In this document: in pieces, positions 1 to 64,000 of the stretch | How positions within the stretch are numbered: position 1 is the stretch's first letter | Layout: every line of letters starts with the position of its first letter | From: an uncultured Kiritimatiellota bacterium | Lineage (GTDB): Bacteria > Verrucomicrobiota > Kiritimatiellia > RFP12 > DVOR01 | NCBI GenBank assembly: GCA_944391085.1 | Contig: CALXSE010000002.1 | Coordinates: 10,450-74,449 of the forward strand | Reading direction: 5' to 3' | DNA: 64,000 nucleotides | Translations under genes and position numbers: made by a program | The notes under the pieces: model-generated | Told to the model about the DNA's origin: nothing | The model's database searches: none | Seen by the model: the letters and a program-made list of their open reading frames with translations, nothing else

Positions 1-441
1 CATCAGGAAGTCGTATTCGTGCGCCGGCGCCACGCCAATCTGCGGGCCGGTGCCGATGAGCAGCGGGCGCACATACATCGAGCACCCGGTGCCGTAGGGC
101 GGCACATAGTCGATGTTGTCCTTCACCACGCGGTCGAGCGCGTCCAGGAACATCTCCGTCGGCACGGGCGGCATCACGGTGCGCACCGCCGTGCGCTGCA
201 GCCGCTCGGCGTTGTTCTCGGGGCGGAAGGCCACCACCTTGCCGTCCTTCTGGCGGAAGACCTTGAGCCCTTCGAAGGCTTCCTGGCCATAGTGCAGGCA
301 GCCGGCGGCGATGGACATCGTGATGGTGTCGCCCCGAACGAGCGTTCCCTTGTCCCAAGCCCCGTCTTTCCAATGGTAACGGATGTGGCTGCGCGTGGGC
401 ATATAGGCAAACCCAAGGGCCGACCAATCAATTTCTTGCAT
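1..441 (-). CDS. ilvE: Branched-chain-amino-acid aminotransferase, N-terminal 147 codons (gene runs off the window start)
   Basis: My own reverse-strand translation from the ATG at 441 gives MQEIDWSALGFAYMPTRSHIRYHWKDGAWDKG...HYGQEAFEGLKVFRQKDGKVVAFRPENNAERL...MYVRPLLIGTGPQIGV, the class-IV aminotransferase/BCAT N-terminal pattern. It is absent from the ORF track because it has no stop inside the window. Confidence 0.8.
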   Translation of the reverse strand, partial: MQEIDWSALGFAYMPTRSHIRYHWKDGAWDKGTLVRGDTITMSIAAGCLHYGQEAFEGLKVFRQKDGKVVAFRPENNAERLQRTAVRTVMPPVPTEMFLDALDRVVKDNIDYVPPYGTGCSMYVRPLLIGTGPQIGVAPAHEYDFLM

Positions 442-955
442 GGCTTTCTCTCTCTTTCTCAAGGCACGCCAGTGCCAATTCCAACGCTTTGCGGACCGTC
501 TGGACGCGCACCGCGTCACGATCCCCCGCGAAATGGTTTTCCGTGGCCTCCGCCGCGTCTTCGCCCCACGCCACGGCGACGTAGACGAGGCCCACCGGTT
601 TATTCGGCGTCGCCCCGCCCGGCCCCGCGATGCCCGTGGTGGCGAGCGCAAGTCCTGCGCCGAAGCGCGCCCGCGCCCCCAGGGCCATTTGACGCGCGCA
701 GTCCGCGCTCACCGCGCCGACCGTCCCGAGCGTTTCGTGGGAGACGCCCAGGAGCGCCTCCTTCACGCGGTTCTGGTAGCACACGGCCCCGCCCTCGTAG
801 GCTTCGCTTGCGCCCGGCACCGCCGTGAGGGCCGCTCCGAGCAACCCGCCCGTGCAGGATTCCGCCGTCGCCAAACGCACCTTCGCCCGCCGGCAGGCCT
901 CAATCAGTCTGCCCGCGAGCGTGCGGATGTCTTGCTCGGGGGAGGGGTTCTCCAT
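428..955 (-). CDS. pncC: CinA C-terminal domain / nicotinamide-nucleotide amidohydrolase PncC
   Basis: This is the last 175 codons of ORF 428..1360(-), starting at MENPSPEQD. The strings LATAESCTGGLLG and TTGIAGPGGATPNKPVGLVYVA are CinA-C/PncC signatures. The upstream part of the ORF is Arg/Gly-rich shadow sequence. Confidence 0.8.
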   Translation of the reverse strand: MENPSPEQDIRTLAGRLIEACRRAKVRLATAESCTGGLLGAALTAVPGASEAYEGGAVCYQNRVKEALLGVSHETLGTVGAVSADCARQMALGARARFGAGLALATTGIAGPGGATPNKPVGLVYVAVAWGEDAAEATENHFAGDRDAVRVQTVRKALELALACLEKERESHARN

Positions 956-1002
956 ATCCGCCCAATGATAGCACAAAGCGGCGGCCTCGCCAACGCGGCG
1001 CG

Positions 1003-1560
1003 CTACTTCTGCAACTTTTTGACGATTCGGGCCGGGTTGCCCACCGCGACGACGTTCGCCGGCAGGCTTTCGGTGACGACGCTCCCGGCACCCACCACGG
1101 TGTTGTCGCCGATCTGCACCCCGGGCAAAACCGTCACATGCCCGCCCAGCCACACGTTGTTGCCGATGACGATCGGCGCCGCGCGCTCGATGTCCGTCGC
1201 CCGCGCGTCCGGGTCGGTCGGGTGGATGGCCGTGTAAAAGTGGCACCCGGGCCCCACGAGCACATGTTCGCCGAAGAGGATGGGCGCGCAATCGAGCATC
1301 ACGCACCCGTAATTCAGGAAGCAGCGCGGCCCCAGCTGGATGTTCCGCCCATAGTCGCAATGGAAGGGCTGCATGACCCAGGCGCCCTCGCCCACCGAGC
1401 CGAACAGGTCGCGCATCGCCTTTGAGCGGCGCTTCTCATCCACCGGGCGCAAGGCGTTGAACTCCGCGCACAGGGTCTGCGCCCGCAGGCGCTCGGGCTC
1501 CAGCGTCGCCGGGTTGTACCACTCCCCGGACACCATCTTGGCAAAAGTCTCTTCGTCCAT
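1003..1560 (-). CDS. Maltose/galactoside O-acetyltransferase-like hexapeptide-repeat acetyltransferase
   Basis: Part of ORF 1003..1701(-), starting at MDEETFAKMVSGEWYNP (ATG at 1560). It has an Maa/LacA-type N-terminus followed by left-handed beta-helix repeats (IGNNVWLGGHVTVLPGVQIGDNTVVGAGSVV). Confidence 0.8.
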   Translation of the reverse strand: MDEETFAKMVSGEWYNPATLEPERLRAQTLCAEFNALRPVDEKRRSKAMRDLFGSVGEGAWVMQPFHCDYGRNIQLGPRCFLNYGCVMLDCAPILFGEHVLVGPGCHFYTAIHPTDPDARATDIERAAPIVIGNNVWLGGHVTVLPGVQIGDNTVVGAGSVVTESLPANVVAVGNPARIVKKLQK

Positions 1561-1603
1561 AACGCGCCTTATCATACCATAACACGCCCAACTGGGCAGA
1601 GTG

Positions 1604-1612
1604 TGGTAAAAT
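1604..1612 (+). promoter_or_regulatory. Extended -10 promoter element TGGTAAAAT upstream of rnr
   Basis: The TGnTAAAAT motif ends 9 nt before the rnr ATG (1622), and there is no SD in between. Confidence 0.4.
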
Positions 1613-1621
1613 AACGGGATT

Positions 1622-3895
1622 ATGGATATTGAAGAGCAAGCGATTCGGTTTCTGTTCCAGAGCGAGCCCGAGAAGACCTTTGGCGCGCCGGAGATCGTCA
1701 AGACGCTGGGGTTGCGTGGGAAGGCCGCGAAGCGTCTGCCCCAGCTGTTGCGTGAGATGGTGCGCAGCGGGGATTTGGTGGAGAAGCGCCGCGGCCACTA
1801 TCGTGCCGGCGCGGGGTCGGGCGTCCTCACCGGCACGCTCCGCGTGACGCGCAGCGGCGCCGGCATCGTGACGGACGAGGAGACGGGCCGGCAGGTCTTT
1901 CTGGAGAGCCGCGACGTCGGCCGCGCCATTCAGGGCGACCGCGTGACGGTGGCCTATCGCCCCGGGGACCGCACCGACCCCGTCGGCGTCATCCGCTCCA
2001 TCGACGAGGAGGCCGTGCGCGACGTCGTCGGCACCGTGCGCCGCGCGGGCGGCGAGGGGCTCAGCGTCTCGCCGCTCAACCCGGTTTATCGAAGCGATTT
2101 CATGCTGGTGGGCGACCCGAAGGGCGCGAAACCGGGCGACCGCGTGGTGGTGCGGATGCGCCGCGGCGGCTCGGGGCGCGATGAGCGCCTGGAGGCGGAG
2201 GTGCTCGAGGTCATCGGCCCCGAGGACAAGCCCTCGCTGGACACCGTCGCCATCCTGCGCCAGTATGAGCTGCCTGAGGCTTTTCCCCCCGCCGTGACGG
2301 CCGAGGCCGAGCAGGTGGCCGGGCTGCTGCACGAGCCTGGCGAGCGCCTGGATCTGCGCGACCGCTTCATCATCACCATCGACCCGGCCACCGCGCGCGA
2401 TTTCGACGATGCCATCAGCCTGGAGCATGATGGTCAGGGCCGTCGCGTGCTGGGCGTGCATATCGCCGATGTCAGCCACTTCGTGCGTCCCGGCAGCGCG
2501 CTTGACCGTGAGGCCTATCGCCGCGGCACAAGCGTCTACCTTATCGACAAGGTGGTGCCGATGCTCCCCGAGCAGCTCTCCAACAGCGTTTGCTCGCTCA
2601 TGCCCAACGAAGACCGACTGGCCTTCTCGGTCTTCATCACCTACGACAAGCAAGGCCGCGCCGTGGACACGCGCTTCGCCAAAAGCGTCATCCGCTCGAA
2701 GCAACGCCTGGCTTACGAGGAGGCCATCGCCCTCATCGAGGGGCGCCCCACGGAGGTCGCCTGCGGCCCGCTTGACCCGCGCACCCGGCCGATGCTCCGT
2801 GAGACCCTGGAGCTGACGCGCCAGCTCAAACGGATCCGCGAGCGCAACGCGGCGCTCGAGATGGCCTCGCAGGAAGTCGAGATCGTCCTCGACAAGGAGG
2901 GGCGCATGGTGGGCATCCATCCGGCCTCGAACGACGAGTCGCACCAGCTCATCGAGTGCTGCATGGTGGCCGCCAACGAGGCCGTCGCCCGCGAATTGCT
3001 GACGCACCAGGTGGCCATCCTCAACCGCCTCCACGAGGCGCCGGACGACGAGAAGATCGCCAAGCTTGAGGTGGAGCTCCGCAAACTCGGTGTCCGCCCG
3101 CGCAACCTCCGCGAGCCGAAGGAGCTCGCCGCCCTCCTGCGCGACACCGCCGACCATCCCCTGCGCTACCACATCCATATGTTGGTGCTGCGTTCGCTCA
3201 AGCGCGCGCTCTATTCCGCCAAGCAACACGGCCATTTCGGCCTCGCGCTCACCTACTATTCCCACTTCACCTCGCCCATCCGGCGTTACCCTGACCTTGT
3301 GCTCCATCGCCAGCTGGCCGAGTATCTCGCCGGGACGGGCCGCCGCGGCCGGCTCGACCAGGGCTGGCTTGACCGCGCCGCCGCCCGCGCCACCGAACGT
3401 GAGCAGCTCGCCGACGAGGCTGAGCGCGCCCTCACCGAAATCAAGAAATACCGTTTCCTTCAGGAGCAGCTCGACGCCCGCAAGCCGCAGGAGTACGAGG
3501 CCGTCGTCGTGGCCGTCAAACCCTTTGGCTTCTTCGTCGACGTCATCGACCTGCAGCTCTCCGGCCTTGTCCATGTGGCCGGCCTCTCCAAGCAATACGC
3601 CGTCTTCAACCCTGCCTCCGAGACGATCAGCGCCGGCAAGCTCGTCGTCAAGGCCGGCCTTTCCCTCCGCGTCTACGTCACGCGCGTCGACTTCCCTGCG
3701 CGTCGCCTTGACTTCGCCTATGTGCAGGGCAGCGCCGTCGACCGCTGGAACGGCGGCCGCCACGCCGAGGAAACCCGCCTGGCCGCCATCGCCAAGGAGC
3801 GCGGCCGCAAGGTGCGCCCCGGCAAACCGGCCAAGCGCCCCGCCAAGCAGTCAAAACCCGCCAATCCCGCCAAAAAAGGCAAGCGTCAGGCATGA
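1622..3895 (+). CDS. rnr: Ribonuclease R
   Basis: 757-aa ORF with an RNB catalytic core (FIITIDPATARDFDDAISLE, HFGLALTYYSHFTSPIRRYPDLVLHR), a C-terminal S1 domain and a Lys-rich tail. Confidence 0.95.
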   Translation: MDIEEQAIRFLFQSEPEKTFGAPEIVKTLGLRGKAAKRLPQLLREMVRSGDLVEKRRGHYRAGAGSGVLTGTLRVTRSGAGIVTDEETGRQVFLESRDVGRAIQGDRVTVAYRPGDRTDPVGVIRSIDEEAVRDVVGTVRRAGGEGLSVSPLNPVYRSDFMLVGDPKGAKPGDRVVVRMRRGGSGRDERLEAEVLEVIGPEDKPSLDTVAILRQYELPEAFPPAVTAEAEQVAGLLHEPGERLDLRDRFIITIDPATARDFDDAISLEHDGQGRRVLGVHIADVSHFVRPGSALDREAYRRGTSVYLIDKVVPMLPEQLSNSVCSLMPNEDRLAFSVFITYDKQGRAVDTRFAKSVIRSKQRLAYEEAIALIEGRPTEVACGPLDPRTRPMLRETLELTRQLKRIRERNAALEMASQEVEIVLDKEGRMVGIHPASNDESHQLIECCMVAANEAVARELLTHQVAILNRLHEAPDDEKIAKLEVELRKLGVRPRNLREPKELAALLRDTADHPLRYHIHMLVLRSLKRALYSAKQHGHFGLALTYYSHFTSPIRRYPDLVLHRQLAEYLAGTGRRGRLDQGWLDRAAARATEREQLADEAERALTEIKKYRFLQEQLDARKPQEYEAVVVAVKPFGFFVDVIDLQLSGLVHVAGLSKQYAVFNPASETISAGKLVVKAGLSLRVYVTRVDFPARRLDFAYVQGSAVDRWNGGRHAEETRLAAIAKERGRKVRPGKPAKRPAKQSKPANPAKKGKRQA

Positions 3896-4698
3896 CTCGG
3901 GCTTCCTATCACAACCATACCGTCTTCAGCGACGGCGCCGAGACGCCCGCAGACTTCCTGCGTCAGGCCGTTGCCCAAGGCATCGGCATCCTCGGTTTCT
4001 CCGACCACTACTACCGCGAGGGCCCCGGCGCCGAGGCCGCGCCCGAGTGGGCCCTCCAGCCGCGCTTCGACGACGTCTATTTCCAGAACATCGCCGAGGT
4101 CGCCGCTTCCGCCCCCATCGAGGTGCGCGTGGGGTTGGAGTTCGATTGGCTCGACGGTTCCGCCGCCTGGTACGCCAAGTCCGCCCGCGACCCGCGCCTG
4201 GACTACGCCATCGGCTCGGTCCATTTCGTCGGCCGCCAATCCATCGACACCGACCGCGCGTTCTGGGGAGGGCTTTCCGCCGATGAGCTGAATGCCACGC
4301 ACCGCCGCTACTGGCAGGCCGTGCGCGACATGGCCGAAAGCCGCCTCTTCGACATCGCCGGGCACCTTGACCTCTGCAAGAAGTTTGCCTTTTATCCCAC
4401 CGAGGATCTCACCGTTCCAATCCGTGATGCCCTCGACGCCATCAAGGCCGCGGACATGGTCGTGGAGCTCAACACTTCCGGCTGGGCCAAGGATTGCCGC
4501 GAATGTTACCCCAGCGAGGCCATCCTCCGCGCCTGCTTCCGCCGAGAAATCCCCGTCACGGTCTCCGCGGACGCCCATCGCGCCTGTTTCGTCTGCGCGA
4601 ACTTCCCGCGCGCCTACGATTTGCTTGCCCGCGTCGGTTACCGCCGACTGGCCCGTTTCCGTGGCCGCGAACGCTTTTTCGAACCCCTTGAGCCTTGA
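3892..4698 (+). CDS. PHP-family phosphoesterase (histidinol-phosphatase HisJ-like)
   Basis: The N-terminus SYHNHTVFSDGAETP and the string GILGFSDHYY are PHP metal-binding motifs. The ATGA start/stop overlap with rnr suggests translational coupling. Confidence 0.75.
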   Translation: MTRASYHNHTVFSDGAETPADFLRQAVAQGIGILGFSDHYYREGPGAEAAPEWALQPRFDDVYFQNIAEVAASAPIEVRVGLEFDWLDGSAAWYAKSARDPRLDYAIGSVHFVGRQSIDTDRAFWGGLSADELNATHRRYWQAVRDMAESRLFDIAGHLDLCKKFAFYPTEDLTVPIRDALDAIKAADMVVELNTSGWAKDCRECYPSEAILRACFRREIPVTVSADAHRACFVCANFPRAYDLLARVGYRRLARFRGRERFFEPLEP

Positions 4699-4710
4699 TT
4701 GGAACCCTTT

Positions 4711-6111
4711 ATGCCCGCTTATCTGCTTTGGCCCCTTTCCATCATCCTGGCCGTTTTTCTCTTCAGCCTGGCCGTCTTCATCCATGAGTTCGGTCATTTC
4801 GTCGCCGCCCGGTTGCTGGGGATGCGCGCCGACGTTTTCTCCATCGGCTTCGGCCCCGCGCTTTGGAAACGCGTCATCCGCGGCACCGAATGGCGGGTCT
4901 CGGCCGTCCCTTTCGGCGGCTATGTCTCCCTCCCGCAGCTTGACCCAGAGGCCATGAAGGGCATCCAGGGCGACCATGGCGCGGCGCTCCCGCCGGCGCC
5001 GCCCTGGAAACGTATCATCGTCGCCTTCGCCGGCCCCTTCGGCAACCTTGTGCTTGCGTTTTGCTGTGCGGCGGCCATCTGCTGGTTTGCGCCCGATGGC
5101 GCCACCGGCGCTTCCACCACCATCGGCATCGTCGCTCCGGGATCCGCCGCGGACGAGGCAGGCCTCCGCCCCGGCGACCGGATCCTCGCCGTCAATGGGA
5201 ACGCTGTCCGCTCCTGGAGCGATTTCGTCGTGGAGAGCTATCTCGGCGGCGGCACCAACGCCACCGTCACCGTCTCCGTCGACCGATCCGGGCAGACGCT
5301 TGACCTCCCCGCGCGCCTTGACACGCGCGCCGACCCGAACGAGGAGATTTACGTCATTGGCGGGCTTACCCCCGGCCCTGTCTACCTCGGCGTCGGGGAG
5401 GTTCTCCCGGGTTCTCCCGCCGAGGCCGCGGGGCTCCGTCCCGGGGACGTCATCCTCACCGTGGATGGCAAACCCCTTGCCGCCGACCCGACGCTTCTTA
5501 CCGAGCGCCCGGACCCCGCCGCGCCCGTTGCCCTTGCCGTTCTCCCCGCAGATGCGCCGAAAGGCTCTGAGCCACGTGTGATCACCCTTGTGCCCGCGCT
5601 TTTGCCGCCGTTGGTCGGCGAGGACGCCGCCTCCGCCGTCCCGAGGATCGGCGTGGTCATCCATCCCTTTGTGGAAGGGCATCTCCAATGGATGGCCGAA
5701 CGCGGCATCTTTGCCCAGCTCCGCGCCGACGCGATGAGCGTCTTCCGTATCCTTGAGGCGCTGACCCTGCCCAAGGCCGAGGGCGAGGCCGGGCGCGCGG
5801 CCTCTGGGCTCGGCGGGCCGATCATGATTTTCGGCATTTTCGTGCAGGTGATCCAGAACGGCCTTTGGGTGAGCCTGGGCTTCCTCCGTCTCATTTGCGT
5901 GAACCTCGCGCTCCTGAATCTGTTGCCGCTGCCGGTGCTCGACGGCGGGCATATTCTCTTTTCGCTCTACGCCATCGTCCGCCGCAAGGAGGCCTCCGCG
6001 CGGTTCATCGGCGTCCTCACCAACGTCTTTGTCGTCCTGCTGCTGCTGCTCTTCGCGGTGCTGATCTATCGCGATTCCATGCGCCTGATCCTTCCCTTCC
6101 TTCAAGGCTGA
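4711..6111 (+). CDS. rseP: RIP zinc metalloprotease RseP (site-2 protease)
   Basis: HEFGHFVAAR (HExxH), two PDZ-like segments (GSAADEAGLRPGDRILAVNG, GSPAEAAGLRPGDVILTVDG), and NLLPLPVLDGGH. I prefer the ATG at 4711 over the TTG at 4699. Confidence 0.9.
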   Translation: MPAYLLWPLSIILAVFLFSLAVFIHEFGHFVAARLLGMRADVFSIGFGPALWKRVIRGTEWRVSAVPFGGYVSLPQLDPEAMKGIQGDHGAALPPAPPWKRIIVAFAGPFGNLVLAFCCAAAICWFAPDGATGASTTIGIVAPGSAADEAGLRPGDRILAVNGNAVRSWSDFVVESYLGGGTNATVTVSVDRSGQTLDLPARLDTRADPNEEIYVIGGLTPGPVYLGVGEVLPGSPAEAAGLRPGDVILTVDGKPLAADPTLLTERPDPAAPVALAVLPADAPKGSEPRVITLVPALLPPLVGEDAASAVPRIGVVIHPFVEGHLQWMAERGIFAQLRADAMSVFRILEALTLPKAEGEAGRAASGLGGPIMIFGIFVQVIQNGLWVSLGFLRLICVNLALLNLLPLPVLDGGHILFSLYAIVRRKEASARFIGVLTNVFVVLLLLLFAVLIYRDSMRLILPFLQG

Positions 6112-6114
6112 GCC

Positions 6115-7191
6115 ATGACCCTGCGCACCCAAACCCGCCCCATCCATGTCGGCCCCGTGCAGGTCGGCGGCGGCGCCCCCGTCTCCGTCCAGACGATGGC
6201 CAATGTCCCGACCACAGACGTCCCCGCCGTCCTTGCCCAAACCCGCCGTGCCGCCGAGCTGGGGTGTGATATCTTCCGCGTGGCCGTGCCGGATCAGGCC
6301 GCCGCCGAGGCTTTGCGTGCACTCGTCGCGCAGAGCCCGCTCCCTCTCGTGGCCGACATCCACTTCGACTATCGCCTGGCCCTTGCCTCCCTTGAAGCCG
6401 GCGTCGCCGCCCTCCGTATCAATCCCGGCAACATCGGCGGCCCGGAGCGCGTCCGCGCCGTGGTGGAGGCCGCGCGCCCCCGGCGCGTCCCCATCCGCAT
6501 CGGCGTCAACGGCGGTTCCCTCGAGAAAGGGCTCGTTGCCAAGTACGGTTCCGCCACCCCGGAGGCGCTCGTCGAAAGCGCGCTTGGCCACGTCCGCCTC
6601 CTTGAGGCGCTCGATTACCGCGAAATCGCTGTCTCCGTCAAGGCCTCCGATATCCCGCGCACCCTCGCGGCCTATCGCCTGCTTGCCGACCGCGTGCCCT
6701 ATCCCCTCCACCTGGGGCTTACCGAGGCCGGCACCGCCCTGCGCGGCACCGTCGCCAGCTGCGTCGCCCTCTCGCGCCTCTTGGAGGACGGCATCGGCGA
6801 CACGCTCCGCATCTCCCTCACCGCGCCCATCGAGCAGGAAGTGCGCGTCGGCGTCGAGCTCCTGCGCGCCTGCGGCCTGCGCGCCCCCGGCGCCTGGGTC
6901 ACCAGCTGCCCCACCTGCGGCCGCACGCAGGTCGACCTCCAATCCGCCGCCGAGCGCGTCTCCGACGCCCTCGAGGCCTTCTATCGCGCGCACCCCGCCG
7001 CCAAGCGCCTCCACGTCGCCGTCATGGGGTGCGTCGTCAATGGCCCCGGTGAGGCCCGCGAGGCGGACCTTGCCCTTTGCGGCGGCCGCGGCGTCTTCGC
7101 CCTCTACCGCCACGGCGAATGCCTGGCCACGCTCCCGCCCGAGGAGGCGTTGGCCGAGCTGCTGCGCCTCGTCGCCCAGGAGGCCGGTTGA
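6115..7191 (+). CDS. ispG: 4-hydroxy-3-methylbut-2-enyl diphosphate synthase (flavodoxin)
   Basis: IHVGPVQVGGGAPVSVQTM, RINPGNIGG, and the SCPTCGRT / GCVVNGPGEA cluster ligands. Confidence 0.95.
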   Translation: MTLRTQTRPIHVGPVQVGGGAPVSVQTMANVPTTDVPAVLAQTRRAAELGCDIFRVAVPDQAAAEALRALVAQSPLPLVADIHFDYRLALASLEAGVAALRINPGNIGGPERVRAVVEAARPRRVPIRIGVNGGSLEKGLVAKYGSATPEALVESALGHVRLLEALDYREIAVSVKASDIPRTLAAYRLLADRVPYPLHLGLTEAGTALRGTVASCVALSRLLEDGIGDTLRISLTAPIEQEVRVGVELLRACGLRAPGAWVTSCPTCGRTQVDLQSAAERVSDALEAFYRAHPAAKRLHVAVMGCVVNGPGEAREADLALCGGRGVFALYRHGECLATLPPEEALAELLRLVAQEAG

Positions 7192-7898
7192 TGGCGCCGC
7201 GCACGCTCGTCGTCTCCCCCACTTACAACGAACGCGAGAACCTCCCAGGCTTCGTCGAGGCTGTCCTTACCGCGCTTCCGACGGCCGACCTGCTGGTTGT
7301 GGACGATGCCTCGCCGGACGGCACCGGCGCCCTCGCCGAATGCCTGGTGCGGGCCCATCCTCGTCTCCGCGTGCTCCATCGCCCTGCCAAGGCCGGGCTT
7401 GGCCGCGCCTACCGCGCTGCCTTCCGTTGGGCGCTTACGCGCGGCTACGGGCGCATCGTCCAGATGGACGCCGACTTCTCGCACAATCCGGCCGATCTGC
7501 CGCGGCTTCTTGCCTCGACGGAGGCGTATGACCTTGTCATCGGTTCGCGTTACCAGGGCGGCGTGCGCGTCCTCAATTGGCCGTTGCGCAGACTCTTCCT
7601 CAGCTACGGCGCCGGCCTTTACGTCCGCCTGCTGACGCGCTTGCCCGTGATGGATCCGACCGCGGGCTACAAATGTTTCCGCCGCGCGGCCCTTGCCGCC
7701 GTCCTTCGCGGCCCACTCGCCGCGGATGGCTATGCCTTCCAAATCGAGACCACCTATCACGCCTGGCGTCAAGGCTTTCGTATCGTCGAGGTGCCGATCG
7801 TTTTCACGGATCGAGTCGCCGGCAGCTCCAAGATGTCCCTTGCCATCGCCTGGGAAGCCGTCTGCCTTGTCCTTCGTCTTGCCCTCCGCCATCGCTGA
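7191..7898 (+). CDS. GT2 polyprenol-phosphate mannosyltransferase (Dpm1/Ppm1-like)
   Basis: Internal ATG of ORF 7077..7898, overlapping the ispG stop (TGATG). The strings VVSPTYNERENL, VVDDASPDGT and QMDADFSHNP are typical Dpm1-type GT-A motifs. Confidence 0.8.
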   Translation: MAPRTLVVSPTYNERENLPGFVEAVLTALPTADLLVVDDASPDGTGALAECLVRAHPRLRVLHRPAKAGLGRAYRAAFRWALTRGYGRIVQMDADFSHNPADLPRLLASTEAYDLVIGSRYQGGVRVLNWPLRRLFLSYGAGLYVRLLTRLPVMDPTAGYKCFRRAALAAVLRGPLAADGYAFQIETTYHAWRQGFRIVEVPIVFTDRVAGSSKMSLAIAWEAVCLVLRLALRHR

Positions 7899-8169
7899 AT
7901 GCCTCCTGCCTGGCTGTGTGGACGTTTGGCGTTGGCGCCGTCCTTAGGGCTTTCGCCCTCGCGGGAGCGGCCGTTGGGCGCGGCGTGACGCTCGCGTTCC
8001 ACCTGCCGGGCGCCGTTTGGCAGGCGCTGGAGGCGAGGGTGGGGGCCATCCCCGCCAGGGCGCGGTGCGGCGCCTTGGAGCAGCGGCAGGTTCAGTGCTG
8101 AGTGCTCCAGTGGGGGAAAAGCCCTCGGCCCTGGCGGCCGTGTTTTTGTTCGTGATTTGGGGGTGGGCG

Positions 8170-8178
8170 TGGTATAAT
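8170..8178 (+). promoter_or_regulatory. Extended -10 promoter TGGTATAAT for dnaE (leaderless configuration)
   Basis: A consensus TGnTATAAT ends 6 nt before the dnaE ATG at 8185, with no SD. Confidence 0.5.
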
Positions 8179-8184
8179 GGTGCC

Positions 8185-11100
8185 ATGAGCGAGACGAGGC
8201 AGGGTGAGACGGCGCCGTTTGTGCATTTGCATGTGCACACGGGCTATTCGTTGTTGGACGGGGCGTGCCAGGTGCCGGCGTTGGTGAAGCGGGTGAAGGC
8301 GCTGGGGATGGGGGCGTGCGCGATCACGGATCATGGGTGCCTGTATGGGCTCAAGGCGTTTTACGATGCGTGCAGGAAGGAGGGGATTAAGCCGATTTTG
8401 GGGTGTGAGGCGTATGTCGCGCGGATGGGGAGGCAGGATCGGACGCTCCGGAGTGGGGATCACCTGATTTTGCTGGCGAAGAACCTGGTGGGGTACCACA
8501 ATTTGCTCCGTATGATTTCGCTGGCGCACATCGAGGGGTTCTATGGGCGGCCGAGGATCGACCGGGAGCTGTTGGAGCGGTATCACGAGGGCCTGATTTG
8601 CTCGTCGGCGTGCGTGGCGGGGATTGTGCCGCGGATGATCGTGGAGGGGCGCCTGGATGAGGCCGAGGCTCAGGCGCGGTGGTATCAGAACCTGTTCGGG
8701 GAGGATTACTACCTCGAGATCATGCTGCACAAGAGCGAGGTGCGGGGGCCGGGGGAGGAGGAGCACCGGGAGCTGTATCAGCGGCAGACGTTGGTCAACC
8801 GTGAGATCATCAAGCTGGGGGAGAAGTTGGGGATCACGGTCATCGCGACGAATGACGTGCATTTCTTGCTGAAGGAGGATGGCCCGGCGCATGATGTGCT
8901 GCTGTGCGTGAGCACGGGGAAGAAGCTGTCGGACGAGCGGCGTCTGCGGTATACCCAGCAGGAATGGCTGAAGAGCTACGAGGAGATGTTGGAGGCTTTG
9001 CCGGGGCATGAGGCGGCAATCCATGCGACGGTTGGCGTGGCGGAGAAGGTGGAGGCGTATGAGCTGAACGCTGATCCCATCATGCCGAAGTTCCCGATCC
9101 CGACGTCGTTCGGCACGGAAGCGGATTATGCGGAGCGCTTCCCGGAGGAGGCGTTGCGGGCCGAGTTTGAGCGCTATGAGAAGTTTGACGGGTATGACAA
9201 GGTGCTGCGCATCAAACTGGAAAGCGACTATCTGGCGCATCTGGCCTGGGAGGGCGCGGCGCGGCGATGGCCGGGCGCGGCGCTGACGGAGGAAATCAGG
9301 GAACGCATCGCCTTTGAGCTGAACACCATCAAGCAGATGGGGTTCCCGGGCTATTTCCTGATCGTTCAGGATTACATCGCCGCGGCGCGCGGGATGGGCG
9401 TGATCGTGGGGCCGGGGCGCGGGAGTGCGGCGGGCAGCGCGGTGGCGTATGCGCTGGGCATCACGGACATCGACCCGATTCGGTACGATCTGCTGTTCGA
9501 GCGCTTTCTGAACCCGGACCGCATCTCGATGCCGGATATTGACGTGGACTTCGACGACAACGGCCGCGGGCGTGTGTTGGAGTGGGTGACGGAGAAATAT
9601 GGCGCGGATCACGTCGGGCACATCGCCACGTTCGGCATCATGGCCCCGAAGAGCGCCATCAAGGATGTCTGCCGCGTGCTCGATTACCCGCTCTCGGACG
9701 CGAACGCGCTCGCGGCGATGGTGCCGGAGACGCCGAAGATCACCTTCGCCAAGGCGTTCAAGGAGAATCCGAAGCTCGCGGAAATCCTGGACGGCGACGA
9801 CCCGCTGAAGCGCCAGATCCTGGAGCTGGCCATGCGCTTGGAGGGGACCACACGCAACATCGGCGTGCACGCCTGCGGCATCATCATCAGCCGCGACCCG
9901 CTGATGGAGACCATCCCCATCGTCCCCACCGCCGGCGAAAGCCTCATGACCACGCAGTACGACGGGCACTTCGTGGAGCCCATCGGGTTGCTGAAGATGG
10001 ACTTCCTGGGACTGAAGACCCTGTCCGTGCTCAAGGCCTGCCTCGCTTCCATCAAGGAATCGCACGGCGTCGAGGTGGACATGGACAAAATCCCCATCGA
10101 CGACAAGGAGACCTTCGAGCTCTTTTCCCGCGGCGAGACGGACGGCCTCTTCCAATTCGAATCCGATGGCATGAAGGCCCACCTGCGCGCCCTGCGCCCC
10201 AACCGCTTCGAGGATTTGGTGGCCATGAACGCGCTGTACCGCCCCGGCCCGATGGCGTACATCCCCTCGTTCATCAAACGCAAGCACGGCGAAGAGCAAA
10301 TCGCCTACGACCATCCCCTGATGGAGAAATACCTCAGGGACACCTACGGCATCACCGTCTACCAAGAGCAGGTCATGCTCCTGTCGCGCCTGCTCGGCGG
10401 CTTCACGCGCGGCGAATCGGACACCCTCCGCAAGGCCATGGGCAAGAAGCAGCTCGAGACGATGGAGAAGCTCCGCGTCAAGTTCATCGACGGGTGCCTC
10501 AAAAACCCCGCCTTCATGGAGGCCTGCGCCAACGAGGATGAGGCGCGCAAGAAAACCGAGAAGATTTGGGCGGACTGGACGGCCTTCGCCTCCTACGCAT
10601 TCAACAAGTCGCACTCCGTCTGTTACGCCTACATCGCCTATCAGACCGGCTACCTCAAGGCGCACTACCCAGCAGACTTCATGTGTGCGCAGATTTCCTC
10701 GGAAATCGGGAACTTCGACAAGATGCCCGCGCTCGTCGCCGCCGCCGCGGACATGGGGCTGAGCGTGTTGCCGCCGGACGTGAACCGCTCGCGGAGCCAC
10801 TTCTCGCCTGAGGGCAAGGCGGCCGTCCGTTTCGGCCTCGGCGCGATCCGCAACGTCGGCGAGGCCGCCGGCGCGCTGATCGTCTCCGAACGCGAGGCCA
10901 ACGGCCCTTACAAAGGGCTCGTGGACTTCTGCAAGCGCCTTTGCGGCGCCGCGGCCAAGGCCGCGAACGACAACAAGCTCCTCGTCACCAAACGGGCCAT
11001 CGAGGCCCTCGTCAGAAGCGGCGCGATGGCCGGGCTCGACGCCAACCAAGGCCGTCTTTTGGGCGGCATCGACTTCGCTTTCTCCCGTGTCGCCGAAGCC

Positions 11101-11925
11101 GATCGCGACGGCGCCAGCGGCCAAGGCTCCCTTTTCGACCTGCTGGGGGAGGGCGATGGCGGCGGAGCTCTTGGCGGCGAGGAGCTGCCAAACGCCCCGG
11201 ATCGCCCCGAGAAGGAGAAGCTCCAAGATGAGCGCGACCTGCTCGGCGTCTACCTCACCGGCCATCCGGTCGATCGGTATCGCACGCTGGTGCGCTCGTT
11301 CCAGACCGTCACGGCGGATCGTTTCGCCGCCACGTTGCATACCCACGACGCCGCGCGCGTGGCCGGCATCCTCACCGGCGTGCGCGTCGCCATCTCCAAG
11401 GCCAGCAAGCGCCCCTGGGCCGAGCTCACCCTCGAGGACGGCACCGGCACCGTGAAAATCCTTGCCTTCAACGACAATTACGAACGCCACAAAGACCTCT
11501 TCGTCCAGGATGCGCCCATCCTGGTCTGCGGCGAGGCGAAGTTCGAGGAAGGGCGTGACCCGGTCCTCTTCGCCAGCGAGGCCTATGCCTTGCGGGATGC
11601 CCCCGCCGTCTTCGCCAAACGGCTTGACGTCCGTTGCCGGGTGAACAACGACCGCCCCTCCGCGGAGAAGATGGCGAAGATGCGCGACCTGCTCGCCGCG
11701 CACCCCGGCGGCTTCCCGATTTCCATCACCCTGGACCTCCCCGGCAACCGCGTCGCGCCCATCGAGCCGGATCCCGCATGGGCCGTCGACCCTACCGCCG
11801 AGTGCATTGCCGGGCTCGAGGCCCTTTGGGGGCGCACCGCCGTCACTTACACCAAAAAAAGCAACGACGTCTTTGGCGACCCCAAGCGCAACCGTCGCCG
11901 CTTCATCCCGCGAGACGCCTCATAA
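8185..11925 (+). CDS. dnaE: DNA polymerase III alpha subunit
   Basis: Starts at [26 protein letters not shown] (PHP domain). Also has [20 protein letters not shown] and [24 protein letters not shown]. The first 56 codons of the tracked ORF lack homology. Confidence 0.95.
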   Translation: [1246 protein letters not shown]

Positions 11926-11936
11926 AAGGAGCTCCC

Positions 11937-14072
11937 ATGCGCCGAACCTTCCTGCTTTCCGCGCTTTTCTTCTACACGCTTGCCGGAGCGTTCCTGGCCT
12001 TCTCCGCCGGGCGCGTCTATGAGTCGTGGACGGGGGGATACGCCCTCTGGCCGGTCGTTTTCCCCGCGCTTGTCATGGGATGGGGCGTGGGGTGGGCGCT
12101 TCGCCGCTGGGCCGAGTGCCGCGTGGGCCCGCGTGTGTTGGGGGTGGCCGCCCTGGCGGTTGCCCTGCTTTCGGCCTTTGTCTTCCTTGCCCCGGCCGAG
12201 GCCGTCCGCTCGTGGACGTTGCTGTCCATGCGCATCGGCCTGACCTATGAGGCCTGGCGTGGCTTCGTGTGGGGGCAGGCCGCGCTGTGGTTCGTGCCGT
12301 TGGCCGTCCTTCTTCCCCTGTTGTGGGTGCGCGGGAGCGCCATCGCCGAGCGTGGCAGGCTGACGGTCTTCATCGGCGTCTGCGTGGGGTTTATCCTCGG
12401 GCGCATCTTTGTCGGGCATTTGCCGACCTTCCAGCTGTGGGCCGTCTGCGTGGTGTTGCTCCTGGTCGCCGGCGGCGTCTGGTGCGTTGCGGCGTTTGAG
12501 CGGCTGTGGGCGCGTGCCCTTGCGGCCCTTGTTGGCGTGGCATGCCTGCTCTGCGCAATCCCGCTTTGGCTCGTCGGCGCCTCTGCGGCCGATCCGCTGC
12601 GGGAGGTCAATCCCTTTGCCGTCGTCGCCGCCCGGGACAGTGGCTACACCGGGACGGGGACAGAGGGGTTCACGCTCCTTGATGGCCGCGTGGTCAGGGC
12701 CGAGGGCCTGGATGGGGCAGCGCGGGCCGCCGCGCAGTTTATCCCGGCGCTCCTCAAGCCTGCGCCAAACGCCCGTGTCGCGGTCCGCCTCATCGCGGAG
12801 GCGCCGCTGCTGCCCTCTTACGAGACCGGCAAGCTCAAAGGCCTTTATGACGCCATCTTCGTGGAGCTGCCGCCGGCATGGATGCCCGAGGAACAGGACT
12901 TCTTCCGTGCCGCCGCGCTCTCCGCCGTCCTTGGGAACCTCCAGGAAAGCGGCGTCCTGGTCTATGCGCTCGACGCCCGCGCGCTCGATGAACGCATGGT
13001 GATGGAGCGCGTCGCCATCCTGCGCAGCCAGTTCGAGTTCGTCCAGGTCTGGATGACCGGCCTCAACGATTGGCAGCTCGTCGCCTCCCGCAAGCCCATC
13101 ACGACCAACCTTGAAGAACTGCTTGCGCTCTATGACCGGCCGGATGTGGCCGAGGCGCTGCTCCGTGCCCGTCTTGGCGCGCCCGTTACGTTGCTGCCCT
13201 GTTGTCTGGCGGCGGACGCCCGCACGCTCGAGGCCGCCCTCGCCGAACCCATCAAGCCACGCCTTCCTCGCCGCGAACATCTCCGCGCCCGCCGTCTGCT
13301 CTTCGATGGGGTGGGGGCCCGCAGGCTGTTGGCCTCCTTCGCGCCGCTGTACGATGTTGAGATGCCCTGGGTCACCGTGCCGTCGGAGGCCGAGGCGGAG
13401 TTCCGCGAGCTCCTTGGCGCCTTGCGCGTCGCCCGTCGTCAGGCGCTCGAGGGGAAGTTTGCCGAGGCCGGGCGCCTCAACCCGCTGGATCCCTTCCTGC
13501 AAAGCCTTGCTGACCGAGAGCTTTCCGCCGCCCGAGCCTTCGAGAAGCTCGCCGACACGGAGAACGCGCTCAAGGCCTACAACTCCGCTTTCGCGCTGAC
13601 CCTTCCGCGCGTGTCCGACGTCCTCGCCGCGGCCGAGCTCGCCAAGGGCACCGGGAAGGCCGAGCGTGCCGAGCCCTATTTCCGCCTCGCCGGGAGCCTT
13701 TCCCCTGACGACCTTGATTATCTTACCGCTTACGCCGCCTTTCTGCTCGAAGGCAAGCGTTTTGCCGAGGCCGAACGCGTCTCCACCGCGGCTCTGCGCC
13801 AGGCCGCCGAGGCGGAGCCGCCCCTCCTTGCCCGCCTGCGTTTCCTTGTCGCGACTTGCGTGGCCCATCAGGCGGGACGCGAGGCGGAGGGGCTTGCCCT
13901 GGCCCGCCGCGTCGCCGCGGAAGCCGTGGGGAAGCCGGACAAGGATATCTACGTCCCCGCCTACGGACAGCTGCTTATAGACGTCGGCCATGCCAAAGCC
14001 GGCCTGGCCGTGAAGTTCCATTACCAAGCCTACGGCGAACTTTTGCCGCAGGTGCAGGAGGCCAAGCCATGA
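11937..14072 (+). CDS. Polytopic membrane protein with spermidine-synthase-like central region and C-terminal TPR-like repeats
   Basis: The ATG at 11937 follows AAAGGAG. About 8 hydrophobic helices in the first 300 aa are followed by a soluble region and then Ala/Leu-rich TPR-like repeats. The function is not recognisable. Confidence 0.55.
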   Translation: MRRTFLLSALFFYTLAGAFLAFSAGRVYESWTGGYALWPVVFPALVMGWGVGWALRRWAECRVGPRVLGVAALAVALLSAFVFLAPAEAVRSWTLLSMRIGLTYEAWRGFVWGQAALWFVPLAVLLPLLWVRGSAIAERGRLTVFIGVCVGFILGRIFVGHLPTFQLWAVCVVLLLVAGGVWCVAAFERLWARALAALVGVACLLCAIPLWLVGASAADPLREVNPFAVVAARDSGYTGTGTEGFTLLDGRVVRAEGLDGAARAAAQFIPALLKPAPNARVAVRLIAEAPLLPSYETGKLKGLYDAIFVELPPAWMPEEQDFFRAAALSAVLGNLQESGVLVYALDARALDERMVMERVAILRSQFEFVQVWMTGLNDWQLVASRKPITTNLEELLALYDRPDVAEALLRARLGAPVTLLPCCLAADARTLEAALAEPIKPRLPRREHLRARRLLFDGVGARRLLASFAPLYDVEMPWVTVPSEAEAEFRELLGALRVARRQALEGKFAEAGRLNPLDPFLQSLADRELSAARAFEKLADTENALKAYNSAFALTLPRVSDVLAAAELAKGTGKAERAEPYFRLAGSLSPDDLDYLTAYAAFLLEGKRFAEAERVSTAALRQAAEAEPPLLARLRFLVATCVAHQAGREAEGLALARRVAAEAVGKPDKDIYVPAYGQLLIDVGHAKAGLAVKFHYQAYGELLPQVQEAKP

Positions 14073-14680
14073 ACAAGCGCAATGTCCTCATTCTCGGCGC
14101 GGGCGGCCTGGGCCGGGAAGTCTTTTGGTGGGCCAGGGAAGCCGGGATGAACCCCATCGGCTTCATCGACGACAACCCCGCCGCGCTCGACGCCCGCCCC
14201 GGTTACGCGCCCATCCTCGGCGGTATGGAAAGCGCGCCGTTGGATTGCCCCGTGCTTTGCGCCATCGGGCAAAACGCCGTCCGCCGCGTCTGCGTGGAGC
14301 GGCTGACGGCGCGTGGGGCGCGTTTTGCCTCACTTGTCCACCCGCAGGCCAAGGTGCTTCACGCCACGCTCGGGCTGGGTGCGGTGCTCGCGCCCTTTGC
14401 CTATGTCGGGGCGGACGCGCGGGTCGGCGACTTTCTCTTTATGCAGACGGGCGCGGTGTTGGGGCACGATGTCGTGGCGGGAGACTTTCTGCGGATGGAC
14501 ACTACGTCCTTCGTCGGCGGTTATGCCAGCCTTGGCCATAACGTCACCCTCCACACCGGCGCGCAGGTCATGCCCGGCAAGCGCGTCGGCGACCAGTGTA
14601 CGCTCGGCGCGGGCGCCGTCCTGCTCGGCAATCTGCACGCCTCGGCCACCGTCTTTGGGGTTCCCGCGCAAAAAGTCTGA
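14069..14680 (+). CDS. NeuD/PglD-family sugar O-/N-acyltransferase (hexapeptide repeat)
   Basis: Begins MNKRNVLILGAGGLGREV (Rossmann-like N-domain), followed by hexapeptide repeats. It has an ATGA overlap with the preceding gene. Confidence 0.8.
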   Translation: MNKRNVLILGAGGLGREVFWWAREAGMNPIGFIDDNPAALDARPGYAPILGGMESAPLDCPVLCAIGQNAVRRVCVERLTARGARFASLVHPQAKVLHATLGLGAVLAPFAYVGADARVGDFLFMQTGAVLGHDVVAGDFLRMDTTSFVGGYASLGHNVTLHTGAQVMPGKRVGDQCTLGAGAVLLGNLHASATVFGVPAQKV

Positions 14681-15982
14681 GAGAGACCAGAGCAGGCCCG
14701 GCAGTACCACGGCCTCGGCCAGGACAAAGGCCCACCAGATCGACCACGGCCCCGCGAACGCGCCAAGCCCAAGCCCGATCGGGAAGAGGAGCGCGCCGCT
14801 CCGCAGGCAGGCGAAGCAGGTCCCTCGCGCGGGCCGCCCTACCGCCGGCAGTTGCAGCGTCGCGATCTGGGCCGCCCCCATCAGGGGCAGGCAGAGCAAT
14901 GCCACGGCCAGCGCACCTGAGGCTTGCCCGGGCAGGGCCGCCAGCTCGTCCGCGGGCAGGAACGCCCGCAGGCAGAGCGTGGGCGCGCCGACGGCCACGG
15001 CCATCGCCGCCAGGCCGAAGGCCACCGCCGTCCCAAGCGCCAGCCACAGGATGCTCCGCACGCGTCTGGGCTTCCCGGCGGCCGCGTTCGCCGCCGTCAG
15101 CGGGTGCGCCGCCTGGGCCACGCCGTTGAAGACGGCCGTCATCGTCAGCAGATAGTTCGCCACCACGCCGTAGATGGCCAGCCCAGGCTCGCCGAGCGTG
15201 CCGAGGGCCAAGCGGTTAAAAAGCATCACCGTGGCGCTCCCCGTCAGCTCCTGCAAAAAGTCTCCGCCGCCGAACCATGCCACCCGTGGCAACAGCCGCC
15301 AATCGGGCCGTGCCCAGCGCAGGGCCCGATCCGGCGTGCGGAAATGGGTCAGGAGGATGGCCGTCGTCAGCGTCGCCCCGCAAGTCGTCGCCAAACCCGC
15401 GCCGAAGAGCCCGAGATCCAGCGGATACAGGAAGAGCCAGTCAAGCGCGATGTTCGTCAGGCCGCCCGCCAACACCGCCGCCATGGCCCGCCGCGGGGCC
15501 CGGTCATGCCGCAGGAAGGGCGCCAGCAACGTTACTGCCACAAAGGCCGGGCAACCTGCCGCAATCGGCAGCCCATAACTCACCGCCGCATCCAGGAACG
15601 CCCCCTCGCCTGCGCCCAGCACCCGCCCCACCAACGGCCGCAGAAAAACCAGGCACACCGCCATGGCCATGGCCGCGAAGCTGGCGCCGGCCGTCACCGA
15701 CACCGCAAAGCAACGCCGCGCCCCCTGCACGTCGCCCACGCTCAGGCGCCGTGTGAAACAGATGCCCCCGCCGTTTCCCAACAGGGACCCCACCGCGAAA
15801 AAGGCGAACTCCAGCGGCACGATCAGGTTCAGCGCCGCCACCCCCTCCGCGCCCAGCCTGTATCCCACCATCACCGTGTCCGCGAAGAGGTAAATCGCGG
15901 TGACCAGCGTGGCGCAGACCGTCGGGAAGAGATAACGCGCAAACAGACGCCCCACGGGCGCCTCCAAAAGCAATTTGTTCAT
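14330..15982 (-). CDS. MATE-family efflux transporter with about 110-aa non-membrane C-terminal tail
   Basis: The N-terminus LFARYLFPTVCATLVTAIYLFADTVMVG is typical of MATE, and there are about 12 hydrophobic segments. A GGAGG SD sits 7 nt upstream of the ATG at 15982. The last 351 nt are antisense to the acyltransferase gene. Confidence 0.8.
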   Translation of the reverse strand: MNKLLLEAPVGRLFARYLFPTVCATLVTAIYLFADTVMVGYRLGAEGVAALNLIVPLEFAFFAVGSLLGNGGGICFTRRLSVGDVQGARRCFAVSVTAGASFAAMAMAVCLVFLRPLVGRVLGAGEGAFLDAAVSYGLPIAAGCPAFVAVTLLAPFLRHDRAPRRAMAAVLAGGLTNIALDWLFLYPLDLGLFGAGLATTCGATLTTAILLTHFRTPDRALRWARPDWRLLPRVAWFGGGDFLQELTGSATVMLFNRLALGTLGEPGLAIYGVVANYLLTMTAVFNGVAQAAHPLTAANAAAGKPRRVRSILWLALGTAVAFGLAAMAVAVGAPTLCLRAFLPADELAALPGQASGALAVALLCLPLMGAAQIATLQLPAVGRPARGTCFACLRSGALLFPIGLGLGAFAGPWSIWWAFVLAEAVVLPGLLWSLSDFLRGNPKDGGRGVQIAEQDGARAERTLVADALAGHDLRAGVEGDVMAKAGITADEGRSVHPQKVSRHDIVPQHRARLHKEKVADPRVRPDIGKGREHRTQPERGVKHLGLRVDK

Positions 15983-16082
15983 GGCAAAACCTCCGAAATG
16001 GGTGAACGCAAACAGCTATCGCGGCGTCGCCCCCAAACGGAGGCCAAGGCCACGACACAACCACGGGCATACGGCCCGGCGT

Positions 16083-16190
16083 TCAGGCGAGATCAGAAGG
16101 GGCCGGGTGACAATCACCCATGCCGATTGCCGTCGTCATCCCCAGATTCACGGAGCAGGAGCGTCGGCAAAAACGGAACTTCGCGTTCAT
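16083..16190 (-). CDS. 35-codon upstream sORF (MNAKFRFCRRSCSVNLGMTTAIGMGDCHPAPSDLA), candidate leader peptide or micro-protein
   Basis: My own translation. An AGGAG SD (16200-16196) lies 5 nt before the ATG at 16190, with a promoter-like TTGCCC-17-TATAAT upstream. The sORF ends 100 nt before the MATE start. Confidence 0.35.
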   Translation of the reverse strand: MNAKFRFCRRSCSVNLGMTTAIGMGDCHPAPSDLA

Positions 16191-16228
16191 GTCTAACTCC
16201 TTTCTTTACGCTTTAACAATTTGATAAT

Positions 16229-16257
16229 ATTATAGCAGAGTGAAATGGGTTGGGCAA
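16229..16257 (-). promoter_or_regulatory. Sigma-70-type promoter TTGCCC-17 nt-(TGC)TATAAT reading toward the sORF and MATE gene
   Basis: On the minus strand the -35 is at 16257-16252, the TG at 16237-16236, and the -10 TATAAT at 16234-16229. It sits in the only AT-rich patch of the 500-bp intergenic region. Confidence 0.5.
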
Positions 16258-16472
16258 GCTCCCGTGAATTCTTCGTTTCCATGAAGCCTTCACGCATGGC
16301 TCCAAAGAAGAGACCCGGTCAAAAGCACGCAGACTTTCCCGGATTCAGGAACCTGCCTGGGCCCGATGGAGGCAGTGTGTGTACGACTGCGTCGTGAGAG
16401 GGTGTCAAGCGGCACAAGTAGGACGCAGCCTTCCCAAATGCGTCCGTCGTGATTGGCGGCCCATGGGGAGTG

Positions 16473-16481
16473 TGCTATACT
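16473..16481 (+). promoter_or_regulatory. Extended -10 promoter TGCTATACT (leaderless configuration)
   Basis: Ends 6 nt before the ATG at 16488. Confidence 0.45.
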
Positions 16482-16487
16482 GGGCAC

Positions 16488-17063
16488 ATGAACTGGTTGC
16501 GACGGCGATATGTGCGGAAGGCTTTGCTGCTGGGCTTTTTGGCGGTGGCGGGCATTTTGGCGGCGGAGGTCTTTCAAGTCCTGGGCGGGAAGGAGCCTGA
16601 GGAAGTGTTGCGGGCATTGCACGCGGAGTTGGCGATGTCGCAGTCGATGGAGGTGAACGGCCAGACGGTGACCGCGGATGTGTGGCGTCTGCCTGAAACG
16701 TCAAGCGCGGATCCGTTGCGGCGGTTGCGCGACCCGCTCCTGATCGTGGGGCGGATGGTGTATGTGTTCCATGAGGATGTGCGGCCGATGCGGGGGTCTT
16801 GCATGTGGCCGGAGGATTTGCCGGCGTGGGATTTCAGGCCGGATTATGTGGTGGACACCGGGATGGCGCGGTTCGTGAACGGTGTCGCGGACGAATCCCC
16901 CGGCGCGGCGTTGGAGACGCTGGCGGCGCGCGCGCAGGCACAGGGGTGGGAAGCGTTGGGGGGCAATGTCTGGCGAAAGGGAAGGTTGACGCTGTTCGCC
17001 CATGCGGCAGAGTCGCGGCGCGGGACGGAGGCCGTGATGATCGTGACGTCCGAGAGGGACTGA
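16488..17063 (+). CDS. Hypothetical membrane-anchored protein heading the Tad cluster
   Basis: Internal ATG of ORF 16449..17063. Begins MNWLRRRYVRKALLLGFLAVAGILAAEVF (one N-terminal TM helix). Its stop lies 3 nt before cpaB. I recognise no motif. Confidence 0.55.
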   Translation: MNWLRRRYVRKALLLGFLAVAGILAAEVFQVLGGKEPEEVLRALHAELAMSQSMEVNGQTVTADVWRLPETSSADPLRRLRDPLLIVGRMVYVFHEDVRPMRGSCMWPEDLPAWDFRPDYVVDTGMARFVNGVADESPGAALETLAARAQAQGWEALGGNVWRKGRLTLFAHAAESRRGTEAVMIVTSERD

Positions 17064-17066
17064 GGC

Positions 17067-17873
17067 ATGAAGCAGAAGATCATTTTGGCGGCGTCGGTGG
17101 CCATTGGGCTGCTGGCCGCATTCTTGACGGGCTCATACATCGCGGCGCGGGAGCGGACGGTGGAGGCTGAGCGCGCGGCGTTGGCGCGGCGGTATCGGAC
17201 GGTGGACGTGGTGGTGCCGGCGGAGAACTTGCCGGCGGGGACGACCTTGCAGATGGATGACCTGCGTCTGCGCGCGGTGCCGGAGAACGCGCTGAGCGCG
17301 CAGACGATCCGGGCCACGCCGAACATCGCGATGCGGCTGGTGGGGCGGACGCTCGCGATGGGGGTGGAGGCCGCGCGGCCATTGCAGTGGAGCGACGTCG
17401 AGGGCGGCGCGCCGGAGGCGCGCGGCCTGGCGGGGATGCTGAGGCCAAAGATGCGCGCGCTCTCAATTTCGGTGAATGGCGCCGCGAGCGTGAGCAACAT
17501 GGTGCGCCCGACCGACCATGTGGATGTGTTGGGGACGTTCACGCTGCCCAGCAAGTCCATGCCCGGCGAGGCGGAGTTGGTGACGATGACGATCCTGCAG
17601 GATGTGCTGGTGTTGGCGACGGGGCAGGAGACGGCGCAAAGCGGCGGGGTGGGGGGGAATTACTCCCTGGTGACGCTGGAGGTGACGCCGCATGAGGCGG
17701 AGGTGTTGACCTTCGCCGAGCAACTGCGCGGACGCCTGACGCTGGCCTTGCGTAATCCGGAGGATCTGCATTATGAGACGGAGCTGCCGCAGGTGAACTT
17801 CGAGCAGATCCGGGCGACGCTGGAGGGGCTCAACGAAAAGCGCCAGCAGGAAATCCTGCGCAAGCGGCGGTGA
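17067..17873 (+). CDS. cpaB: Flp pilus assembly protein CpaB/RcpC
   Basis: N-terminal TM helix, SAF-like segment (VVVPAENLPAGTTLQMDDL), and a C-terminal RcpC-type beta domain (MRALSISVNGAASVSNMVRPTDHVDVLGTF...VTLEVTPHEAEVLTFAEQLG). Confidence 0.85.
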   Translation: MKQKIILAASVAIGLLAAFLTGSYIAARERTVEAERAALARRYRTVDVVVPAENLPAGTTLQMDDLRLRAVPENALSAQTIRATPNIAMRLVGRTLAMGVEAARPLQWSDVEGGAPEARGLAGMLRPKMRALSISVNGAASVSNMVRPTDHVDVLGTFTLPSKSMPGEAELVTMTILQDVLVLATGQETAQSGGVGGNYSLVTLEVTPHEAEVLTFAEQLRGRLTLALRNPEDLHYETELPQVNFEQIRATLEGLNEKRQQEILRKRR

Positions 17874-17877
17874 GGGG

Positions 17878-19569
17878 ATGCGGATGGATTACCTCGTCAC
17901 ATTGGCCATCCCAGGGCAGCCCGTGCGGCAGGTGCCGATGCCGTGCGGCGCGTATGTGATTGGGCGCGGGGCCTCGTGTGCGCTGCATATTGAGGATGCC
18001 AGCGTCAGCGAATTGCACGCGAAGCTCATCCTGACCCCCGGCGACGCCTGGGTGGAGGATCTTGGTTCCTCGAACGGGACGGTGGTGAACTCCCAGCTGA
18101 TCACGGATACCACGCGCCTTTCGCCGGAATCCATCGTCTCCATCGGCTCGACCGTCTTCCGCGTCCAGCCCCGCACGGCGGCGCCGGCCCAAGCGCCCGC
18201 GCCCCAGGCGGCCCCCGCCCCGCATCCCCAGCCCCCACCAGAGCCCAAGCCCGAGCCGGAGCCGCAGGACAGACGCGCCGCGGTGCTTCGGGCGGAGGTC
18301 AAAGGACAACTGCACGAGGAGCTGGTCAAACGCCTTGACCTCAAGCGCCTGGCCACGAGCGACATCTCGGCCGAGGAATTGGGGCGGCGCGTCCGTGAGA
18401 CGCTACGCGCCATCCTTGCGGAGGTCACGGCGCGCGGCGCTTTGCCGCCAGGCTTGGCCCCGGAGACGCTGGTGGAGGAATTGTACGACGAATCGGTGCG
18501 GTTGGGGCCGGTGGAACGCTTTTTGGCGGATGACACCGTCACCGAAATCATGATCAACGGGCCCCGGAACGTCTACGTGGAGCGGCACGGCAAGCTGGAG
18601 CTGACGGATCAGACCTTTATGGACGAGGCCAGCGTGATGGCCGTGATCGAGCGCATCGTCGCGCCGTTGGGCCGCCGCATCGACGAGAGTCAGCCCTATG
18701 TGGATGCGCGGCTGCCGGATGGCTCGCGCGTCAATGCGATCATCCCGCCCCTCTCGCTCATTGGGCCATGCGTGACCATCCGCAAGTTCGCCAGGCGCGT
18801 GCTGACGGCGGAGGACTTTGTGCGGTTCGGCACGTGGACGCCGGCCATCGCGGATTTCCTGCGGGTGTGCGTGCAGCTGCGCAAGAACATCATCGTGGCG
18901 GGCGGCACGGGTTCCGGCAAAACGACGCTCCTGAACGTCCTTTCCGGCTTCATCCCGCACAGCGACCGGATCCTGACCATCGAGGATGCGGCCGAACTGC
19001 GCCTCAACCAGCCGCACGTGGTGCGCCTGGAGGCGCGCCCGCCGAACATCGAGGGCAAGGGCGCCGTCACCATCCGCGACCTGGTGCGCAACGCCCTGCG
19101 CATGCGCCCAGACCGCATCATCGTCGGCGAGTGCCGCGGCGGTGAGACGCTCGATATGCTCCAGGCGATGAACACCGGCCACGACGGCAGCCTCACCACC
19201 GTCCACGCCAACAGCCCGCGCGACGTCATCAGCCGACTGGAGACGATGGTGCTCATGTCCGGCGTGGAGCTGCCGAGCCGCGCCATCCGCGAGCAAATCG
19301 CCAGCGCGGTGAACATCATCGTCCAGGAATCGCGACTGGCGGACGGTTCACGCCGCATCGTCGCGGTCTCTGAGATCACGGGCATGGAGGGACAGCAGAT
19401 CGTCATGCAGGATCTCTTTGTCTTCCGTCAGACGGGCGTCGACGCCGACGGGCGCATCTTGGGCGCGCTTACGGCCACGGGCGCGATGCCGACCTTCTAC
19501 GACACCCTTGCCGCGCGCGGCGTTTCGCTCGACCCGGCACTCTTCCAACCCTCTGGGGGCGCGCATTGA
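17878..19569 (+). CDS. cpaF: FHA-domain-fused Tad secretion ATPase (CpaF/TadA)
   Basis: The N-terminal GRGASCALHIEDASVSELHAKLIL...DLGSSNGTVVNSQLI is an FHA domain. A Pro-rich linker follows, then a CpaF core with Walker A (GGTGSGKTTLLN), Asp/His boxes and IVGECRGGE. Confidence 0.9.
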   Translation: MRMDYLVTLAIPGQPVRQVPMPCGAYVIGRGASCALHIEDASVSELHAKLILTPGDAWVEDLGSSNGTVVNSQLITDTTRLSPESIVSIGSTVFRVQPRTAAPAQAPAPQAAPAPHPQPPPEPKPEPEPQDRRAAVLRAEVKGQLHEELVKRLDLKRLATSDISAEELGRRVRETLRAILAEVTARGALPPGLAPETLVEELYDESVRLGPVERFLADDTVTEIMINGPRNVYVERHGKLELTDQTFMDEASVMAVIERIVAPLGRRIDESQPYVDARLPDGSRVNAIIPPLSLIGPCVTIRKFARRVLTAEDFVRFGTWTPAIADFLRVCVQLRKNIIVAGGTGSGKTTLLNVLSGFIPHSDRILTIEDAAELRLNQPHVVRLEARPPNIEGKGAVTIRDLVRNALRMRPDRIIVGECRGGETLDMLQAMNTGHDGSLTTVHANSPRDVISRLETMVLMSGVELPSRAIREQIASAVNIIVQESRLADGSRRIVAVSEITGMEGQQIVMQDLFVFRQTGVDADGRILGALTATGAMPTFYDTLAARGVSLDPALFQPSGGAH

Positions 19570-20450
19570 CGGCTCTCTTTTGGTTCGCGTCGGTGTTCGG
19601 CGGCCTGGCCGCCGGGGGGATGGCCTGGTGCCTTCTCTCGTCGTTTTCAGACAGCGCCGCGGCGGCGGCGGATTCCTATGAGGACGACCTGTCGCGCAAG
19701 CTTGAGGCGATGTTTCTTTTCGTTCCCGCGCGGCGTATCGTGGAATTGGGATGGATGGCGGCGGGCGTGGTTTTCCTGGTGGCGATGTTGCCTTTTTGCA
19801 GACTCGAGCCGCCGTGGGTGCTGCCGGTGGGGTTGGGCGTGTCGCTGGCGTTGGCGATTGGCGCCTTCTTCCTGCCGCGCGTGGTCGTGAACGTGCTGCG
19901 GGCCCGGCGCCTGGAGCGCTTCGACCTCCAGCTCCTCGAGGCCTTGCCCATGATGTCCAACGCTTTGCGCGCGGGGTTTTCCATCAACCAGGCGTTCGAG
20001 AGCGTCGCCGAAGGCATGGACGCGCCCATGCGCCAGGAAATCTCCCTGTTCCTTCAGCAACTGCGCGTGGGCGTCTCGTTCACGGAGGCGCTCGAGGCGC
20101 TTGACCGCCGTGTGGGGAGCGAAGATCTCACGCTTGTCTGCACGGCCATTGACATCGCCCGCCGCTCGGGCGGCAACCTCACCGAGATTTTCGACTCCAT
20201 CGCAGAGACGATCCGGGCGCGTCTGCGCATCCACCAACACGTTCGCACGCTCACGGCCCAAGGCCGCCTGCAGGGGCTTGTCATCGGCGCCATGCCGTTT
20301 TTGCTGGGCATCGGCATGGCGATCTTCAAGCCTTCGCTCATGTTGCCTTTCGTCTGTTCCCTGGCCGGCGCGGCCACGCTGCTGGCGGTTGCCGTGATGG
20401 TGGCCCTGGGCGGCCTGCTGATCCGTAAAATCGTAACCATAGACGTGTGA
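19566..20450 (+). CDS. tadB: Tad platform protein TadB (T2SS-F domain)
   Basis: TTG start overlapping the cpaF stop. Polytopic protein with a T2SSF-type cytoplasmic domain (LPMMSNALRAGFSINQAFESVAEGM...). Confidence 0.85.
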   Translation: MTALFWFASVFGGLAAGGMAWCLLSSFSDSAAAAADSYEDDLSRKLEAMFLFVPARRIVELGWMAAGVVFLVAMLPFCRLEPPWVLPVGLGVSLALAIGAFFLPRVVVNVLRARRLERFDLQLLEALPMMSNALRAGFSINQAFESVAEGMDAPMRQEISLFLQQLRVGVSFTEALEALDRRVGSEDLTLVCTAIDIARRSGGNLTEIFDSIAETIRARLRIHQHVRTLTAQGRLQGLVIGAMPFLLGIGMAIFKPSLMLPFVCSLAGAATLLAVAVMVALGGLLIRKIVTIDV

Positions 20451-20451
20451 G

Positions 20452-21342
20452 ATGTCCGCTGCGCTCTACTGGATTTCCCTTCTTGGATGGGCCCTTTGCG
20501 CGGGCGGCCTGGCCTGGTATGTCTTGGGTTATGCCACGCAAATCACCTACGTCACCTTGGCGGATGGCCGCCGCCAGGCGCGCGCGTTGCCTTTGGCGTT
20601 CCGCCTGCTGTTGCCGTTGGCGCCGAACCTCGAGCCGCTCCTGCGCAAGCCGGCCTTCGCCCCCGCCACGCAAAACGCCTCGTGGCAGCTTGCCGCAGCA
20701 GGTTATGAAGGGTTGCTTTCGGGGCGTGAATTCGTCGCCGTGAAGATGCTACTGCCGGCGCTGGCGGCGCTTGTCCTGGCGCTTCTCTTTATCCCGCTTG
20801 GGGCGGAGGCCTTCCCGTTCTGGCTCATCGGCGTGCTGGTGGCGTGGGTGTGGCCGCTCCATTGGCTCCGCAAAACCCGCGCCGCGCGTGCCAGGCAAAT
20901 CGTCCGCGCGTTGCCTTTCGTGCTGGATCTGCTGACGCTCTCGGTGGAGGCGGGGCTTGATTTCATGGGCGCGGTGCAGCGCAACTGCGAACGCCGCAAA
21001 ATGGATCCCCTGAACGAGGAACTGTTGCGGATGCAGCGCGAAATCCAGGTCGGCACCACGCGAAAGGTCGCCCTGCGCAACCTCTCCGAGCGCGTCCGCA
21101 TCCCGCAGCTGCGCACGCTTTGCGCCGCCCTCATCCAGGCCGATGAGCTGGGCGTGAGCATCGGCTCTATCCTGCGCATTCAGGCCGACCAACTGCGTCA
21201 GGAGCGCTTTGAACGCGCCGAGAAGCTCGCCCACGAGGCGCCGACTAAAATGCTCTTTCCCCTGCTTCTCTTCATCTTCCCCGCGACCATCGTCGTCTTG
21301 CTCGGGCCGCTCTTGGCCAACGCCTTGGGGGATTTTCTGTGA
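20452..21342 (+). CDS. tadC: Tad platform protein TadC (T2SS-F domain)
   Basis: LPFVLDLLTLSVEAGLDFMGAVQRN and ELGVSIGSILRIQADQLRQERFERAEKLAHEAPTKMLFPLLLFIFP are typical TadC strings. Confidence 0.85.
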   Translation: MSAALYWISLLGWALCAGGLAWYVLGYATQITYVTLADGRRQARALPLAFRLLLPLAPNLEPLLRKPAFAPATQNASWQLAAAGYEGLLSGREFVAVKMLLPALAALVLALLFIPLGAEAFPFWLIGVLVAWVWPLHWLRKTRAARARQIVRALPFVLDLLTLSVEAGLDFMGAVQRNCERRKMDPLNEELLRMQREIQVGTTRKVALRNLSERVRIPQLRTLCAALIQADELGVSIGSILRIQADQLRQERFERAEKLAHEAPTKMLFPLLLFIFPATIVVLLGPLLANALGDFL

Positions 21343-21587
21343 ATGTCCTGCGCTTGCCTGCCCCGGCGTCCCCATTCCTCGGGCCTTGCGCGACGTGTAG
21401 CCGTGTCGCCCAGGAATTGAGGGCGTCGGGCGTTTGGCCGGGCGTCGCGCGGGGTAACGAATCTGGCGGCGGCGCCTTAGCCTGTGCGCCTTTCGCATTG
21501 GGGAAGGGTTGGGGAGGCTCACCGCTTACGGCATAGGCGCCCTTCAGAGACGCGCCCTTGACCCCAAGAAAATGAGGAGGATCAGGC

Positions 21588-22877
21588 ATGGTTCCGCAAT
21601 GGTTCATTGAGGAAAAGCGCGACGGCCGAGAGCACGCCGAGGCAGACTTGCGTGCGTGGGTGCGTGGGATCGCCGACGGCTCGCTCCCTGATTATCAAAT
21701 CGCCGCCTGGCTCATGGCCGCTTACCTTAACGGGCTCTCCGAGGCCGAAACCGCCACGCTCACCGACGCCATGATGCGTTCGGGCGAGTGCCTGGCCTGG
21801 GATCTCCCTGCCCCGACCGCCGACAAGCACTCGACCGGCGGGGTGGGGGACAAGATTTCCCTGCCGCTGGCCCCCGTCTGCGCCGCGCTCGGCTTGGCCG
21901 TGCCCATGATTTCCGGGCGCGGGTTGGGGCTCACCGGCGGCACGCTCGACAAGCTCGAGTCCATTCCCGGTTTCAACGTGCGCCTTTCCGTCGCCGATTT
22001 TCGTCGCATTGTCGCTGACGTCGGCTGTTGCCTTATCGGCCAAACCGACACACTCGCGCCGGCGGATCGACGCCTCTATGCCCTGCGCGACGTCACGGGC
22101 ACTGTCCCGAGTATCCCGCTCATCACGGCCTCAATCATGAGCAAAAAGCTTGCCGAGGGGGCCCAACATCTGCTTTTTGACGTCAAGTTCGGCTCCGGCG
22201 CCTTCATGCGTACCCGCGCCGACGCCCACCGATTGGCCGAATCCCTTATCGCCACGGGCCGCCGCCTGGGCCGCCGCTGTCGTGCGCTCATTACGGACAT
22301 GGATCAACCTCTTGGCCGCGCCGTCGGCAACGCATTGGAGGTGCGTGAGGCGCTCGAGACATTGTCTGGAAGAGGCCCCTGGGATATCCGCGCACTCACC
22401 ATCGAGGAGGCTGCGCATCTCGCCCTTTCCGCCGGACGGTTCGCGGATCTGCCCCTGGCCCGCCGCGCCGCGGCGAAGGCATTGGCCGATGGCTCTGCCC
22501 TCCGCAGGTTCCGGGCGATGGTCGCTGCCCAAGGCGGCACCCTCGACGCTCCGCTCCCAACGGCCGAGATCCGTGTGCCTGTGCCCGCGCCGCGGGGCGG
22601 ATTTATCGAACACGTCAATGCCGAAACCATTGGGCGCGTCGCTCTCGAGCTGGGCGCCGGACGCGTCAAGGTCACCGATACGCCCAATCTCGCCGCGGGT
22701 TTGGACGCCCTGCTTCAGCAAGGTGACGTCGTGACGCCAGGCCAACCGCTCTGTTTCCTTTGCGCCGACACGGAAAGACGTGCCGAGTCTTTGGTGGAGC
22801 AGACGCTCGCGGCATTCACGATCACGGATTCCCAGCCGCCGGAACGCGAGCTTATCGCTGAGACTCTGATAGGTTGA
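21588..22877 (+). CDS. deoA: Thymidine / pyrimidine-nucleoside phosphorylase
   Basis: Contains DKHSTGGVGDKISLPLAP and the GRGLGLTGGTLDKLESIPGF motifs. A GAGGAGGA SD lies upstream. Confidence 0.9.
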   Translation: MVPQWFIEEKRDGREHAEADLRAWVRGIADGSLPDYQIAAWLMAAYLNGLSEAETATLTDAMMRSGECLAWDLPAPTADKHSTGGVGDKISLPLAPVCAALGLAVPMISGRGLGLTGGTLDKLESIPGFNVRLSVADFRRIVADVGCCLIGQTDTLAPADRRLYALRDVTGTVPSIPLITASIMSKKLAEGAQHLLFDVKFGSGAFMRTRADAHRLAESLIATGRRLGRRCRALITDMDQPLGRAVGNALEVREALETLSGRGPWDIRALTIEEAAHLALSAGRFADLPLARRAAAKALADGSALRRFRAMVAAQGGTLDAPLPTAEIRVPVPAPRGGFIEHVNAETIGRVALELGAGRVKVTDTPNLAAGLDALLQQGDVVTPGQPLCFLCADTERRAESLVEQTLAAFTITDSQPPERELIAETLIG

Positions 22878-23001
22878 ATGTCAAGGCACAACGGCCTCAG
22901 CAAACTCCAAAAGCGGGACAAAGTCCCAAAAAGACAGGTTTAGCAACAACAGAACTGGACGTTAACCGAACTCATCAACTACCAATGAAATATAACAAAT
23001 C

Positions 23002-23047
23002 GTCAGACAAATCGCAAGTAGCAAAACGGCATTTTTTGTCAGACAAA
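23002..23047. repeat. Direct repeat pair GTCAGACAAA (23002-23011 and 23038-23047), iteron-like
   Basis: Two exact 10-mers lie 36 bp apart, immediately upstream of the hairpin at 23058-23092. Confidence 0.6.
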
Positions 23048-23057
23048 AACCGCATTA

Positions 23058-23092
23058 TTTTTTGGAGCCTATTAGTGTAAGGCTCCAAAAAA
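23058..23092. promoter_or_regulatory. Hairpin TTTTTTGGAGCC-(tattagtgtaa)-GGCTCCAAAAAA, candidate nick-site / double-strand origin
   Basis: A perfect 12-bp stem with an 11-nt AT-rich loop. The T-run precedes and the A-run follows on both strands, so it is not an intrinsic terminator. Confidence 0.45.
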
Positions 23093-23345
23093 GCAAAAGA
23101 GGCCAACCCACGCCCAAACGTCACACCACGCCCGCTCATCCCCGTTCGCGATCGTGCGGGCTTTTTGGGGCCCGCACTGCTCACGGGGACCCCACGGCCG
23201 CAAGCGGCCTATTCGCGGGCTTGTGCGGACATTTTGGCGTGAGGGCAGGATGTTCCCCTCCGATAAGGAGAGAGGCGTTCACCAAGGCACCAGACCCCAC
23301 ATAAGCACCGATGAACGGACAGACAAGGAAGGGTAGGGGCGAACG

Positions 23346-23392
23346 CGGCATTGCCACACGCGCCCAGCAAGCGGGCTCGTGTGGCAATGCCG
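23346..23392. repeat. 15-bp-stem inverted repeat CGGCATTGCCACACG / CGTGTGGCAATGCCG with structured 17-nt loop
   Basis: Exact complementarity read directly from the sequence. The loop itself can pair (GCCC/GGGC). Confidence 0.7.
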
Positions 23393-23415
23393 GTGATCGC
23401 CCCCTGCCTAACCCA

Positions 23416-23589
23416 TCAGAAGCCGCAGAAGGCCATCAGTGAAGCCACGGCATTTTCAGCCGCCCTACATTCATCAGCAGGACGTAAACCTGCCTCACTC
23501 ACGGCTTCAACGACCGAAGCCACGACGCAAAGCGCACCGAACAACTCACCTACCGAAACCTCACCGCCATTCTCATCAAACCGTGCCAT
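23416..23589 (-). CDS. Small acidic hypothetical protein (57 aa) downstream of rep
   Basis: MARFDENGGEVSVGELFGALCVVASVVEAV..., with GGAGGGG 9 nt upstream of the ATG at 23589. It overlaps the rep 3' end. I recognise no homology. Confidence 0.3.
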   Translation of the reverse strand: MARFDENGGEVSVGELFGALCVVASVVEAVSEAGLRPADECRAAENAVASLMAFCGF

Positions 23590-24169
23590 TTCCATGCCCC
23601 TCCGAACCATTGCGGAACGTCTTACTCCGTGCGGCATTGTAAAGCTCTTTGAAATAAAGCCAATTATGCGGGGGAATGCCGCCCGAGGCCATCAAGTCCT
23701 CCCAAGACTGACCACTTGCCACCGCCGCATTGACAAGCGCCCAAACCTTGAAAGGGCGCATATCAATCATTTTCACATCCTCAAGCAGCCGTTCCCTACA
23801 CGTTGCCCCGAACTCTTCCAACGCATAAGAAAAGCGCCGCGACTGCCCCTTGGAAGCCAAATAACCCGCGTTGTGGGAACTGTACAGGAACCAATCCGCA
23901 AACTTTGAGACCCGAAAAGGAAGAACACCCCTAGGCTCGCTTTCCCCCGGCACAAGTTCGCGGAATTGCTTTTCCAGTTCCATCGTATCCAACACCCGAG
24001 CGGGAAGCATACACACATGGATATGCGCTTTCTTTTCGTCATCCTCGGGTTGATGCACAACCCAATAGGCCAACTCAATCACGCCCGAAGCCCGCAAGCG
24101 TTCGCACGTCAGACTGAGAAAAGCAGGGGTATTAAAAGAAACGGTGCTTACAAGTCTTCTCGTTCTCAT
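23576..24169 (-). CDS. HUH rolling-circle replication initiator, pMV158 RepB-like (Rep_2-type motif order)
   Basis: 197 aa. VVHQPEDDEKKAHIHVCML matches the pattern H..D then KKAH-U-H-V, and FLYSSHNAGYLASKGQSRRFSYALEEF holds the Tyr candidates. Motif spacing resembles RepB (HDKD...KKAHYHV...LYLTH...HVYD), quoted from memory. Confidence 0.7.
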   Translation of the reverse strand: MRTRRLVSTVSFNTPAFLSLTCERLRASGVIELAYWVVHQPEDDEKKAHIHVCMLPARVLDTMELEKQFRELVPGESEPRGVLPFRVSKFADWFLYSSHNAGYLASKGQSRRFSYALEEFGATCRERLLEDVKMIDMRPFKVWALVNAAVASGQSWEDLMASGGIPPHNWLYFKELYNAARSKTFRNGSEGHGNGTV

Positions 24170-24365
24170 TGTCTATCGTCGCCTTTGCAGTACGGACGAG
24201 TTCGGACGCGCCGTGAATTGTGGCCATATAGGAATGCAGAACCATACGCACCCACTCAGAGGGCGTTTGCCCCGTCATCCTAGAAGACGACCAAATGAAC
24301 CTTGCCAAAGGCTCATCCAAGCGGACTGTAACCCGCTTTATCAAGTTCTTTTCATACATGCTCAT
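24132..24365 (-). CDS. Ribbon-helix-helix (CopG/MetJ-type) DNA-binding protein
   Basis: Starts at MSMYEKNLIKRVTVRLDEPLARFIWSSS...TPSEWVRMVL, the beta-strand then helix pattern of RHH proteins. GGAG lies 5 nt before the ATG at 24365. It overlaps the rep start by 38 nt, like the copG-repB operons. Confidence 0.6.
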   Translation of the reverse strand: MSMYEKNLIKRVTVRLDEPLARFIWSSSRMTGQTPSEWVRMVLHSYMATIHGASELVRTAKATIDNENEKTCKHRFF

Positions 24366-24385
24366 AGGAACTCCAAAAGGTGCCA

Positions 24386-24399
24386 TTTTGTCGACAAAA
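24386..24399. promoter_or_regulatory. Perfect 14-bp palindrome TTTTGTCGACAAAA, candidate RHH operator
   Basis: Lies 21 nt upstream of the RHH ATG, inside the AT-rich promoter region. It overlaps the first copy of the 12-bp direct repeat CAAAACAAAGAA (24395-24406 and 24422-24433). Confidence 0.4.
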
Positions 24400-24516
24400 C
24401 AAAGAAACGAAATAAACAAAGCAAAACAAAGAAGTTAGACAAAATAAAAAGCACAATTCAACAGAACTGCGCTTATGCGACGCAATGCGTTCCGTGCTTT
24501 AACCCACTCCCCTACG

Positions 24517-24543
24517 CAGCAGGCAATGCCTCATTGCCTGCTG
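24517..24543. repeat. Perfect 12-bp-stem hairpin CAGCAGGCAATG-cct-CATTGCCTGCTG
   Basis: Read directly from the sequence. There is no T-tract on either side, so it is not a canonical terminator. It lies between the element's right repeat and the tilS stop. Confidence 0.6.
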
Positions 24544-24686
24544 AAATGGTTCTTCCAAGGGAGTCTTTTGGGAAGTGGTGATACACACTGCATTGAGAAT
24601 TGGCGAACCTGTTCGTAAGAACCTATCCGCCATCCCCACGAGGCAAAAGGGGAAAACACGAGTGACCAAAAGTCTGTCGCGGACAA

Positions 24687-25568
24687 TCAGAGGCGAGCCC
24701 AAGCGGATTCGCCGATTCGCTTCACGGTAAGTCCACCCGTGACTTGGGTGACGCTGCCAAGCTGCAGCGCAAGGAGCGCCTCGGTTTGTTGGCGCGTCAA
24801 TGTCGTGGGTAACCAGGCGCGCAGGGCGCGACGAATGAGCACGGGGTCTGTCCCCGGGCGGAGCTCAAGCGTCTGTTCGGAACCGGCAAAGACCGCGGCC
24901 TGTGCCAAGCGGTTGAGACAGGCGGATTCCTCGGCCAACAGATCCGCGGCCGCGTTGGCGCCGGAGGTGAAATGCGGCAGGAGCGGCACGAGAACGCGCC
25001 GAATGGCGTTGCGCGGGATGGAAAGGTCTGCGTTGGAGACATCTTCCACCCAGGATTGCCTTCGGGCACGGAGCCACGCCACCTGGGCCGCATGCGTCTC
25101 GTCGAGCAACGGCCTCCAGATACGCAGTTCCGGGCTCCCCGGCAGTCCCCCACCCCAACCAAAACTGGAGAGCCCTTCTGCGCCGCAACCCCGCGCCAAC
25201 CGCAGCACCAGGTTTTCCGCGCGGTCGTCCGCCTGGTGCGCCAACAGGATGCCCACACATCTTGACGCATGCAACTCTTGCGCGAAAAAGGTCATCCGGG
25301 CAGACCGTGCCAGACTTTCCTTGGACCCCCGCTCAGTCGGCGCCGCCACACGCCGTCCCACGCGCAAAGGCACCTCCCGCGCCGCACAAAGGCCCCGGCA
25401 GAACGCTTCCGCCTCATCGCCATTCTCGTCCGCGAAGGCATGATTGAAATGCAAAGCCACCGGCCGCACTCCCGCTTCCAGACATTTCAGCAACAAAGCC
25501 ACCGAATCGGCCCCGCCGCTCAAGCCTACCGCCCACCGCCCCTTTCGGATGTCCTGTGGCAACCTCAC
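24687..25568 (-). CDS. tilS: tRNA(Ile)-lysidine synthetase
   Basis: PP-loop motif VGLSGGADSVALL; GTG start; typical TilS length without the C-terminal extension. Confidence 0.9.
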   Translation of the reverse strand: MRLPQDIRKGRWAVGLSGGADSVALLLKCLEAGVRPVALHFNHAFADENGDEAEAFCRGLCAAREVPLRVGRRVAAPTERGSKESLARSARMTFFAQELHASRCVGILLAHQADDRAENLVLRLARGCGAEGLSSFGWGGGLPGSPELRIWRPLLDETHAAQVAWLRARRQSWVEDVSNADLSIPRNAIRRVLVPLLPHFTSGANAAADLLAEESACLNRLAQAAVFAGSEQTLELRPGTDPVLIRRALRAWLPTTLTRQQTEALLALQLGSVTQVTGGLTVKRIGESAWARL

Positions 25569-26061
25569 CGCTTCAATTCCTCCAAAACCCGGGTGGGACG
25601 TTCTGCGCCATCAGCATTGCCAGGTCTCCCTAGTTGCCCAATCATTTGCGACTCTGAAGCTCGCCCACGCGATTCTTGGGGTTGGAAGCCCCCATAACGC
25701 CACCTTGGCGCAACGGGATTTCGCCAAAGTCAATTGCCTCAAATCTGCCATCGGTTCTGCACTTGATGGGCCTATCCTCAATTCCACTTGAATGGGATCG
25801 CCCTCAAAGGGAAACGCGGCCCCTCGAACCCTTTTCGCACAGGTCTAGGCCCTGAGCAAAACAAAAGCGAAGGGCTTGGCGCAAAGCGCCGTCGGGGTCG
25901 GCGATTCTGCGGCATGTTGGCATCGCCGCGGCGCCGACTCGATTCGTGGGGATAACTTTGCAAGACGGCCCCTGGTGAGGCTTCCCCTGGTTCTCGCGCA
26001 GGGCGGCCTCTCTTCTCATGGAGCGATGCACGGCTCTCTCCTCATGATTTGGCCATGCGCC

Positions 26062-26964
26062 TCAGGGGGTTGCCAAGTCCTTCTTCAATGCGGCCGTGAA
26101 CCGTATGGCGCCCAGGGCGTTGAAATGGTCCGCATCCCTCCAGCAATCGGCGGGGAACGGCATGTCGGAGTAATCCAAAATCCGCAAGCCGGCCTTTGCC
26201 TCAACGCCGGGAGTCCAGACGTCCGCGCCATCCCCGGCGGCCAACGCCTCGCGGTAATCCTCGCGCAGCGGGTGCCGGAACAGGATCAGTCGGCGGCCAT
26301 CCGCCTCGACCGCCGTGCGCAGGCGGAGGAACCATTCCATTTCGGAAGGATCGTAATGCGCCCGCCGGATATGCCCCAGCACGCGTTGCTTCAAATCCGT
26401 CGCCAGGGGATCGGGCGGCAAAGCCGTATAACCGCGAAAACAGTCCGCCGGCTGTCTGACCTTGGCCAAGCGCCTGACACGCCGTTCATGCGGCCCAATC
26501 AACAGCGAAGAACGGTAAGGCATCCCGATCAGGACGTGAAGGATGACGGAATAAATGAAGTTCTCGGTGTATTCTGCCTGATGGGAGGGAAGCCAGAAGT
26601 TGTCGCTCATCAAGACCGTTTGCCCCGGTGCGCGCGGCCAACGGGAGCGCAACGCCTGATAGACGTAATAGTCCATCCTGTAATCCCCGTTGACGAACCC
26701 CGCGTTCCAAAGGCGGAGGTCCGCGGCCGCCGCCGGATCAATCCCCTGGACGACGTGCGAGCTGCCGATGCACAAGATGGCCGTGGCCGGGTCGAAGTCC
26801 TCGAAGATACATTGCGCGCGGCCGACCTCCCTGGCCAATTGCGCCTCAGACATCGGCTTCTTGCAGCCGCGGGAACGCAAAATCCGCCCCAGGGCGGAAC
26901 GATGCGGCGTCAACGGGGCGATGGCCTTCCAGAACAACCGCCACACTCTTTGTCCGACTGTCAT
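26062..26964 (-). CDS. Hypothetical protein, possibly SGNH/DltD-like polysaccharide esterase or acyltransferase accessory
   Basis: Starts at MTVGQRVWRLFW (ATGA overlap with the upstream gene). Contains ILCIGSSHVVQGID (a GSSH block) and DADHFN near the C-terminus. The assignment is weak. Confidence 0.5.
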   Translation of the reverse strand: MTVGQRVWRLFWKAIAPLTPHRSALGRILRSRGCKKPMSEAQLAREVGRAQCIFEDFDPATAILCIGSSHVVQGIDPAAAADLRLWNAGFVNGDYRMDYYVYQALRSRWPRAPGQTVLMSDNFWLPSHQAEYTENFIYSVILHVLIGMPYRSSLLIGPHERRVRRLAKVRQPADCFRGYTALPPDPLATDLKQRVLGHIRRAHYDPSEMEWFLRLRTAVEADGRRLILFRHPLREDYREALAAGDGADVWTPGVEAKAGLRILDYSDMPFPADCWRDADHFNALGAIRFTAALKKDLATP

Positions 26965-28079
26965 GGGCACACCACCTTTCTCTCGAGGGCCTTCAGGAGA
27001 AACTGCGCGGATTCCCTGCGCCAAGCCTCCAACCCTGCCTCCACTGACATCCAATCGATCGGCGCCTTCGCCTGGCTGACGATTCGCGTGGGATCCCCGT
27101 TTTCAACGATGCGGTCGCGGAGACCGACCCGGTCGAGCAGGGAGACAAGGCGATCGTTCATCCGAGCGTATCGGCCGACGAGCGGGAGCACCAGAAAGGG
27201 GCGGTGGAAATGCAGCGCGAAGACGACACAATGGAAGGAATTGGTCAAGACGCACGTCGCCGAACGGACGGCGTCCAGCCACTGGGCCGGGTTGACGGCC
27301 CGCGTCCGCGTCAGATTGGACAGTGGCCTGTAAGAGAACGGGATGACGCTGCTCAGGCCCAGCCCCCGCTCCAACGCGCGCCGTGCGGTCGCCTCGGAAA
27401 CAACGGTTTGCCACCGGTAACCGTAACACAGCAGGAGGCGCTCCGGCCACCGCGAAGGGGTCTCGTCTGCCAACGCATCCCAGAACGGCCTCCGATGGAG
27501 CAGGGTCGGGTCGCAGACCCAGGCCGCGTCCTCCCGTCCCAGCCGCCGGGCGGCCTCGCACCCGGAGGTTTCCCGCAGGCTGACGGCGTCAAAGCGCCCC
27601 AACAGGTCGCGGACGACGGGCTTGGCAGGTTCCGGGAAATCCCCCGCGCCGATGCTGGCGGCGTAGGCGATCCGGATGGCCTCCCTCGGCCCGAAGTTAA
27701 GAAAATAGAAGTCCCGCTTTGCCGGGTCCTCCCCGCCCGCGCACCCCCAAATCTGGTCGCTTCCACAAAGGTAGGCATCGCACGGCGTGGGCGCTCGGAC
27801 AAACGCATCGAACGGCCTGTGCCCATTGGGGTCGAACGCATAGTGCCTGTCCCAAAATCGGACGAAGCTGTTCCGTCTGCGGTTTTCCTGTATCTTCCGG
27901 GTGGGATGGTTGAAAAGCTCGCCGAAATACCGGATCCAGAAAACCCGGCCGACCGGCGCCGTATTCAGCAAAATGGGCGTGTGGCCGTGCTGCCGCAACC
28001 ATTCCTGGGTGGCGATGGCCTGGAAGGTGCCGCCGTAATTGTCGTTGTCGTGCGCAAGCGTGGCGATGCCGACTTTCAT
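26961..28079 (-). CDS. Polysaccharide pyruvyl transferase (CsaB/WcaK family)
   Basis: Starts at MKVGIATLAHDNDNYGGTFQAIATQEWL. Also has YLCGSDQIW, and TNSFHCVVFALHFHRPFLVLP is characteristic of the PS_pyruv_trans family. The upstream 177 codons of the tracked ORF are shadow. Confidence 0.8.
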   Translation of the reverse strand: MKVGIATLAHDNDNYGGTFQAIATQEWLRQHGHTPILLNTAPVGRVFWIRYFGELFNHPTRKIQENRRRNSFVRFWDRHYAFDPNGHRPFDAFVRAPTPCDAYLCGSDQIWGCAGGEDPAKRDFYFLNFGPREAIRIAYAASIGAGDFPEPAKPVVRDLLGRFDAVSLRETSGCEAARRLGREDAAWVCDPTLLHRRPFWDALADETPSRWPERLLLCYGYRWQTVVSEATARRALERGLGLSSVIPFSYRPLSNLTRTRAVNPAQWLDAVRSATCVLTNSFHCVVFALHFHRPFLVLPLVGRYARMNDRLVSLLDRVGLRDRIVENGDPTRIVSQAKAPIDWMSVEAGLEAWRRESAQFLLKALERKVVCP

Positions 28080-29038
28080 GCGTGCGCCTCCTTGCCGCGC
28101 AGGAGCAACAACAGCAGATGCCACTGCCATTTGGGCGAAAACGCGAAGAGGGAGAGAACCCGGTCTCGAAGCAGCCCGGCCGTCAACGAATCGGACAGAG
28201 GGGCCAGCTCGGCCAGTTCCGGGTTGTCTTCCGACGCATTGCGGACGCGCTTCCACATGTTCTTGAGAATGCGCGGGAAAAGTCTGCGGGCAAAAAGCCT
28301 GGCCGCGGTGCGGTCGCCGCGCGCATCCTGATGGAGATGGCGGACAATCCAGGCATACGTGCGCAAATCGGAACATGTCACGGGATGGCGCAGCAAGGAA
28401 TTGGGCGTCTGGGAATAAAAGTGGAGGGGCGCATGCAGCCACACGCCGCAGGAGACCCGCCGCAGGAAGCGATAGGTGAAGTCCAGATCCTCGTAACGCA
28501 GGCCAGGGACAAACCGGAGCGTCCCCAACGCAGCGCGGCGATAGACGAAACGCCAGATGTCCGGGCTCTCGTTGCGCCGCAAAAACGCCCGAAGCGGATG
28601 GGGCATCCATTGGGTGGGCACGGCGCCGCCCTCGGCGTAAACGACGTCGGCCTCGGCGGGATGAGCCTCCGGCGGGACTTTCAGATAGTCCACAAGCGCG
28701 AAGTCCGCACGGCGATCCCCCAGCGCGGCAACGGCCAACTCAAGCAACTGCGCGTGGATGAAGTCGTCCGAATCCAGGCAATAGACAAACGGCGCCGCGG
28801 TGGCACGCAACCCGGTGTTCCGGGCGACGCTCAAGCCCTGGTTGGGCTGTGAGATCAGGCGGATTCGCCCGTCTTGGCGCACCTGTTCGGCCACCCATTC
28901 GGCGGAACCGTCCGTGCTGCCGTCGTCGACGCAAACGATTTCCAGGTCGCGCAAGCGCTGTTCCCTGACGGAACCCAGGCAACGGGGAAGCCAGCGGGAC
29001 GTGTTGTATACCGGGATAATGACGGAGACCAGGGACAT
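28076..29038 (-). CDS. Family-2 glycosyltransferase
   Basis: Contains SVIIPVYNTSRWLPRCLGSV, IVCVDDGSTDGS and YCLDSDDFI (DxD). It has an ATGA overlap with the pyruvyl transferase gene. Confidence 0.85.
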   Translation of the reverse strand: MSLVSVIIPVYNTSRWLPRCLGSVREQRLRDLEIVCVDDGSTDGSAEWVAEQVRQDGRIRLISQPNQGLSVARNTGLRATAAPFVYCLDSDDFIHAQLLELAVAALGDRRADFALVDYLKVPPEAHPAEADVVYAEGGAVPTQWMPHPLRAFLRRNESPDIWRFVYRRAALGTLRFVPGLRYEDLDFTYRFLRRVSCGVWLHAPLHFYSQTPNSLLRHPVTCSDLRTYAWIVRHLHQDARGDRTAARLFARRLFPRILKNMWKRVRNASEDNPELAELAPLSDSLTAGLLRDRVLSLFAFSPKWQWHLLLLLLRGKEAHA

Positions 29039-29053
29039 GTGACACTCCACTCC

Positions 29054-29905
29054 TCATGCGCGGAACCTGCCGCGCGTGGCGATGAAATAGGCTTGCCAGG
29101 GGCGGCACCCGCGCGGGATGATTTGGCGGTGGATCTCGAAAGGGGCAAGGGAAACCGGGCGCATTCCCTTTCGCATGGTGAGCGCGGCGACATACCCGGC
29201 TTCACGGACCAACTCGACCGTTTCTTCCGTGAAGCCCCCGCAGGGATAGGCGAACGTCGCCGGCAGGCGCCCCACGATCTCGCCGAGCCAGGCGCGGTTC
29301 TCCTCGATCTCCCGCTTCGCGACCGCCGCCGAGACCTCGGAAAGCACCGTGTGATTGGCCGTGTGCCCGCCGAACTCGATCAACCCTGAATCCGCCATCT
29401 CGCGAATCTGTCCCGCAGAGAGGAAGTGTGTGGGGTCCGCCGCCCCGCGGTTGGTCACGTAGCACGTGGCCTTTGCGCCCAATTCGCGCAAAAGCGGGAA
29501 GAGCGTCGTGTAATTGTCGACGAACCCGTCGTCGAAGGTCAGGGCCACGCGGCGGCTCCCGGGGTCGAAGAGCACCTCGCTGACGGTATGGAAGGTGTAG
29601 CCCGCGCGGCGAAGGTCGAGGATCAGGCGCGCCAGCTCGCCCGGGCGGATGGAATTGTTCGGGCAGACCGGATCCACCACGGCCTCGGAGACCGCATGGA
29701 GCATCAAAAACAGCGGGCATGCCCGGGGCGCCCTTGGCCGCCACCACGCGACACGGAGCGACGCCACCAGGCCAACGGCCCCCCACAGCGCCATGGCGCC
29801 GATACGCACCGCCCATGGCGCAGGCATCAGGCACGCGACAAGCGCCCCCGCTAGCCAGACGGCGAGGCCAAGCCAGATCGCCCGCTCATAAGGGAATCCC
29901 TGCAT
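29054..29905 (-). CDS. Membrane-anchored polysaccharide deacetylase (NodB homology domain)
   Basis: Two N-terminal TM helices, then LTFDDGFVDNYTTLFPLL and GGHTANHTVL (NodB motifs 1-2). Confidence 0.85.
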   Translation of the reverse strand: MQGFPYERAIWLGLAVWLAGALVACLMPAPWAVRIGAMALWGAVGLVASLRVAWWRPRAPRACPLFLMLHAVSEAVVDPVCPNNSIRPGELARLILDLRRAGYTFHTVSEVLFDPGSRRVALTFDDGFVDNYTTLFPLLRELGAKATCYVTNRGAADPTHFLSAGQIREMADSGLIEFGGHTANHTVLSEVSAAVAKREIEENRAWLGEIVGRLPATFAYPCGGFTEETVELVREAGYVAALTMRKGMRPVSLAPFEIHRQIIPRGCRPWQAYFIATRGRFRA

Positions 29906-29914
29906 TGCCTTGCC

Positions 29915-30814
29915 TCAGCCCCTGTCGATTCGATTATGCGTAAAGGCCCCCTCGGGGAGCCCTATCCGGAAGTGTTGGCGGCGCCACCACCACCGATTGA
30001 GCGGGGGCTCCAAAGTCTGCAACGTGTTGTGCTCCGCGTTCACGAAGTGGCTGGAAGGGTGCGCCTCGGCATAATCCAACAGCCGCCCCATCAGGTCATG
30101 GGAAAGCAACGTCGCCTGGTTTGTCCACGGGAGCACCCAGCTGTCCACGGCGAAGAAGTCCGGGCCGATGCGCTTGATGAACCGTGGGAACAGGCGTTCC
30201 GGATACCGCTCGATATAGGGGCTGCGGCCTGCCCAGCGCAAGGCCTTCCAGGGCCTGCACAGCCTCCGCAAGGCCTTCACCCAGGCCGGGGACACGTCCA
30301 AGGTCTCCGTGTCGGCCCAGCGAGGGTCCGGTTCCCTCACCGGCCAAAAGCGCGAGTACATACCGGCGAAACGGTTTTGCGGCCCCGGGTTGTAACGGTT
30401 GCGGAAACGCACCAAATCCACGCGCCCGGCCTCCAAATGCGCCATTGCCTCGGTGAACTGGGCTTTCAGGCTCCCGGGCGGCACGCACACGGGGAAATCG
30501 TTCTCAAGGACGATCATGTAGTCCGTCTTCAACGTTTCCCAAATCCATCTGAAACCGCCCTGGATGCCCAGGTTGTCCGGACGCGCCACGCTCCGCACCC
30601 CCAGGCCGTCGCTCAATGCCACGGCCTCGGGCGTCGCCGCCTGCCAGCAGATCACGGCATCGTCAAACAGCTCGTAAAGCCCGCTCCGCAAATGGCTTTC
30701 CAATGTTTGCCGAGTGGTCTCAAGGGCCTTGAAGCCCAAAATCGCCACGCCGACGGTTTTCCCATATGGCCGCCCAATGGGAGACTTGCCAACCGTTTTC
30801 GTCTTGCCAATCAT
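29915..30814 (-). CDS. Hypothetical protein, first gene of the polysaccharide operon (possible GT-A-like enzyme)
   Basis: I prefer the ATG at 30814 (GGTGGAG upstream) over the GTG at 30829. YMIVLENDF could be a DxD-type motif. I cannot make a secure family call. Confidence 0.45.
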   Translation of the reverse strand: MIGKTKTVGKSPIGRPYGKTVGVAILGFKALETTRQTLESHLRSGLYELFDDAVICWQAATPEAVALSDGLGVRSVARPDNLGIQGGFRWIWETLKTDYMIVLENDFPVCVPPGSLKAQFTEAMAHLEAGRVDLVRFRNRYNPGPQNRFAGMYSRFWPVREPDPRWADTETLDVSPAWVKALRRLCRPWKALRWAGRSPYIERYPERLFPRFIKRIGPDFFAVDSWVLPWTNQATLLSHDLMGRLLDYAEAHPSSHFVNAEHNTLQTLEPPLNRWWWRRQHFRIGLPEGAFTHNRIDRG

Positions 30815-31554
30815 CGCCAAGCACTCCACCCTGAAACGTCAGGCAATCACTCCTCTTTCAACGACAAGAAGCGGTAGCCGATACCGACCAAAACCTCTTC
30901 ACGCACGTCTGGGATTATAATACAGTTTGCCGCCGCTCTGCAAACGCCGGCAAAGCGCCTTCCCTTAAACCGAGGCAGGGAGCGCATGGGCGCCCAACGA
31001 AAGACAATGGGCAATCGATGAGACCTGACCTTCCCTTTCAGCGTATGCCTTGCCCTCGGCCCATGCCCTCGAGTCCCACCTGCCGCATTCGCCTACGCCC
31101 GTTTTACTATTATATTATTGACCGCGTCAGCGGAGTAACGGTTGCCTTTGCGCTGGGGTGCGGCGCGGCGCACCACATTGATGGAGCGTACGCGATGTCT
31201 CGCCATCCGGTATGAGCGACCTCGGTTCCCTCACCTCTCTTTCATCAAGCCGTCCCCCTACCCTTGCGCTGTCCAATGCCTGTCTCCTTGCCGGTTGGTG
31301 GACGCGTGGGCGAACGGGATTCCCTGAGCGATGGATTTCCCCCGTCGTCTGACGATGGAGGCCCGCGCCCTGGCTTGCGGCGGGCAGGAGGCCCTTGGCG
31401 CCCCGCCCACGCCGCAGACGGCGAGCCGACTATGCGTTCCCGCAAACCCGCCGTGTTCCGTGCGCGTCTCGCACGTGCTCCCAGGGGAATGAACGCATCT
31501 GCGCACGGGAGACTGCGCCCTCATGAAAAACTTACATTCTTGGCGGACTTTTTC

Positions 31555-31584
31555 TTGCCGTTTGCGGTGTGACTATGATAAAAT
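31555..31584 (+). promoter_or_regulatory. Promoter TTGCCG-18 nt-(TGA)TAAAAT upstream of oadG
   Basis: An extended -10 at 31576-31584 lies 60 nt before the oadG ATG. Confidence 0.4.
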
Positions 31585-31644
31585 AGACGTGATTTTTTGG
31601 TGGCGGCGTGCGCCCCCGAAATCACCCTACAAACGAGGTCCGTT

Positions 31645-31872
31645 ATGCTTCAGCAAGGTCTGGTTCTTCTCGTCGCAGGCATGGGCATCGCCATCCTGTT
31701 TTTGTTTGTCCTTTCGTTGGTGACGACCGGCATGAGCGCGTTGTTGCGCGCGTTCCCGGCGCTCAACGTGTTGCCGGACCCTGAGCCGAAGAAAGCCGCC
31801 GCGCCGAAGTCTGCCGGCTCCGAGGACGCGGCCGTCGCCGCGGCCATCGCCATCGCGCTGAAGCGCAAGTAA
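31645..31872 (+). CDS. oadG: Oxaloacetate decarboxylase gamma subunit
   Basis: MLQQGLVLLVAGMGIAILFLFVLSLV is a single TM helix typical of OadG. An Ala/Pro/Lys-rich tail follows. It lies immediately upstream of oadA. Confidence 0.7.
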   Translation: MLQQGLVLLVAGMGIAILFLFVLSLVTTGMSALLRAFPALNVLPDPEPKKAAAPKSAGSEDAAVAAAIAIALKRK

Positions 31873-31918
31873 TCGCCCCTTTCCCCCACCCCACCAAGAA
31901 AGTTCAGGTCTCACAGCA

Positions 31919-33709
31919 ATGAGCAAGAAGATCAAGTTCATGTGCACCGCGTTCCGCGACGGCTTCCAGTCCGTGTATGGCGCGCGCGTCCTTTCCAAGG
32001 ATTTCATGCCCGCGGTCAAGGCCGCGTACGATGCGGGTATCCGCTGGTTCGAGGCCGGTGGCGGTGCGCGTTTCCAGAGCTGCTACTTCTATTGCCGCGA
32101 GGATGCGTTCGATGTGATGGACGCTTTTCGCAAGGTTTGCCCGGACGCGGATTTGCAGACGCTCTCGCGCGGCGTGAACGTGGTGGGCCTGGACAGCCAG
32201 CCTTCCGACATCATCAAGCTCCACGCCGACATGTTCAAGAAGCATGGGATGACCACCATCCGCAACTTCGACGCGCTCAACGACGTGAACAACCTGAAGT
32301 GGTCCGGCCAGTGCATTCACGACGCGGGCCTGAAGCATGAGGTGACCGTCACGATGATGGGCCTGCCCCCCGGCGTGGACAACAAGGGCGCGCACACCCC
32401 CGAGTTTTATGCCGAGCGCATCAAGCAGATCCTGAAAGCCGAGATCCCCTTTGACCGCGTCTGCTTCAAGGACGCCTCCGGCACCACCCCGCCCCGCGTC
32501 GTCTACGAGACCATCAAGCAGGCCCGCAAGCTGCTGCCCAAGGGCACGCACATCCAGTTCCACTCCCACGAGACCGCCGGCAATGGCCTGACCTGCTACC
32601 TGGCGGCCCTCGAAGGCGGCGCCGACGGCATCGACCTCTCCCTGGCGCCCGTCTCCGGCGGCACCTGCCAGCCCGACGTCATCACGATGTGGCACGCGCT
32701 CCGCGGCTCCGAGTTCGACCTGGACATCGACATCGAGAAGGTGCGCGCGGCCGAGGAGACCTTCAAGGAGTGCATGAAGGACTACTTCCTGCCCCCGGAG
32801 GCCGTCCATTCCAGCCCCGTCATCATCTGGTCGCCCATGCCCGGCGGCGCCCTCACGGCCAACACCCAGATGCTCCGCGACAACAACCTGATGGACAAGT
32901 ACGACCAGATGATCGACGAGATGTACGACTCCGTCCGTTGCGGCGGCTTCGGCACCTCCGTCACCCCCGTCTCGCAGTTCTACTTCCAGCAGGCCTTCAA
33001 CAACGTCATGTTCGGCAAGTGGAAGAAGATCGCCCCCGGCTACGGCAAAATGGTGCTCGGCTACTTCGGCAAGACCCCCGTCGCGCCCAACCCCGAGGTC
33101 GTCAAGATCGCCTCCGAGCAGCTCGGCCTGCCGCCCACCACGAAGACGGTCATCGAGATCAACGACGCCGACGAAAAGAAGGGCCGCAAGGCCGCCGAGA
33201 AGATGCTCGCCGACGCCGGGCTGCCGGTGACCGACGAGAACGTCTTCATCGCCGCCTCCTGCCTGGAGAAGGGCATCGCTTACCTCAAGGATCCCGCGAA
33301 CGCCCCGCTCGGCATCCGCCTGAACGAGAAGCCCGCCGCCAAGGCCGGCAACGGCCCCTGCACCGTCACCCTCAACGGCAAGCCCTACGGCGTTGAGATC
33401 AAGGACGGCAAGGCCATCGTCAACGGCAAGGCCTATGACTTCTCCGTCGCCGACGGCATCGCCGCCGCGGCGCCCGCGGCCGCCACCGGTTCCGCCGGAG
33501 ACACCCAGATCACCGCGCCCGTGCCCGGCCTGATCCTGCGCGTCACCGCCCAGCCCGGCACCGCCGTCAAGGCCGACGACGAAATCCTCGTCATGGAAGC
33601 CATGAAGATGGAAATGCCTATCAAGGCCCCGAAGGACGGTGTTGTCGCCTCCATCCCCGTCTCCACCGGCGACAAGGTGAACACCGGCGACATCCTCGCC
33701 ACGATGTAA
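31919..33709 (+). CDS. oadA: Oxaloacetate decarboxylase alpha subunit (carboxyltransferase + biotinyl domain)
   Basis: FRDGFQS (TIM-barrel carboxyltransferase), HSHETAGNG, and the C-terminal biotinylation motif VMEAMKMEMPI. Confidence 0.9.
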   Translation: MSKKIKFMCTAFRDGFQSVYGARVLSKDFMPAVKAAYDAGIRWFEAGGGARFQSCYFYCREDAFDVMDAFRKVCPDADLQTLSRGVNVVGLDSQPSDIIKLHADMFKKHGMTTIRNFDALNDVNNLKWSGQCIHDAGLKHEVTVTMMGLPPGVDNKGAHTPEFYAERIKQILKAEIPFDRVCFKDASGTTPPRVVYETIKQARKLLPKGTHIQFHSHETAGNGLTCYLAALEGGADGIDLSLAPVSGGTCQPDVITMWHALRGSEFDLDIDIEKVRAAEETFKECMKDYFLPPEAVHSSPVIIWSPMPGGALTANTQMLRDNNLMDKYDQMIDEMYDSVRCGGFGTSVTPVSQFYFQQAFNNVMFGKWKKIAPGYGKMVLGYFGKTPVAPNPEVVKIASEQLGLPPTTKTVIEINDADEKKGRKAAEKMLADAGLPVTDENVFIAASCLEKGIAYLKDPANAPLGIRLNEKPAAKAGNGPCTVTLNGKPYGVEIKDGKAIVNGKAYDFSVADGIAAAAPAAATGSAGDTQITAPVPGLILRVTAQPGTAVKADDEILVMEAMKMEMPIKAPKDGVVASIPVSTGDKVNTGDILATM

Positions 33710-33730
33710 GTGACCCAAGGAGAACCCTCC

Positions 33731-35626
33731 ATGTTCAAGCATATCACTCTGGGTCTTGCCCTGCTGATGGGGGTCTGCGCCTTTGCGCAGGCGCCCCAGG
33801 CGGCAAAGGCCGACAAACCGAAGGTGACGTATGACAAGGACGCCGTCTATTATTTTGACGGCAAGCCCCTGACCGCCGACGAGGCCGTCACCCGCGTCAA
33901 GCGCGCCATCGCGGAGGCCCAAACCGACCTCGTGTTCATCAAGGACGCTATCTCGCAAGGCCAAAAGACGGCCGTCGACGGAACGCCCCTTGAGAAAATC
34001 AAGACGAAGCTCGAAGTGCAGCTCCAGCTTGGCGAGGACTTCCTCAACAGCCAGGCCAACTCCTTCGAGGGGGTCAATTCCATCGTCCAGCTCGTCAAGA
34101 TGCGCCGTCAGGTGCTCCAGGCCAACGACAAGGCCGTGGCCGAGCCCAATGACTCGCACATCCGCCTGCACGGTTCTTACATCCACATCACCAACGGGTT
34201 CATGACGACCGACGACACCCCCGGCGCCGTGAAGGAAGAGTACGAACCCTATAACTACTACGTGAACGACAAGGGCGAGCGCCAGCTCAAGTTCCCCGAC
34301 CTTCTCGGCAAGCAGATCGACCTGCCCACCGTCAGCGGCGTCATCCACTCCCATCAGGTTGGCGATTGGCAGCTCATGGTCAAGCGAATCAAGGATCTCT
34401 GGAGCTCCACCGGCATCATGGGCTTTACCCTCAAGGATCCCGAGCCGCCGCGCGCCAATCCCGACCCGCTCCCGTCTGCCCATCCCGACACGGTGTTGCC
34501 TTTCGGCATCAGCCAGCTGGTCATGATCGCCGTCTGCCTTCTGCTCATCTACCTGGCCATCGTCAAGGAGTTCGAACCCCTTCTGCTTCTGCCGATCGGC
34601 TTCGGTGGCCTGCTCGCGAACATCCCTTACGCCGGCATCACCGCAGGCCCCCTGCTGGATACGATGGGCAACGTCGTCGAGCCGGGTGGCTTTCTCTACT
34701 ATACCTTCGATTTCGGCGTGAACAGCGGCCTCTTCCCCATCCTCATCTTCATGGGCGTGGGCGCGATGACCGACTTTGGCCCGCTGATTGCCAATCCCCG
34801 CACGGCCCTCCTCGGCGCCGCCGCCCAGCTGGGCATCTTCACGGCCCTCCTCGGCGCGCTCGCCCTGACGCTCTGCTTCGACAGCATCAACTTCTTCATC
34901 ACCGATGCGGCCTCCATCGGCATCATCGGCGGCGCCGACGGCCCGACGGCCATCTGGCTGACCACCAAACTTTCGCCGGACCTGCTTGGCGCGATTGCCG
35001 TGGCCGCCTATTCCTACATGGCCCTCGTCCCCGTCATCCAGCCCCCGATCATGAAGCTCTGCACCAACAAGGAAGAGCGCCTCATCAAGATGAAGCAGCT
35101 CCGCCCCGTCACCAAGATGGAAAAGGTGCTCTTCCCCATCACGGTGCTCCTGCTCTGCGCGGCCTTCCTGCCTTCCGCCGCCCCGCTCATCGGCGCGGTC
35201 ATGCTGGGCAACCTCGCCAAAGAATGCGGCGTCGTCGATCGTATCTCCGACACGATGGCCAACAGCCTCATCAACATCGTCACCATCCTGCTGGGGCTTT
35301 CCGTGGGCTCCAAGCTCGCCGCCGAGAAGTTCCTCACCTTCGAGACCCTCGGCATCCTCGTCCTTGGCGTCGTCGCCTTCGGCGTGGGCACCGCTGGCGG
35401 TGTCTGGATGGCCAAGTTGATGAACCTTTTCGTCAAGGACAAGATCAACCCGCTCATCGGCTCCGCCGGCGTTTCCGCCGTGCCGATGGCCGCGCGTGTC
35501 TCCAACAAAGTCGGCCTGGAATACGACAAGACCAACTTCCTGCTGATGCACGCGATGGGCCCGAACGTCTCCGGCGTCATTGGTTCCGCCGTCGTTGCCG
35601 GCGTCCTCTTCTTCTGCTGCCGCTGA
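33731..35626 (+). CDS. oadB: Na+-translocating decarboxylase beta subunit with about 240-aa N-terminal extension
   Basis: The ATG at 33731 follows AAGGAGA. The conserved [21 protein letters not shown] falls at about residue 279 instead of about 40. The extension begins with a signal-peptide-like [21 protein letters not shown]. Confidence 0.85.
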
Positions 35627-35643
35627 TTCGCGGCGACGCAAAA

Positions 35644-35673
35644 GGCCACCCGAGCGATCGGGTGGCCTTTTTT
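35644..35673 (+). terminator. Intrinsic terminator of the oad operon
   Basis: GGCCACCCGA-gcga-TCGGGTGGCC followed by TTTTTT. Confidence 0.85.
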
Positions 35674-35785
35674 GTTTGTCTTTCCATCCTTGCAAATCGA
35701 AAAAGCTTGTTTAATGAAGCGCAATGTGATACACTAATGGAGTTTTCTTTTCCTACACACAACCACAACCCCACCAAAATAAGAT

Positions 35786-35819
35786 ATAAAACGGCCTAGC
35801 CGGGCAAACCGGCTAGGCC
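35786..35819 (-). terminator. Intrinsic terminator downstream of uppS
   Basis: On the minus strand, GGCCTAGCCGG-tttgc-CCGGCTAGGCC is followed by GTTTTAT. Confidence 0.65.
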
Positions 35820-35845
35820 ATTGTCATTTTGTCGCCTTTATACGG

Positions 35846-36550
35846 TCAGCGCTTCTCTTGGGAGAGCCCGCCATAACGGCGGTCACGCTTGGAAAAAGCC
35901 TCAAGCGCGGCCTGGAAATCCGCCTCGCGGAAGTCGGGCCAGAGGGTCTGCGTCACGTACAGTTCGGCATAGGAGGCTTGCCAAAGCAGGAAGTTGCTCA
36001 GCCGCAGTTCCCCGCTGGTGCGGACGATGAGATCCGGGTCCGGCACATCGGGCAGATAGAGGTGTTTGGCCACGGCGGCCTCGTCGATCGTCGCAGGGTC
36101 CAGCTTGCCTTGCGCCGCGAGGGTGGCAAGCGCCTGGGCGGCGTGCGCAATTTCGGTGCGCCCGCCATAGCTGAGGCAGAGGATCAGCTGGCGTTCATAA
36201 CCCGCAGTAGCCTGCTCCACGCGGGCCAGTTCGGCGTTGACCGCAGGCGGCAGGTCGCTCCGCCGCCCCATGATGCGCAGGCGGACACGGTTTTCGTGGA
36301 GCATCTTCTCCTCTCCGGAGAGATAGGCCACAAGCAGGTGCATCAGCGCTTCCACCTCTTCTTTCGGCCGCGACCAATTCTCGACCGAAAAGGCATAAAG
36401 CGTGAGGTATTGGATGCCGGCGTCACGGCAGTATCCCAACACGCGCCGGACGGTTTCCCCGCCGGCGCGATGCCCCTCCGAACGCGGCAGGCCGCGGGCC
36501 TTCGCCCAACGGCCGTTGCCGTCCATGATAATGGCCAGATGCCGAATCAT
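35846..36550 (-). CDS. uppS: Undecaprenyl-diphosphate synthase
   Basis: Starts at MIRHLAIIMDGNGRWA. Also has AFSVENWSRP and RTSGELRLSNFLLWQASYAE. Confidence 0.9.
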   Translation of the reverse strand: MIRHLAIIMDGNGRWAKARGLPRSEGHRAGGETVRRVLGYCRDAGIQYLTLYAFSVENWSRPKEEVEALMHLLVAYLSGEEKMLHENRVRLRIMGRRSDLPPAVNAELARVEQATAGYERQLILCLSYGGRTEIAHAAQALATLAAQGKLDPATIDEAAVAKHLYLPDVPDPDLIVRTSGELRLSNFLLWQASYAELYVTQTLWPDFREADFQAALEAFSKRDRRYGGLSQEKR

Positions 36551-37827
36551 CAGATGCCGACGCGCAGGGTTGATTCGCGGGCCGGGCCGATGGAGAGGAT
36601 GCCCAGCCGGCCGCCGGAAAGCTCGACAAGGCGCTCCACGTAGGCCTTGGCCTTGAGGGGAAGCTGCGCGATGTCGGTGATATGGCTGGTTTCCTCCAGC
36701 CATCCGGGCATCGTCTCATAAATCGGCTTGCAGCGGGCAAGCTGGGCAGCGGAGGCCGGCATGTCCTCGGTACGCCGACCGTCCAGCTCATACGCCACGC
36801 AAATCTTGATTTCCGGGAGCGTATCCATCACGTCGAGCTTGGTCAGCGCCCAGAAATCCACGCCGTTGACCATCTGCGCGTAGCGCGCGACGACGGCGTC
36901 GAACCACCCGCACCGGCGCGGACGCCCCGTGACGGCGCCGAATTCGTGGCCGCGTTCGGCGAGGGTCTTGCCGATCTCCCCGAAGTCTTCCGTCGGGAAG
37001 GGCCCTTCACCCACGCGCGTGGTGTAGGCCTTGATGACGCCGACCACGCGGTCAATCCGTCGCGGGCTGAGGCCTGAGCCGACGCAGGCGCCGCCGGAAG
37101 TGGGGTTCGACGAGGTAACGAAAGGATAGGTGCCGAAGTCGATGTCCAGCATCGTCCCCTGAGCGCCCTCAAGAAGGATGGATTTCCCGGCGCGGTCTGC
37201 GGCATGGATCAGGGGAATGGTGTCGACGATATACGGACGCAGACGCTCGGCCGCCTCGATGTACGTTTGGGCCATTTCCTCGGCGTCAAGCGGCGCAGCG
37301 TTGAGCGCGGCCAGCTTGCGGTTGGTCTCTTCCACCTGCTCGCGGACCAAATCGGGGAATTCCGGCAGGAGCATGTCGCCGCACCGCAGGCCGGAACGCG
37401 AGACCTTCGCGGCATAGGCCGGGCCGATCCCGCGGCCGGTGGTGCCGATTTTCTTGCCCACTGGGCGCGCGGCTTCGTCGGCCTTGTCCAACGCGCGGTG
37501 GTAAAGCATCACCATGTGGGCGCGGGTCGAGATATACAGGCGTCCCTTGCATTCGATGCCCGTCTTCCGGAGCATCTCGATCTCTTCGATGAGGTCAAGC
37601 GGATTCATCACCACGCCGTTGCCGATGACACAGATCTTCCCCTCGTGCAAGATGCCGGACGGCACCAGCCGCAGGACGCGCTTCTCGCCCTCCGCGATGA
37701 CCGTATGCCCGGCGTTCGACCCACCCTGATAGCGCACAATCATGTCCGCCTGGGCGGTGAGCACATCGATGATCTTGCCCTTGCCCTCGTCGCCCCATTG
37801 CGACCCAATCAACACGGTGTTCGGCAT
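36550..37827 (-). CDS. purA: Adenylosuccinate synthetase
   Basis: Starts at MPNTVLIGSQWGDEGKGKIID. Also has GTTGRGIGPAY and GAVTGRPRRCGW. Confidence 0.95.
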   Translation of the reverse strand: MPNTVLIGSQWGDEGKGKIIDVLTAQADMIVRYQGGSNAGHTVIAEGEKRVLRLVPSGILHEGKICVIGNGVVMNPLDLIEEIEMLRKTGIECKGRLYISTRAHMVMLYHRALDKADEAARPVGKKIGTTGRGIGPAYAAKVSRSGLRCGDMLLPEFPDLVREQVEETNRKLAALNAAPLDAEEMAQTYIEAAERLRPYIVDTIPLIHAADRAGKSILLEGAQGTMLDIDFGTYPFVTSSNPTSGGACVGSGLSPRRIDRVVGVIKAYTTRVGEGPFPTEDFGEIGKTLAERGHEFGAVTGRPRRCGWFDAVVARYAQMVNGVDFWALTKLDVMDTLPEIKICVAYELDGRRTEDMPASAAQLARCKPIYETMPGWLEETSHITDIAQLPLKAKAYVERLVELSGGRLGILSIGPARESTLRVGI

Positions 37828-37940
37828 CTTCTCGGTTCCTTGCGTTCCTGCGCCCTTCACTGGACGCAACGTGAAATAAGGATACCATATTCTCTTTTCC
37901 CCTGCAATTTCCCCTCCGCTGCCGGCGTCCGGGATGGCGT

Positions 37941-37970
37941 TTGACGCACGGGGGAGGGTTGCGGTACAAT
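37941..37970 (+). promoter_or_regulatory. Promoter TTGACG-18 nt-TACAAT
   Basis: Sigma-70-like hexamers lie 49 nt upstream of the ATG at 38019. Confidence 0.45.
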
Positions 37971-38018
37971 TGCGGCAAGACGGCGTGGAAGAGTTGCCGC
38001 CTGCAGAACGGAGCGATT

Positions 38019-38852
38019 ATGAAGAGCATCGTGAATCAGCTTTGCCAGCTCCAGGATTTGATCCTGGTGCGCGACGAGCACCGTGCGACTGGCGACGGCG
38101 CCCATCTTGCCCGACTGAACGAATCGATCGACACCATGATCGAGGCCCTCCCCTCGAACGTCAAGTCCTTTTTCCAGCGCCTGTACAACCGCGATCACGT
38201 GATGATGGCGCCCGTCCACAACGGCTGTTGCGCCGTGTGCGGGATGCGCCTGCCGATCAGCCAAATCCAGGCGGTGCGCCAATGCAAGACGCTCCAGATG
38301 TGCCCGGGGTGCGCACGGATCCTTTTCGAGGAGCTCGACGCGCCGCAGTGGGTGGGCGCCTCGCCCACGCGAACGGAGCCACGCAAAAGCGGCATCTCGC
38401 GCTTCTCCGCGGAGTCGCTCATGGTGCCGGATTTGGTGGCGGGATCGGCGGCGGACGCCATCGAGGTGCTCGCCGGGAAGATGGAGTCCGGCGGCTTCAT
38501 CTCGCACGCCGACAAGCTCATCACCTCCGCGCTCGAGCGCGAGTCCATGCTCAGCACGGCGATGGAGCACGGCCTGGCCTTCCCGCACGTGCGTGGCGTG
38601 GAGGGCGGCTCCTTGACGTTGGCGTGCGGCGTGAGTAAGGAACCCTTCAAATGGGATGCCGCCGACACGCCTACGAGCATCGTCTTCCTTATCACCATCC
38701 CGGCCGCGGTGAGCGCGTTTTACATGCGCCTGATCGCGGGTCTTACGGAGGCCTTCCTCAAAGAGCCGAACCGCGAGGCCCTCATCGCCGCGGAGACGCC
38801 TAACGCGCTCTGGAAGGCCCTCACCAAAGCCACCCGATATACCATCAAGTAA
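38019..38852 (+). CDS. Fusion of a COG1579-type coiled-coil/zinc-ribbon domain with a PTS EIIA(Ntr)/PtsN-type domain
   Basis: N-terminal half: CAVCGMRLP...CPGCARILF (C4 ribbon). C-terminal half: AMEHGLAFPHVRGVEG and IVFLITIP (EIIA type-2 pattern, His in GLAFPH). Confidence 0.7.
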   Translation: MKSIVNQLCQLQDLILVRDEHRATGDGAHLARLNESIDTMIEALPSNVKSFFQRLYNRDHVMMAPVHNGCCAVCGMRLPISQIQAVRQCKTLQMCPGCARILFEELDAPQWVGASPTRTEPRKSGISRFSAESLMVPDLVAGSAADAIEVLAGKMESGGFISHADKLITSALERESMLSTAMEHGLAFPHVRGVEGGSLTLACGVSKEPFKWDAADTPTSIVFLITIPAAVSAFYMRLIAGLTEAFLKEPNREALIAAETPNALWKALTKATRYTIK

Positions 38853-38856
38853 AGAC

Positions 38857-39522
38857 ATGGACACCCTGCACGCCTCCATCAACCGGGAGTATGCGCTCCG
38901 CTTCCTTGGCGTGGCCGCCTTGCTGACGGCCTTTGCCGGCTGGTTCCTCTACGATGGCTTCGTCGGCTATCCCGGCAAGAACGCCGCCGTCGCGCCCATC
39001 GCCGAACGCTTGGCGCAACAAAACCTTGTCGCCGCGGATTGGGTGAATACCGCCAAAACGGGCGTCTCGCCGCTTGCGGAGGCCTTCCGCAAGGAGGGCC
39101 TGGAGCCCCCCGCAAAGCTTGCCGACACCTTCGGCTCCTGGGTCTCGGCCAACGACCCAAGGATGAATGACTTGGAGGCGACCCGCGCCGTCCTGCGCAC
39201 CCCGCCCTACTCCGCGGATGACATTCGCTCGCAGTTTATCAGCGCGGTCGTCGCCTTGTTGGCCGCCGTGGCCCTGGCGGCGCTCGTGGGCTATCGTTGG
39301 CAGACGCGCTACACGCTCGACGACGCGGCGCTGACGGTAACGCGCTTCGGGAAGTCGACGGCCTATCCGTTGTCCGAACTCAAGGCCGTCGATGCGACGC
39401 ATTGGGAAAAGCGCGGCATTCTCCGCCTGAATTTCCCCGCTGGCGCCGTCACGCTTGATGCCTGGCACCACGTGGGCGTCCGCCCCATGGCCGAGCGTCT
39501 CCTGCCCAAACAGGAAAAGTGA
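38857..39522 (+). CDS. Hypothetical membrane protein with C-terminal bacterial-PH-like region
   Basis: Two hydrophobic helices plus YTLDDAALTVTRFGKSTAYPLSELKAVD. No secure family call. Confidence 0.5.
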   Translation: MDTLHASINREYALRFLGVAALLTAFAGWFLYDGFVGYPGKNAAVAPIAERLAQQNLVAADWVNTAKTGVSPLAEAFRKEGLEPPAKLADTFGSWVSANDPRMNDLEATRAVLRTPPYSADDIRSQFISAVVALLAAVALAALVGYRWQTRYTLDDAALTVTRFGKSTAYPLSELKAVDATHWEKRGILRLNFPAGAVTLDAWHHVGVRPMAERLLPKQEK

Positions 39523-39531
39523 GGCAGACGG

Positions 39532-39571
39532 TGCGAAAAGGAGGCGCCCCGCGGGGCGCCTCCTTTTCGCA
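39532..39571. terminator. Perfect 40-bp palindrome acting as a bidirectional intrinsic terminator
   Basis: TGCGAAAAGGAGGCGCCCCG/CGGGGCGCCTCCTTTTCGCA. The GC-rich inner stem is followed by TTTT in both orientations. It lies between convergent genes. Confidence 0.6.
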
Positions 39572-39591
39572 CGCGCGTTTAAGGCGCACCG

Positions 39592-40143
39592 TCAGTGCGT
39601 TGCGCCCTCAATCAGTTTCTCGTTGAGGAAGAGCGAACGCAGGAAGGAATCCTCCGCCACCGCGCCCTCCTGGATCAAGAGGCAAAGGATGGTAACGGCA
39701 ATCGCCGCGAGCAGCACGCCGGCGGCATTGGCCACGTAGAATCGGCGACGCTCAAACCCCAACAGAAAGGCGCCCACCGCCCCCGTGAGCGCACCTGTCC
39801 CGGGAAGCGGGATCCCGATGAAAATGGCCAGGCCCCACTCGCCATAACGGTCGACGACGGGCTTGAGCTTTTGCTGGCGCTTTTCCACATGCGGCCAGAC
39901 CTTCGTGGCGAACCAGGCCCAATGGCGGCGGAAGAGCTCCAGGATGGGAAGCAGAATCTCAAAAACGACGATGCCTTGCAGAATGTTGGCGGCGACGCAG
40001 ATGAGCACCACCCACCACCAATCCATGGCGACGCCGAACCAGGCGTTCAACGCGAAAAAACCGATCGGGATGGACGCGCGCAACTCCAAAAGCGGCAGGA
40101 AAGAAAAGAAAACAAGGGTGGCAATCGCCAGGAAGAGGTTCAT
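39592..40143 (-). CDS. Small polytopic membrane protein (putative small multidrug-export / COG2426-like)
   Basis: Starts at MNLFLAIATLVFFSFLPLLELRASIPIGF. It has 4-5 TM helices. The upstream part of ORF 39592..40587 overlaps prmA in another frame and is shadow. Confidence 0.55.
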   Translation of the reverse strand: MNLFLAIATLVFFSFLPLLELRASIPIGFFALNAWFGVAMDWWWVVLICVAANILQGIVVFEILLPILELFRRHWAWFATKVWPHVEKRQQKLKPVVDRYGEWGLAIFIGIPLPGTGALTGAVGAFLLGFERRRFYVANAAGVLLAAIAVTILCLLIQEGAVAEDSFLRSLFLNEKLIEGATH

Positions 40144-40144
40144 G

Positions 40145-41026
40145 TCAGGCTCCGATGTCTGTGTTCGCAGGATTGTAAAAAAGGCCGGTTCGCCACTCGC
40201 CGATAAGAATCGAGCGCGCTTCGCGCAACCCCCGGGAGGCGAAGGCGTCACGGACGTCCGGGTAAAGCGTGTCAAGGATCCCCGAGGCGATGAGCGCTCC
40301 GCCGGGAAGCACCGCACACGCCACCTCCGCCGCGTGCTCAATGAGAACGGGCCCCAGGATATTCGCCAAGACAATTGCCCCCTGGTCGAGGTTGGAGGCC
40401 AAGTCCTTCGGCTCAAAGGGAATGTCAAGGCCGTTGGCCGCGGCGTTTTCCCGGGCCACGGAGACGGCGTCGGGGTCGTAGTCAAAGCCCCGCACATGCG
40501 TGAAACCGAGCTTCCGCGCGGCGATGGCGAGGATGCCGCTGCCGCACCCCATGTCGAGCACAGGCCGCGACAGATCGCCCGTCGCAAGCGCGTCGAGCAA
40601 CTGGAGGCAGGCGCGGGTCGTGGGATGCTTGCCCGTGCCGAAGCTCATCCCGGGGTCAAGCGTCAGCACGGCTTCCCCGGGGGCGGCGGCATAAGTCTCC
40701 CATGAGGGGCGGATGACGATGCGCGGCGAGACGCGCTCGACATGAAAGAAGCGCTTCCAGGCCTCCGACCAATCCGCCGCCGGCAACGTCTCCGTCGTAG
40801 GGGCCAGCTCAAAGCCCGCGAGGGTCGCCGCCGCACGGATGGCCGCCGCGACACCCGGCGCCGAGGAGGCGTCCTCCAAGAAAACGTCCAGCCGCACGGC
40901 CCGTGTCTCCACGTCTTCCCACACCGTTGGCGTGAAGGCATCCGCGTCAAGCAACTCCAACAACGTATCCGCCGCTTCCGCGGAGGGCAACGCTGCCGAG
41001 ACCACCGTAACATCCTTTGCCTGCAT
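40145..41026 (-). CDS. prmA: Ribosomal protein L11 methyltransferase
   Basis: Contains FGTGKHPTTRACL and the SAM motif VLDMGCGSGILAIAA. Confidence 0.9.
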   Translation of the reverse strand: MQAKDVTVVSAALPSAEAADTLLELLDADAFTPTVWEDVETRAVRLDVFLEDASSAPGVAAAIRAAATLAGFELAPTTETLPAADWSEAWKRFFHVERVSPRIVIRPSWETYAAAPGEAVLTLDPGMSFGTGKHPTTRACLQLLDALATGDLSRPVLDMGCGSGILAIAARKLGFTHVRGFDYDPDAVSVARENAAANGLDIPFEPKDLASNLDQGAIVLANILGPVLIEHAAEVACAVLPGGALIASGILDTLYPDVRDAFASRGLREARSILIGEWRTGLFYNPANTDIGA

Positions 41027-41073
41027 AGGCTCCCTAGTGTATCACAATCCCGTGGCCATCGTCCGGCGCCGAC

Positions 41074-41751
41074 TTATACGCCAAAGGCGGCGCGCTCTGC
41101 GGGGGTTAACAGCGGGAGGACGGCGCCGACGCCAAGGCGGGCGCATCCCTGGGCAAGATAAGCCTCCGCGTCCTCGCGGGTTCGGATGCCGCCGGAGGCT
41201 TTGACACGGATGCGGCCCTGCGCGGCGTCGAGCAGGGTTTGCGCGGCCTCATGGGTGGCGCCGCCCTGCGGGGCGAACCCGGTGGAGGTCTTGACGAAGG
41301 CGGCCCCGGCCTCGAGGGCGCAGGAGACGCCCAGGCGCATCTCGGCCTCGGAAAGGAGCGCGGTCTCGAGGATGACCTTGACGGGATAGGGCCGGACGGC
41401 GTCGACAACGGCACGGACATCCCGCGTCACGGCCTCACGATCCCCACCTTTGAGCGCGGCGACGTTGACGACCATGTCGATTTCCTCCGCGCCCTCGGCG
41501 ACGGCGAGCTGTGCCTCCAGGGCCTTGATGGTGGGATGGACGTTGCCGTGTGGGAAGCCGACGACGGCGGCCACGGCGGTGGCGGAGCCCGCCAGCAATT
41601 GGGCGGCGAGCGGGACATCGACGCTCTTCACGCACAGGCATCCCACCCCGACCGCCCGGCAAAGGGATGCGGCCTGGGCAAGGGCATCGTGGCCAAGTTC
41701 GGGCTTGAGGATGGCGTAGTCGAGCGTCTTCAGGAAGTTCTCGGTTTTCAT
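41074..41751 (-). CDS. deoC: Deoxyribose-phosphate aldolase
   Basis: LDYAILKPE, FVKTSTGF (Schiff-base Lys) and VKASGGIRT. Confidence 0.9.
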   Translation of the reverse strand: MKTENFLKTLDYAILKPELGHDALAQAASLCRAVGVGCLCVKSVDVPLAAQLLAGSATAVAAVVGFPHGNVHPTIKALEAQLAVAEGAEEIDMVVNVAALKGGDREAVTRDVRAVVDAVRPYPVKVILETALLSEAEMRLGVSCALEAGAAFVKTSTGFAPQGGATHEAAQTLLDAAQGRIRVKASGGIRTREDAEAYLAQGCARLGVGAVLPLLTPAERAAFGV

Positions 41752-41757
41752 GATGGC

Positions 41758-42627
41758 TCAGGCAAGGGCGGGTTGGAGGCGAAGCGTAAGAATATGCGCC
41801 TCGCCTGGATTGAGCGTGATCTGCCCGCCGACGTGATGCGGGTTCGCGGGCTCCACGCAGACAAAGCGGCGGGGGCCTTCGAGCGGGACGTCGTCAAGGC
41901 CGCAGTCGAGCGCGGGATGCCAGACGACGACGGCCGCGGCGTCATCCGCGGAGAGGGCCAGGTCGCGCCCCATCACGGGGTCACGCAGAAGCGCGACGAC
42001 GTCCGGCTGCGGGTAAACGACGTCGTGCGCGTCGTCGTCGCTGAAGGTGATCGGCGTGCCCCCAACGCCCACGAGGCGAGCCCGGCGGGCGTCCCCAACA
42101 CGCAGATAGGCATGGAGCGCCTCGCCATAGGTGAAGGGGCGGTCGTCCAGGTTGCGCGTCTGAAGGTCAAGGGTAAGCGTCTCCTCGAGCGTGACGGTGA
42201 GGGTCAGCTGGTAACGGAAGGGCCAGGCGGGGCTGGTGGCGTCGGCCTCGGTGAGGAGGAGCGTGAGGGCGGTACGCTGGGCGTCGACCTCAACCCCCAG
42301 GACACGCCAAAGGGCCCGGCGGGCGAATCCATGGGACTGCGTGCCGGCGGGCATCCCCTCGGGCGCTTTCCCGAACCAGGGCCAGCAAACCGGGATTCCG
42401 CCGCGGATGGCTGCGCCGGGGGAGAAGTCCGCCAAGGGACTCAGCCACAGGGCGTCCTGAAAACCGGGTGCGCGGTAACTGAGGACCTGGCCCCCATGGA
42501 GCGACACCTCGCATGCGCCGCGCGGCCCGACAAGCACGGCCAAAGGCGCACCGCCGGGATCCTCCCGGAACGCCACGCGGCCGGGGTGGGAGAAACGGCG
42601 GTTAAGGGCAAGGATAGGGTCTTCCAT
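41758..42627 (-). CDS. D-hexose-6-phosphate mutarotase (aldose 1-epimerase family, YeaD-like)
   Basis: Starts at MEDPILALN. Also has IRGGIPVCWPWFG and GFARRALW. Confidence 0.8.
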   Translation of the reverse strand: MEDPILALNRRFSHPGRVAFREDPGGAPLAVLVGPRGACEVSLHGGQVLSYRAPGFQDALWLSPLADFSPGAAIRGGIPVCWPWFGKAPEGMPAGTQSHGFARRALWRVLGVEVDAQRTALTLLLTEADATSPAWPFRYQLTLTVTLEETLTLDLQTRNLDDRPFTYGEALHAYLRVGDARRARLVGVGGTPITFSDDDAHDVVYPQPDVVALLRDPVMGRDLALSADDAAAVVVWHPALDCGLDDVPLEGPRRFVCVEPANPHHVGGQITLNPGEAHILTLRLQPALA

Positions 42628-42628
42628 G

Positions 42629-42880
42629 TCAGTATAACTTCTCGAACGCGCCTTTGTCGACACGCTTCAGTTTGTGGAAACCGGCGGCCTTGGCGCGGTC
42701 GTCGAGCTTGGACTTGCTGCGGCCGAGCGCGGGCGCGGCGATGAGTTTGACGATCGGCGCGCCGCAGTCCGGGCAGACGGCGAGGGGCGGGTCGCCCAAA
42801 CGGCGCATGACCTCGAAAGGCTCGCGGCAGCGCGTGCACCCCCGTGCGGGGTCTTTGGCTTGATACTCGTAGGTTGGCAT
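42629..42880 (-). CDS. FmdB-family zinc-ribbon putative regulatory protein
   Basis: MPTYEYQAKDPARGCTRCREPFEV...CPDCGAPIVKLI is the classic FmdB CxxC...CxxC N-terminus. Confidence 0.8.
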   Translation of the reverse strand: MPTYEYQAKDPARGCTRCREPFEVMRRLGDPPLAVCPDCGAPIVKLIAAPALGRSKSKLDDRAKAAGFHKLKRVDKGAFEKLY

Positions 42881-43572
42881 CAGGGTGCCTCGTTGGGAAG
42901 TTCTTGGAGCGCCTGCGCGACGGCCTTGGCGATGGGTTCGACGAAGAGGCGCGGGCTCGTCGGGCGCGTCTGCGGGTTCGCCTCGTCCAGACGCGACTCG
43001 ACGGGGAAGGAAAGGTCTACCGGGCGAGAAAGCAGGATGTCGCCGGTGGCAGAATCCGTCACGATGACCAGCAGGTTGACCGAGACGCTCCCCGGGACGG
43101 GCAACGGCAGGGCGATGACAGGCGCCGCTGGGCGCGCCGTCTCGGCATAAGCCAAGACGCGCACGGCGACGGCGCGTTCGGGAAGCGGGGAATTGGTCGT
43201 TGCCCGGCGCTGACCATCGCCCAACGGGCCGCGCAGGATCGCTTCCAGGCCGGCCTCCCGCAACGCGGGGAGCAACGCCCCGCGCAAAAGCGCGCAGTTG
43301 TTCTCCACGTTCACGCCGGCGATCGTCTCCGGCCCGATGGCCAACAGCGAAAGATCCACGGGCTGGCTTGTCACCACACCCGACCAGGCGACCGATGGTT
43401 GGAGTCCGGGAATCAGGCTTCCGGCGGTTGGGGCCAACGACTCCGCGCGAAGGGCGCAGACCTCCGCGGCGGCCTTCGCCTCCCAAAGCACCGGGCCGAT
43501 CGCGTAACGCGGCGCGCCGAAAACCACGGCGGCGGCACAGCAAAGCAGGGTGGGAAGAAAGAGGCGTTTCAT
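42880..43572 (-). CDS. Hypothetical secreted or lipoprotein
   Basis: This is the last 230 codons of ORF 42880..44745(-). Begins MKRLFLPTLLCCAAAVVFG (signal peptide, possible lipobox). The rest of that ORF is antisense to NUDIX-birA. Confidence 0.55.
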   Translation of the reverse strand: MKRLFLPTLLCCAAAVVFGAPRYAIGPVLWEAKAAAEVCALRAESLAPTAGSLIPGLQPSVAWSGVVTSQPVDLSLLAIGPETIAGVNVENNCALLRGALLPALREAGLEAILRGPLGDGQRRATTNSPLPERAVAVRVLAYAETARPAAPVIALPLPVPGSVSVNLLVIVTDSATGDILLSRPVDLSFPVESRLDEANPQTRPTSPRLFVEPIAKAVAQALQELPNEAP

Positions 43573-43578
43573 GGCGAT

Positions 43579-43587
43579 AGTATAACA
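43579..43587 (-). promoter_or_regulatory. Extended -10 promoter TGTTATACT (minus strand), leaderless configuration
   Basis: Ends 6 nt before the ATG at 43572. Confidence 0.4.
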
Positions 43588-43599
43588 TACTCCGGATTG

Positions 43600-43608
43600 T
43601 GCTAGAAT
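43600..43608 (+). promoter_or_regulatory. Extended -10 promoter TGCTAGAAT
   Basis: Ends 9 nt before the ATG at 43618. Together with the minus-strand element it forms a 45-bp divergent promoter region. Confidence 0.45.
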
Positions 43609-43617
43609 GAATCGATT

Positions 43618-44754
43618 ATGGAACTGACAGTTGCGGCGGCGATGATTGTGGACGTTCGGGGCGCGGTGCTTTGCGTGCGGCGCGGCGCCAAAGGCTTTCC
43701 CTCCACGGCGGAGAAATGGGAATTCCCGGGCGGCAAGCTCGAACCCGGCGAGACGGCTTCCCAGGCGGCGGTGCGCGAGGTGCGTGAGGAACTGGGCCTT
43801 GACGTCGAGGCCTTGGCCGAAACGCCGCCCGTCCGCCACGTTTACCCTGAGTTTTCCATCACCCTCCACGGCGTGCTCTGCGCGCCCCTCGGCGGCGGCT
43901 CCCCCACCCCGACGCTCCGCGAGCACACGGATTTCGCCTGGACGCTCCCAGACCAACTGTGGCGGCATGATTTCGCGGCGGCGGACACCGCCCTGCTCAT
44001 CCAACTGCGCGAGCGCTTCTTCGGCAGTCGCCTGCGCACCCAAACCTTTGGGCGCGCCGCCCGCTTCCTGCCGGAAAGCGCCAGCACCAACACAGACGCC
44101 CTGGCTTGGGCCGAGGCCGGCGCGCCGGAGGGCGCCCTGGTCGTGGCCGAACGCCAAACGGCGGGACGGGGGCGACTGGGCCGCACGTGGGAAACCGCGC
44201 CCGGGCAGTGCCTGACCTTTTCGCTGTTGGCGCGCCCCAAAGCCCCGCCCGAGGTGGCCGCGACCCTGCCTTTGGTGGCCGGCTTGGCCGTGGCGGAGGC
44301 GCTCCGCGCCCGCGGCTTCGAGGCAGGGCTCAAGTGGCCCAACGACGTCCTTATCGGCGAACGCAAAGTCTGCGGCATCCTCTGCGAGGCGCAGACCTCC
44401 GCGCGGGGCATCGAGGGTATCGTCGTGGGCATTGGCGTGAACACCGGCACGGTGCCGGGGGCGTTGGCCCACCGCGCCGTCGGCCTCGGCGGCGTTGATC
44501 GCCTGTGCCTGCTGGCCGAGATTTGCGCCGCCTTTGAGGCCCTCTACGCCCGCTGGGCCACAGGTGGGCTGCGCGCCCTCCGCGCCGAGCTCGACGCGCT
44601 GGACTGCAAGCGCGGCAAAACCATCCGCGTCCGTCCCGCCGCCGGCGAGATCGCGGGGCTTGCCCTTGGCATCCGTGACGACGGCGCGCTCCTCCTCCAA
44701 CACGGCGACGGGATCGAGCCAATCCTTTGCGGCGAAATCGCCCAATGGGACTGA
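43618..44754 (+). CDS. birA: NUDIX hydrolase (MutT-like) fused to biotin--protein ligase
   Basis: Residues 1-130 carry the Nudix box GGKLEPGETASQAAVREVREELGL. The remainder has the BirA catalytic motif AERQTAGRGRLGRTWE, KWPNDVL and a C-terminal SH3-like tail. There is no N-terminal HTH. Confidence 0.85.
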   Translation: MELTVAAAMIVDVRGAVLCVRRGAKGFPSTAEKWEFPGGKLEPGETASQAAVREVREELGLDVEALAETPPVRHVYPEFSITLHGVLCAPLGGGSPTPTLREHTDFAWTLPDQLWRHDFAAADTALLIQLRERFFGSRLRTQTFGRAARFLPESASTNTDALAWAEAGAPEGALVVAERQTAGRGRLGRTWETAPGQCLTFSLLARPKAPPEVAATLPLVAGLAVAEALRARGFEAGLKWPNDVLIGERKVCGILCEAQTSARGIEGIVVGIGVNTGTVPGALAHRAVGLGGVDRLCLLAEICAAFEALYARWATGGLRALRAELDALDCKRGKTIRVRPAAGEIAGLALGIRDDGALLLQHGDGIEPILCGEIAQWD

Positions 44755-44960
44755 ACCCGCCCTTGCTTTCCCATCGCCCTCATCTTCCCACCGGGACTAT
44801 TTGCGAGCCCTGCCCGGCCCTCCTTCGCCGCACGCCTGGTCGACGGTCGCCGACCACAGGGTGGCGCTTTGGCGAGCAGTGGGGACAAGACGGTTCGCGA
44901 CGTAGTGTGCCAATCCGTGCCACGCGTCCCGGCCGGTACCCTTTTGCTAAACTATGTGCC

Positions 44961-45707
44961 ATGGACAGGAACTTTGTGAAAGGCATGGCGCGCGGGTTTG
45001 CGTTGGCGGCGGCGTTGGCGGCGGTGCAGGGCTGGGCCGCGGAGATTTTCATCGAGGGCGCCGACACGCCTATCCCGGCCTTGACGCAGGAGGTGACGGC
45101 CCTTCATCTGCGCGGGGTCGGCGCCGCGCGTGTCTATGCGTTGCGCATCCCTGCCTCTGTGCGCGAGCTGAATCTCTCCGCCAACAATCTTATGGTCTTG
45201 CCTGAAGACCTTGTCCCGAATGGGGTTAAACGGCTGTGGCTTGCGGACAACAACCTCACCGTCCTGCCGGGCGTCGTCTCTGGATGGGGCGATTTGGAGT
45301 ATCTGAACCTCGACCGCAATCTGCTTGTTTCGCTCCCCGACCTTTCTCGGACGCGCCTGCGGTGGTTGCGCCTCAACGGCAACAAGCTTGCCACCCTGCC
45401 GTCCCTGCCGACGACCCTTGAACGGCTCTACCTGGCCGACAATGCCTTTGCCGAGGTCCCCGCCAAACCTGCCGCGCTTCGCCAGCTGACGCTCGCGGGG
45501 AACCCCATCGCCTCCGTGCCGGATGACCTCGGCGCGGGGTTGGAATGGCTCGACCTCTCCCGCACCAAGGTCACGCGCCTTCCCGATGACCTCTCCGCCT
45601 GGCGCACCCTCAAGGTGCTCAACCTGGCCCGCTGTCCGCTCACGGACGCCGAACGCGGACGCATCCGTGCGGCTTTCGACCCGAACCGCACGGTGGTGCT
45701 TTTCTGA
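44961..45707 (+). CDS. Secreted leucine-rich-repeat protein
   Basis: The ATG at 44961 begins a signal peptide, MDRNFVKGMARGFALAAALAAVQGWA. About 9 tandem 22-23-aa LRRs follow (LxLxxNxLxxLPxxL). Confidence 0.8.
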   Translation: MDRNFVKGMARGFALAAALAAVQGWAAEIFIEGADTPIPALTQEVTALHLRGVGAARVYALRIPASVRELNLSANNLMVLPEDLVPNGVKRLWLADNNLTVLPGVVSGWGDLEYLNLDRNLLVSLPDLSRTRLRWLRLNGNKLATLPSLPTTLERLYLADNAFAEVPAKPAALRQLTLAGNPIASVPDDLGAGLEWLDLSRTKVTRLPDDLSAWRTLKVLNLARCPLTDAERGRIRAAFDPNRTVVLF

Positions 45708-45737
45708 CCCGTGTCCATATGCGGCGGGAGGAACGTT

Positions 45738-45746
45738 TGGTATAAT
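45738..45746 (+). promoter_or_regulatory. Extended -10 promoter TGGTATAAT
   Basis: Lies 27 nt upstream of the ATG at 45774, with GGAGGA SD in between. Confidence 0.5.
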
Positions 45747-45773
45747 GCCGAAAACTTTCCCGGAGGAACGAAC

Positions 45774-46328
45774 ATGGCCCTTGTGATGCTGTTGGCGAAC
45801 GGATTTGAGGAAATCGAGGCCCTCGGAACGCTCGATCTGCTGCGCCGGGCGGGCGTCGAGACGACGACCTGCACGCTGAACACCACGCCGCTGACGCTCG
45901 GCGCGCATGGCGTGGCCGTTGAGGCGGAGCTTTGCCTGACGGAACTGGATAGCGCGCGGTTTGACGGCGTCATCCTGCCCGGCGGCCTTGACGGCTCGCG
46001 GAACCTTGCCGCGACGCAGGGCGTGTTGGAGCTGATCAGGGAGTACGACGCGGCGGGCAAGCTGGTCTGCGCCATCTGCGCGGCCCCCGCGCTGGTGCTG
46101 ACGGCCGCGGGCCTCCTGCCCGGACGCCCCGCGACGTGCTACCCCGCCCCGGACTTCACGGCGGCGCTGGGCGAGGGGTACCGCCGCGAGAAGGCGGTCG
46201 TCTCCGGGAACCTCATCACGGCGGAGGGGCCCGGGCGCTTCAAGGACTTCGCCCGTGCCATCGTCGTCAAGGCCAAGGGCGAGGACGCCGCGCGGCAGAC
46301 CTTCGCCGACGCGCTTTTGGAGGATTGA
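45774..46328 (+). CDS. DJ-1/PfpI-family protein (YajL/ThiJ-like)
   Basis: Starts at MALVMLLANGFEEIEA and has the nucleophile-elbow Cys in AICAAPALVL. Confidence 0.85.
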   Translation: MALVMLLANGFEEIEALGTLDLLRRAGVETTTCTLNTTPLTLGAHGVAVEAELCLTELDSARFDGVILPGGLDGSRNLAATQGVLELIREYDAAGKLVCAICAAPALVLTAAGLLPGRPATCYPAPDFTAALGEGYRREKAVVSGNLITAEGPGRFKDFARAIVVKAKGEDAARQTFADALLED

Positions 46329-46336
46329 CCGTACCC

Positions 46337-47815
46337 GTGCCCGGGCTCTCGCAAAGCCTTGGAGCGGCGCAGCGCCAGCGCCAAACGCAGGAGACGGCTC
46401 TCTCCATGCAGGCGCGGCAACGTCTGCGCCTCCTGCCTTTGGCCTTGCCGGAGCTCTGCACGGAACTCCGTCGGCAAGCGGAACAGAACCCCTTCCTGGA
46501 ATATGACGGGCCGCTCGACGGCGCGGTGTCGCTGGACGCGCTGGCGGAGCGCGCGGCCTCGGCGGAGGACGAGGCCGAGGACCTGGATTACCTGAACGCT
46601 TCGCTCGAGGGCTTCGGCGACCAGGCCGACCCCGCCGCGCAGGCGGAGGCCGAACGCCGCCACGACTGGCTGATTGAAACGCAGACCGCGCCCGAGACGC
46701 TCTACCGCCATTTGGCGCGCCAGGTGTGCGAGCAGATGGCGGCGGGGCCGCGCCGCGACCTGACGCTCCTGGTGTGCGACGCCTTGGATGCCGACGGCTA
46801 TCTGCGGGAAGGCGTCCACGACCTGCTGGGCGATTGGTGGCAGGCCAACGGCGGACGCCCGCCCGCGGACTTCTCCGAGGCCGACGTGGAGCAGGCCATC
46901 CGCGCCGTGCAAACGCTTGACCCCGTGGGCGTGGGCGCGCGTTCGCTGGCCGAGTGCCTGGCCCTGCAGACCCGCGCGGATCCGCGAAACCTGCCCGATC
47001 GGGGATTGTACCTGCGTCTGTGCGACCGTCTGGGAAGCGTGCTCACGGAATCGCGTGAAGGATTGGCGCGCAGCCTGCAGTGCACGCCCGAGGAGCTGGC
47101 CCGTGCGCTGGCCTATCTGCGGACGCTCAACCCCTTCCCGGGACGCGCCTTTGCGCCCAACGAGCCCTTGGAAAGCCCTGAAATCGTGGCCCTGCGCGGG
47201 CCGGACGGCCGTTGGCGGGCCGTCTGCGACGAACGCCGCTTCCCCCTTTTCCGCGTGGACGAAGCGGCCATTGAGGCCGCCCGCGCGGCGGCCAAGACGC
47301 ATGACGAACGTGCAAGCGTCACGGCGTTGGCGGAGCAGGCGCGGCTTGGCGCGGAGGCGTATCAGGAGCGCAACGACACCTTGCGGCGCGTGGCCCAGGC
47401 GGCTTTTGACCGGCAGGGCGCCTTTCTCGACAGCGGCGGCGATCCCGCGACGCTCAGGCCATTGCTGCAAAAGGAGGTGGCGGAGGCCGTCGGCTACGAC
47501 AAAAGCATCGTCTCGCGCGCGGTGCGGGACAAGGCCGTGCGCGTGGCGACGAGCCGGAAGCTCCTGCCGCTGGCCGCCTTCTTCACCCATGCGCTGACCG
47601 CCGAGGGCGAAGCGCCCGTCTCCGACCAGCAGGCCAAAGGCGCGCTGCGGGCGTTCATTGCGGCGGAAGACCCCGCGCGGCCGCTTTCCGACCAAGCCTT
47701 GGCCGAGGCGCTGACCGCACGCGGCATACCGGTCGCGCGGCGGACAGTGGCGAAGTATCGCGAACAATTGGGCATCGCCTCCACCCGCGAGCGGCGGCGT
47801 GCCGCCACACCGTAA
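46337..47815 (+). CDS. rpoN: RNA polymerase sigma-54 factor
   Basis: Gln/Leu-rich region I, NPFLE, a C-terminal HTH and the RpoN box (ARRTVAKYREQLGI). I chose the GTG at 46337 by length comparison; the ATG at 46406 is an alternative. Confidence 0.9.
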   Translation: MPGLSQSLGAAQRQRQTQETALSMQARQRLRLLPLALPELCTELRRQAEQNPFLEYDGPLDGAVSLDALAERAASAEDEAEDLDYLNASLEGFGDQADPAAQAEAERRHDWLIETQTAPETLYRHLARQVCEQMAAGPRRDLTLLVCDALDADGYLREGVHDLLGDWWQANGGRPPADFSEADVEQAIRAVQTLDPVGVGARSLAECLALQTRADPRNLPDRGLYLRLCDRLGSVLTESREGLARSLQCTPEELARALAYLRTLNPFPGRAFAPNEPLESPEIVALRGPDGRWRAVCDERRFPLFRVDEAAIEAARAAAKTHDERASVTALAEQARLGAEAYQERNDTLRRVAQAAFDRQGAFLDSGGDPATLRPLLQKEVAEAVGYDKSIVSRAVRDKAVRVATSRKLLPLAAFFTHALTAEGEAPVSDQQAKGALRAFIAAEDPARPLSDQALAEALTARGIPVARRTVAKYREQLGIASTRERRRAATP

Positions 47816-47825
47816 AGGACAGACC

Positions 47826-48722
47826 ATGAAACCGATGTTGCTGATTTGGCTGAGTTTCCGGGGCGTCTCCGAGTTCATCGCCACGCGTGGGCAGGTGGAG
47901 CGGTGGGCGGCGGAGGTGCCGGAACTCGACGTCGTCCACGCCGAGACGCAGGAGGCGTTCGTCCGCAACCTTTCCAAGGCCACTTACGTGATGACCTTCA
48001 CCTTCTCGGAGGCCTGGCTCCCGTTGACCTACCGCGTGAAATGGCTGGCCACGCCCGCCGCCGGGCGCGAACTGCTCGGCGCGCGCATCCCGGAACGCAT
48101 CCGCCTGACGCACGGGACGTTCCATGGCGACCTGATGGCCGAGACGGCGGTTGGGATGTTGTTGGCCGTTCGACGCGGGCTCCTGCCCGGGCTGGGGCTG
48201 TGCGGGGCGGGGGAGCCTTGGCCCGTCCATGTGCCGGGGCGATGCGCCGTCGCCGGGAGCAAGGCCGTCATCCTGGGCTACGGCCACATCGGCAAAACGG
48301 TCGGCGCGAAACTTGAGGCCCTCGGCGTGCGCGTCGTGGGGGTGACGCACGCGAACCTGGGTGATTTGGACGCGCTGCTGGCCGACGCGGACGCGCTCGT
48401 CCTGGCCCTGCCCGCGACGCCCGAGACCGACGACATCCTCGATGCGCGGCGTTTGGCGCTTCTGCCCCGCCACGCCGTGGTCATCAACCTGGGCCGCGGC
48501 AACGCCATCGACGAGAACGCCCTGTGCGCGGCGCTCGAGAGCGGGGCGCTCCATGCCGCGTTCCTCGACGTCTTCAAAGAGGAGCCGTACCCGGAGGCCG
48601 GGCCGCTGCGCCGTGCGCCGCGCTGCTTCCTGTTGCCGCACGCTTCCGCCTTCGCGCCGGATTACCTTGACCGCGCCTTCGCAGAATGGCTGAGGGTTTA
48701 CCGCAGTGGCTTCCGCGCGTGA
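47826..48722 (+). CDS. D-isomer-specific 2-hydroxyacid dehydrogenase family protein
   Basis: NAD-binding motif ILGYGHIGKTVG, with RGNAIDE and HAAFLDVF (catalytic Arg/Glu/His region). Confidence 0.85.
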   Translation: MKPMLLIWLSFRGVSEFIATRGQVERWAAEVPELDVVHAETQEAFVRNLSKATYVMTFTFSEAWLPLTYRVKWLATPAAGRELLGARIPERIRLTHGTFHGDLMAETAVGMLLAVRRGLLPGLGLCGAGEPWPVHVPGRCAVAGSKAVILGYGHIGKTVGAKLEALGVRVVGVTHANLGDLDALLADADALVLALPATPETDDILDARRLALLPRHAVVINLGRGNAIDENALCAALESGALHAAFLDVFKEEPYPEAGPLRRAPRCFLLPHASAFAPDYLDRAFAEWLRVYRSGFRA

Positions 48723-49533
48723 TTCCTCGGCGCAGGGCCTCCCGCTGATCAAGGAAGAGGCTCTCTGCCTGAACGCCCGGCCCTTTTCCAAGACCTCGCA
48801 GATGGTCACGTGGCTGACGGCCGGGCATGGGCGCGTCACCACGCCGATCAAGGGCGCACAGCGGCCCAAGAGCGGCTTTGTGGGGCGCTACGACGTCGGC
48901 TACACCTGCGAGCTTGTCTTCTACGCCCGTGAACGCAACGGCGTCCACCACATCCGCGAATGCACGCCGCTGGCGTTGCGCGAGGGGCTTCGCCGCACGT
49001 GGCGCGGCGCCGAGGCCGCCGCGTATGCCTGTGACCTGACCCTGCGCACGGCGCAGCCCGGGATGGCGAACCCGGCGCTCTACCGGGCGTTGAGCGGGCT
49101 GTTGGACGTCCTGCCCGCCTGCGCGGCGCACGAGGCCACGCTCGCCCTGCTGTGGTTTGAGGCCACGTTGTTGTATGCGGTGGGCCTGGGGCCGGACTTT
49201 TCGCCGTGCGCCGCCTGCCCGGCCACGCCGCGGCGGCTCTTCTCGGTGGAAGAGGGGCGTTTCGTCTGCGAACACCGCCCTTCTCGGCTCCGCACGCCCC
49301 CCACCCTGACGCTTCACGACGACATCCCCGCGCTGTACCGCCGCTTCCTTGCCCATCCCCTTGCCGAGACGCTCGCGGAAGCCCGCGCGGCGGATCGCCG
49401 CGACGACCTGGGGCGGCCGGAGCCCTTCCCCGGCGTCTTCGGGCTGCGCCGGTTTCTCGGCGTCTTCCTCACGGCGCATCTCGACCTGCCGCCGGGGCCG
49501 CGCCGCACTGTGCTTGACCTCCTGATAGGATGA
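48706..49533 (+). CDS. recO: DNA repair protein RecO
   Basis: OB-fold N-terminus (EEALCLNARPFSKTSQMVTWLTAGHGRVTTPIKGAQRPKS) and a Cys-containing central motif (CAACPAT...FVCEH). The start is uncertain: GTG at 48706 or CTG at 48745. Confidence 0.8.
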   Translation: MASARDSSAQGLPLIKEEALCLNARPFSKTSQMVTWLTAGHGRVTTPIKGAQRPKSGFVGRYDVGYTCELVFYARERNGVHHIRECTPLALREGLRRTWRGAEAAAYACDLTLRTAQPGMANPALYRALSGLLDVLPACAAHEATLALLWFEATLLYAVGLGPDFSPCAACPATPRRLFSVEEGRFVCEHRPSRLRTPPTLTLHDDIPALYRRFLAHPLAETLAEARAADRRDDLGRPEPFPGVFGLRRFLGVFLTAHLDLPPGPRRTVLDLLIG

Positions 49534-49537
49534 GGTT

Positions 49538-49546
49538 TGCTATACT
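49538..49546 (+). promoter_or_regulatory. Extended -10 promoter TGCTATACT (leaderless configuration)
   Basis: Ends 6 nt before the ATG at 49553. Confidence 0.45.
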
Positions 49547-49552
49547 AGCGCC

Positions 49553-50953
49553 ATGATTACCTCCGCGGAGAGCGAGAGCGTTGTGTTCACCGGCGTGAGC
49601 GGCTGTTTCGCCGGCGCGGCAACGCCGCGTGCCTTTTGGAAGGCGACCCTGCGCAAGCAGTGTTTCCTGGAGCCTTACTCCGACGCCGACGCGGGGCGGT
49701 TGGTCGAGGCGCTCCTGCCCGGTTGCCGCGCCCCGGAGGTCTGCGCCGCGTTGGGCGAGAACTTTGCGTGCCGGGCCGACCACATCCCTTTGCCGGCCGA
49801 CCTCGGCGTGGGCGACAATCCCGATTTCTGGTTTGCCGCGCAGCTGATCCACGACGCGCTGACGGACGCCGGGCTTGCACCTTCGCCCGGGGAGGGTCGC
49901 ACCGACCGCCTGGCGCTTTACGTGGGTTATGACTCCGCCTTCAACCCGGCGGCGATGAACTGGATGTGGCACGCCGCGGCCATCGGGCAGATTGTCGGCA
50001 CGTTGCAGCGGTTCTTCCCCGGCGCGACCTTCGGGCAAATCAAGCGGCTCCGCGAGGAGCTCGCCGACACCTTGCCCCTGCTCAAGCGCCGGCAACTGGA
50101 ATTGGCGCGCGGCGAAGGCGTGGTGCGCCTGCTCGCGCAGACCTTCGGCGCGTGCGACATGGCCTGCCAATGCGCGATGGGCGAGGCCACCATCTTCGCG
50201 GGGCTGGAATCCGCGGCGAACGCATTGCGCCTGGGCCAGTGCGACGTGGCCGTGGCGGTGGCCCTTCAGCCGCCGATCCCCCCCACCCAGCTGGCCGGCG
50301 AGGCCGCGCTCACCCCCTTCTCCCCGCTTCGCGCGCTCACCCCCTTCTCCTCAGACCCGAAGGGGACGCTCCCCGGCGAGGGCGGCGCGGCCTTTGTGCT
50401 CCGCCGCCTGAGCGACGCCCGGCGCGAGGGGACGCGCCTTTACGCCAAACTTCACGGCAGCGCGGTCGTCTCTGGCCTGCCGCCCGCTGACGGCGGGTTG
50501 GAGGAGAGCCTCCGCCGCGCCCTCCACCGCGCCCTGCGCCGCTTGCCGAACGGGTTCCGCGATGTGGATTATTGGGAGATGAACGCCTCCGGGATCGGCG
50601 AGGAGGACGAGGCCGAGCGCGCGGTGCTGAGGCTCATGACCGGCAACCGCGGCGCGCACATCCCGCTTTTGGCCCTGGGCTCGGCGAAGACGGCCTTCGG
50701 CAACGCCTTCACGGCGGCGGGGGCGCTCGGCGTGCTCAAGGGCGTGCTGGCCGTCGGGCACCGTGTGCTCCCGCCCTCGGTGACGCCGGTGGACGATTTC
50801 TCGCCCGCCCTCGCGCCGGATCAGGCGTGCTACTGGGTGCAGGAGGCCCGCCCCTGGATCGCGGCCTCCACGCGCAAGCGGCGGCTGGCCGTTTCCACGC
50901 TCTCGCGTTTCGGCAGGGCCGGGGCGGCGACGCTCGAGGAGATCACGGGGTGA
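49553..50953 (+). CDS. Ketosynthase-like protein with substituted catalytic triad (probable pseudo-KS)
   Basis: It aligns by eye with the type-I PKS KS over its full length. The His motifs read VDYWEMNASG and GSAKTAFGNAF (both His replaced by Asn). The nucleophile position appears to be Glu in an ungapped register. Confidence 0.75.
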   Translation: MITSAESESVVFTGVSGCFAGAATPRAFWKATLRKQCFLEPYSDADAGRLVEALLPGCRAPEVCAALGENFACRADHIPLPADLGVGDNPDFWFAAQLIHDALTDAGLAPSPGEGRTDRLALYVGYDSAFNPAAMNWMWHAAAIGQIVGTLQRFFPGATFGQIKRLREELADTLPLLKRRQLELARGEGVVRLLAQTFGACDMACQCAMGEATIFAGLESAANALRLGQCDVAVAVALQPPIPPTQLAGEAALTPFSPLRALTPFSSDPKGTLPGEGGAAFVLRRLSDARREGTRLYAKLHGSAVVSGLPPADGGLEESLRRALHRALRRLPNGFRDVDYWEMNASGIGEEDEAERAVLRLMTGNRGAHIPLLALGSAKTAFGNAFTAAGALGVLKGVLAVGHRVLPPSVTPVDDFSPALAPDQACYWVQEARPWIAASTRKRRLAVSTLSRFGRAGAATLEEITG

Positions 50954-50966
50954 AGGAGGCCCGCTG

Positions 50967-53900
50967 ATGGCGCTGGAACGTTCCGAGGGCGTGCTCTGTC
51001 TGATCGGCGCCGAGACGCCGCAGGCGTTGGCCGAGACCATCGCGCGGATCCTCGGCTTCGTCACCAAGAGCCGCGGCGTCCGCCTGATCGACGTGGTCTA
51101 CACCGCCACCTGCGACGCGCGCGGCAGGCAGTGCGTGGCCGGCCTCTGGGTGGCGAGCCTGGAAGAGATGGCGCGCAAGCTCCGCTTCGCCCTCGAGGCC
51201 CTGCGCAGCGGCCGCACGCGGACCCGCGAGAAATCCGGCGTCTTCTTCACCACGCATCCGCTGGCGCTCCACGGCGGCAAACTCGCCTATATCTTTCCCG
51301 GGACCGGGAGCTTCCATCTCGAAATGATGCGGGATCTTGCGCTTACCTTCGACGGCGTGCGCGAGCGCTTCGATGACATGGAGGAGGCCTTCTCGGGCTT
51401 CTGCGACGTCGCCTCGCCCTCCGAGTGGCTCTTTTCAACATCCCCCGAGCATACCCTGCCGCTCAGTGCCTCGCAGGCCTTCCTGCCGCTTCTGGCCTCC
51501 GCCTCCACCTATCTCGCCAGCAAGGTCTTCGCCGACCTCCTCAAATCCGTCGGCGTGCGGCCGGATGCCGTGGGCGGCGTGGGGCTCGGGGCCTTTTCGG
51601 CCTTCCACGCCACGCACCACAATCCCAAGTTCCGCCTGGTCCAGATCCTCCGCGATGCGGGCCGGATGCTCCTCCGCCTCGGCGCGGAAGGCCGGGACCG
51701 TGCCCCATGGGTGCAGCTTACCGTCTCTGGCATCGAGGTTTCCCGCCTTCGCGAGTTGGCGCTGCGCGACCCCGCCCGCGTCGTCCTCACCCAAATCCTC
51801 ACGGACGACGATTGCGTTATGGCCATTTCCCCCGACAAGCAGGCCGAGGTCGAGATCGCCATCCACAACGGCGGCGGCGTCTCCGTGGCGGAGTCCCTCC
51901 CCGCCCCCTTCAACTCCGGCCACGGCGACGCGCCCATGCGCCGCCGCCTGCGAGACTTCTTCGTCAAATACGTCAACTGCGAGCCACAGATCCCGTTTTA
52001 TTCCTGCGTCGACGCCGCGCCCATGGGGCGCTCCACCTCCGCCGTCGTCGACGGCCTCATGGCCCAGATGATGGAGCCGCTCGATTTCCGCGCCATGATC
52101 CGCAGGATGTACGACGACGGCTGCCGCATCTTTGTCGAGGTCGGCGCGCGCGGCCTGCTCTCCCCTCTCATCGCCAAGAATCTTGCCGGGCGCGACCCCG
52201 TGGCCGTCATCCCCATGCACATTCTGCATCGCTCCGGCGGCGTCCAGGTTGGGCAGGCGCTGGGGCTCCTCGCCGCAAACGGCGCCCCCATGGATTATTC
52301 CGGGCTTCGTTTCTTCGCCCACGCGCGCCGCCTTGACTTTTCCGTGCCGGTCCACGAAGAAGGCGCGGCCGCCCTTACCGTCCACCTGTCGCGCAGCCTC
52401 CCGGCCATCCGCCCCGAACTCATCGACGCCCAGCGGATCCTCTCCATGGTCGCCGCCGTGGGCCCCGAGGAGACCGGCGCCACCCACCTGCACGCCCTCC
52501 CCCTGGAGATCCCCGCCGGCGGCCTTGAATGCCCCCTCCTGCGCGGCGCCCAGGAGCTTGCCCGCACGGCGACCACCCTCGAGCTCCAATGCGTCCTGCG
52601 TCTGGCGGATTTCCCGTACCTCAACGACTACGCCATCGGCTCCTCCAACATCTCCCTGCGCGACCCCCAAACGCGCGGGCTCACCCTGCTCTCCGTCCCC
52701 TCCGGCCTCGAAATCATGGCCGAGGCCGCCCACCGCCTCTTCCCGGATCTCTCCCTCCGCCGCATCGAGACGCTCCGTGCCCCGCACTGGCTCGCCTTCG
52801 ACTTCGGCCGTTTGGGGCTCCGCCTCAGCGCCTCCGTCCTCAGCGATCCGACCCCCTCCGGCAACCGCACCGTCGCCGTGCGCCTCTGTGAGGATCGGGA
52901 AGAGGCCCCCCGCGTCGCCATGGAGGCACAATTCGTCCTCAGCCCCACCATTCCGGAGCCCCCCGAGGACCTCGCCGCGCAACCCCTTGCCAGCCCCGTC
53001 GACGTCGGGTGGAAAGCAGACGACATTTATCCCGCCCGCCTCTTCCAGGGCCCCCTCCTGCGCAATATCCGCGCCGTCGTCGGCTGGGGCCTCAACGGCC
53101 TTGACTACGAAATCCGCATCCCGTCCCGTGCCGCGCTCGTGCGCCGTTCCCGCAACCCCCTCTTCTGCGCTCTCCCGCTTTTGCTCGACGCCGTCGTCTC
53201 CGGTTTTCCCCTCTGGCGCTCCCACGAGCGTTTCCACGGCGCCATCTCCCTCCCCTTCCGCTGCAAGGCCATCCGCTACTATGCCGCCTGGCTCCCCGAA
53301 GGCACCCGCCTGCGGTGCTCCCTCCGCCTCACCAACGTCACCCCGCGCACCTTCGAGGTCGACATCCTCGCAATGGACGCCACCGGCCACCCCGTCCTCC
53401 GCGTCGAAGGCTGGGAAGAGGTCGGCGGGCGCGCCGGCCAGGCCCTCCACGACTTCGTGATGAACCCCTCGCGTTACTTCATCACCCAGCCCCTTCCGGA
53501 TTCGATTCTCCCCAAGAGCGCCAGGGACGGCGTGGACAAAACCATCGTCGGCGCCCTTTACGTCAACGCCAACCCGGACTTCTTCATCGCCAACCACGGC
53601 CTTTGGCTCAACGCCCTCGCCGCCGCCGTCCTTACCCAGAACGAGCGCGAGGACTTCGCCCAGATGGGCGGCGTCGCCCCGCGCCGCCTCGAATGGCTCC
53701 TCGGCCGCACCGCCGCCAAAGAGGCCGTCCGCCGCCTTCTCCTGGAGGTCTTCCGCCTCTACGAGCCTTCCGCCGACATCGCCGTCTGGAAGGACGAGCT
53801 CGGCAAACCCCACCCCCTCGGCGACTGGCAGCAGCAGATCTCCGCCCCCATCGACCTCTCCATCGCCCACACAGCCGGCCTTGTCATCGGCGGCGCCACC

Positions 53901-54263
53901 ACCCATGGCCGCCTCGGCTTCGACGTCGAATCCACCTCCCGCGACCTCACCGAGGACTTCCTCCGCGGCGTCTTCACCCTTGAGGAGCAGGAGCTTGCCA
54001 CGCGCAGCGGTGACGGCCCCATCGCCGTCCTCCGCTTCTGGTGCGCCAAGGAGGCCATCTCCAAAGCCCTCGGCACCGGCATCCGCTTCGCCCCCACAGA
54101 CCTGCGCATCCGCGCCTCCGACCCCGCCACCGGCGAGCTCGCCATCGAGCTCCTCGGCGCCTGGGCCGAGAATTTCCCCAACCTCCGCGGTAAGCGCATC
54201 CCCATCAAGACCGCCGTCCTCTACGACCATGCCATCGCCTGTTGCCACCTGCGCGACCCCTGA
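50967..54263 (+). CDS. AT-like / PKS-dehydratase-like / Sfp-type 4'-phosphopantetheinyl transferase fusion protein (1098 aa)
   Basis: GAAGGAGG SD upstream. YIFPGTGSFHLEMM is AT-like, but GHSxGE reads GGVGLGAF. FPYLNDYAIG corresponds to the DH LxDH motif with His replaced by Tyr. The C-terminal PPTase motifs are DELGKPHP, LGFDVES and FWCAKEAISKALG. Confidence 0.7.
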   Translation: MALERSEGVLCLIGAETPQALAETIARILGFVTKSRGVRLIDVVYTATCDARGRQCVAGLWVASLEEMARKLRFALEALRSGRTRTREKSGVFFTTHPLALHGGKLAYIFPGTGSFHLEMMRDLALTFDGVRERFDDMEEAFSGFCDVASPSEWLFSTSPEHTLPLSASQAFLPLLASASTYLASKVFADLLKSVGVRPDAVGGVGLGAFSAFHATHHNPKFRLVQILRDAGRMLLRLGAEGRDRAPWVQLTVSGIEVSRLRELALRDPARVVLTQILTDDDCVMAISPDKQAEVEIAIHNGGGVSVAESLPAPFNSGHGDAPMRRRLRDFFVKYVNCEPQIPFYSCVDAAPMGRSTSAVVDGLMAQMMEPLDFRAMIRRMYDDGCRIFVEVGARGLLSPLIAKNLAGRDPVAVIPMHILHRSGGVQVGQALGLLAANGAPMDYSGLRFFAHARRLDFSVPVHEEGAAALTVHLSRSLPAIRPELIDAQRILSMVAAVGPEETGATHLHALPLEIPAGGLECPLLRGAQELARTATTLELQCVLRLADFPYLNDYAIGSSNISLRDPQTRGLTLLSVPSGLEIMAEAAHRLFPDLSLRRIETLRAPHWLAFDFGRLGLRLSASVLSDPTPSGNRTVAVRLCEDREEAPRVAMEAQFVLSPTIPEPPEDLAAQPLASPVDVGWKADDIYPARLFQGPLLRNIRAVVGWGLNGLDYEIRIPSRAALVRRSRNPLFCALPLLLDAVVSGFPLWRSHERFHGAISLPFRCKAIRYYAAWLPEGTRLRCSLRLTNVTPRTFEVDILAMDATGHPVLRVEGWEEVGGRAGQALHDFVMNPSRYFITQPLPDSILPKSARDGVDKTIVGALYVNANPDFFIANHGLWLNALAAAVLTQNEREDFAQMGGVAPRRLEWLLGRTAAKEAVRRLLLEVFRLYEPSADIAVWKDELGKPHPLGDWQQQISAPIDLSIAHTAGLVIGGATTHGRLGFDVESTSRDLTEDFLRGVFTLEEQELATRSGDGPIAVLRFWCAKEAISKALGTGIRFAPTDLRIRASDPATGELAIELLGAWAENFPNLRGKRIPIKTAVLYDHAIACCHLRDP

Positions 54264-54335
54264 TCCTTGCCAGGCCGCGCTCGCAGGAAACACCCCTTCC
54301 CCATGCGGACTTTTCGGCGGAAGCGCACAAAAGGC

Positions 54336-54364
54336 TTGACCTTGCGCCGCGCCGCGCCTATACT
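54336..54364 (+). promoter_or_regulatory. Sigma-70 promoter TTGACC-17 nt-TATACT for ilvC
   Basis: Near-consensus hexamers with optimal spacing, 46 nt before the ilvC ATG. Confidence 0.6.
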
Positions 54365-54374
54365 ATAGCCTCAT

Positions 54375-54391
54375 TCATTCTCAGAGAATGA
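54375..54391. promoter_or_regulatory. 17-bp palindrome TCATTCTC-A-GAGAATGA in the ilvC leader, candidate operator
   Basis: A perfect 8-1-8 inverted repeat starts 11 nt after the -10 hexamer. The loop is too short for an RNA hairpin. Confidence 0.35.
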
Positions 54392-54409
54392 GACAAAGGA
54401 ATCACAATC

Positions 54410-55516
54410 ATGGCAAAGATCAAATTCGCCGACGAGATCGAGAACATCACCACCCGCAAGGAGTTCCCCCTTGCCAAGGCCCAGGAGGTCCTCAAGGATG
54501 AGGTCGTCGCCGTTCTCGGTTATGGCGTGCAAGGCCCCGCCCAATCCCTCAACATGCGCGACAACGGCATCAACGTGATTGTCGGCCAGCGCAAGAGCGC
54601 CAAGAAGAACAGCTCCTGGCAGCGCGCCATCAAGGACGGTTGGGTTCCCGGCAAGACCCTCTTCGAGATTGAGGAAGCCGCCGAAAAGGGCACCATCGTC
54701 ATGATGCTCACCTCCGACGCCTCCATCAAGCCCGTCTTCAAGCAAATCAAGAAGCACCTCACCCCCGGCAAGGCCCTCTACTTCTCCCACGGCTTCGGCT
54801 GGCAATACCGCGACCTCACCGGCGTCGAGGCCCCCGAGGGCGTCGATGTCATCATGGTCGCCCCCAAGGGCTCCGGCACCAGCGTCCGCCGCAACTTCCT
54901 CGAGGGCGTCGGCATCAACAGCTCCTACGCCGTCGCCGTCGACGCTACCAAGAAGGCCCTCCAGCGCACCCTCGCCCTCGGCATCGCCGTCGGTTCGGGC
55001 TACCTCTTCCCCACCACCTTCGAGCGTGAGGTGACCTCCGACCTCGTCGGCGAGCGCGGCACCCTCATGGGTTGCCTCCAGGGCATCCTCAACGCCCAGT
55101 ACACCGTCCTGCGCAAGCATGGCCACAGCCCCTCCGAGGCCTTCAACGAGACCGTCGAGGAGCTCACCCAATCCCTCATCCGCCTCGTCGACGAAAAGGG
55201 CATGGACTGGATGTACTCCAACTGCTCCGCCACCGCCCAGCACGGCGCACTCAAGTGGGCCCCCGAGTTCGAAAAGGCCACCAAGCCCGTCTTCGAGAAA
55301 CTCTACAAATCCGTCGCCGACATGACCGAGGCCAAGGCCGTCGTCCGCGACTGCGGCCGCAAGGACTACAAAGAGCGCCTCGAGGCCAAGCTCGCCAAGA
55401 TCCGCGACAGCGAGATGTGGCGTGCCGGCCAGGCCGTCCGTTCCCTCCGCCCCCATGAGGGCGCCAAGGCCAATGCCGCCACCGCCGCCGGCGTCGGCGG
55501 GCGTGCCGCCAACTGA
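54410..55516 (+). CDS. ilvC: Ketol-acid reductoisomerase
   Basis: Contains VLGYGVQGPAQSLNMRDNG (NADP site) and GCLQGILNAQYTVL. It is class-I length plus a short Ala-rich tail. Confidence 0.95.
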   Translation: MAKIKFADEIENITTRKEFPLAKAQEVLKDEVVAVLGYGVQGPAQSLNMRDNGINVIVGQRKSAKKNSSWQRAIKDGWVPGKTLFEIEEAAEKGTIVMMLTSDASIKPVFKQIKKHLTPGKALYFSHGFGWQYRDLTGVEAPEGVDVIMVAPKGSGTSVRRNFLEGVGINSSYAVAVDATKKALQRTLALGIAVGSGYLFPTTFEREVTSDLVGERGTLMGCLQGILNAQYTVLRKHGHSPSEAFNETVEELTQSLIRLVDEKGMDWMYSNCSATAQHGALKWAPEFEKATKPVFEKLYKSVADMTEAKAVVRDCGRKDYKERLEAKLAKIRDSEMWRAGQAVRSLRPHEGAKANAATAAGVGGRAAN

Positions 55517-55541
55517 GACGGAATCGTGCCCAACACCGAAA

Positions 55542-55567
55542 GGCCCCGGAACCCCGGGGCCTTTTCC
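55542..55567 (+). terminator. Intrinsic terminator after ilvC
   Basis: GGCCCCGG-aacc-CCGGGGCC followed by TTTTCC. Confidence 0.7.
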
Positions 55568-55948
55568 ATACCTACGCTCAGGGGCACCATCGCGGACACT
55601 TCAAAGTCATCCCCACTGTATCCGCCGGGCGACTACGGGGCCAGGCCCGCAGAAGCGCGGGAATGTCTGGAAGCGGGAAGCCGAAAAGGCTGCACGATTG
55701 AGCTGAGGATGGGAAAAAGGAAAGGCAGGTAACGCGGATGGTGGGAACTGCGAGGATTCCACGGGGCAGGGCGTCCCGCCCGGATGAATGCAGGGCACGG
55801 CGAACTTGCCCTCCGAGCCCCCCCCCATCATTGACACGTCGTCAGGGAACGCCTGGCAGGCCCATCACGAACCGTCCGTCAAAGACAACCCAGCCTTCCC
55901 TCCCCCGTCCACAAGCGCCCTCGCCCCCCGTCGAGAGAAGGCCATCAT

Positions 55949-55976
55949 TTGACTTCCCGGCCATTCCTGCTATAAT
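55949..55976 (+). promoter_or_regulatory. Promoter TTGACT-16 nt-(TGC)TATAAT for the giant surface-protein gene
   Basis: Consensus -35 and an extended consensus -10, 69 nt upstream of the ATG at 56045. Confidence 0.6.
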
Positions 55977-56044
55977 AAATGGCATTCTTTTAAGGAAATT
56001 CAGGCCACCGCATTCGGCGTGCCGAAAATCGCGAAGAGAGCACC

Positions 56045-59000
56045 ATGAAACACAAAGCCCTCCGATTCTCCTTCGGGACGGTGCTGGCCCTTGTGGCCGC
56101 ATATGGAAACGCGGTCGCGGCTCAGACTTCCCTCTCGTCCGAGAACGCCTCTACCCATACCCCCACCCCCCCCCCGCGTGTAATTGAAGTTGCCTCCCAG
56201 CCCCCCGCCGCGCGGGTGTTGGGCAACGGCGTCTTCACCGCCGGGAGCACCGGCCAGACGGTGGACGCCATCACGCGCGTGGCGTTGCCTTCGCGCCGCA
56301 TCACCTTCTCGCTGGATGCCATGCTCATGGGCTACACGCTTGATGGACAGACCTTTGGCGCCGTTCCCCCGAACCTTACCCTCTCCAGCGTCACGCTCTA
56401 TGATTTGACAGACCTGGGCACGGGCGGCACGCTTGGCGCGGCCAGCCTGCCCACCGTCTCGCTCTACGGCAATCAGGGCACGAAACTGATGGGCACCGCC
56501 AACCGTACGGGCACGGGCGAGCCTGTCCTCGTACGCCTGGCCGATGGCTCGGAGGTCAGTCTCACGCCCGTGACCTACACCTTTGTCGAGCAGGATATCA
56601 CGCTGGAAGGCTCCACGGACTACCGCCTGACGCTCAACGCCGCCGGCGTCACCCCTATCCTGCCGCTCTTCACCAACGCCGCCACCGAAGCCGACTCCGG
56701 CTTCGACCTGACGGACGTCGCTGGCTATGCGCCCTTCCTCTCCTTCACCGGCACGGTCTCCGTCACGGACGTGGCCGTCCGCGCCGAAGGCGAGGCCTCC
56801 TTGGCGGACTTGCTGGGCTCGGCCTCCTTCTCGGATTCCGCCGACCGGATCGTCACGGTAACCTTGGCCCAGGGCGCGCGGTTGACGCTTGACCGGTCCG
56901 TCACGGACGCCACGCTGGTCTTCGAGGCCGAGGGCGCGGCCGCCGTCGCCTTCGTGGAGACGGCCAGCCTGACCTGCCCCTTTGTCTTCCGCAACGCCAC
57001 CGACGTGGACAACGGCCTCATCACCCTCTCCGGCCCGTGGGACGATGCCGCGACGAACGACGACAGGCAACTCTGGCAACCGGACTCCCTTGCCATCGAC
57101 TGCGACGTGAACGTGGCCTCCCCCTTGCCCCTTATCGTCAGCGGATGGTTCCAGCAAAAGTCCGTCCGCGTCTTCCCCGGGCGCACCCTGCGCCTGACCA
57201 GCGAGGCCGAGACTGCCGCCCGGCTTCCCTTCGTCGCCCTCACCGCACCCACCGCCAACCTCGCCTTCGCGGGAACGGGCAAGTCCGGCGCCCTTCCGGA
57301 GAAATACCGCGATCTTTTCTTCGGCACCTCCGGTACCGTCACCCTTGAGCGCCCCGTGGCCTTCGCTTACGCAGGCAACGAGACCGACGCACAGGGAGCC
57401 CGCTTCCGCATCGGCAACCGGGGCGACGCGGGTTACGCCTTCACCCTGAACGTGGACGAGACCTTCTCCTCCACGCCCCGTTTGGTGCTCGGCGGCAAGA
57501 GCGGCTCCGCCACGCTGAACCTCCGCGGCGACGAGGCGACCATCTACGCGGCGGTCATCAACTTTGACACCGGCTCCACGCTGACGCAGAAGGCCGGTGC
57601 GCTCACTCTCGGCAATGCCGACTGGGCCACCAAGTTCGTCGGCGACTCCGCCACCCTCGTCTTCGGCGACGGCGACACCAAGAACGGCCTCGCCACCGCC
57701 ACGCTCTTTGGCATCCCCTACGGCGTCACCAGCGGCGGTGTGACCACCGACTATCGCGGCGCCGCCGACCTCACCGTCAAGGCCGACGCCACCCTCCTCC
57801 TCACCGAATGTGATTTGCCCGCCGTCGCCGGCACGCCCGACTACGCCCTCTACCCCGTGGGCAAGCGTTCGCTGAAGGTTCAGGGCGGCACCGTCAAGGC
57901 CAACACCGGCGCGGCTGTTACAATGGTCTTCGAGAACCCCGAGCCCCAGGCCGCCCCCATCGCCGTCGCCCCCGTCCCCGGCCTCGAGGTCATCGGCTCG
58001 GCCAATCTGGAATCCTCCGACACCACCAACTCCTCCCTTTCGCTCGACGCCCTCAAGGGCAACGGCGCCGTCACCCTCTCCGGCGTGGTGCACATCGATT
58101 CCGTCCGCCTCGGCGAGGACGACACGCTCACCTTCGACCTCCGCCGCGGTGAGGGCGACGTGGACGACGCCATCGGCGGCTCCCGTGTTACCATCGACGC
58201 CGTCACCGGCACCGCCGGCACCGTCCGCTTCGGCCTCCTCGGCACGAACGGCACCACCGGCGAGCAGACCGTCATCGACACCCTCCTCGCGGGCGGCTTC
58301 ACCGGCACCGTCGGTTTCCTGCTGCCCGACTACACCCGCCTCGACTTCGAGGACACCCAGCTCCCCGAGTTGCCCTTCACCCTCGAGGTCCAGCCCGGCC
58401 AGACCGTCGTCATGCGTCTGGATCAGTACGCCGACGCCGACATCCTCTGGCCCGAGGACTGCTCCAACGTCAAGCTCGTCCTCGTCGAGGCCGGCCCCTT
58501 CGGCGGCGAGGCCTCCCTCCCCGCCTGGCCCGAGGGCGTGAAGATGGAGTTCCACCGTTACGACGATTCCTCCGATGGCCACTCCGCCCTCCCCGGCGAG
58601 GACTACGACGCCACCCGCAACGACGACGGCCTCACCATCGACCTCACCTGGAAGAACCCCGTCCTCACCGGCAAGGTCGCCTATGTCGACGTCGAGTTCA
58701 ACGGTGATTCCTACAACACCGGCTGGTTCCGCCTCGGCGACGCCAACGGCATGCTCCGTGGCGACGGCAACATCATCGGTTCCGACGAAATCCTGACGGA
58801 CGGCGATGACTTCACGGCGGCCTTCAACCCGGAGGGTCAAGGCGTGAACCCGCGCCGGCAGCCTTATATCCCCGTGGACGCGCTCCCGGCCTACCCCGAC
58901 GCCTGGAGCATCGTCGCGCGCGTGACCGCCGCCGAATTCACGAAGACCGTCATGTTGGCCATCGGCGCCAACTACAAAGACGTGACCGGTGGCACGGGCG

Positions 59001-62000
59001 ACGACTTTTCAGGCCGCGACACCCTCGTCCTCGCCACCGGCTCGATGAAGGATCACGGCGACGGCGGCACCGCCGGCGCGGACGATGACGACGACAATGC
59101 GGAGGACACCATCCGCCTGTGGCTCATCCGCGGGCGGGATCTCTACGGCGAAAACCCTGCGGTGCCGACGGAGTACCTCGCCCAGGCCTCGCTCCCGCAG
59201 GTCACGGAAATGCCCCACCTCTACACCATCACCTACGACAACCGCCACATCCAGGTCTACGTGGATGGCCACTGCCTGATGGACACCACCCTCCCCGAGG
59301 ACATCAACCTCGGCCCCGGCCTTCAGATCGGCAAGCTCATGGGCGGCGCCAACATCGATGGCGACCACCTCCCGATCGGCGATGCCCTGGCCGAGCAGTT
59401 CAAGCCCGTCAACAGTTCTGCCGGCGACGGCGTCGTGGACTTCATCCGCGTTTATCGCGGCATCCTCTCCGACGCGGCCATCGACCAGCTCGTCCGTGAG
59501 AATCCGTACATCCACAAAGACCCGGGCGGCGCCGCCTCTAATCACCGTGATGTCCGCTATGTCCGCGTCATCAACGGCGGCGCGGACGAACCCTGGGTGC
59601 AGGAAGGCGCATGGCAGCGGCAGCACCTTAGCCTGGGCGGCGATCTTATCTGGAGCAACGACGGCACGTACGCGGAGCCCGCCGAGGGCGCCATCGTGGT
59701 GGTCCAGTGCCGCGAAGGCAACGCCACCCTGCGTGTGAATACGCAGAAGGGCGGACTTTTCCCCTCCGCCGACCGCACCTATTCCATGCTGATCGTCACG
59801 GGTAAGGACATCGATACGCTTGCGCAGGACGAAGGGTCGGACGACAACTGGATCGGGGGAACCCTTACGATCGCGCCCTACGACGACCCGTCCACGCCCG
59901 ACAACGAGTGGTACACCGAGCGGACGGACGATGGCGCGTTCCGCTATGGCGTCCTGCGCTTCTCCGGCGGCGCCGGGCAGCGCGTCAATCAGGGCCATAC
60001 AACGGTGGGAACCTTCTTCAATGAGGGGCACTCGCTGGCGGGCTACGTCCTGACGCACGCCGTCCTGCACGGCTCGGTCATAGACTTGGCTTCGGACGGC
60101 GTGGAGATCCGCCGCGGCGTGAACGCCACGTTCCGCGCGGACGACCTCATCACGCGCGGCTTTGACGGCGAGACCTTCCTGCGCCAGCTCACGGGCCCCT
60201 TGAGCGGCACGGAGTTCTATCATTACGTCCGTCCTGCGGGGGATGTCTACGGCTACGGTTCCGTCATCGGGAATGCCGACATCTCGTCCAGCAACCAGCA
60301 GACCTCGGAGTTCGTCTGGGTGCCGACCTTCGACAACCGGGAGAGCGAATGGAAGCTTGACGACGTGACGCGCGCCAACAGCGAGGTGCTTAAGCGCGAG
60401 ACGGGCTTCGACAGCAGCACGGTGCAGTTGCCGCAGACAGGCCTCTTCGTCCGCGTGGCGAAGGTGCCGGGGCGGCTCTACCTGGAACTGAACGAGGACG
60501 CCGTCCAGCGCGATGGCGCGCTCTCCGAGCAGGCGTGGTACCGTTATGGCTATCACAACGACGTCGCGGCCGAGACCGTCTCGCACATGGAGCCCGAACC
60601 GATGCACGAGGGCGACTTCGAGAAGGCGGTCGCGCTCTCCATCCGCCTGGAAAACGGCGAGACCAGGACGCTCCGCGCGGACAGCGCCGCCAATGGGCTG
60701 ACCGTCAATGAGCTGACCATCGAAAAGCCCAAGGAGGACGACGGAACGGCCAACGAAACCCTCCAAATCCTCCCGCAGGATGGGACGGGATACAGTCTCA
60801 AGGTCATGGAGGCCGTCTCCACCGACCGCCGTCTGGAGGTCTATTCCGCGCAGGGTTCCGGATCCGAGGCCGACGCGACGGGCGCGGACGGCGTGCATCT
60901 GGCTTACGAGACCGATCCCGGCACCCAGATGAACAATGGCGCGAAGCTCTACGGCGTCGGGACCGGCGTCTACGTGGCCGGCAACACGACGGTGAACCAC
61001 CCGTTGGACGGCTCCTCCATCGCCCGCATCGAGAGCGCGCACGCGATCCGCTTCGCGGCGGGACAGGAGCTGTCGGCGACGACGGTGGCGGCGGCCAAGA
61101 ATGCGAGCGTCGAGCAGACGGGGGCGGAGAACGCCTTCCGTGCGGCGGCGATTGAGCTGGCCCAGGGGAGCCGCCTGACCTTTGCGTCCAATGCGGCGAC
61201 GGTCGACGGGGCCATCACCCTCACCGGCGACGCCACGATTGAGGGCACGGGCACGACGGCGACGCTGACCCCCACGGAGGGCATCCGCGGCCAAACCGGC
61301 GCGGAAACGCTGACGCTTGACGCGGCCGATGGCGCCGACTGGAAGTTGCTGAACAGTGACGTGGGCGCCCTGCCGCTGACGAAGACCGGCACGGGCGTGG
61401 CGGACATCGCCGCCGACCTGCCGCCGAACGCGGGCTTCGTGGATGTCCAGGAAGGCACGCTCCGCGTGGCCACGGGTCTCGCGGGCGAGGGCCAGGCCGT
61501 GGGCCAGGCCAGCCTGAACGTGGAGACGGGCGCGACGCTCGCCCCGACCTCCGGCACCATCGCGGAGGACGTGCTGGCGGAGATTCCCGCCGGGCAGACC
61601 GTCTCGGGCTTGGGCCGCATCGACGGCACCCTGCGTCTGGAGACGGACGCGACGCTCGACGCCCGTGAGGCGAACGAGAGCTCCCTCTCCGTGCGCGACG
61701 TGCAGACGGATGGCCTGACGGCCCTGGCGGACGTGGACGTCTCCCTGCCCGATGGCGCCTCGGACGGCCTCGTTTTCCTCCGTTCGGACGAAACGACCCT
61801 GAACTGGGCGGCCCGTGCCCGGTTGCTGGCGACCGACTCCTCCGCGACCCGTTGGGACGTGTTGCTGCGGTACCGCCCCGGACAGGTCCCCGAAGGCACG
61901 GACTATCTGGTCGGCGTCGCCGGCCTGAGCGTGCCGAACCCCGACGGCCTCCCCGAGGATATTCGCCCCGGCGACGACGACCTGGTGGACAACGAGTGGC

Positions 62001-62614
62001 CCGATGGTTCCGGCGATGACCCCGCCGTCGACGATGAGGTGACCGACCAGATCCAGGGCGGCGGCAACGTCGCCGGCAAAGCGGAGGGATACACGATGGC
62101 CAACCATAAGTGGCTGATGGCCCCCGACATCGCCAACGCCTACGCCTGTTTCGGCAACGTCTGGGTCCTCGCGCCGCGCACGACCGACAAGCAGCGTGAA
62201 GACTACGCCACGCGCGACCTGCTGATGGCCTATGAGTTTGGCATTTCGCGCATGGCCTTCGTGGAGGGCGGCACGCGCATCGTGGTCGAGGCCAAGCTCC
62301 GCAACGCCCTCAAGGATTGCCCTTACTTCACGGACGAACAACTCCAGGGCGCGGGCGCGTTCAAGCCTTCCTACCTGCCCGGCGTGGGACTGACGATCGT
62401 CGGCCCCAACGGCCCGCTTGCCGGCGTGACGGAAATCACGGACGAGGCGGTGATCCGTGGCTACGGCTTCTCGCCGGACATGCCCACCACCGAGGTCGCC
62501 CGTTGGTTCCTGGTGCCCTACAACGAGGCCAACTTCCCCGCCGGGGAGTCGGCGCACCTGACGGTCAGGGCGATCCCGCCGTCCGAGCCGGCGGCGCCCA
62601 CCGCGGCGGAGTGA
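56045..62614 (+). CDS. Giant secreted surface protein (2189 aa) with LamG/concanavalin-like domain and autotransporter-associated beta-strand (PATR) type repeat
   Basis: Signal peptide MKHKALRFSFGTVLALVAAYGNAVAA. LamG-like block about 58670-59510 (YVDVEFNGDS...IRLWLIRG...IQVYVDGHCL...DFIRVYRGILS). PATR-like LTKTGTGVADIA...VDVQEGTLRVA at about 61370-61470. No C-terminal beta-barrel or sorting motif seen. Confidence 0.85.
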   Translation: MKHKALRFSFGTVLALVAAYGNAVAAQTSLSSENASTHTPTPPPRVIEVASQPPAARVLGNGVFTAGSTGQTVDAITRVALPSRRITFSLDAMLMGYTLDGQTFGAVPPNLTLSSVTLYDLTDLGTGGTLGAASLPTVSLYGNQGTKLMGTANRTGTGEPVLVRLADGSEVSLTPVTYTFVEQDITLEGSTDYRLTLNAAGVTPILPLFTNAATEADSGFDLTDVAGYAPFLSFTGTVSVTDVAVRAEGEASLADLLGSASFSDSADRIVTVTLAQGARLTLDRSVTDATLVFEAEGAAAVAFVETASLTCPFVFRNATDVDNGLITLSGPWDDAATNDDRQLWQPDSLAIDCDVNVASPLPLIVSGWFQQKSVRVFPGRTLRLTSEAETAARLPFVALTAPTANLAFAGTGKSGALPEKYRDLFFGTSGTVTLERPVAFAYAGNETDAQGARFRIGNRGDAGYAFTLNVDETFSSTPRLVLGGKSGSATLNLRGDEATIYAAVINFDTGSTLTQKAGALTLGNADWATKFVGDSATLVFGDGDTKNGLATATLFGIPYGVTSGGVTTDYRGAADLTVKADATLLLTECDLPAVAGTPDYALYPVGKRSLKVQGGTVKANTGAAVTMVFENPEPQAAPIAVAPVPGLEVIGSANLESSDTTNSSLSLDALKGNGAVTLSGVVHIDSVRLGEDDTLTFDLRRGEGDVDDAIGGSRVTIDAVTGTAGTVRFGLLGTNGTTGEQTVIDTLLAGGFTGTVGFLLPDYTRLDFEDTQLPELPFTLEVQPGQTVVMRLDQYADADILWPEDCSNVKLVLVEAGPFGGEASLPAWPEGVKMEFHRYDDSSDGHSALPGEDYDATRNDDGLTIDLTWKNPVLTGKVAYVDVEFNGDSYNTGWFRLGDANGMLRGDGNIIGSDEILTDGDDFTAAFNPEGQGVNPRRQPYIPVDALPAYPDAWSIVARVTAAEFTKTVMLAIGANYKDVTGGTGDDFSGRDTLVLATGSMKDHGDGGTAGADDDDDNAEDTIRLWLIRGRDLYGENPAVPTEYLAQASLPQVTEMPHLYTITYDNRHIQVYVDGHCLMDTTLPEDINLGPGLQIGKLMGGANIDGDHLPIGDALAEQFKPVNSSAGDGVVDFIRVYRGILSDAAIDQLVRENPYIHKDPGGAASNHRDVRYVRVINGGADEPWVQEGAWQRQHLSLGGDLIWSNDGTYAEPAEGAIVVVQCREGNATLRVNTQKGGLFPSADRTYSMLIVTGKDIDTLAQDEGSDDNWIGGTLTIAPYDDPSTPDNEWYTERTDDGAFRYGVLRFSGGAGQRVNQGHTTVGTFFNEGHSLAGYVLTHAVLHGSVIDLASDGVEIRRGVNATFRADDLITRGFDGETFLRQLTGPLSGTEFYHYVRPAGDVYGYGSVIGNADISSSNQQTSEFVWVPTFDNRESEWKLDDVTRANSEVLKRETGFDSSTVQLPQTGLFVRVAKVPGRLYLELNEDAVQRDGALSEQAWYRYGYHNDVAAETVSHMEPEPMHEGDFEKAVALSIRLENGETRTLRADSAANGLTVNELTIEKPKEDDGTANETLQILPQDGTGYSLKVMEAVSTDRRLEVYSAQGSGSEADATGADGVHLAYETDPGTQMNNGAKLYGVGTGVYVAGNTTVNHPLDGSSIARIESAHAIRFAAGQELSATTVAAAKNASVEQTGAENAFRAAAIELAQGSRLTFASNAATVDGAITLTGDATIEGTGTTATLTPTEGIRGQTGAETLTLDAADGADWKLLNSDVGALPLTKTGTGVADIAADLPPNAGFVDVQEGTLRVATGLAGEGQAVGQASLNVETGATLAPTSGTIAEDVLAEIPAGQTVSGLGRIDGTLRLETDATLDAREANESSLSVRDVQTDGLTALADVDVSLPDGASDGLVFLRSDETTLNWAARARLLATDSSATRWDVLLRYRPGQVPEGTDYLVGVAGLSVPNPDGLPEDIRPGDDDLVDNEWPDGSGDDPAVDDEVTDQIQGGGNVAGKAEGYTMANHKWLMAPDIANAYACFGNVWVLAPRTTDKQREDYATRDLLMAYEFGISRMAFVEGGTRIVVEAKLRNALKDCPYFTDEQLQGAGAFKPSYLPGVGLTIVGPNGPLAGVTEITDEAVIRGYGFSPDMPTTEVARWFLVPYNEANFPAGESAHLTVRAIPPSEPAAPTAAE
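56166..56175 (+). repeat. Homopolymeric C10 tract inside codons 41-44 of the giant gene
   Basis: Counted directly: ...ACC CCC ACC CCC CCC CCG CGT... encodes TPTPPPR. Confidence 0.9.
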
Positions 62615-62650
62615 GCGCAAGCAATTGTTCCTTGTGACACGTCAAGGAGC

Positions 62651-62686
62651 GACCCCGGAGGGCATGTGCCCCCGGGGTCTTTTTTG
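62651..62686 (+). terminator. Intrinsic terminator after the giant gene
   Basis: GACCCCGGAGGGCA-tg-TGCCCCCGGGGTC followed by TTTTTT. Confidence 0.8.
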
Positions 62687-63009
62687 CCCGAAAGGCATCC
62701 ATGGCCCAAGCGGGGCGCAAAGCCACGCGGAGGGCGCGGACAAGGCGCCGGCCCCTCCTGCTTCTGGTTCTCCGTCGAATCCCGCTCTCTGCCGCATCCA
62801 CCGCCACGTCCTCCGGCCCACAAAAAGGCAATCATACACATCGTTGTATCACTCCCCTTCAACGCGTCCCACGTGCGGCCGCGAATGTCCCCATGGCCTT
62901 GTGGCGTCGTCACGGCAAAGGCGGGTTCTTGGGAATGGGCATACCGTGGACAGGCCAACCCTTGACGGGACTTGCCGGGGCATGGCGCGTTAGGTTTTGG
63001 TGACGGACT

Positions 63010-63038
63010 TTGACTTTGCCAGGGAAGTGCGTTATACT
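63010..63038 (+). promoter_or_regulatory. Sigma-70 promoter TTGACT-17 nt-TATACT for ackA
   Basis: Consensus-like hexamers with 17-nt spacing, 36 nt before the ATG at 63074. A GGGAGA SD lies in between. Confidence 0.6.
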
Positions 63039-63073
63039 ATCACAACTTTATTTCTTTTACTGGGAGATTTGCC

Positions 63074-64000
63074 ATGTCCGATGTCATCCGCAACGTGCTC
63101 GTCGTCAATGCCGGTAGTTCCTCACTTAAGTTCATGTTGTTTGACATGACGAGCGAGAAGATGTTGGCCAAGGGCCAGGTGGAGCGCATCGGCATCGGGA
63201 ACGCGCTCTTCACCTTCTCGACGGAAGGGTTCGCTGAGAAGCAGAGCCCGTGCGAGGCGCCTGACCATACGTCGGCGGTGCGCCTGGCGTGCAATGCGCT
63301 GACGGATCCGGCGAAGGGCGGTTGCCTGCGGCAGATTTCGGACATCGACGCGGTGGGGCACCGCATCGTGCACGGCGGCGAGAAGTATTCGCAGCCGGTG
63401 AAGCTGGACGGGCACGCGCTGGCGGAGATCGAAAAGCTCTCGCCTTTGGCGCCGCTCCACAACCCCGGCGCGCTGCAGGGCATTCGTGGGTGCGAGCAGG
63501 TGCTGCCGGGGGTGGCGCACGTGGCGGTGTTCGACACGGCGTTCCACCAGACGATGCCGGAGGAGAGCTACCTTTATGCCCTGCCGCGCGAGCTGCATGA
63601 CAAGCTGGGGGTGCGCAAGTATGGCTTCCATGGGACGAGCCACCGCTTCGTGACGGAACGCGCGGCGGAGGTCCTTGGCAAGCCGCTCGACCAGGTGAAC
63701 CTGGTGACGTGCCACCTGGGCAACGGTTCCTCCATCTCGGCGGTGAAGGGCGGCAAGTGCTTCGACACCTCGATGGGGATGACGCCGTTGGCGGGCGTGG
63801 TGATGGGCACGCGCTCGGGCGACGTGGATCCGGCCATCGCCTTTTATCTGATGAAGAACGGCTACAGCGCCGACGACGTGGACACCCTCTTCAACAAGCA
63901 GGGCGGCGTGCGCGCCCTGGGCGGCTCCAGCGACATGCGCGACATCTGCGCGGCCTGCGAGGCCGGCGACCACAACGCGCAGGTGGCATTGGCGCGCCTG
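63074..64000 (+). CDS. ackA: Acetate kinase, N-terminal 309 codons (runs off the window end)
   Basis: My own translation gives MSDVIRNVLVVNAGSSSLKFMLFDM..., and later KYGFHGTSHRFV. It is not in the ORF track because there is no stop inside the window. Confidence 0.95.
   Translation, partial: MSDVIRNVLVVNAGSSSLKFMLFDMTSEKMLAKGQVERIGIGNALFTFSTEGFAEKQSPCEAPDHTSAVRLACNALTDPAKGGCLRQISDIDAVGHRIVHGGEKYSQPVKLDGHALAEIEKLSPLAPLHNPGALQGIRGCEQVLPGVAHVAVFDTAFHQTMPEESYLYALPRELHDKLGVRKYGFHGTSHRFVTERAAEVLGKPLDQVNLVTCHLGNGSSISAVKGGKCFDTSMGMTPLAGVVMGTRSGDVDPAIAFYLMKNGYSADDVDTLFNKQGGVRALGGSSDMRDICAACEAGDHNAQVALARL

Follow-up and report, generated by a model that had tools for sequence, protein, structure and literature searches.

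The space between deoA and tilS in the window, a stretch of 64,000 nucleotides from an uncultured Kiritimatiellota bacterium, probably holds a complete minimal rolling-circle replicon that lies in the chromosomal dif site and was integrated there by the Xer recombinases of the host. The element is an IMEX (integrative mobile element exploiting Xer) with a presumed dependence on Xer, a known kind of element represented here by a very small member in a Kiritimatiellae-like host. IMEXs and their one-armed, dif-like attP sites are established (PMC4246890, PMC12715192). A first-pass annotation had described a chromosomally integrated, pMV158-like rolling-circle mini-replicon without an integrase of its own, and the structural model of Rep, the operon order, the origin hairpin and the free circular relatives described below all agree with this core reading.

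Profile searches confirmed the two flanking genes: deoA (21588-22877, plus strand) matches Glycos_transf_3, Glycos_trans_3N and PYNP_C, and tilS (24687-25568, minus strand) matches the PP-loop family and has homologs named TilS. The mobile element proper is 1,512 bp long (22958-24469) and does not fill the whole 1.8-kb space, as had been supposed; the chromosome accounts for approximately 70 bp next to deoA and 200 bp next to tilS. The island 22878-24686 has an overall GC content of 52.2%, and a recount of the four 60-nt lines starting at 22981, 23041, 24361 and 24421 again gave 35% GC for each. By GC count, the low values sit in two non-coding end regions (31-36%), the genes of the element are at 49-56%, and an inner non-coding stretch (23093-23415) is at 64%. 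The contrast with the flanks is confirmed, but the flank value of 67% was slightly high, deoA being at 65.7%, tilS at 65.4% and the window at 65.9%. The neighboring genes are housekeeping, pilus or polysaccharide genes. In gene tables and profile searches, the element and about 6 kb of DNA to its left and right contained no integrase, transposase, relaxase or phage structural gene, in line with the earlier statement for the island, and the three ORFs of the element gave no integrase, transposase or relaxase match in Pfam, PHROGs or NCBIfam.

Both ends of the element are dif-type Xer sites. On the tilS side, attL (24456-24483, minus strand) is a canonical 28-bp site that reads, on the minus strand, GCGTCGCATAA (the chromosomal XerC arm, 24473-24483), GCGCAG (the central region, 24467-24472) and TTCTGTTGAAT (the element-derived XerD arm, 24456-24466); it is comparable to the dif site of E. 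coli, GGTGCGCATAATGTATATTATGTTAAAT (PMC2731167). On the deoA side, attR (22944-22972, minus strand) is a 29-bp hybrid site composed of AGTTCGGTTAA (an element-derived, degenerate XerC-like arm, 22962-22972), the 7-nt spacer CGTCCAG (22955-22961) and TTCTGTTGTTG (the chromosomal XerD arm, 22944-22954). The two sites have in common the 11-bp direct repeat CAACAGAACTG, which consists of the inner XerD arm and 3 nt of the central region and occurs at 22947-22957 and 24459-24469 with a spacing of 1,512 bp. The pattern CGCATAA-N6-TTNTGTT has attL as its only match in the 64 kb, where 0.02 matches are expected by chance. The XerC-like arm, GAGTTC[GA]G[GTA]TAA, is kept in element copies from three chromosomal contexts. 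Two features count against the Xer reading: the XerD arm of the clade, TTCTGTTG, differs from the usual TTATGT, and in most copies attP and dif agree at just 1-3 nt of the central region.

How the replicon integrated had been left as a question, with Rep-mediated, Xer-mediated and illegitimate recombination as the options. The dif sites at the junctions make Xer-mediated recombination the most likely of the three, and the element lacks an integrase probably because it borrows XerC and XerD from its host. Against this reading, the window ORFs tested included no gene for XerC or XerD, nor could one be tied to the host genome. GC skew and gene orientation over the 64 kb showed no clear replication terminus or skew switch; locally, the genes converge on the att site.

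The rep gene (23576-24169, minus strand) encodes a RepB(pMV158)-like HUH rolling-circle initiator of 197 aa, which consists of a nuclease/origin-binding domain at the N terminus and a helical domain at the C terminus. The ORF is present at 24169-23576, and the motifs H-Q-P-E-D-D-E, KKAHIHV, FLYSSH, GYLASK and RFSYAL all lie inside it in the order first described. Residues H39, E42, D44, E45, H49, H51, Y96, H99, K107, R111 and Y115 are invariant in an alignment of 47 family members. The 197-aa protein had no significant match in Pfam, PHROGs, NCBIfam or the PDB sequences, and a profile search of the PDB sequences did not retrieve RepB. The membership of Pfam Rep_2 (now Rep_OBD, PF01719) that had been proposed did not hold in the Pfam check, in which the protein had no PF01719 match at E<=1; among the relatives, 22 of 47 matched PF01719, all below threshold (best E 1.8e-4).

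The AlphaFold model of Rep (pLDDT 88.5) was compared with known structures using Foldseek. Ranks 1-8 were all pMV158 RepB (3dky, 3dkx, 4u87, 8amt, 8amu), with a probability of 1.0 and E values of 2.5e-5 to 4e-4; the alignments covered about 210 columns and both domains for the full-length chains, and TM was 0.63 against the isolated nuclease domain. The named best matches in the viral library were CRESS-virus Reps. When Rep was aligned to RepB with hhalign, KKAHIHV fell on KKAHYHV, WFLYSSH on MYLYLTH and Y115 on Y115, with a weak score (E 0.018). All six active-site residues of RepB, taken from PMC5030251, are kept in order in Rep: H49, H51, Y96 and Y115 aligned to RepB H55, H57, Y99 and Y115, and H39 and E42, which lie outside the hhalign alignment, are matched by position only to RepB H39 and D42 (PMC5030251). 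Rep forms a family of its own, with the predicted fold of pMV158 RepB.

The double-strand-origin hairpin (23058-23092, minus strand) has a perfect 13-bp stem, TTTTTTGGAGCCT/AGGCTCCAAAAAA, and the loop TACACTAAT, the presumed nick site of Rep. Nearly all family members on the circular and inovirus-like contigs have such a hairpin, with an invariant ACACTAATA loop; this loop, on the strand that encodes Rep, occurs in every close copy, in the circles L005-L015 and L020-L021, and in 41 of the 59 JGI loci. The stem co-varies: in 37 of 43 distinct contexts the arms are complementary at 6/6 positions, with 23 different arm sequences, compared with 4.4% in the control. In free relatives, about 110-130 bp separate the hairpin from the RHH gene downstream of it; in the integrated copy the hairpin is at the deoA-side (right) end, where it is present once, about 100 bp inside the element and not at a junction. 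An HUH transposon of the IS200/IS605, IS91 or Helitron-like type, which would carry hairpins or ori/ter signals at each end and insert beside a short target motif, was considered and rejected, since the element has a single such hairpin, internal and some 100 bp away from one end, and is bounded by dif-like sites. Two copies of TTTGTCTGAC adjoin the origin hairpin (23002-23047, minus strand; plus-strand GTCAGACAAA at 23002-23011 and 23038-23047) and are also present in L001 and L004; by analogy with the bind locus of pMV158 (PMC5030251), these direct repeats are candidate Rep-binding sites.

Two further hairpins lie between the origin and ORF3. One (23154-23177, minus strand), GTGCGGGC-N8-GCCCGCAC, is common to the window, L002 and L037, and L004 carries a compensatory change, GCGCGGGC/GCCCGCGC; a terminator-like site was scored near it on the plus strand, and it may serve as an operon terminator or a single-strand origin. 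The other (23346-23392), in the GC-rich, variable segment, has a 20-bp stem that is 95% complementary and a 7-nt loop, and also appeared as a self-match in BLAST; a single-strand origin is one candidate role for it, and its segment is absent from the L001-lineage copies.

Upstream of rep, the RHH-like gene (24132-24365, minus strand) encodes a 77-aa protein that corresponds to CopG by position, and its 3' end overlaps rep by 38 nt, as first described. The overlapping order of the two genes is kept in relatives. The matches of the 77-aa protein were weak but consistent: all fell in the RHH superfamily, and none reached a curated threshold. DUF6290 was matched by 7 of 7 RHH members (best E 1.6e-4), and the other matches in the superfamily were CopG_antitoxin (4.3e-5), NikA-like (8.4e-5), RHH_1 and TacA; PDB matches were RelB, SeqA-N, DUF1778 and NikR. 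The pattern R-V-T-V-R-L...G-x-(S/T)-P-S-E-x-(V/L)-R is kept among the RHH-like proteins. The leader (24366-24455, minus strand) is AT-rich (31% GC) and probably has a regulatory role as the promoter region; it contains a 27-nt tandem repeat (24395-24448), the palindrome TTTTGTCGACAAAA (24386-24399) and the iteron-like GTTAGACAAA (24434-24443).

The third ORF that had been noted, ORF3 (23416-23589, minus strand), is also present and encodes a small, acidic, hydrophobic protein of 57 aa as called, or 73 aa from an upstream ATG (23637). It had no match in Pfam, PHROGs or NCBIfam, and is 65% identical to a 64-aa ORF of L004. In the ThiF-lineage copies L002 and L035 its place is taken by a 147-aa ORF, with only a short C-terminal stretch in common.

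Rep belongs to an unannotated family that is known from metagenomes only. We collected 96 homologs, and an exhaustive search gave 738 clusters (about 740 at 50% identity). The comparison with plasmid and virus databases that had been proposed found no match for the family in PLSDB, the INPHARED phage genomes or IMG/VR. Terminal overlaps equal to assembler k-mers were seen in 27 of 59 JGI contigs and in L005-L008 and L011-L014, and indicate circles of about 1.07-2.5 kb and 4.5-5.0 kb. The circles of about 1.1-2.5 kb are plasmid-like by size and gene content, and include circles that carry only the RHH and rep genes. The larger circles (4.5-5 kb) are inovirus-like and carry Zot/pI-like genes, which in L005-L008 (phrog_197, E 5.5e-11; phrog_20922, phrog_1675) accompany the same Rep/origin module. 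The element itself was rejected as an inovirus, since it has no morphogenesis ATPase (pI/Zot), coat or adsorption gene. Because the free circular relatives show no dif-like site under the filter used, Xer use may be confined to the sub-clade of the window element.

Close copies of the element (Rep 87-92% identical) lie between equivalent pairs of dif-like sites in two other chromosomal contexts. In the ThiF-adjacent context (L001, L035-37, L050) the sites are TGGTCGCATAA-TGCGAA-TTATGTAAAAT and AGTTCGGGTAA-CGCGCTA-TTATGTAAAAC; in L004 the element has an EF-P/TPR gene pair on one side and a hydrolase gene on the other. Compared with E. coli dif (PMC2731167), these sites agree at 22-24 of 28 positions, and a canonical 28-bp attL is paired with a hybrid 29-bp attR in the window, L001, L004, L035-37 and L050 alike. 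The architecture of 1.44-1.54 kb, complete with the pair of att sites, the origin hairpin and intact copies of the RHH and rep genes, recurs in three host contexts, whose flanks differ in GC content (67% in L001, 49-54% in L004), and the XerD arm of the element tracks the dif of its host, being TTCTGTTG here and TTATGTAA elsewhere. Between integrated copies, dN/dS was 0.07-0.2 for rep, measured against copies in other hosts, and 0.1-0.2 for the RHH gene; both genes are under purifying selection. The strain L023 has the same sequence as the window in deoA, in tilS and in the chromosomal flank on each side, yet its element differs at 47 positions (3.05%), all within 23045-24416; its rep is truncated to 135 aa.

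We also considered whether the element is a fixed, decaying remnant of a dif-integrated filamentous prophage, immobile and non-replicating, that lost its structural genes; its entry would still have been through Xer, but it would have ceased to function. Its Rep/origin module does have relatives in 4.5-5 kb genomes that carry Zot/pI-like genes, rep is truncated in one variant, and ORF3 and the inner segment vary between lineages. All of about 20 same-species contigs carry the element at the same place. With regard to the circular form that had been suggested for a search, no contig with the attP (circle) junction was seen among the contigs searched; one Logan contig ends exactly where the attP junction would branch, which is a hint only. 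Against a remnant stand the intact architecture in three contexts, the low dN/dS, the XerD arm that follows the unusual dif of the host, and two element variants 3% apart in identical flanks. The free circles of 1.1-2.5 kb with RHH and rep genes only point the same way, and demonstrate that the minimal form is a viable lifestyle. We therefore regard a decaying prophage as unlikely, and favor the complete replicon.

In a sister species (TilS 81% identical) the synteny of tilS and deoA is kept. Comparison with related genomes for an empty junction had been proposed, and here the outcome was divided: the tilS-deoA position of the sister species has one dif-like site and no Rep element, but within the same species the position was always occupied, with no empty site in the approximately 20 contigs or in a pattern search of JGI metagenomes. 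The site of the sister species, ATGTCGCATAA-GCGCGG-TTCTGTTGTTT, has a homologous left flank, is homologous to attL, and matches the dif rebuilt from the XerC arm and central region of attL and the XerD arm of attR; the latter arm agrees with TTCTGTTGTTT at 10 of 11 positions.

These junctions also bear on whether the HUH Rep of the element could have carried out integration itself, by nicking and joining at an origin-like chromosomal sequence as AAV Rep and the IS91/IS200-type HUH transposases do, the likeness to dif being incidental. The element does encode an HUH nuclease and no other recombinase, and HUH enzymes are capable of strand transfer (PMC5030251). The anatomy of the junctions nevertheless makes this very improbable, because the nick-site hairpin is single and about 100 bp inside the element, ACACTA is in neither junction, the two-arm Xer geometry (11+6/7+11) is found at both junctions in three independent contexts, and the sister species has a matching single site. 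Least probable of all is a native, compositionally odd intergenic region whose ORFs and dif-like strings arose by chance, or a passive Xer cassette without replication function, since, although the window proteins have no significant match in any curated library and the element is fixed in the species, the 96 homologs and 738 clusters, the confident RepB-like fold, the 1.5-kb unit in unrelated chromosomal contexts in hosts of differing GC, and the conserved and co-varying origin hairpin refute it in practice.

For the Xer-integrated replicon we propose the following life cycle. In the circle, the two AT-rich ends would be joined into one continuous control region, in the order origin hairpin, direct repeats, dif-mimicking attP, promoter/operator and RHH-rep operon. 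The attP would combine a good XerD arm with a degenerate XerC arm, the two being separated by a 7-nt spacer, and XerC/XerD of the host would recombine it with the chromosomal dif, GTCGCATAA-GCGCAG-TTCTGTTGTTG. Crossover on the XerD side of the central region would give the canonical dif at attL, on the tilS side, and the hybrid 29-bp attR on the deoA side; recombination of attL with attR would release the circle. The RepB-like HUH protein is predicted to nick the ACACTAAT loop of the extruded hairpin, on DNA carrying TACACTAATAG, to begin rolling-circle replication, and the RHH protein may repress the operon as CopG does in pMV158. The element has no transfer genes, and so would probably need assistance to spread from cell to cell, such as packaging by a related filamentous phage.

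It is possible, although we put this forward only tentatively, that the element is a self-sufficient, helper-free 'plasmid-IMEX' of Kiritimatiellae-like bacteria that alternates between a rolling-circle plasmid state and residence at the chromosomal dif, its attP evolving together with the unusual dif of the host. A large, undescribed family of minimal replicons (about 1.1-2.5 kb, RepB-like fold, ACACTAATA origin) would then have the element as its integrated tip, and very small filamentous phages would share the module of this family. At 1.5 kb the element would, on this reading, be smaller than any autonomous integrative replicon described so far, to our knowledge.

TLCphi and RS1, IMEXs that are replicon-only satellites of filamentous phages in V. 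cholerae, resemble the element in that they are small, consist of a rolling-circle module and regulators, and have neither morphogenesis genes nor an integrase. RS1 is about 2.7 kb and TLCphi about 5 kb, whereas the window element is 1.5 kb, and their initiators are of the RstA or Cri type, whereas that of the window element is RepB/pMV158-like. The XerD arm is degenerate in the attP of TLCphi; here it is intact and the XerC arm is degenerate. No XafT-like factor was recognized among the element ORFs in Pfam, PHROGs or NCBIfam. The host of the satellites is proteobacterial and that of the window element Kiritimatiellae-like, and the dependence of the latter on a helper phage is only presumed. 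Both satellites are integrated at dif via host XerC/XerD (PMC4246890, PMC6744903).

IMEXs of the VGJphi type, and the one-armed, dif-like attP sites found in Vibrio inoviruses and in PM2-like phages, also resemble the window element in having a single double-stranded, dif-mimicking attP of about 29 bp, in being reversible in principle, and in regenerating a canonical dif at one junction (PMC4246890, PMC12715192). In VGJphi the identity with the dif central region is on the XerC side, with catalysis by XerC, whereas here it is on the XerD side; moreover, those elements, unlike ours, are complete phages of 6-10 kb. LME-1 of Legionella and the gonococcal genetic island are, like the element, non-phage and located at dif through the dimer-resolution system of the host (PMC9765430; PMC4246890 Table 2), but are tens of kb in size, with other replication and transfer functions and other recombinases (XerL in Legionellales).

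In its replication module the element can be compared with pMV158 (pLS1), which likewise has an RHH gene followed by an overlapping rep; the initiators of both measure about 200 aa and join an HUH nuclease domain to a helical domain at the C terminus (PMC5030251). RepB and Rep have equivalents of H39, D/E42, the HUH motif, the catalytic Tyr in a YLxH-like motif, and Y115, and in both replicons the origin precedes the operon, a hairpin loop holds the presumed nick site, and direct repeats lie close by. The sequence identity between RepB and Rep is just 15-20%, however, and Rep remains below the PF01719 thresholds; the origin loop is TACACTAAT here and TACTACGAC in pMV158. Unlike pMV158, the element has no mob gene or resistance gene. 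We know of no dif-like attP in pMV158, whereas the element is chromosomally integrated through one.

The missing integrase is probably explained by borrowing of the machinery that resolves chromosome dimers in the host. The range of IMEXs, described in the papers cited here mostly from Proteobacteria, is widened to an uncultured, Kiritimatiellae-like gut lineage, and the element points to the dif site of this lineage, with its atypical XerD arm TTCTGTTG. The analysis also uncovers an unannotated family of about 740 clusters in which rolling-circle replicons of about 1.1-2.5 kb and small inovirus-like genomes use one Rep/origin module. With its origin hairpin, two genes and 29-bp attP, the 1.5-kb unit is a convenient minimal system in which to study the needs of an IMEX, and vectors for bacteria that are difficult to manipulate might be built on it.

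The space between deoA and tilS (22878-24686) is as poor in GC as had been claimed: four 60-nt lines of it contain 35% GC each, compared with 65.7% in deoA, 65.4% in tilS and 65.9% in the window. Its neighbors had also been named correctly. The plus-strand ORF at 21588-22877 encodes a thymidine/pyrimidine-nucleoside phosphorylase, and the minus-strand ORF at 24687-25568 encodes a PP-loop protein whose homologs bear the name TilS. The element itself carries three minus-strand genes: a 77-aa ORF (24365..24132) and a 197-aa ORF (rep, 24169..23576) that overlap by 38 nt, and a small acidic ORF downstream (23589..23416). The first-pass annotation had described this arrangement, together with the absence of integrase, transposase, relaxase and phage structural genes in or near the island, and we found both as described. 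Direct scans of Pfam, PHROGs and NCBIfam gave no significant match for any of the three ORFs, a promoter and terminator scan gave signal no higher than background, and the sole Rfam matches, of hairpins to miRNA models, were insignificant. Between the dif site and the stop codon of tilS, the chromosomal flank contains a perfect inverted repeat of 12 bp with a 3-nt loop (24517-24543), a possible terminator of tilS. Immediately upstream of deoA, beside the dif site, is a Tad/Flp-type pilus gene set (16449-21342) with RcpC, an FHA-domain T2SSE ATPase and two T2SSF proteins. Filamentous phages commonly use type IV-like pili as receptors.

The 197-aa protein had been likened both to RepB of pMV158 and to the Pfam Rep_2 initiators. 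The second assignment did not hold, as the window Rep has no match to this domain (PF01719, now Rep_OBD) and 22 of 47 relatives match it only weakly. Likewise, neither the protein alone nor the family profile matched a Rep among PDB sequences. An AlphaFold model built from the 47-sequence alignment was confident (pLDDT 88.5), and its best eight PDB matches were all pMV158 RepB, either full-length or nuclease domain only (E 2.5e-5 to 4e-4), with a TM of 0.63 against the RepB nuclease domain. CRESS-virus Rep nuclease domains ranked after RepB, and the named matches in a viral structure library were likewise Rep proteins. For a profile alignment, a RepB reference sequence checked to be 100% identical to 3DKX was used. 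In this alignment KKAHIHV fell on KKAHYHV (the HUH motif, RepB H55/H57), WFLYSSH on MYLYLTH (catalytic Y99) and Y115 on Y115, the roles of the RepB residues being those of PMC5030251. Residues H39, P41, E42, D44, E45, H49, H51, Y96, H99, K107, R111 and Y115 of Rep are invariant in the 47-sequence alignment. These fold and motif matches, together with the PF01719 results, indicate that Rep is RepB-like in fold, motifs and size, as had been proposed, and forms a separate family by sequence. The 77-aa protein is a probable ribbon-helix-helix (RHH) protein, as had been proposed: its matches and those of its counterparts in relatives are weak but uniformly of this type (DUF6290, CopG_antitoxin, NikA-like, RHH_1, RelB, TacA, NikR and SeqA-N).

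The family has an origin hairpin on the Rep strand, which in free circles lies upstream of the RHH gene and whose loop invariably holds ACACTAATA. The stem sequence varies freely yet stays complementary across the family. When covariation was counted by script, the stem registers being one base apart in the MAFFT alignment, 6/6 pairs were present in 37 of 43 distinct contexts, with 23 different arm sequences, compared with 4.4% of control trials in which the arms came from different sequences. In the window element the hairpin (23058-23092) has the loop TACACTAAT on a 13-bp stem, with TTTGTCTGAC repeats next to it; the candidate nick-site sequence with the origin loop is TTACACTAATAGG. The combination of a hairpin loop and adjacent direct repeats resembles the double-strand origin of pMV158: there, hairpin IR-I lies beside direct repeats and RepB nicks its loop at TACTACG/AC (PMC5030251). 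By analogy, Rep would nick at the hairpin loop.

Copies of the element with Rep 87-92% identical occupy other chromosomal contexts, one adjoining a ThiF gene on a contig of 67% GC (L001; also L035-37 and L050) and one (L004) with an EF-P/TPR gene pair on one side and a hydrolase gene on the other, in surroundings of 49-54% GC. Their DNA homology to the window copy is confined to ~22960-24481, and both borders of every copy are Xer-type sites. The left and right sites are TGGTCGCATAA-TGCGAA-TTATGTAAAAT and AGTTCGGGTAA-CGCGCTA-TTATGTAAAAC in L001, and GCGTCGCATAA-GCGCAG-TTCTGTTGAAT (24483..24456) and AGTTCGGTTAA-CGTCCAG-TTCTGTTGTTG (22972..22944) in the window; dif of E. coli is GGTGCGCATAA-TGTATA-TTATGTTAAAT (PMC2731167). 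At the left site, the canonical XerC arm and the 6-bp centre are preserved, and conserved element DNA follows the XerD arm; in the window, this site is the sole match to a core dif pattern in 64 kb (chance expectation 0.02). The XerC-like arm of the right site is degenerate and shows conservation among elements, and host DNA follows the XerD arm. Common to both window sites is the 11-bp repeat CAACAGAACTG, at a spacing of 1,512 bp. The predicted attP junction (circle or tandem) joins CAAAATAAAAAGCACAATTCAACAGAACTG to GACGTTAACCGAACTCATCAACTACC, the 29-bp attP being AGTTCGGTTAACGTCCAGTTCTGTTGAAT, and the predicted attB junction (empty dif) joins AAAGACAGGTTTAGCAACAACAGAACTG to CGCTTATGCGACGCAATGCGTTCCGTGC; the reconstructed dif is GCGTCGCATAAGCGCAGTTCTGTTGTTG.

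Whether the element had integrated through Rep, Xer or illegitimate recombination had been left as a question, which the border sites and a site in a sister species answer in favour of Xer as the most likely route. In this species, whose TilS is 81% identical, tilS and deoA are still neighbors, and a single dif-like site, ATGTCGCATAA-GCGCGG-TTCTGTTGTTT, has a homologous tilS-side flank. The site corresponds almost exactly to the XerC arm and centre of the window left site joined to the XerD arm of the right site, which points to a crossover on the XerD side of the centre and shows that the odd XerD arm TTCTGTTG is a property of the host clade. Relatives in other hosts carry TTATGTAA, which suggests adaptation of the XerD arm of the element to the host-clade variant. 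The sister species has no Rep element at this site, and no empty site was found in the same species. Elements that use the host XerC/XerD in such a way are IMEXs, and one-armed dif mimics are documented (PMC4246890, PMC12715192). Integration by Rep itself, or an HUH transposon, was rejected in view of the lone internal hairpin and the dif-like ends. A target-site duplication was likewise rejected for the 11-bp repeat, as it holds a homologous position across contexts and belongs to a two-arm Xer site. Within rep (minus strand, 23647-23674), a weak dif-like string, CCCCCGCATAA-TTGGCT-TTATTTCAAAG, encodes the conserved IPPHNWLYFKE, is found in L035 and L036 too, and is most likely a coding coincidence. 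No XerC or XerD was found among the window ORFs tested, and GC skew and gene orientation over the 64 kb gave no decisive terminus signal. In the sister species, ~1.5 kb between the dif-like site and deoA (L038 4700-6230; L039 4540-6070; L043 2190-3400) holds a hypothetical ORF of 200, 337 or 366 aa. The ORF has no Pfam match and a second dif-like site was not found there; the segment may represent a further dif-associated insertion.

Several features favour an element that is still active. Its origin and both att sites are intact, and dN/dS of 0.07-0.2 for rep and the RHH gene between integrated copies shows purifying selection. A second strain (L023) matches the window exactly in deoA, tilS and both flanks, but its element carries 47 differences, all within the borders, suggesting replacement or independent acquisition, not slow decay in place. 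Counted against activity are the rep of this 3% diverged variant, truncated to 135 aa (L023 7989-8396; window equivalent 23576-24169), and the presence of the element at the same site in all same-species contigs. No contig with a circle junction or an empty site was found, and the empty-site pattern GTCGCATAA-N6-TTCTGTTGTTGCTAAACC had no match in JGI metagenomes. Contig L024 ends at window position 22976, and L027 (22982) and L029 (22950) also break near the right site, attR. A coexisting attP junction (circle or tandem) in the L024 sample would make the assembly graph branch or break at 22976, so this contig end is a hint, but only a hint, of such a junction.

A large protein collection contains 96 Rep homologs, all metagenomic and none with a functional name or Pfam domain, and an exhaustive profile search with the Rep family gave 738 clusters (50% identity), of which 413 had E<=1e-30. 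Nothing related was found in IMG/VR or, by tblastn, in PLSDB plasmids and GenBank phages, and species-representative genomes gave four distant matches only, in Firmicutes-type MAGs. Distant members (32-43% identity) lie on contigs whose end repeats equal the exact assembler k-mer (29, 30, 55, 127, 141), and these contigs are therefore circular molecules. Many circles of ~1.07-2.5 kb belong to the family, and a circle of 1,976 bp, seen in several samples, has genes for RHH, Rep and DUF3846 proteins. Contig L010 (3,513 bp) holds 1.8 tandem copies of this plasmid, with two RHH genes, a full rep, a second shorter rep call and two origin hairpins, and represents a concatemer or else a wrap-around of the assembly. 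The Rep-family circular contigs L092, L082, L102, L081, L062 and L055 measure ~1.07-1.3 kb without terminal overlap; to our knowledge, such circles rank among the smallest replicons. A Rep homolog with 35% identity (L019 5965-6591), in an 88.9-kb Christensenella MAG contig, apparently lies within a larger inserted block, and no ACACTA hairpin was found at it; this could reflect another mode of integration, in Firmicutes. Other family genomes, of 4.5-5.0 kb, have Zot/pI-like morphogenesis genes, encode small hydrophobic proteins and resemble small filamentous phages. Because related genomes share the Rep/origin module, it is plausible that the element spreads between cells by a helper filamentous phage.

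Taken together, these data support an integrated pMV158-like mini-replicon without an integrase, as the first-pass annotation had proposed. The element is most probably a new and very small member of the known IMEX class; its replicon is of an undescribed RepB-like family, and its host is Kiritimatiellae-like. Rather than establishing a new principle, it offers a clean and minimal case from a new lineage and opens the way to a large family of tiny replicons that had no annotation.

Follow-up and report, generated by a model that had tools for sequence, protein, structure and literature searches.

A ketosynthase-fold protein with a degenerate catalytic triad, encoded directly ahead of the only PPTase gene detected in a Kiritimatiellia-type genome

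The window considered here, meaning the whole stretch of DNA that was analysed, comprises 64,000 nucleotides from an uncultured Kiritimatiellota bacterium and carries a pair of adjacent genes on its forward strand. The first (positions 49553 to 50953, + strand) encodes a 466-aa ketosynthase (KS)-fold pseudoenzyme, referred to below as KS', and was delimited and characterized by its open reading frame, Pfam, an AlphaFold2 model, Foldseek and dN/dS. The second (50967 to 54263, + strand) encodes a partner of 1098 aa that consists of a KS-AT linker, an AT-like domain, a DH-like domain and an Sfp-type PPTase, as recognized by Pfam, NCBIfam and motif alignments. The two genes are closely spaced: a Shine-Dalgarno sequence for the partner, AAGGAGG (50953 to 50959, + strand), overlaps the stop codon of KS' and lies 7 nt ahead of the ATG at 50967. 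KS' itself may have a leaderless start.

KS' matches both Pfam KS families above their cut-offs, PF00109 with 51.2 bits and PF02801 with 51.7 bits. The PF00109 match is partial, covering only profile positions 178–252 and thus no more than the final third of the N-terminal domain, and its edge falls just past the expected nucleophile site. NCBIfam returned weak, sub-threshold matches to type I PKS, PfaA and FabF models. An AlphaFold2 model computed from an input of 46 family sequences reached a pLDDT of 86.9 and a pTM of 0.90, and Foldseek searches with this model retrieved KS domains of type I PKSs (TM 0.72–0.80), the top match being 7uwr, the KSQ-AT didomain of the pikromycin loading module (PikAI). 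From the Pfam and Foldseek results, KS' can be assigned with confidence to the thiolase-fold KS domains, which bears out the type-I PKS/FabF fold that the initial annotation had recognized by eye in this reading frame. A profile search of 1.84 billion representatives was flooded by giant multimodular PKSs, whose scores are summed over many KS domains, and only three of its matches (P0085, P0127 and P0148) proved useful.

Alignment to canonical enzymes leaves no ambiguity about the two catalytic His residues, both of which had been read as Asn in the initial annotation and are Asn in every method used. In phmmer alignments against solved KSs, 'yweMNasgigeedeae' stands opposite 'yvEaHGTGTxlGDpiE', so that Asn344 (codon AAC, 50582 to 50584, + strand) occupies the place of the HGTGT His, and 'lgsaktafgNaf' stands opposite 'lGSvKsNiGHxe', so that Asn384 (codon AAC, 50702 to 50704, + strand) occupies that of the KxxxGH His. 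Both registers are the same in phmmer, in hhalign against a profile of canonical KSs and in MAFFT, and both codons were checked.

The register of the nucleophile differed by method, being Cys205 in phmmer, Cys207 in hhalign and Glu211 in an ungapped MAFFT alignment. The phmmer register lays 'DMAC' on 'DTAC' (D202–C205, against 7zma) at the cost of 6 residues of gap, and the hhalign register needs a 4-residue gap. BLASTP alignments of KS' to its relative P0148 run ungapped through residues 119–298, and those of P0148 to P0055, a canonical Streptomyces KS, are ungapped over the nucleophile motif; Glu211 of KS' therefore corresponds to G213 of P0148 and to the Cys of DTAC. In the model of KS', a strand (204–206) and a loop (207–209) lead into a continuous 17-residue helix (210–226), and D231 lies at +20 from Glu211, the spacing that also separates C163 and D183 of E. 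coli FabF. A bridging sequence, L037, carries GPAAICDNGDTS opposite canonical GPxxxVDTACSS. On the combined evidence of the transitive BLASTP alignments, the model helix with its +20 spacing and this bridge, the nucleophile site is Glu211 (codon GAG, 50183 to 50185, + strand; codon check and MAFFT in agreement).

Two Cys residues had been candidates for the nucleophile. They belong to a Cys205-Gln206-Cys207 stretch of 'DMACQC' (50165 to 50173, + strand) that family counts and alignments place in the strand and loop ahead of the elbow, off the nucleophile site. In the ungapped transitive alignments, Cys207 falls on the -4 Val of VDTAC and Cys205 at -6, and 'DMAC' sits at canonical 'GPxx'. Cys207 was rejected since the gap would split the continuous 17-residue helix and the transitive BLASTP alignments are ungapped; Cys205 was rejected since it is poorly conserved and the same alignments are ungapped. 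The initial annotation had counted back without gaps to a Glu, and that count holds, while its suggestion that a gapped alignment might rescue a Cys from 'DMACQC' is contradicted: the rescue is an alignment artefact.

The triad of KS' is thus E211/N344/N384, and the profile alignment that had been proposed as a search for an intact Cys-His-His yields Asn at both His sites and, once the register is settled, no Cys. None of the three residues that identify a condensing beta-ketoacyl synthase (nucleophile Cys, HGTGT His and KxxxGH His) is present. Since there is no Cys, no acyl-enzyme can form, and since both His are gone, malonyl units cannot be decarboxylated; KS' cannot catalyze acylation, decarboxylation or condensation. 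The KS active-site Lys is kept as Lys379 (codon AAG, 50687 to 50689, + strand) and is invariant in all 46 members of the close family and in all order- and class-level relatives aligned.

That close family consists of 46 clusters at 32–96% identity. Its triads are E/N/H in 30 clusters, E/N/N in 11 (KS' included), D/N/H in three, and E/H/H and I/D/H in one each. Site 211 is Glu in 42 members, Asp in three and Ile in one, and Asn344 is Asn in 44 of the 46, whereas site 384 is His in 35 and Asn in 11 and toggles between the two among close relatives; P0002, 85% identical to KS', has His. Because most relatives retain the second His, E/N/N in full characterizes only a sub-lineage. The question of whether E/N/N is conserved, raised in the initial annotation, thus has a divided answer, positive for Glu211 and Asn344 and negative for Asn384. 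Cys is found at site 205 in 25 of the 46 members and at site 207 in 43, the latter being V, L, I or F in order-level relatives. Within the genus-level family, Glu211, Asn344 and Cys207 show high conservation, which could point to a lineage-specific function and not to a passive plug.

KS' is under strong purifying selection. Its dN/dS (Nei-Gojobori) is 0.07 against an orthologue of 96% identity and 0.09 against one of 85% identity, and about 45 intact, full-length homologues at 49–96% identity were found. The substitutions are not private to this sequence, as they would have been had the initial annotation's alternative of a decaying gene applied.

The partner shows a comparable state in two of its three domains. 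GHSxG has become GVGLG in the AT-like domain (AT'), and the catalytic His of the PS-DH domain (DH') is replaced by Tyr in LNDYAIG. The PPTase, of the ACPS family, is intact, with GFDVE and FWCAKEAISKALG. Class-level relatives of the partner are live, with the motifs FPGEGAQ, GHSSG, YHT and LxDH. Among order-level members, the DH His is gone in every one examined (Y, F, G, C or R instead), and the AT His-Ser pair is gone in nearly all (GFSGG, GVGxG, GAGVG), L045 being the member whose AT keeps these residues. The PPTase motifs GIDxE and FWCAKEAxSKALGTGIR, by comparison, are near-invariant in order-level partners. Neither an ACP, a live AT nor an assembly line was found at the KS' locus by Pfam and motif alignments.

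Association of the two genes is conserved. In 19 of 20 loci, the gene that directly follows KS' is an AT'-DH'-PPT homologue, and in seven loci the computed end of the KS' reading frame and start of the partner frame overlap by 4 bases. In genome G007, about 440 kb separate the two genes, and neither has been lost. Distant live relatives encode the same domains as single polypeptides with intact motifs, namely P0278 (1586 aa, KS-AT-DH-PPT) and P0277 (1830 aa, KS-AT-ACP-DH-PPT). By this Rosetta-stone evidence, the KS and the AT-DH-PPT proteins probably form one functional unit. True KS-to-PPT fusions were seen only among such distant live relatives. Apparent fusions of KS' to its partner, taken from 'open frame' lengths of about 1,500, were discarded, as the genes of L037 and L053 lie in different frames and the long frames are high-GC artefacts.

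No PPTase other than that of the partner was detected in these genomes, within the limits of drafts. In the genome of the window (1.73 Mb, 89% complete, so that a missed AcpS is possible there), the sole PF01648 match is the partner gene, which KS' directly precedes. Most of the 81 genomes of the order, also drafts, have a single PF01648 match, and this order-wide pattern argues against a missed AcpS in the genome of the window. At the KS' loci that were traced, the sole PPTase match lies within a few kb of KS' on the same contig; elsewhere in the order it falls within a long open frame comparable in size, although length is a rough guide in high-GC DNA. Family f5, which is without KS', has instead a standalone PPTase in a frame of about 280–350 aa (606 in one case). 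Class-level genomes with live KS, AT and DH domains encode a standalone PPTase elsewhere; G098 has both a fused and a standalone PPTase, and G230 and G110 have the fusion without its PPT part. Potential clients in the genome of the window are AcpP, a DSL-motif protein encoded beside fabD, and two additional carrier proteins in a small cluster on another contig. Literature searches on Kiritimatiellia PPTases and on PKS-integrated PPTases gave no description of such a two-gene unit of pseudo-PKS and PPTase.

KS' is single-copy in 34 of the 301 genomes of the phylum that were sampled. It is present in all 14 genomes of the same genus (that of the window counted), in both other genera of the family, in most families of the order (f5 being without it) and in three genomes from another family of the class. 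Every genome sampled from the genus, and most of the order, has an intact reading frame of constant length for it, at identities down to 29%. The three catalytic positions were read in 20 fetched loci. Class-level relatives (L053–L055) are canonical, with DAACASS, EAHGTG or EAHATG, GSVKSMIGH and GFGGINxH, and order-level triads include A/H/H, G/H/H, A/Y/H, A/D/H, V/D/H, V/E/H, F/E/H, S/N/H and E/N/H. In the window's own family, L042 (genus g3) is C/H/H, D/N/H is the state of genus g2, and both E/N/H and E/N/N occur in the window's genus. At the nucleophile site, members of the order have A, G, S, V, F, L, I, E or D, plus the C of L042, and the first His site (His1) holds H, N, D, E or Y; the Lys and structural Gly, Pro, Asp and Glu residues are kept. 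Given so many residues among orthologues, the nucleophile site is free of catalytic constraint, and Glu211 is best read from these comparisons as a lineage-specific filling and not as a conserved new catalyst.

In a maximum-likelihood tree, the live C/H/H proteins are sister to the whole degenerate KS' clade (support 100/99), and L042 is nested within that clade, so that either Cys and His1 disappeared in several independent events or Cys came back a single time. The live orthologue L054 matches TIGR02813 (PfaA) over positions 4–463 with 398 bits, whereas KS' matches it only over residues 256–456, with 70 bits, far below the cut-off. The end-to-end match of the live orthologue to the PfaA KS region, in which a helical insertion precedes the active-site strand, fixes the ancestry of KS' in the PfaA/PKSE-type KS clade, and the tree agrees.

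Taken as a whole, we consider it reasonably probable that KS' is a pseudo-ketosynthase retained for a structural or docking function, as a subunit of a fossil PfaA/PKSE-like synthase that lives on as a housekeeping PPTase. The ancestor would have been an iterative synthase of the order KS-AT-(ACP)-DH-PPTase, with the PPTase integrated. Its biosynthetic function was presumably lost in the ancestor of the order, of which no member examined has kept the DH His. In this Kiritimatiellia-type order, the synthase would have split after the KS, the standalone PPTase would have been lost, and the integrated PPTase would have become the only one in the cell. Catalytic residues of the KS and AT may then have decayed mosaically, with the folds held by purifying selection. 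KS' would be retained as the obligatory structural partner of the AT'-DH'-PPTase protein, supplying the KS core on which the KS-AT linker and AT pack, thereby stabilizing and probably dimerizing the partner, and it probably offers a former carrier-protein docking surface as well. The PPTase would serve AcpP and other carrier proteins. The fold, the lost triad, the purifying selection, the synteny, the sole PPTase (within the limits of draft genomes) and the live fused relatives are observations; a physical complex of KS' with its partner, a structural or docking role and these PPTase substrates are what we infer. Two points weigh against this reading: the separation of the two genes in G007, and the fact that Sfp-type PPTases normally act as small monomers, which leaves no obvious need for a shell of roughly 1,560 residues. 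The scaffold role that the initial annotation listed among the options for a non-condensing KS agrees with this pairing.

Several known systems resemble the unit in part. KS0 domains keep the nucleophile Cys, pass the chain on and sit in an assembly line beside ACPs. Like KS', the KS0 domains of trans-AT PKSs have a KS fold, do not condense and lack the HGTG His, and they are regarded as having a structural or transfer role (PMC7327777). KS' differs in that its Cys is replaced by Glu, both His are replaced by Asn, and it stands alone, with neither an ACP nor a live AT nearby; the loss of the HGTG His is thus shared, and the Cys, ACP and assembly line are absent. KSQ and CLF proteins also have the Cys replaced and do not condense, and the best structural match of KS' is itself a KSQ-AT didomain. 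In these proteins, the Cys site is occupied by Gln, and KSQ retains both His and decarboxylates malonyl units (PMC7327777), whereas KS' has Glu at this site and neither His, so that decarboxylation is not expected.

Similarity to PfaA and PKSE synthases extends beyond the KS. The domain order of PKSEs such as CalE8 and SgcE is KS-AT-ACP-KR-DH-PPTase, so that a megasynthase with DH-PPTase at its end would have the PKSE layout. For CalE8, the six domains KS, AT, ACP, KR, DH and PPTase have been named, their order not being given (PMC3107222). The KS' unit is like these systems in the PfaA KS match of its live orthologue and in the KS-AT-(ACP)-DH-PPT layout of P0277 and P0278, and unlike them in being split after the KS, in having no ACP or KR, and in its dead KS, AT and DH. 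A further difference is that the PPTase of a PKSE serves its own ACP, whereas that of the KS' unit apparently serves the whole cell. The alpha subunit of fungal type I FAS offers a looser parallel, in that a PPTase likewise appears embedded in a megasynthase beside a KS. There the PPT is C-terminal and modifies an ACP in cis, and every domain, the KS among them, is active.

The known non-condensing KSs (KS0, KSQ and CLF) each keep part of their catalytic machinery and belong to live assembly lines. KS' differs in having lost the Cys and both His and in being separately encoded, yet it remains under strong purifying selection, apparently because the fossil synthase bears the only PPTase detected. 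If so, the locus would be a clear example from nature of a pseudoenzyme shell that a single essential surviving domain holds in place. The relatives form a graded series, from live and fused, through live and split with a spare PPTase, to dead and split with the fused PPTase as the sole one, and this series could reveal the non-catalytic contributions of the KS, AT and DH folds. It also bears on how fatty-acid ACP is activated without AcpS in Kiritimatiellia-type bacteria.

A bolder version of the structural reading is possible, though we hold it only tentatively. KS', AT' and DH', as former carrier-protein-binding modules, may together constitute a docking platform of about 1,560 residues, obligate and made of two subunits, on which the order's only holo-carrier-protein synthase works. 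The acid that recurs in the pocket opposite Lys379, whether Glu or Asp and whether at the Cys or the His1 site, would then be a selected plug, or a sensor of a ligand or of phosphopantetheine, and not the product of neutral decay. Should this be true, an essential PPTase activity would depend on, and perhaps be regulated via, a fossil ketosynthase.

Unlikely, in our estimation, is that the pocket of Glu211, Asn344, His or Asn384 and Lys379 performs a new chemistry, for example hydrolysis or decarboxylation of acyl- or malonyl-carrier thioesters, or serves as a site for a ligand that regulates the PPTase. The conservation of E211 (42/46), N344 (44/46) and K379 (46/46) in the genus-level family is in keeping with such a role, as is the presence of a pocket acid in 9 of the 11 residue combinations without His1, either as E or D at the Cys site with N at His1 or as D or E at His1 with a hydrophobic residue at the Cys site. 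E/N/H, moreover, has two independent origins, one in genus g1 and one in L051. However, syntenic orthologues with A/H/H, G/H/H, A/Y/H and S/N/H have no acid at either site, so no single chemistry is conserved, and site 384 toggles between His and Asn among close relatives. Both His that a KS requires for decarboxylation are missing (PMC7327777). The free variation of the nucleophile and His1 sites across the order likewise disfavours the different chemistry that the initial annotation had also put forward.

It is decidedly improbable that KS' acts as a KS0-like transacylase, in which C207 or C205 would reach the pocket, accept an acyl chain and pass it on unelongated. The gapped hhalign and phmmer alignments that put the canonical Cys on C207 or C205, the conservation of C207 (43/46) and the missing HGTG His shared with KS0 domains (PMC7327777) could be read in this way. 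They are opposed by the -4 and -6 positions of these residues in the ungapped transitive alignments, by the placement of the hhalign gap inside the model helix, by the patchy occurrence of C205 (25/46) and the V, L, I or F of order-level relatives at site 207, and by a locus with no ACP, live AT or assembly line to serve.

Highly improbable, too, is a CLF-like function, in which KS' would heterodimerize with the genuine KAS II (FabF) and modulate the chain length or priming of fatty acids. Cys-less KS paralogues serve as chain-length factors in type II PKS and PUFA synthases, and the genome does encode one canonical FabF; in P0085, the best multi-KS match of the profile search, a Cys-less Y/H/H KS comes first and a canonical KS second. 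But the orthologue of KS' in the live unit is the catalytic C/H/H KS and not a CLF, KS' is syntenic with AT'-DH'-PPT and not with fab genes (FabF lies on another contig), and fused KS-AT-DH-PPT relatives exist.

Finally, recent inactivation of a gene heading for loss, which the replacement of all three catalytic residues might suggest, is scarcely credible for a protein with a dN/dS of 0.07–0.09, intact frames of constant length across the genus and most of the order, and a mean column identity of 64% in the close family.

Among relatives of the ketosynthase-fold protein KS′ that lack the first catalytic histidine (His1, position 344), an acid is usually found in the pocket, at this residue or at the catalytic cysteine position (211). 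Two patterns are seen in the loci examined for these positions (L037–L056). In the first, the cysteine position is occupied by E or D and His1 by N; in the second, His1 is replaced by D or E and the cysteine position by A, V, L, I or F. Exceptions are the forms S/N/H and A/Y/H (residues at the cysteine, His1 and second-histidine positions, respectively). The pocket acid may serve as a compensating partner of the invariant Lys379.

One locus of the window's own family (L042, genus g3, on contig C24 of genome G245) encodes a KS′ in which Cys/His/His is intact (DLGCLS, EAHASG and GHT), while its AT′-DH′-PPT partner has a dead AT (GVGVG) and a dead DH (DF). In the tree, this KS′ is nested within the Cys-less clade. 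Either the cysteine was kept here while several other lineages lost it independently, or it represents a reversion.

Live relatives that carry several of these domains in a single polypeptide also exist. P0278 (1586 aa) is arranged as KS-AT-DH-PPT and P0277 (1830 aa) as KS-AT-ACP-DH-PPT, and the KS, AT, DH and PPT motifs of both are intact. These two proteins look like the un-split and un-degenerated form of the KS′/AT′-DH′-PPT unit. The top multi-domain match to the KS′ profile is the first KS domain of P0085, a metagenomic protein of 2257 aa in which four KS domains lie in tandem ahead of a DH. This KS1 is Y/H/H, and in KS3 the second His is replaced by Tyr; the two alternate with the canonical KS2 and KS4.

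Adjacency of the two genes is not universal. In genome G007 (loci L052 and L057), the KS′ gene (C8, 504412–505785) and the AT′-DH′-PPT gene (C8, about 62.7–66 kb) are separated by ~440 kb, and both are intact.

Outside the window, its own genome (G000) possesses a small carrier-protein cluster (contig C14, 3587–6414). It encodes two carrier proteins (GWDS and TWDS), a FabH-like KAS III with Cys-His-Asn, and a 478-aa product resembling, on visual inspection of its sequence, the FkbH-type HAD enzymes. The carrier proteins are predicted to be additional clients for an Sfp-type PPTase.

No Shine-Dalgarno sequence precedes the KS′ ATG (49553) in the region read (49514–49555). The recO stop codon (49531–49533) lies just 5′ of the start and is followed by an extended −10-like TGcTATACT (49538–49546), whose final base is 6 nt before the ATG. 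A TTGACC occurs 21 nt 5′ of this −10-like element, a spacing that exceeds that of a standard −35. The KS′ mRNA may thus be leaderless, or KS′ may be co-transcribed with recO. Elsewhere in the window, positions 43618–44754 encode a biotin-protein ligase with a NUDIX domain fused at its N-terminus (Pfam).

Follow-up and report, generated by a model that had tools for sequence, protein, structure and literature searches.

Why would a bacterium retain a protein of more than a thousand residues made largely of polyketide synthase (PKS) domains that have lost their catalytic residues, joined to an apparently functional phosphopantetheinyl transferase (PPTase), at a locus that encodes no carrier protein? 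The question is raised by an ORF of 1098 aa (50967..54263, + strand) in a 64-kb stretch of DNA, here called the window, which encodes in this order a KS-AT linker, an AT-like domain, a disordered linker, a DH-like domain and an Sfp-type PPTase. Relatives occur in at least 299 species-representative genomes. A detailed comparison was made with 72 related loci, and residue counts refer to 73 sequences (32–100% identity).

Organisation of the locus

The interval between recO (48706-49533) and ilvC (54410-55516) holds two genes only, a KS-like (pseudo-ketosynthase) gene (49553..50953, + strand, 466 aa) and the fusion gene, in agreement with the initial annotation, which had found no ACP, KR, ER or TE gene there. 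The fusion gene indeed has a Shine-Dalgarno sequence of its own (GAAGGAGG, 50952..50959, + strand), located 7 nt 5' of its ATG and overlapping the TGA of the KS-like gene (50951-50953); the gap between the two genes is 13 nt, however, and not 14 nt as first given. In 65 loci, the distance from KS-like stop to fusion start ranges from -22 to +18 nt, and 4-nt overlaps are frequent. As judged from the Shine-Dalgarno sequence that overlaps the stop codon, the two genes are predicted to be translationally coupled.

A transcription start of the pair's own, perhaps leaderless, may also lie within the end of recO. A candidate extended -10 element (TGcTATACT, 49538..49546, + strand) was read by eye 6 nt 5' of the KS-like ATG; it was missed by the consensus scan because TTGACC (49514-49519) is 21 nt away. 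A promoter-like site that the consensus scan did find (TTGACC-17-TATACT, 54336..54364, + strand; 1 site vs 0.1 expected) precedes ilvC and marks the downstream limit of the two-gene unit.

The KS-like, AT-like and DH-like regions

The KS-like protein shows thiolase-fold KS homology, with matches to Pfam ketoacyl-synt (1.7e-13) and Ketoacyl-synt_C (1e-13) and an hhalign probability of 100% (6e-85) to intact KS domains, the active site being aligned without gaps. The Cys-His-His triad of condensing ketosynthases is nevertheless absent: the profile-profile alignment sets the catalytic Cys against E211 and both His against Asn (N344 and N384), with Lys379 retained. The protein had been called a pseudo-KS, which is borne out at all three catalytic positions. 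Among 63 family KS-like proteins, 62 are without the Cys, which is replaced by E, D, A, G, S, T, I, L, M or N, and the sole exception is locus L043. The KS-like gene lies immediately 5' of the fusion gene in 65 of the 72 loci, and an adjacent one is missing in five.

Residues 1-100 of the fusion protein (50967..51266, + strand) align with the linker that follows the KS in intact relatives and have a weak Pfam match to CurL-like_PKS_C (residues 13-71). As they represent a KS-AT linker, an ancestral KS-AT-DH-PPT gene would have been split between the KS and this linker.

The AT-like domain (residues 101-445, 51267..52301, + strand; omega 0.07) is defined by alignment, by the family profile and by AF2/Foldseek. 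Its match to Pfam Acyl_transf_1 (residues 108-407, 0.0037) is under the curated cut-off, and NCBIfam fabD is matched at 1.8e-11. Against PDB sequences, the family profile retrieved the KS-AT of CurL (1.7e-24, residues 10-446), FabD (down to 1e-16) and AcpS (1e-9), and the AF2 model of the fusion (pLDDT 79.6) matched KS-AT-DH-KR modules among PDB folds (4.7e-32) and isolated AT domains with a TM of about 0.77 (Foldseek). FabD-like fold and homology are thus present, but the GHSxG Ser and the catalytic His (FabD S92 and H201) are not. In the alignment to intact relatives, GQGSQ has become GTGSF, GHSxGE reads G-V205-G206-L-G-A and the catalytic His is N316. This confirms the Ser to Gly and His to Val exchanges that had been noticed at the nucleophile elbow, while the HAFH region, originally described as unrecognisable, can be read as P-F-N316-S-G. 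R229, conserved in 69/73 sequences, is aligned to FabD R117, the residue that binds the malonyl carboxylate.

The linker between the AT-like and DH-like domains (residues 446-525, 52302..52541, + strand) is poorly conserved, with 2 of 80 columns invariant, and is predicted to be largely disordered (pLDDT below 50 for residues 465-504). Some intact relatives house an ACP at this position, and the ACP of P0051 is an insertion there.

The DH-like double hot-dog region (residues 526-830, 52542..53456, + strand; omega 0.11) is supported by Pfam PS-DH (residues 689-815, 1e-7), by alignment, by the AF2 secondary structure, which consists of two units of beta-sheet plus central helix, and by Foldseek, in which the alignment with CalA3, a KS-AT-DH-KR module, runs over about 866 columns. 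The fold is that of a double hot-dog, but the catalytic combination of His (HxxxGxxxxP) and Asp (DxxxQ/H) is incomplete. The LxDHxxG motif reads LND-Y555-AIG, and alignment to intact relatives upholds the His to Tyr exchange seen in the initial annotation; the His is present in none of the 73 sequences, where Y, F, C, N or A is found in its place. The catalytic Asp is retained, as D741 in the window and in 53/73 sequences overall. In line with the initial annotation, the KS and AT catalytic residues and the DH His are replaced in the window. A family-specific motif, W750-RSHE(R/K)FxGAISLPF-R765, includes H753 (62/73), and AF2 modelled three loops near the old active site with low confidence. 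Overall, domain mapping by Pfam, NCBIfam, the family profile and AF2 folds related both central regions to AT and DH, as had been suspected.

The phosphopantetheinyl transferase domain

Residues 860-1098 (239 aa; 53544..54260, + strand) form a confident alpha/beta unit in the AF2 model and are assigned to the Sfp-type PPTases by a WxxKEAxxK motif (motif definition and subtype names as in PMC6042109), by Pfam ACPS (residues 983-1070, 1.6e-14) and by hhalign to Sfp (probability 91%, covering Sfp residues 45-185); the match to Pfam 4PPT_N is weak (0.09). Sfp residues K75, H90, D107, E109, E151 and K155 correspond to K947, H968, D986, E988, E1029 and K1033, so that every CoA and Mg2+ ligand is intact. 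The motifs checked (GKP, His and Thr of AH968T, GxDxE and F-W-C...K-E-A..K) are invariant in 73/73 sequences, and so are the CoA 3'-phosphate ligands K947 and H968 and the Mg2+/catalytic residues D986, E988, W1025, K1028, E1029 and K1033. The PPTase was thus correctly described as intact. Invariant columns are most frequent in this domain (37/208, vs 14/345 in AT and 15/305 in DH), and on these data the fusion protein is expected to have PPTase activity.

Carrier and partner genes

Searches by tblastn, phmmer and an ACP HMM, run on the 64-kb window and the 72 related loci, were negative for an ACP. Neither the window nor the surrounding 10 kb on each side at the 72 loci contains an ACP, AcpS, KR or other PKS gene, no thioesterase gene lies within the same distance in the 72 loci, and none of these has a PKS/NRPS neighbour. 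A KR domain was not detected in the fusion protein by Pfam or NCBIfam. The earlier statement that both proteins and the locus are devoid of a carrier is supported by the negative ACP searches of the window and with the disorder of the AT-DH linker.

The neighbourhood survey, which had been proposed as a check, showed that the pair is recurrent (65/72 loci) and that its sole recurrent neighbour is panB, found immediately 5' of the pair and in the same orientation at 22/72 loci from three of four clades. Basal members of the clade of the window are among these, but panB is missing in the window itself and in most of that clade. The panB product catalyses the first step of pantothenate/CoA synthesis, and CoA is the donor substrate of PPTases.

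Distribution, selection and loss of PKS chemistry

By their titles, the 72 loci are mostly from MAGs of Kiritimatiellia, Lentisphaerae and Verrucomicrobia, and in 72/72 the ORF is of full length (about 1100 aa). Omega is 0.07–0.11 in the KS-like, AT-like and DH-like parts (0.07 for the KS-like protein, window vs L001), equal to that of the PPTase, and about 0.1 overall. Purifying selection acts on the KS, AT and DH remnants as strongly as on the PPTase.

According to the rooted tree, PKS chemistry was lost stepwise and repeatedly, the AT dyad at least twice. The AT is intact only in nine deep-branching loci (clade II), among which L043 also has the complete KS catalytic set and a FabG-like SDR adjoining the pair. 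The degeneracy is clade-specific. With AT intact in clade II and KS intact in L043, some members may still carry out acyl chemistry, and a single function for the whole family is not assured.

A proposed housekeeping role for the pair and its alternatives

Of the explanations considered, we favour, with a confidence that is somewhat better than even, that an orphaned PKS subunit has been exapted here to serve in trans as a PPTase, probably a housekeeping one. In the ancestor, KS | AT-DH-PPT would have worked with a separate KS-AT-ACP-KR partner in a multi-protein type I PKS of the iterative kind. The biosynthetic partners would have been lost, together with the pair's own condensing, acyl-transfer and dehydration chemistry, while selection would still maintain the Sfp-type PPTase for the transfer of 4'-phosphopantetheine from CoA, in trans, to a carrier encoded elsewhere. 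As the KS, AT and DH sites are gone and the PPTase is fully conserved, activation of a carrier protein is the likeliest surviving role. The most probable target is AcpP of fatty-acid synthase, which would make the PPTase the main or only holo-ACP synthase of the lineage. The initial annotation spoke of a dedicated PPTase, but wide vertical conservation, the lack of PKS/NRPS neighbours at the 72 loci and the linkage to panB point to a role in primary metabolism instead.

The KS-like protein, the AT-like and DH-like domains and the PPTase would probably form one complex, in which the remnants are a non-catalytic body. Our preferred guess is a platform for the binding or docking of ACP or CoA, because ACP is a binding partner of all three folds, KS, AT and DH. 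Like the PPTase activity itself, what the PPTase modifies, its housekeeping function and the docking or scaffold function of the remnants are inferred. The term pseudo-enzyme scaffold, used previously, is appropriate as to the loss of catalytic residues but undersells domains with PPTase-level constraint and near-invariant motifs. A scaffold would not readily account for the near-invariant WRSHE(R/K)F, R229 and N316, or for an omega near 0.07 across the roughly 1300 residues of dead KS/AT/DH, and about 230 aa would suffice for a plain PPTase. It also counts against the favoured explanation that panB is missing in the window and most of its clade, and that five loci have no adjacent KS-like gene.

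It is rather unlikely, in our opinion, that the KS-like, AT-like and DH-like bodies have been neo-functionalised for a new reaction on, or sensing of, an acyl-, malonyl- or CoA-type ligand, with the PPTase as one part only. An omega of the dead domains equal to that of the PPTase would fit such a process, as would near-invariant family-specific residues that have no counterpart in intact relatives, the conservation of R229 (69/73) at the position of FabD R117, and the three low-confidence DH loops of the model, which might await a partner or ligand. Hot-dog folds readily evolve new activities, such as those of thioesterases or decarboxylases, and candidate sites exist in the second hot-dog (H753/E754 of W750-RSHE(R/K)F) and in the AT pocket (R229, N316 and S115). 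These candidates are not fully invariant across clades, however (H753 62/73; D741 53/73), no genes for substrate supply or product handling co-occur with the module, and clades differ widely in what stands at the former catalytic positions, in agreement with a relaxation of the chemistry and not with its redirection. That the old residues were lost in different ways in different clades is the pattern to be expected once their chemistry was no longer selected.

A further explanation, which we consider decidedly improbable, is a non-catalytic subunit of the chain-length-factor type with a dedicated PPTase, priming an unlinked PKS, PUFA or secondary-lipid synthase that bears an ACP. Active PKS and PUFA synthases are well known to contain dead KS-like partners (CLF, KS0); intact relatives always operate with a second protein that has ACP-KR at its end, and there is weak similarity to PfaA/PfaB models, with PfaB among the PDB matches. 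But unlike every intact relative examined, the 72 loci have no PKS, ACP, KR or thioesterase gene within ±10 kb, and the recurrent neighbour is panB and not a lipid or PKS gene. Moreover AT and DH are dead besides KS, so that the module could add nothing beyond its PPTase. A functionless biosynthetic gene cluster in decay would explain why three domains are without their catalytic residues and why all partner genes have gone, yet the data on selection and conservation effectively refute this view, and we give it almost no credence: ORFs of about 1100 aa are intact in 72/72 loci, overall omega is about 0.1, the family has been kept from 94% down to about 33% identity in at least 299 species representatives, and the PPTase motifs are invariant.

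Significance

Beyond the exapted housekeeping PPTase that we favour, a more far-reaching proposal, which we think unlikely, is that the dead KS/AT/DH body is active within a new, PPTase-centred machine, either as an ACP platform or through a relocated active site, and serves as the sole essential PPTase of much of the PVC lineage. As a platform, it might capture apo-ACP for quality control or regulation and couple CoA supply (panB) to holo-ACP formation; a relocated site (H753/E754 or R229/N316) might act on malonyl- or acyl-ACP. If the favoured explanation is right, a widespread group of PVC bacteria, the Kiritimatiellia-type organisms of gut, rumen, sediment and groundwater, would make their holo-carriers by a PPTase fused to and co-evolving with about 1300 dead PKS residues, a clear natural case of conversion of a megasynthase to a pseudo-enzyme. 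A PPTase that is the only one would be an essential, lineage-specific target.

Intermediates have been kept in the family (the AT-intact clade, a KS-complete genome and the fully dead clade of the window), and could be of use for studying how domains of multi-domain enzymes are lost and repurposed. There is also a risk for annotation, as genome-mining tools may score the pair as type I PKS-like despite the absent carrier and, in most clades, the absence of condensing, loading and dehydrating residues. The family further provides a handle on why integrated PPTases exist in bacterial PKSs of unidentified product (PMC6042109).

Comparison with known systems

The initial annotation knew of no described system of this make-up, in accord with our searches: no description of the KS-like/AT-DH-PPTase family was found in the literature searched, and the source annotations are generic ('4'-phosphopantetheinyl transferase superfamily protein', 'polyketide synthase dehydratase domain-containing protein'). 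The PKS origin of the fusion is corroborated by AT/DH homology in profiles and folds and by intact KS|AT-DH-PPT relatives. From its sequence relationships, the fusion is best classified as a PKS-derived variant of PKS-integrated PPTases, in a family not previously described in that literature.

Among intact relatives, the nearest are subunits of multi-protein iterative PKSs that have no KR of their own and are organised as KS|AT-DH-PPT or KS-AT-DH-PPT. PKS-integrated Sfp-type PPTases (SAV_7361, SACE_2343, P0053-P0066 of Streptomyces and the metagenomic P0083, P0091 and P0152) share the (KS)-AT-DH-PPT order and the C-terminal PPTase with WxxKEAxxK; split, ACP-less relatives of roughly 1100 aa show full-length homology to the window fusion (up to 1e-190), and L075 is split in the same way, its KS being encoded by a gene of its own immediately 5' of that for AT-DH-PPT. 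Such bacterial proteins have seldom been reported, and their products are unidentified (PMC6042109). They retain the KS Cys/His, the AT GHSxG and His and the DH His/Asp, and in their clusters lie a partner protein with a terminal ACP-KR, an alpha/beta-hydrolase, tailoring enzymes and a small ACP-like protein; the window pair has lost this chemistry and all of these partners.

The initial annotation had compared the domain order with that of an iterative type I PKS, the enediyne PKSE (SgcE/CalE8 type; KS-AT-ACP-KR-DH-PPTase). It also has a C-terminal Sfp-type PPTase after the DH, but is one self-phosphopantetheinylating polypeptide with internal ACP and KR, whereas the window pair has its KS on a separate gene, neither ACP nor KR, and has lost its catalytic residues. 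With about 80 disordered residues between AT and DH, the pair can be ruled out as a PKSE, and the KR-less multi-protein subunits are closer.

Inactive PKS domains kept for structure are known as CLF/KSbeta, KS0 and the AT-docking remnants of trans-AT PKSs. As in the window pair, a thiolase or AT fold is kept without its nucleophile, but these remnants work inside an active assembly line with ACPs and active domains, whereas every PKS domain of the window pair is inactive and its neighbourhood holds no assembly line. The alpha-subunit of fungal type I FAS resembles the window fusion in its C-terminal PPT fused to a megasynthase body; this PPT, which is AcpS-type (PMC6042109), acts in cis on the ACP of its own active synthase, unlike the window PPTase.

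The function proposed here, priming of a primary-metabolism ACP in trans, is shared with the cyanobacterial Sppt and with PcpS, the only PPTase known in P. aeruginosa, and the CoA/Mg ligand set is the same. PcpS modifies all three ACPs of P. aeruginosa (PMC5686131). PcpS and Sppt are stand-alone proteins of roughly 230–250 aa, whereas the window PPTase carries about 860 residues of dead AT/DH in the same chain and is coupled with a dead KS, under strong constraint throughout.

Gene organisation and domain composition

The fusion gene at 50967–54263 (+ strand) is a real ORF of 1098 aa. It follows the KS-like gene (49553–50953, +; 466 aa) in close tandem, as the initial annotation had it, except that the gap is 13 nt and not 14 nt. 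The sequence GAAGGAGG (50952–50959) lies 7 nt before the ATG of the 1098-aa ORF and overlaps the TGA of the KS-like gene.

Pfam matches on the 1098-aa protein are ACPS (residues 983–1070, 1.6e-14) and PS-DH (1e-7), with a sub-threshold match to Acyl_transf_1 (108–407) and a weak one to a KS-AT linker (13–71), while the 466-aa protein matches both KS halves, each at ~1e-13. NCBIfam results for the module are concordant (fabD at 1.8e-11, with type I PKS and PfaA models matched in part), and the family profile matches the CurL KS-AT didomain (1.7e-24, residues 10–446), AcpS (1e-9) and FabD proteins (down to 1e-16). For the AF2 model of the 1098-aa protein (pLDDT 79.6), the fold matches are to KS-AT-DH-KR modules (4.7e-32) and, at a TM of ~0.77, to isolated AT domains. 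These matches bear out the AT-like and DH-like assignments and give the domain order: KS-AT linker (residues 1–100), AT-like domain (101–445), interdomain linker (446–525), double hot-dog DH-like domain (526–830) and PPTase (~860–1098), the KS being encoded by a gene of its own that is translationally coupled to this one.

Catalytic residues

Alignment with intact relatives, by which the AT and DH residues were read, confirms that the AT elbow and the DH histidine are lost. The AT motif GQGSQ has become GTGSF, GHSxGE reads G-V205-G206-L-G-A, and the DH histidine of HxxxG is Y555. The HAFH region, previously called unrecognisable, can be placed: it is the motif PFNSG, with N316 for the catalytic histidine. 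The KS-like partner is a pseudo-KS as proposed, having E211 at the cysteine position and asparagine at both histidine positions (N344, N384). Its active site was placed from the consensus of the deep family together with a profile-profile alignment (probability 100%, without gaps there), which overturned a first MAFFT alignment with the cysteine kept in ‘DMAC’ before a 6-residue insertion. The DH aspartate is kept (D741).

The PPTase is intact, as annotated. In an hhalign alignment to B. subtilis Sfp, all six ligand positions (K75, H90, D107, E109, E151, K155) are retained as K947, H968, D986, E988, E1029 and K1033, and the motif W1025-CAKEAISK matches the WxxKEAxxK subtype of Sfp-type enzymes (PMC6042109).

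Intact relatives

The degenerate family forms one small branch within a large superfamily, for which an exhaustive representative search gave 1909 clusters at E <= 1e-30. In most of the best 150 of these 1909 the catalytic columns are intact (AT H-S..H, DH H..D, PPT D-E-K-E), and two forms occur: a fused KS-AT-(ACP)-DH-PPT of 1550–1990 aa and a split AT-(ACP)-DH-PPT of 1100–1390 aa. Some of the split proteins (P0083, P0091, P0152) are ACP-less and as long as the window protein.

The contexts of the intact relatives are biosynthetic, with genes nearby for an alpha/beta-hydrolase and for glycosyl- and methyltransferases (the Streptomyces locus L073) or TauD and sulfotransferases (the locus of protein P0052). 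L075 has a KS gene ahead of the AT-DH-PPT gene, and an upstream partner with a C-terminal KR is present in L075, L076 and L073. PP-binding domains were found in the L076 and L073 partners. The latter is a full KS-AT-ACP-KR, in which a motif search gave no GxDS and Pfam a weak PP-binding match (1717–1763). A homologous ORF of ~105 aa comes right after the PPT gene in L073 (14604–14921) and L075 (6553–6873); its DLxLES(I/V) motif is ACP-like, with Glu for Asp before the Ser, its Pfam PP-binding match is marginal, and it may be an atypical discrete carrier. No equivalent was found at the Kiritimatiellia loci.

Distribution and selection

A word-indexed protein search gave ~50 full-length homologues, with generic names only, in Kiritimatiellia and Ca. 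Spyradenecus MAGs, and a genome scan gave at least 299 relatives in species representatives. We analysed the 72 loci that the scan returned (33–94% identical). By record title, most are Kiritimatiellia, Lentisphaerae or Verrucomicrobia MAGs, sampled from groundwater, sediment, biofilm, rumen and animal guts, and 6 are ‘bacterium’ only. Three titles suggest mis-binning: L043, L048 and L016 are titled Akkermansia muciniphila, Akkermansia sp. and Agathobacter rectalis, yet bear a Kiritimatiellia-type module; mis-binning or mislabelling of these MAG contigs is probable. Taxon labels also conflict, as Ca. Spyradenecus is Lentisphaerota at NCBI and its relatives are Kiritimatiellia in other records.

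The ORF is full-length in 72/72 loci. A KS-like gene is immediately upstream in 65 of them, its stop lying between -22 and +18 nt from the start of the large gene, with many 4-nt overlaps; of the other seven, five show unrelated genes at that position and in two the upstream sequence is missing. In a comparison with L001, the closest relative (dS 0.32), omega is 0.07 for the AT-like, 0.11 for the DH-like and 0.07 for the KS-like part, and 0.08 for the PPT, so the dead domains are constrained as much as the live PPTase. For dN/dS we rely on this pair only, since codon bias and saturation of dS affect the comparisons with L002, L019, L021 and L004. That the module is a functionless relic is effectively excluded.

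Graded loss across four clades

Across the 73 sequences the PPTase motif positions are invariant (GKP, H968/T969, G984/D986/E988, F1024-W-C, K1028-E-A and K1033; positions checked), and the canonical PKS positions differ between the four clades of a simple NJ tree, rooted with intact relatives and without support values. Clade I, which holds the window protein, has KS E/D-N-N/H, AT V/I-G-N and Y, F or C at position 555, with D741 kept. Clade II (9 loci) retains GHSxGE, the Arg and the AT histidine, with KS A/S-H-H. The DH aspartate is lost as well in clade III. In clade IV both AT histidines are lost and the AT serine is kept in most members (AT F-S-N), two loci having Gly or Arg there. The DH histidine is missing in 73/73 sequences and the KS cysteine in 62 of 63 KS-like proteins.

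In the simplest history, the KS cysteine and the DH histidine were already lost in the common ancestor, and the AT dyad disappeared later, at least twice independently. The pattern is one of relaxed selection on PKS chemistry versus constant selection on the PPTase.

The clade II locus L043 (7568–13258) is deep-branching and combines a complete KS catalytic set (C-H-K-H) with an intact AT, and a FabG-like SDR is immediately upstream. It is an evolutionary intermediate, and its module may still be enzymatically active. The GKP lysine (K947) never varies in the degenerate family, whereas intact PKS-integrated relatives mostly have Arg, or some other residue, there (representative proteins P0046, P0070–P0080 and P0084 versus P0081–P0218); this is a shift at a CoA-contacting position coincident with the loss of PKS function.

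Genomic neighbourhood

Flanking genes are not conserved across loci, except on the upstream side of L001. Conserved synteny with recO and ilvC was dropped, since only recO and the genes upstream of it are shared, and only in L001. Downstream of the module in that 94%-identical relative (13400–14600), a polyvalent-protein gene with ART-PolyVal and LPD3 domains, which are typical of mobile elements, takes the place of ilvC; this junction is rearranged or invaded. The E. coli acpS gene sits in the rnc-era-recO-pdxJ-acpS operon, and we treat the similar recO adjacency here as coincidence.

Clustering of all flanking ORFs revealed one recurrent neighbour, panB (Pantoate_transf, 1.2e-113), which lies immediately upstream on the same strand in 22/72 loci. 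PanB stands at the start of the route through pantothenate to CoA, the donor substrate of the PPTase. These loci are spread over clades II and IV and include the two members at the base of clade I. The order panB-KS-like-AT/DH/PPT is therefore probably ancestral, with the module moved beside recO in the window’s subclade. An EEP-family phosphatase and a radical-SAM gene (7 loci each) were too sporadic to interpret.

The window’s flanks are ordinary chromosome: RNase R, dnaE, MatE and a T2SS ATPase farther upstream, then birA-nudix, an LRR protein, DJ-1, rpoN, a 2-hydroxyacid dehydrogenase and recO, with ilvC downstream. A promoter scan called the hexamers TTGACC/TATACT before ilvC (54336–54364, 17-nt spacer), and an identical pair precedes the KS-like gene (49514–49546, 21-nt spacer, TGc extended -10). 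As the KS-like ATG is only 6 nt past this -10 and has no Shine-Dalgarno sequence, its mRNA may be leaderless.

Downstream of ilvC, a 2189-aa ORF (56045–62614, +) with an N-terminal signal peptide, a T/G/A/D-rich composition and no Pfam match probably encodes a giant secreted or surface protein. It had been compared because of a 2113-aa gene without Pfam match upstream at the P0052 locus, and was dropped as a module partner for its signal peptide and low-complexity, secreted-protein composition. GC is 0.58–0.59 at 22000–26000 versus ~0.67 in the rest of the window, and this tract may be an island that was acquired horizontally or serves polysaccharide synthesis; at 26961–28610 there is a pyruvyl-transferase gene. 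Three long ORFs (812–1263 aa) without Pfam match, at 3886–7113 (-), 11634–14072 (+) and 31904–35695 (-), are overlapped by opposite-strand ORFs and are either genes or antisense artefacts of high-GC DNA.

Search for a carrier protein

The ACP of relative P0051 is an insertion at exactly the AT-DH linker position, where the window protein is predicted to be disordered (residues 465–504) and 2 of 80 linker columns are invariant. With nothing found there by tblastn, phmmer or a small ACP HMM, a hidden ACP was dropped. The same searches found no ACP in the 64-kb window or the ~1.2 Mb of the 72 loci, which upholds the earlier statement that the locus has no carrier, and the small ACP-like ORF trailing the PPT gene of intact relatives has no counterpart at module loci. 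Neither KR, ACP, KS-AT nor thioesterase genes occur within ±10 kb of any module. Matches to an AcpS HMM were confined to the 73 module ORFs, with no stand-alone AcpS or Sfp nearby; as ~±10 kb was read per genome, this concerns the neighbourhoods of the module.

Interpretation

We favour, at slightly better than an even chance, a process where the KS / AT-DH-PPT subunit of a PKS was orphaned, its partners and its own chemistry having gone, and would have been kept for a PPTase that could be put to use in trans, its most plausible role being that of main holo-ACP synthase of primary metabolism. This reading agrees with the linkage to panB, with conservation that is wide and vertical, with the lack of biosynthetic neighbours and with the invariance of the PPTase; PPTase activity, its target and complex formation are inferred. 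PcpS is the only known PPTase of P. aeruginosa. This Sfp-type enzyme fills such a role there (PMC5686131).

The initial annotation, a PKS-derived pseudo-enzyme scaffold around a dedicated PPTase, is largely borne out, apart from its enediyne model, the dedicated PPTase and the scaffold view of the dead domains. The PKS-derived dead body stands, but with an omega like that of the PPTase its domains are actively maintained. Strong selection on ~1300 dead residues and near-invariant family-specific motifs (W750-RSHE(R/K)FxGAISLPF-R765, R229 at the FabD R117 position, and N316) do not fit a simple scaffold, and for this reason two alternatives are kept beside an orphaned subunit with a PPTase acting in trans. 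That the dead domains have a neo-functional or ligand-binding role seems rather unlikely; that the module is an inert partner plus the dedicated PPTase of an unlinked synthase is more doubtful still. The PPTase is probably not dedicated.

Enediyne PKSE is not the closest model; it has an ACP and a KR inside a single chain and the module has neither. Few reports exist of PKS-integrated PPTases in bacteria (SAV_7361, SACE_2343), and their products are unidentified (PMC6042109). The literature searched held nothing relevant on the degenerate family, on Kiritimatiellia PKS/PPTase or on PKS pseudo-enzymes, in agreement with the initial annotation, which knew of no described system of this make-up. 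The module is a widely conserved megasynthase-derived pseudo-enzyme with evolutionary intermediates preserved and represents, as far as that literature shows, an undescribed variant of the PKS-integrated PPTases.
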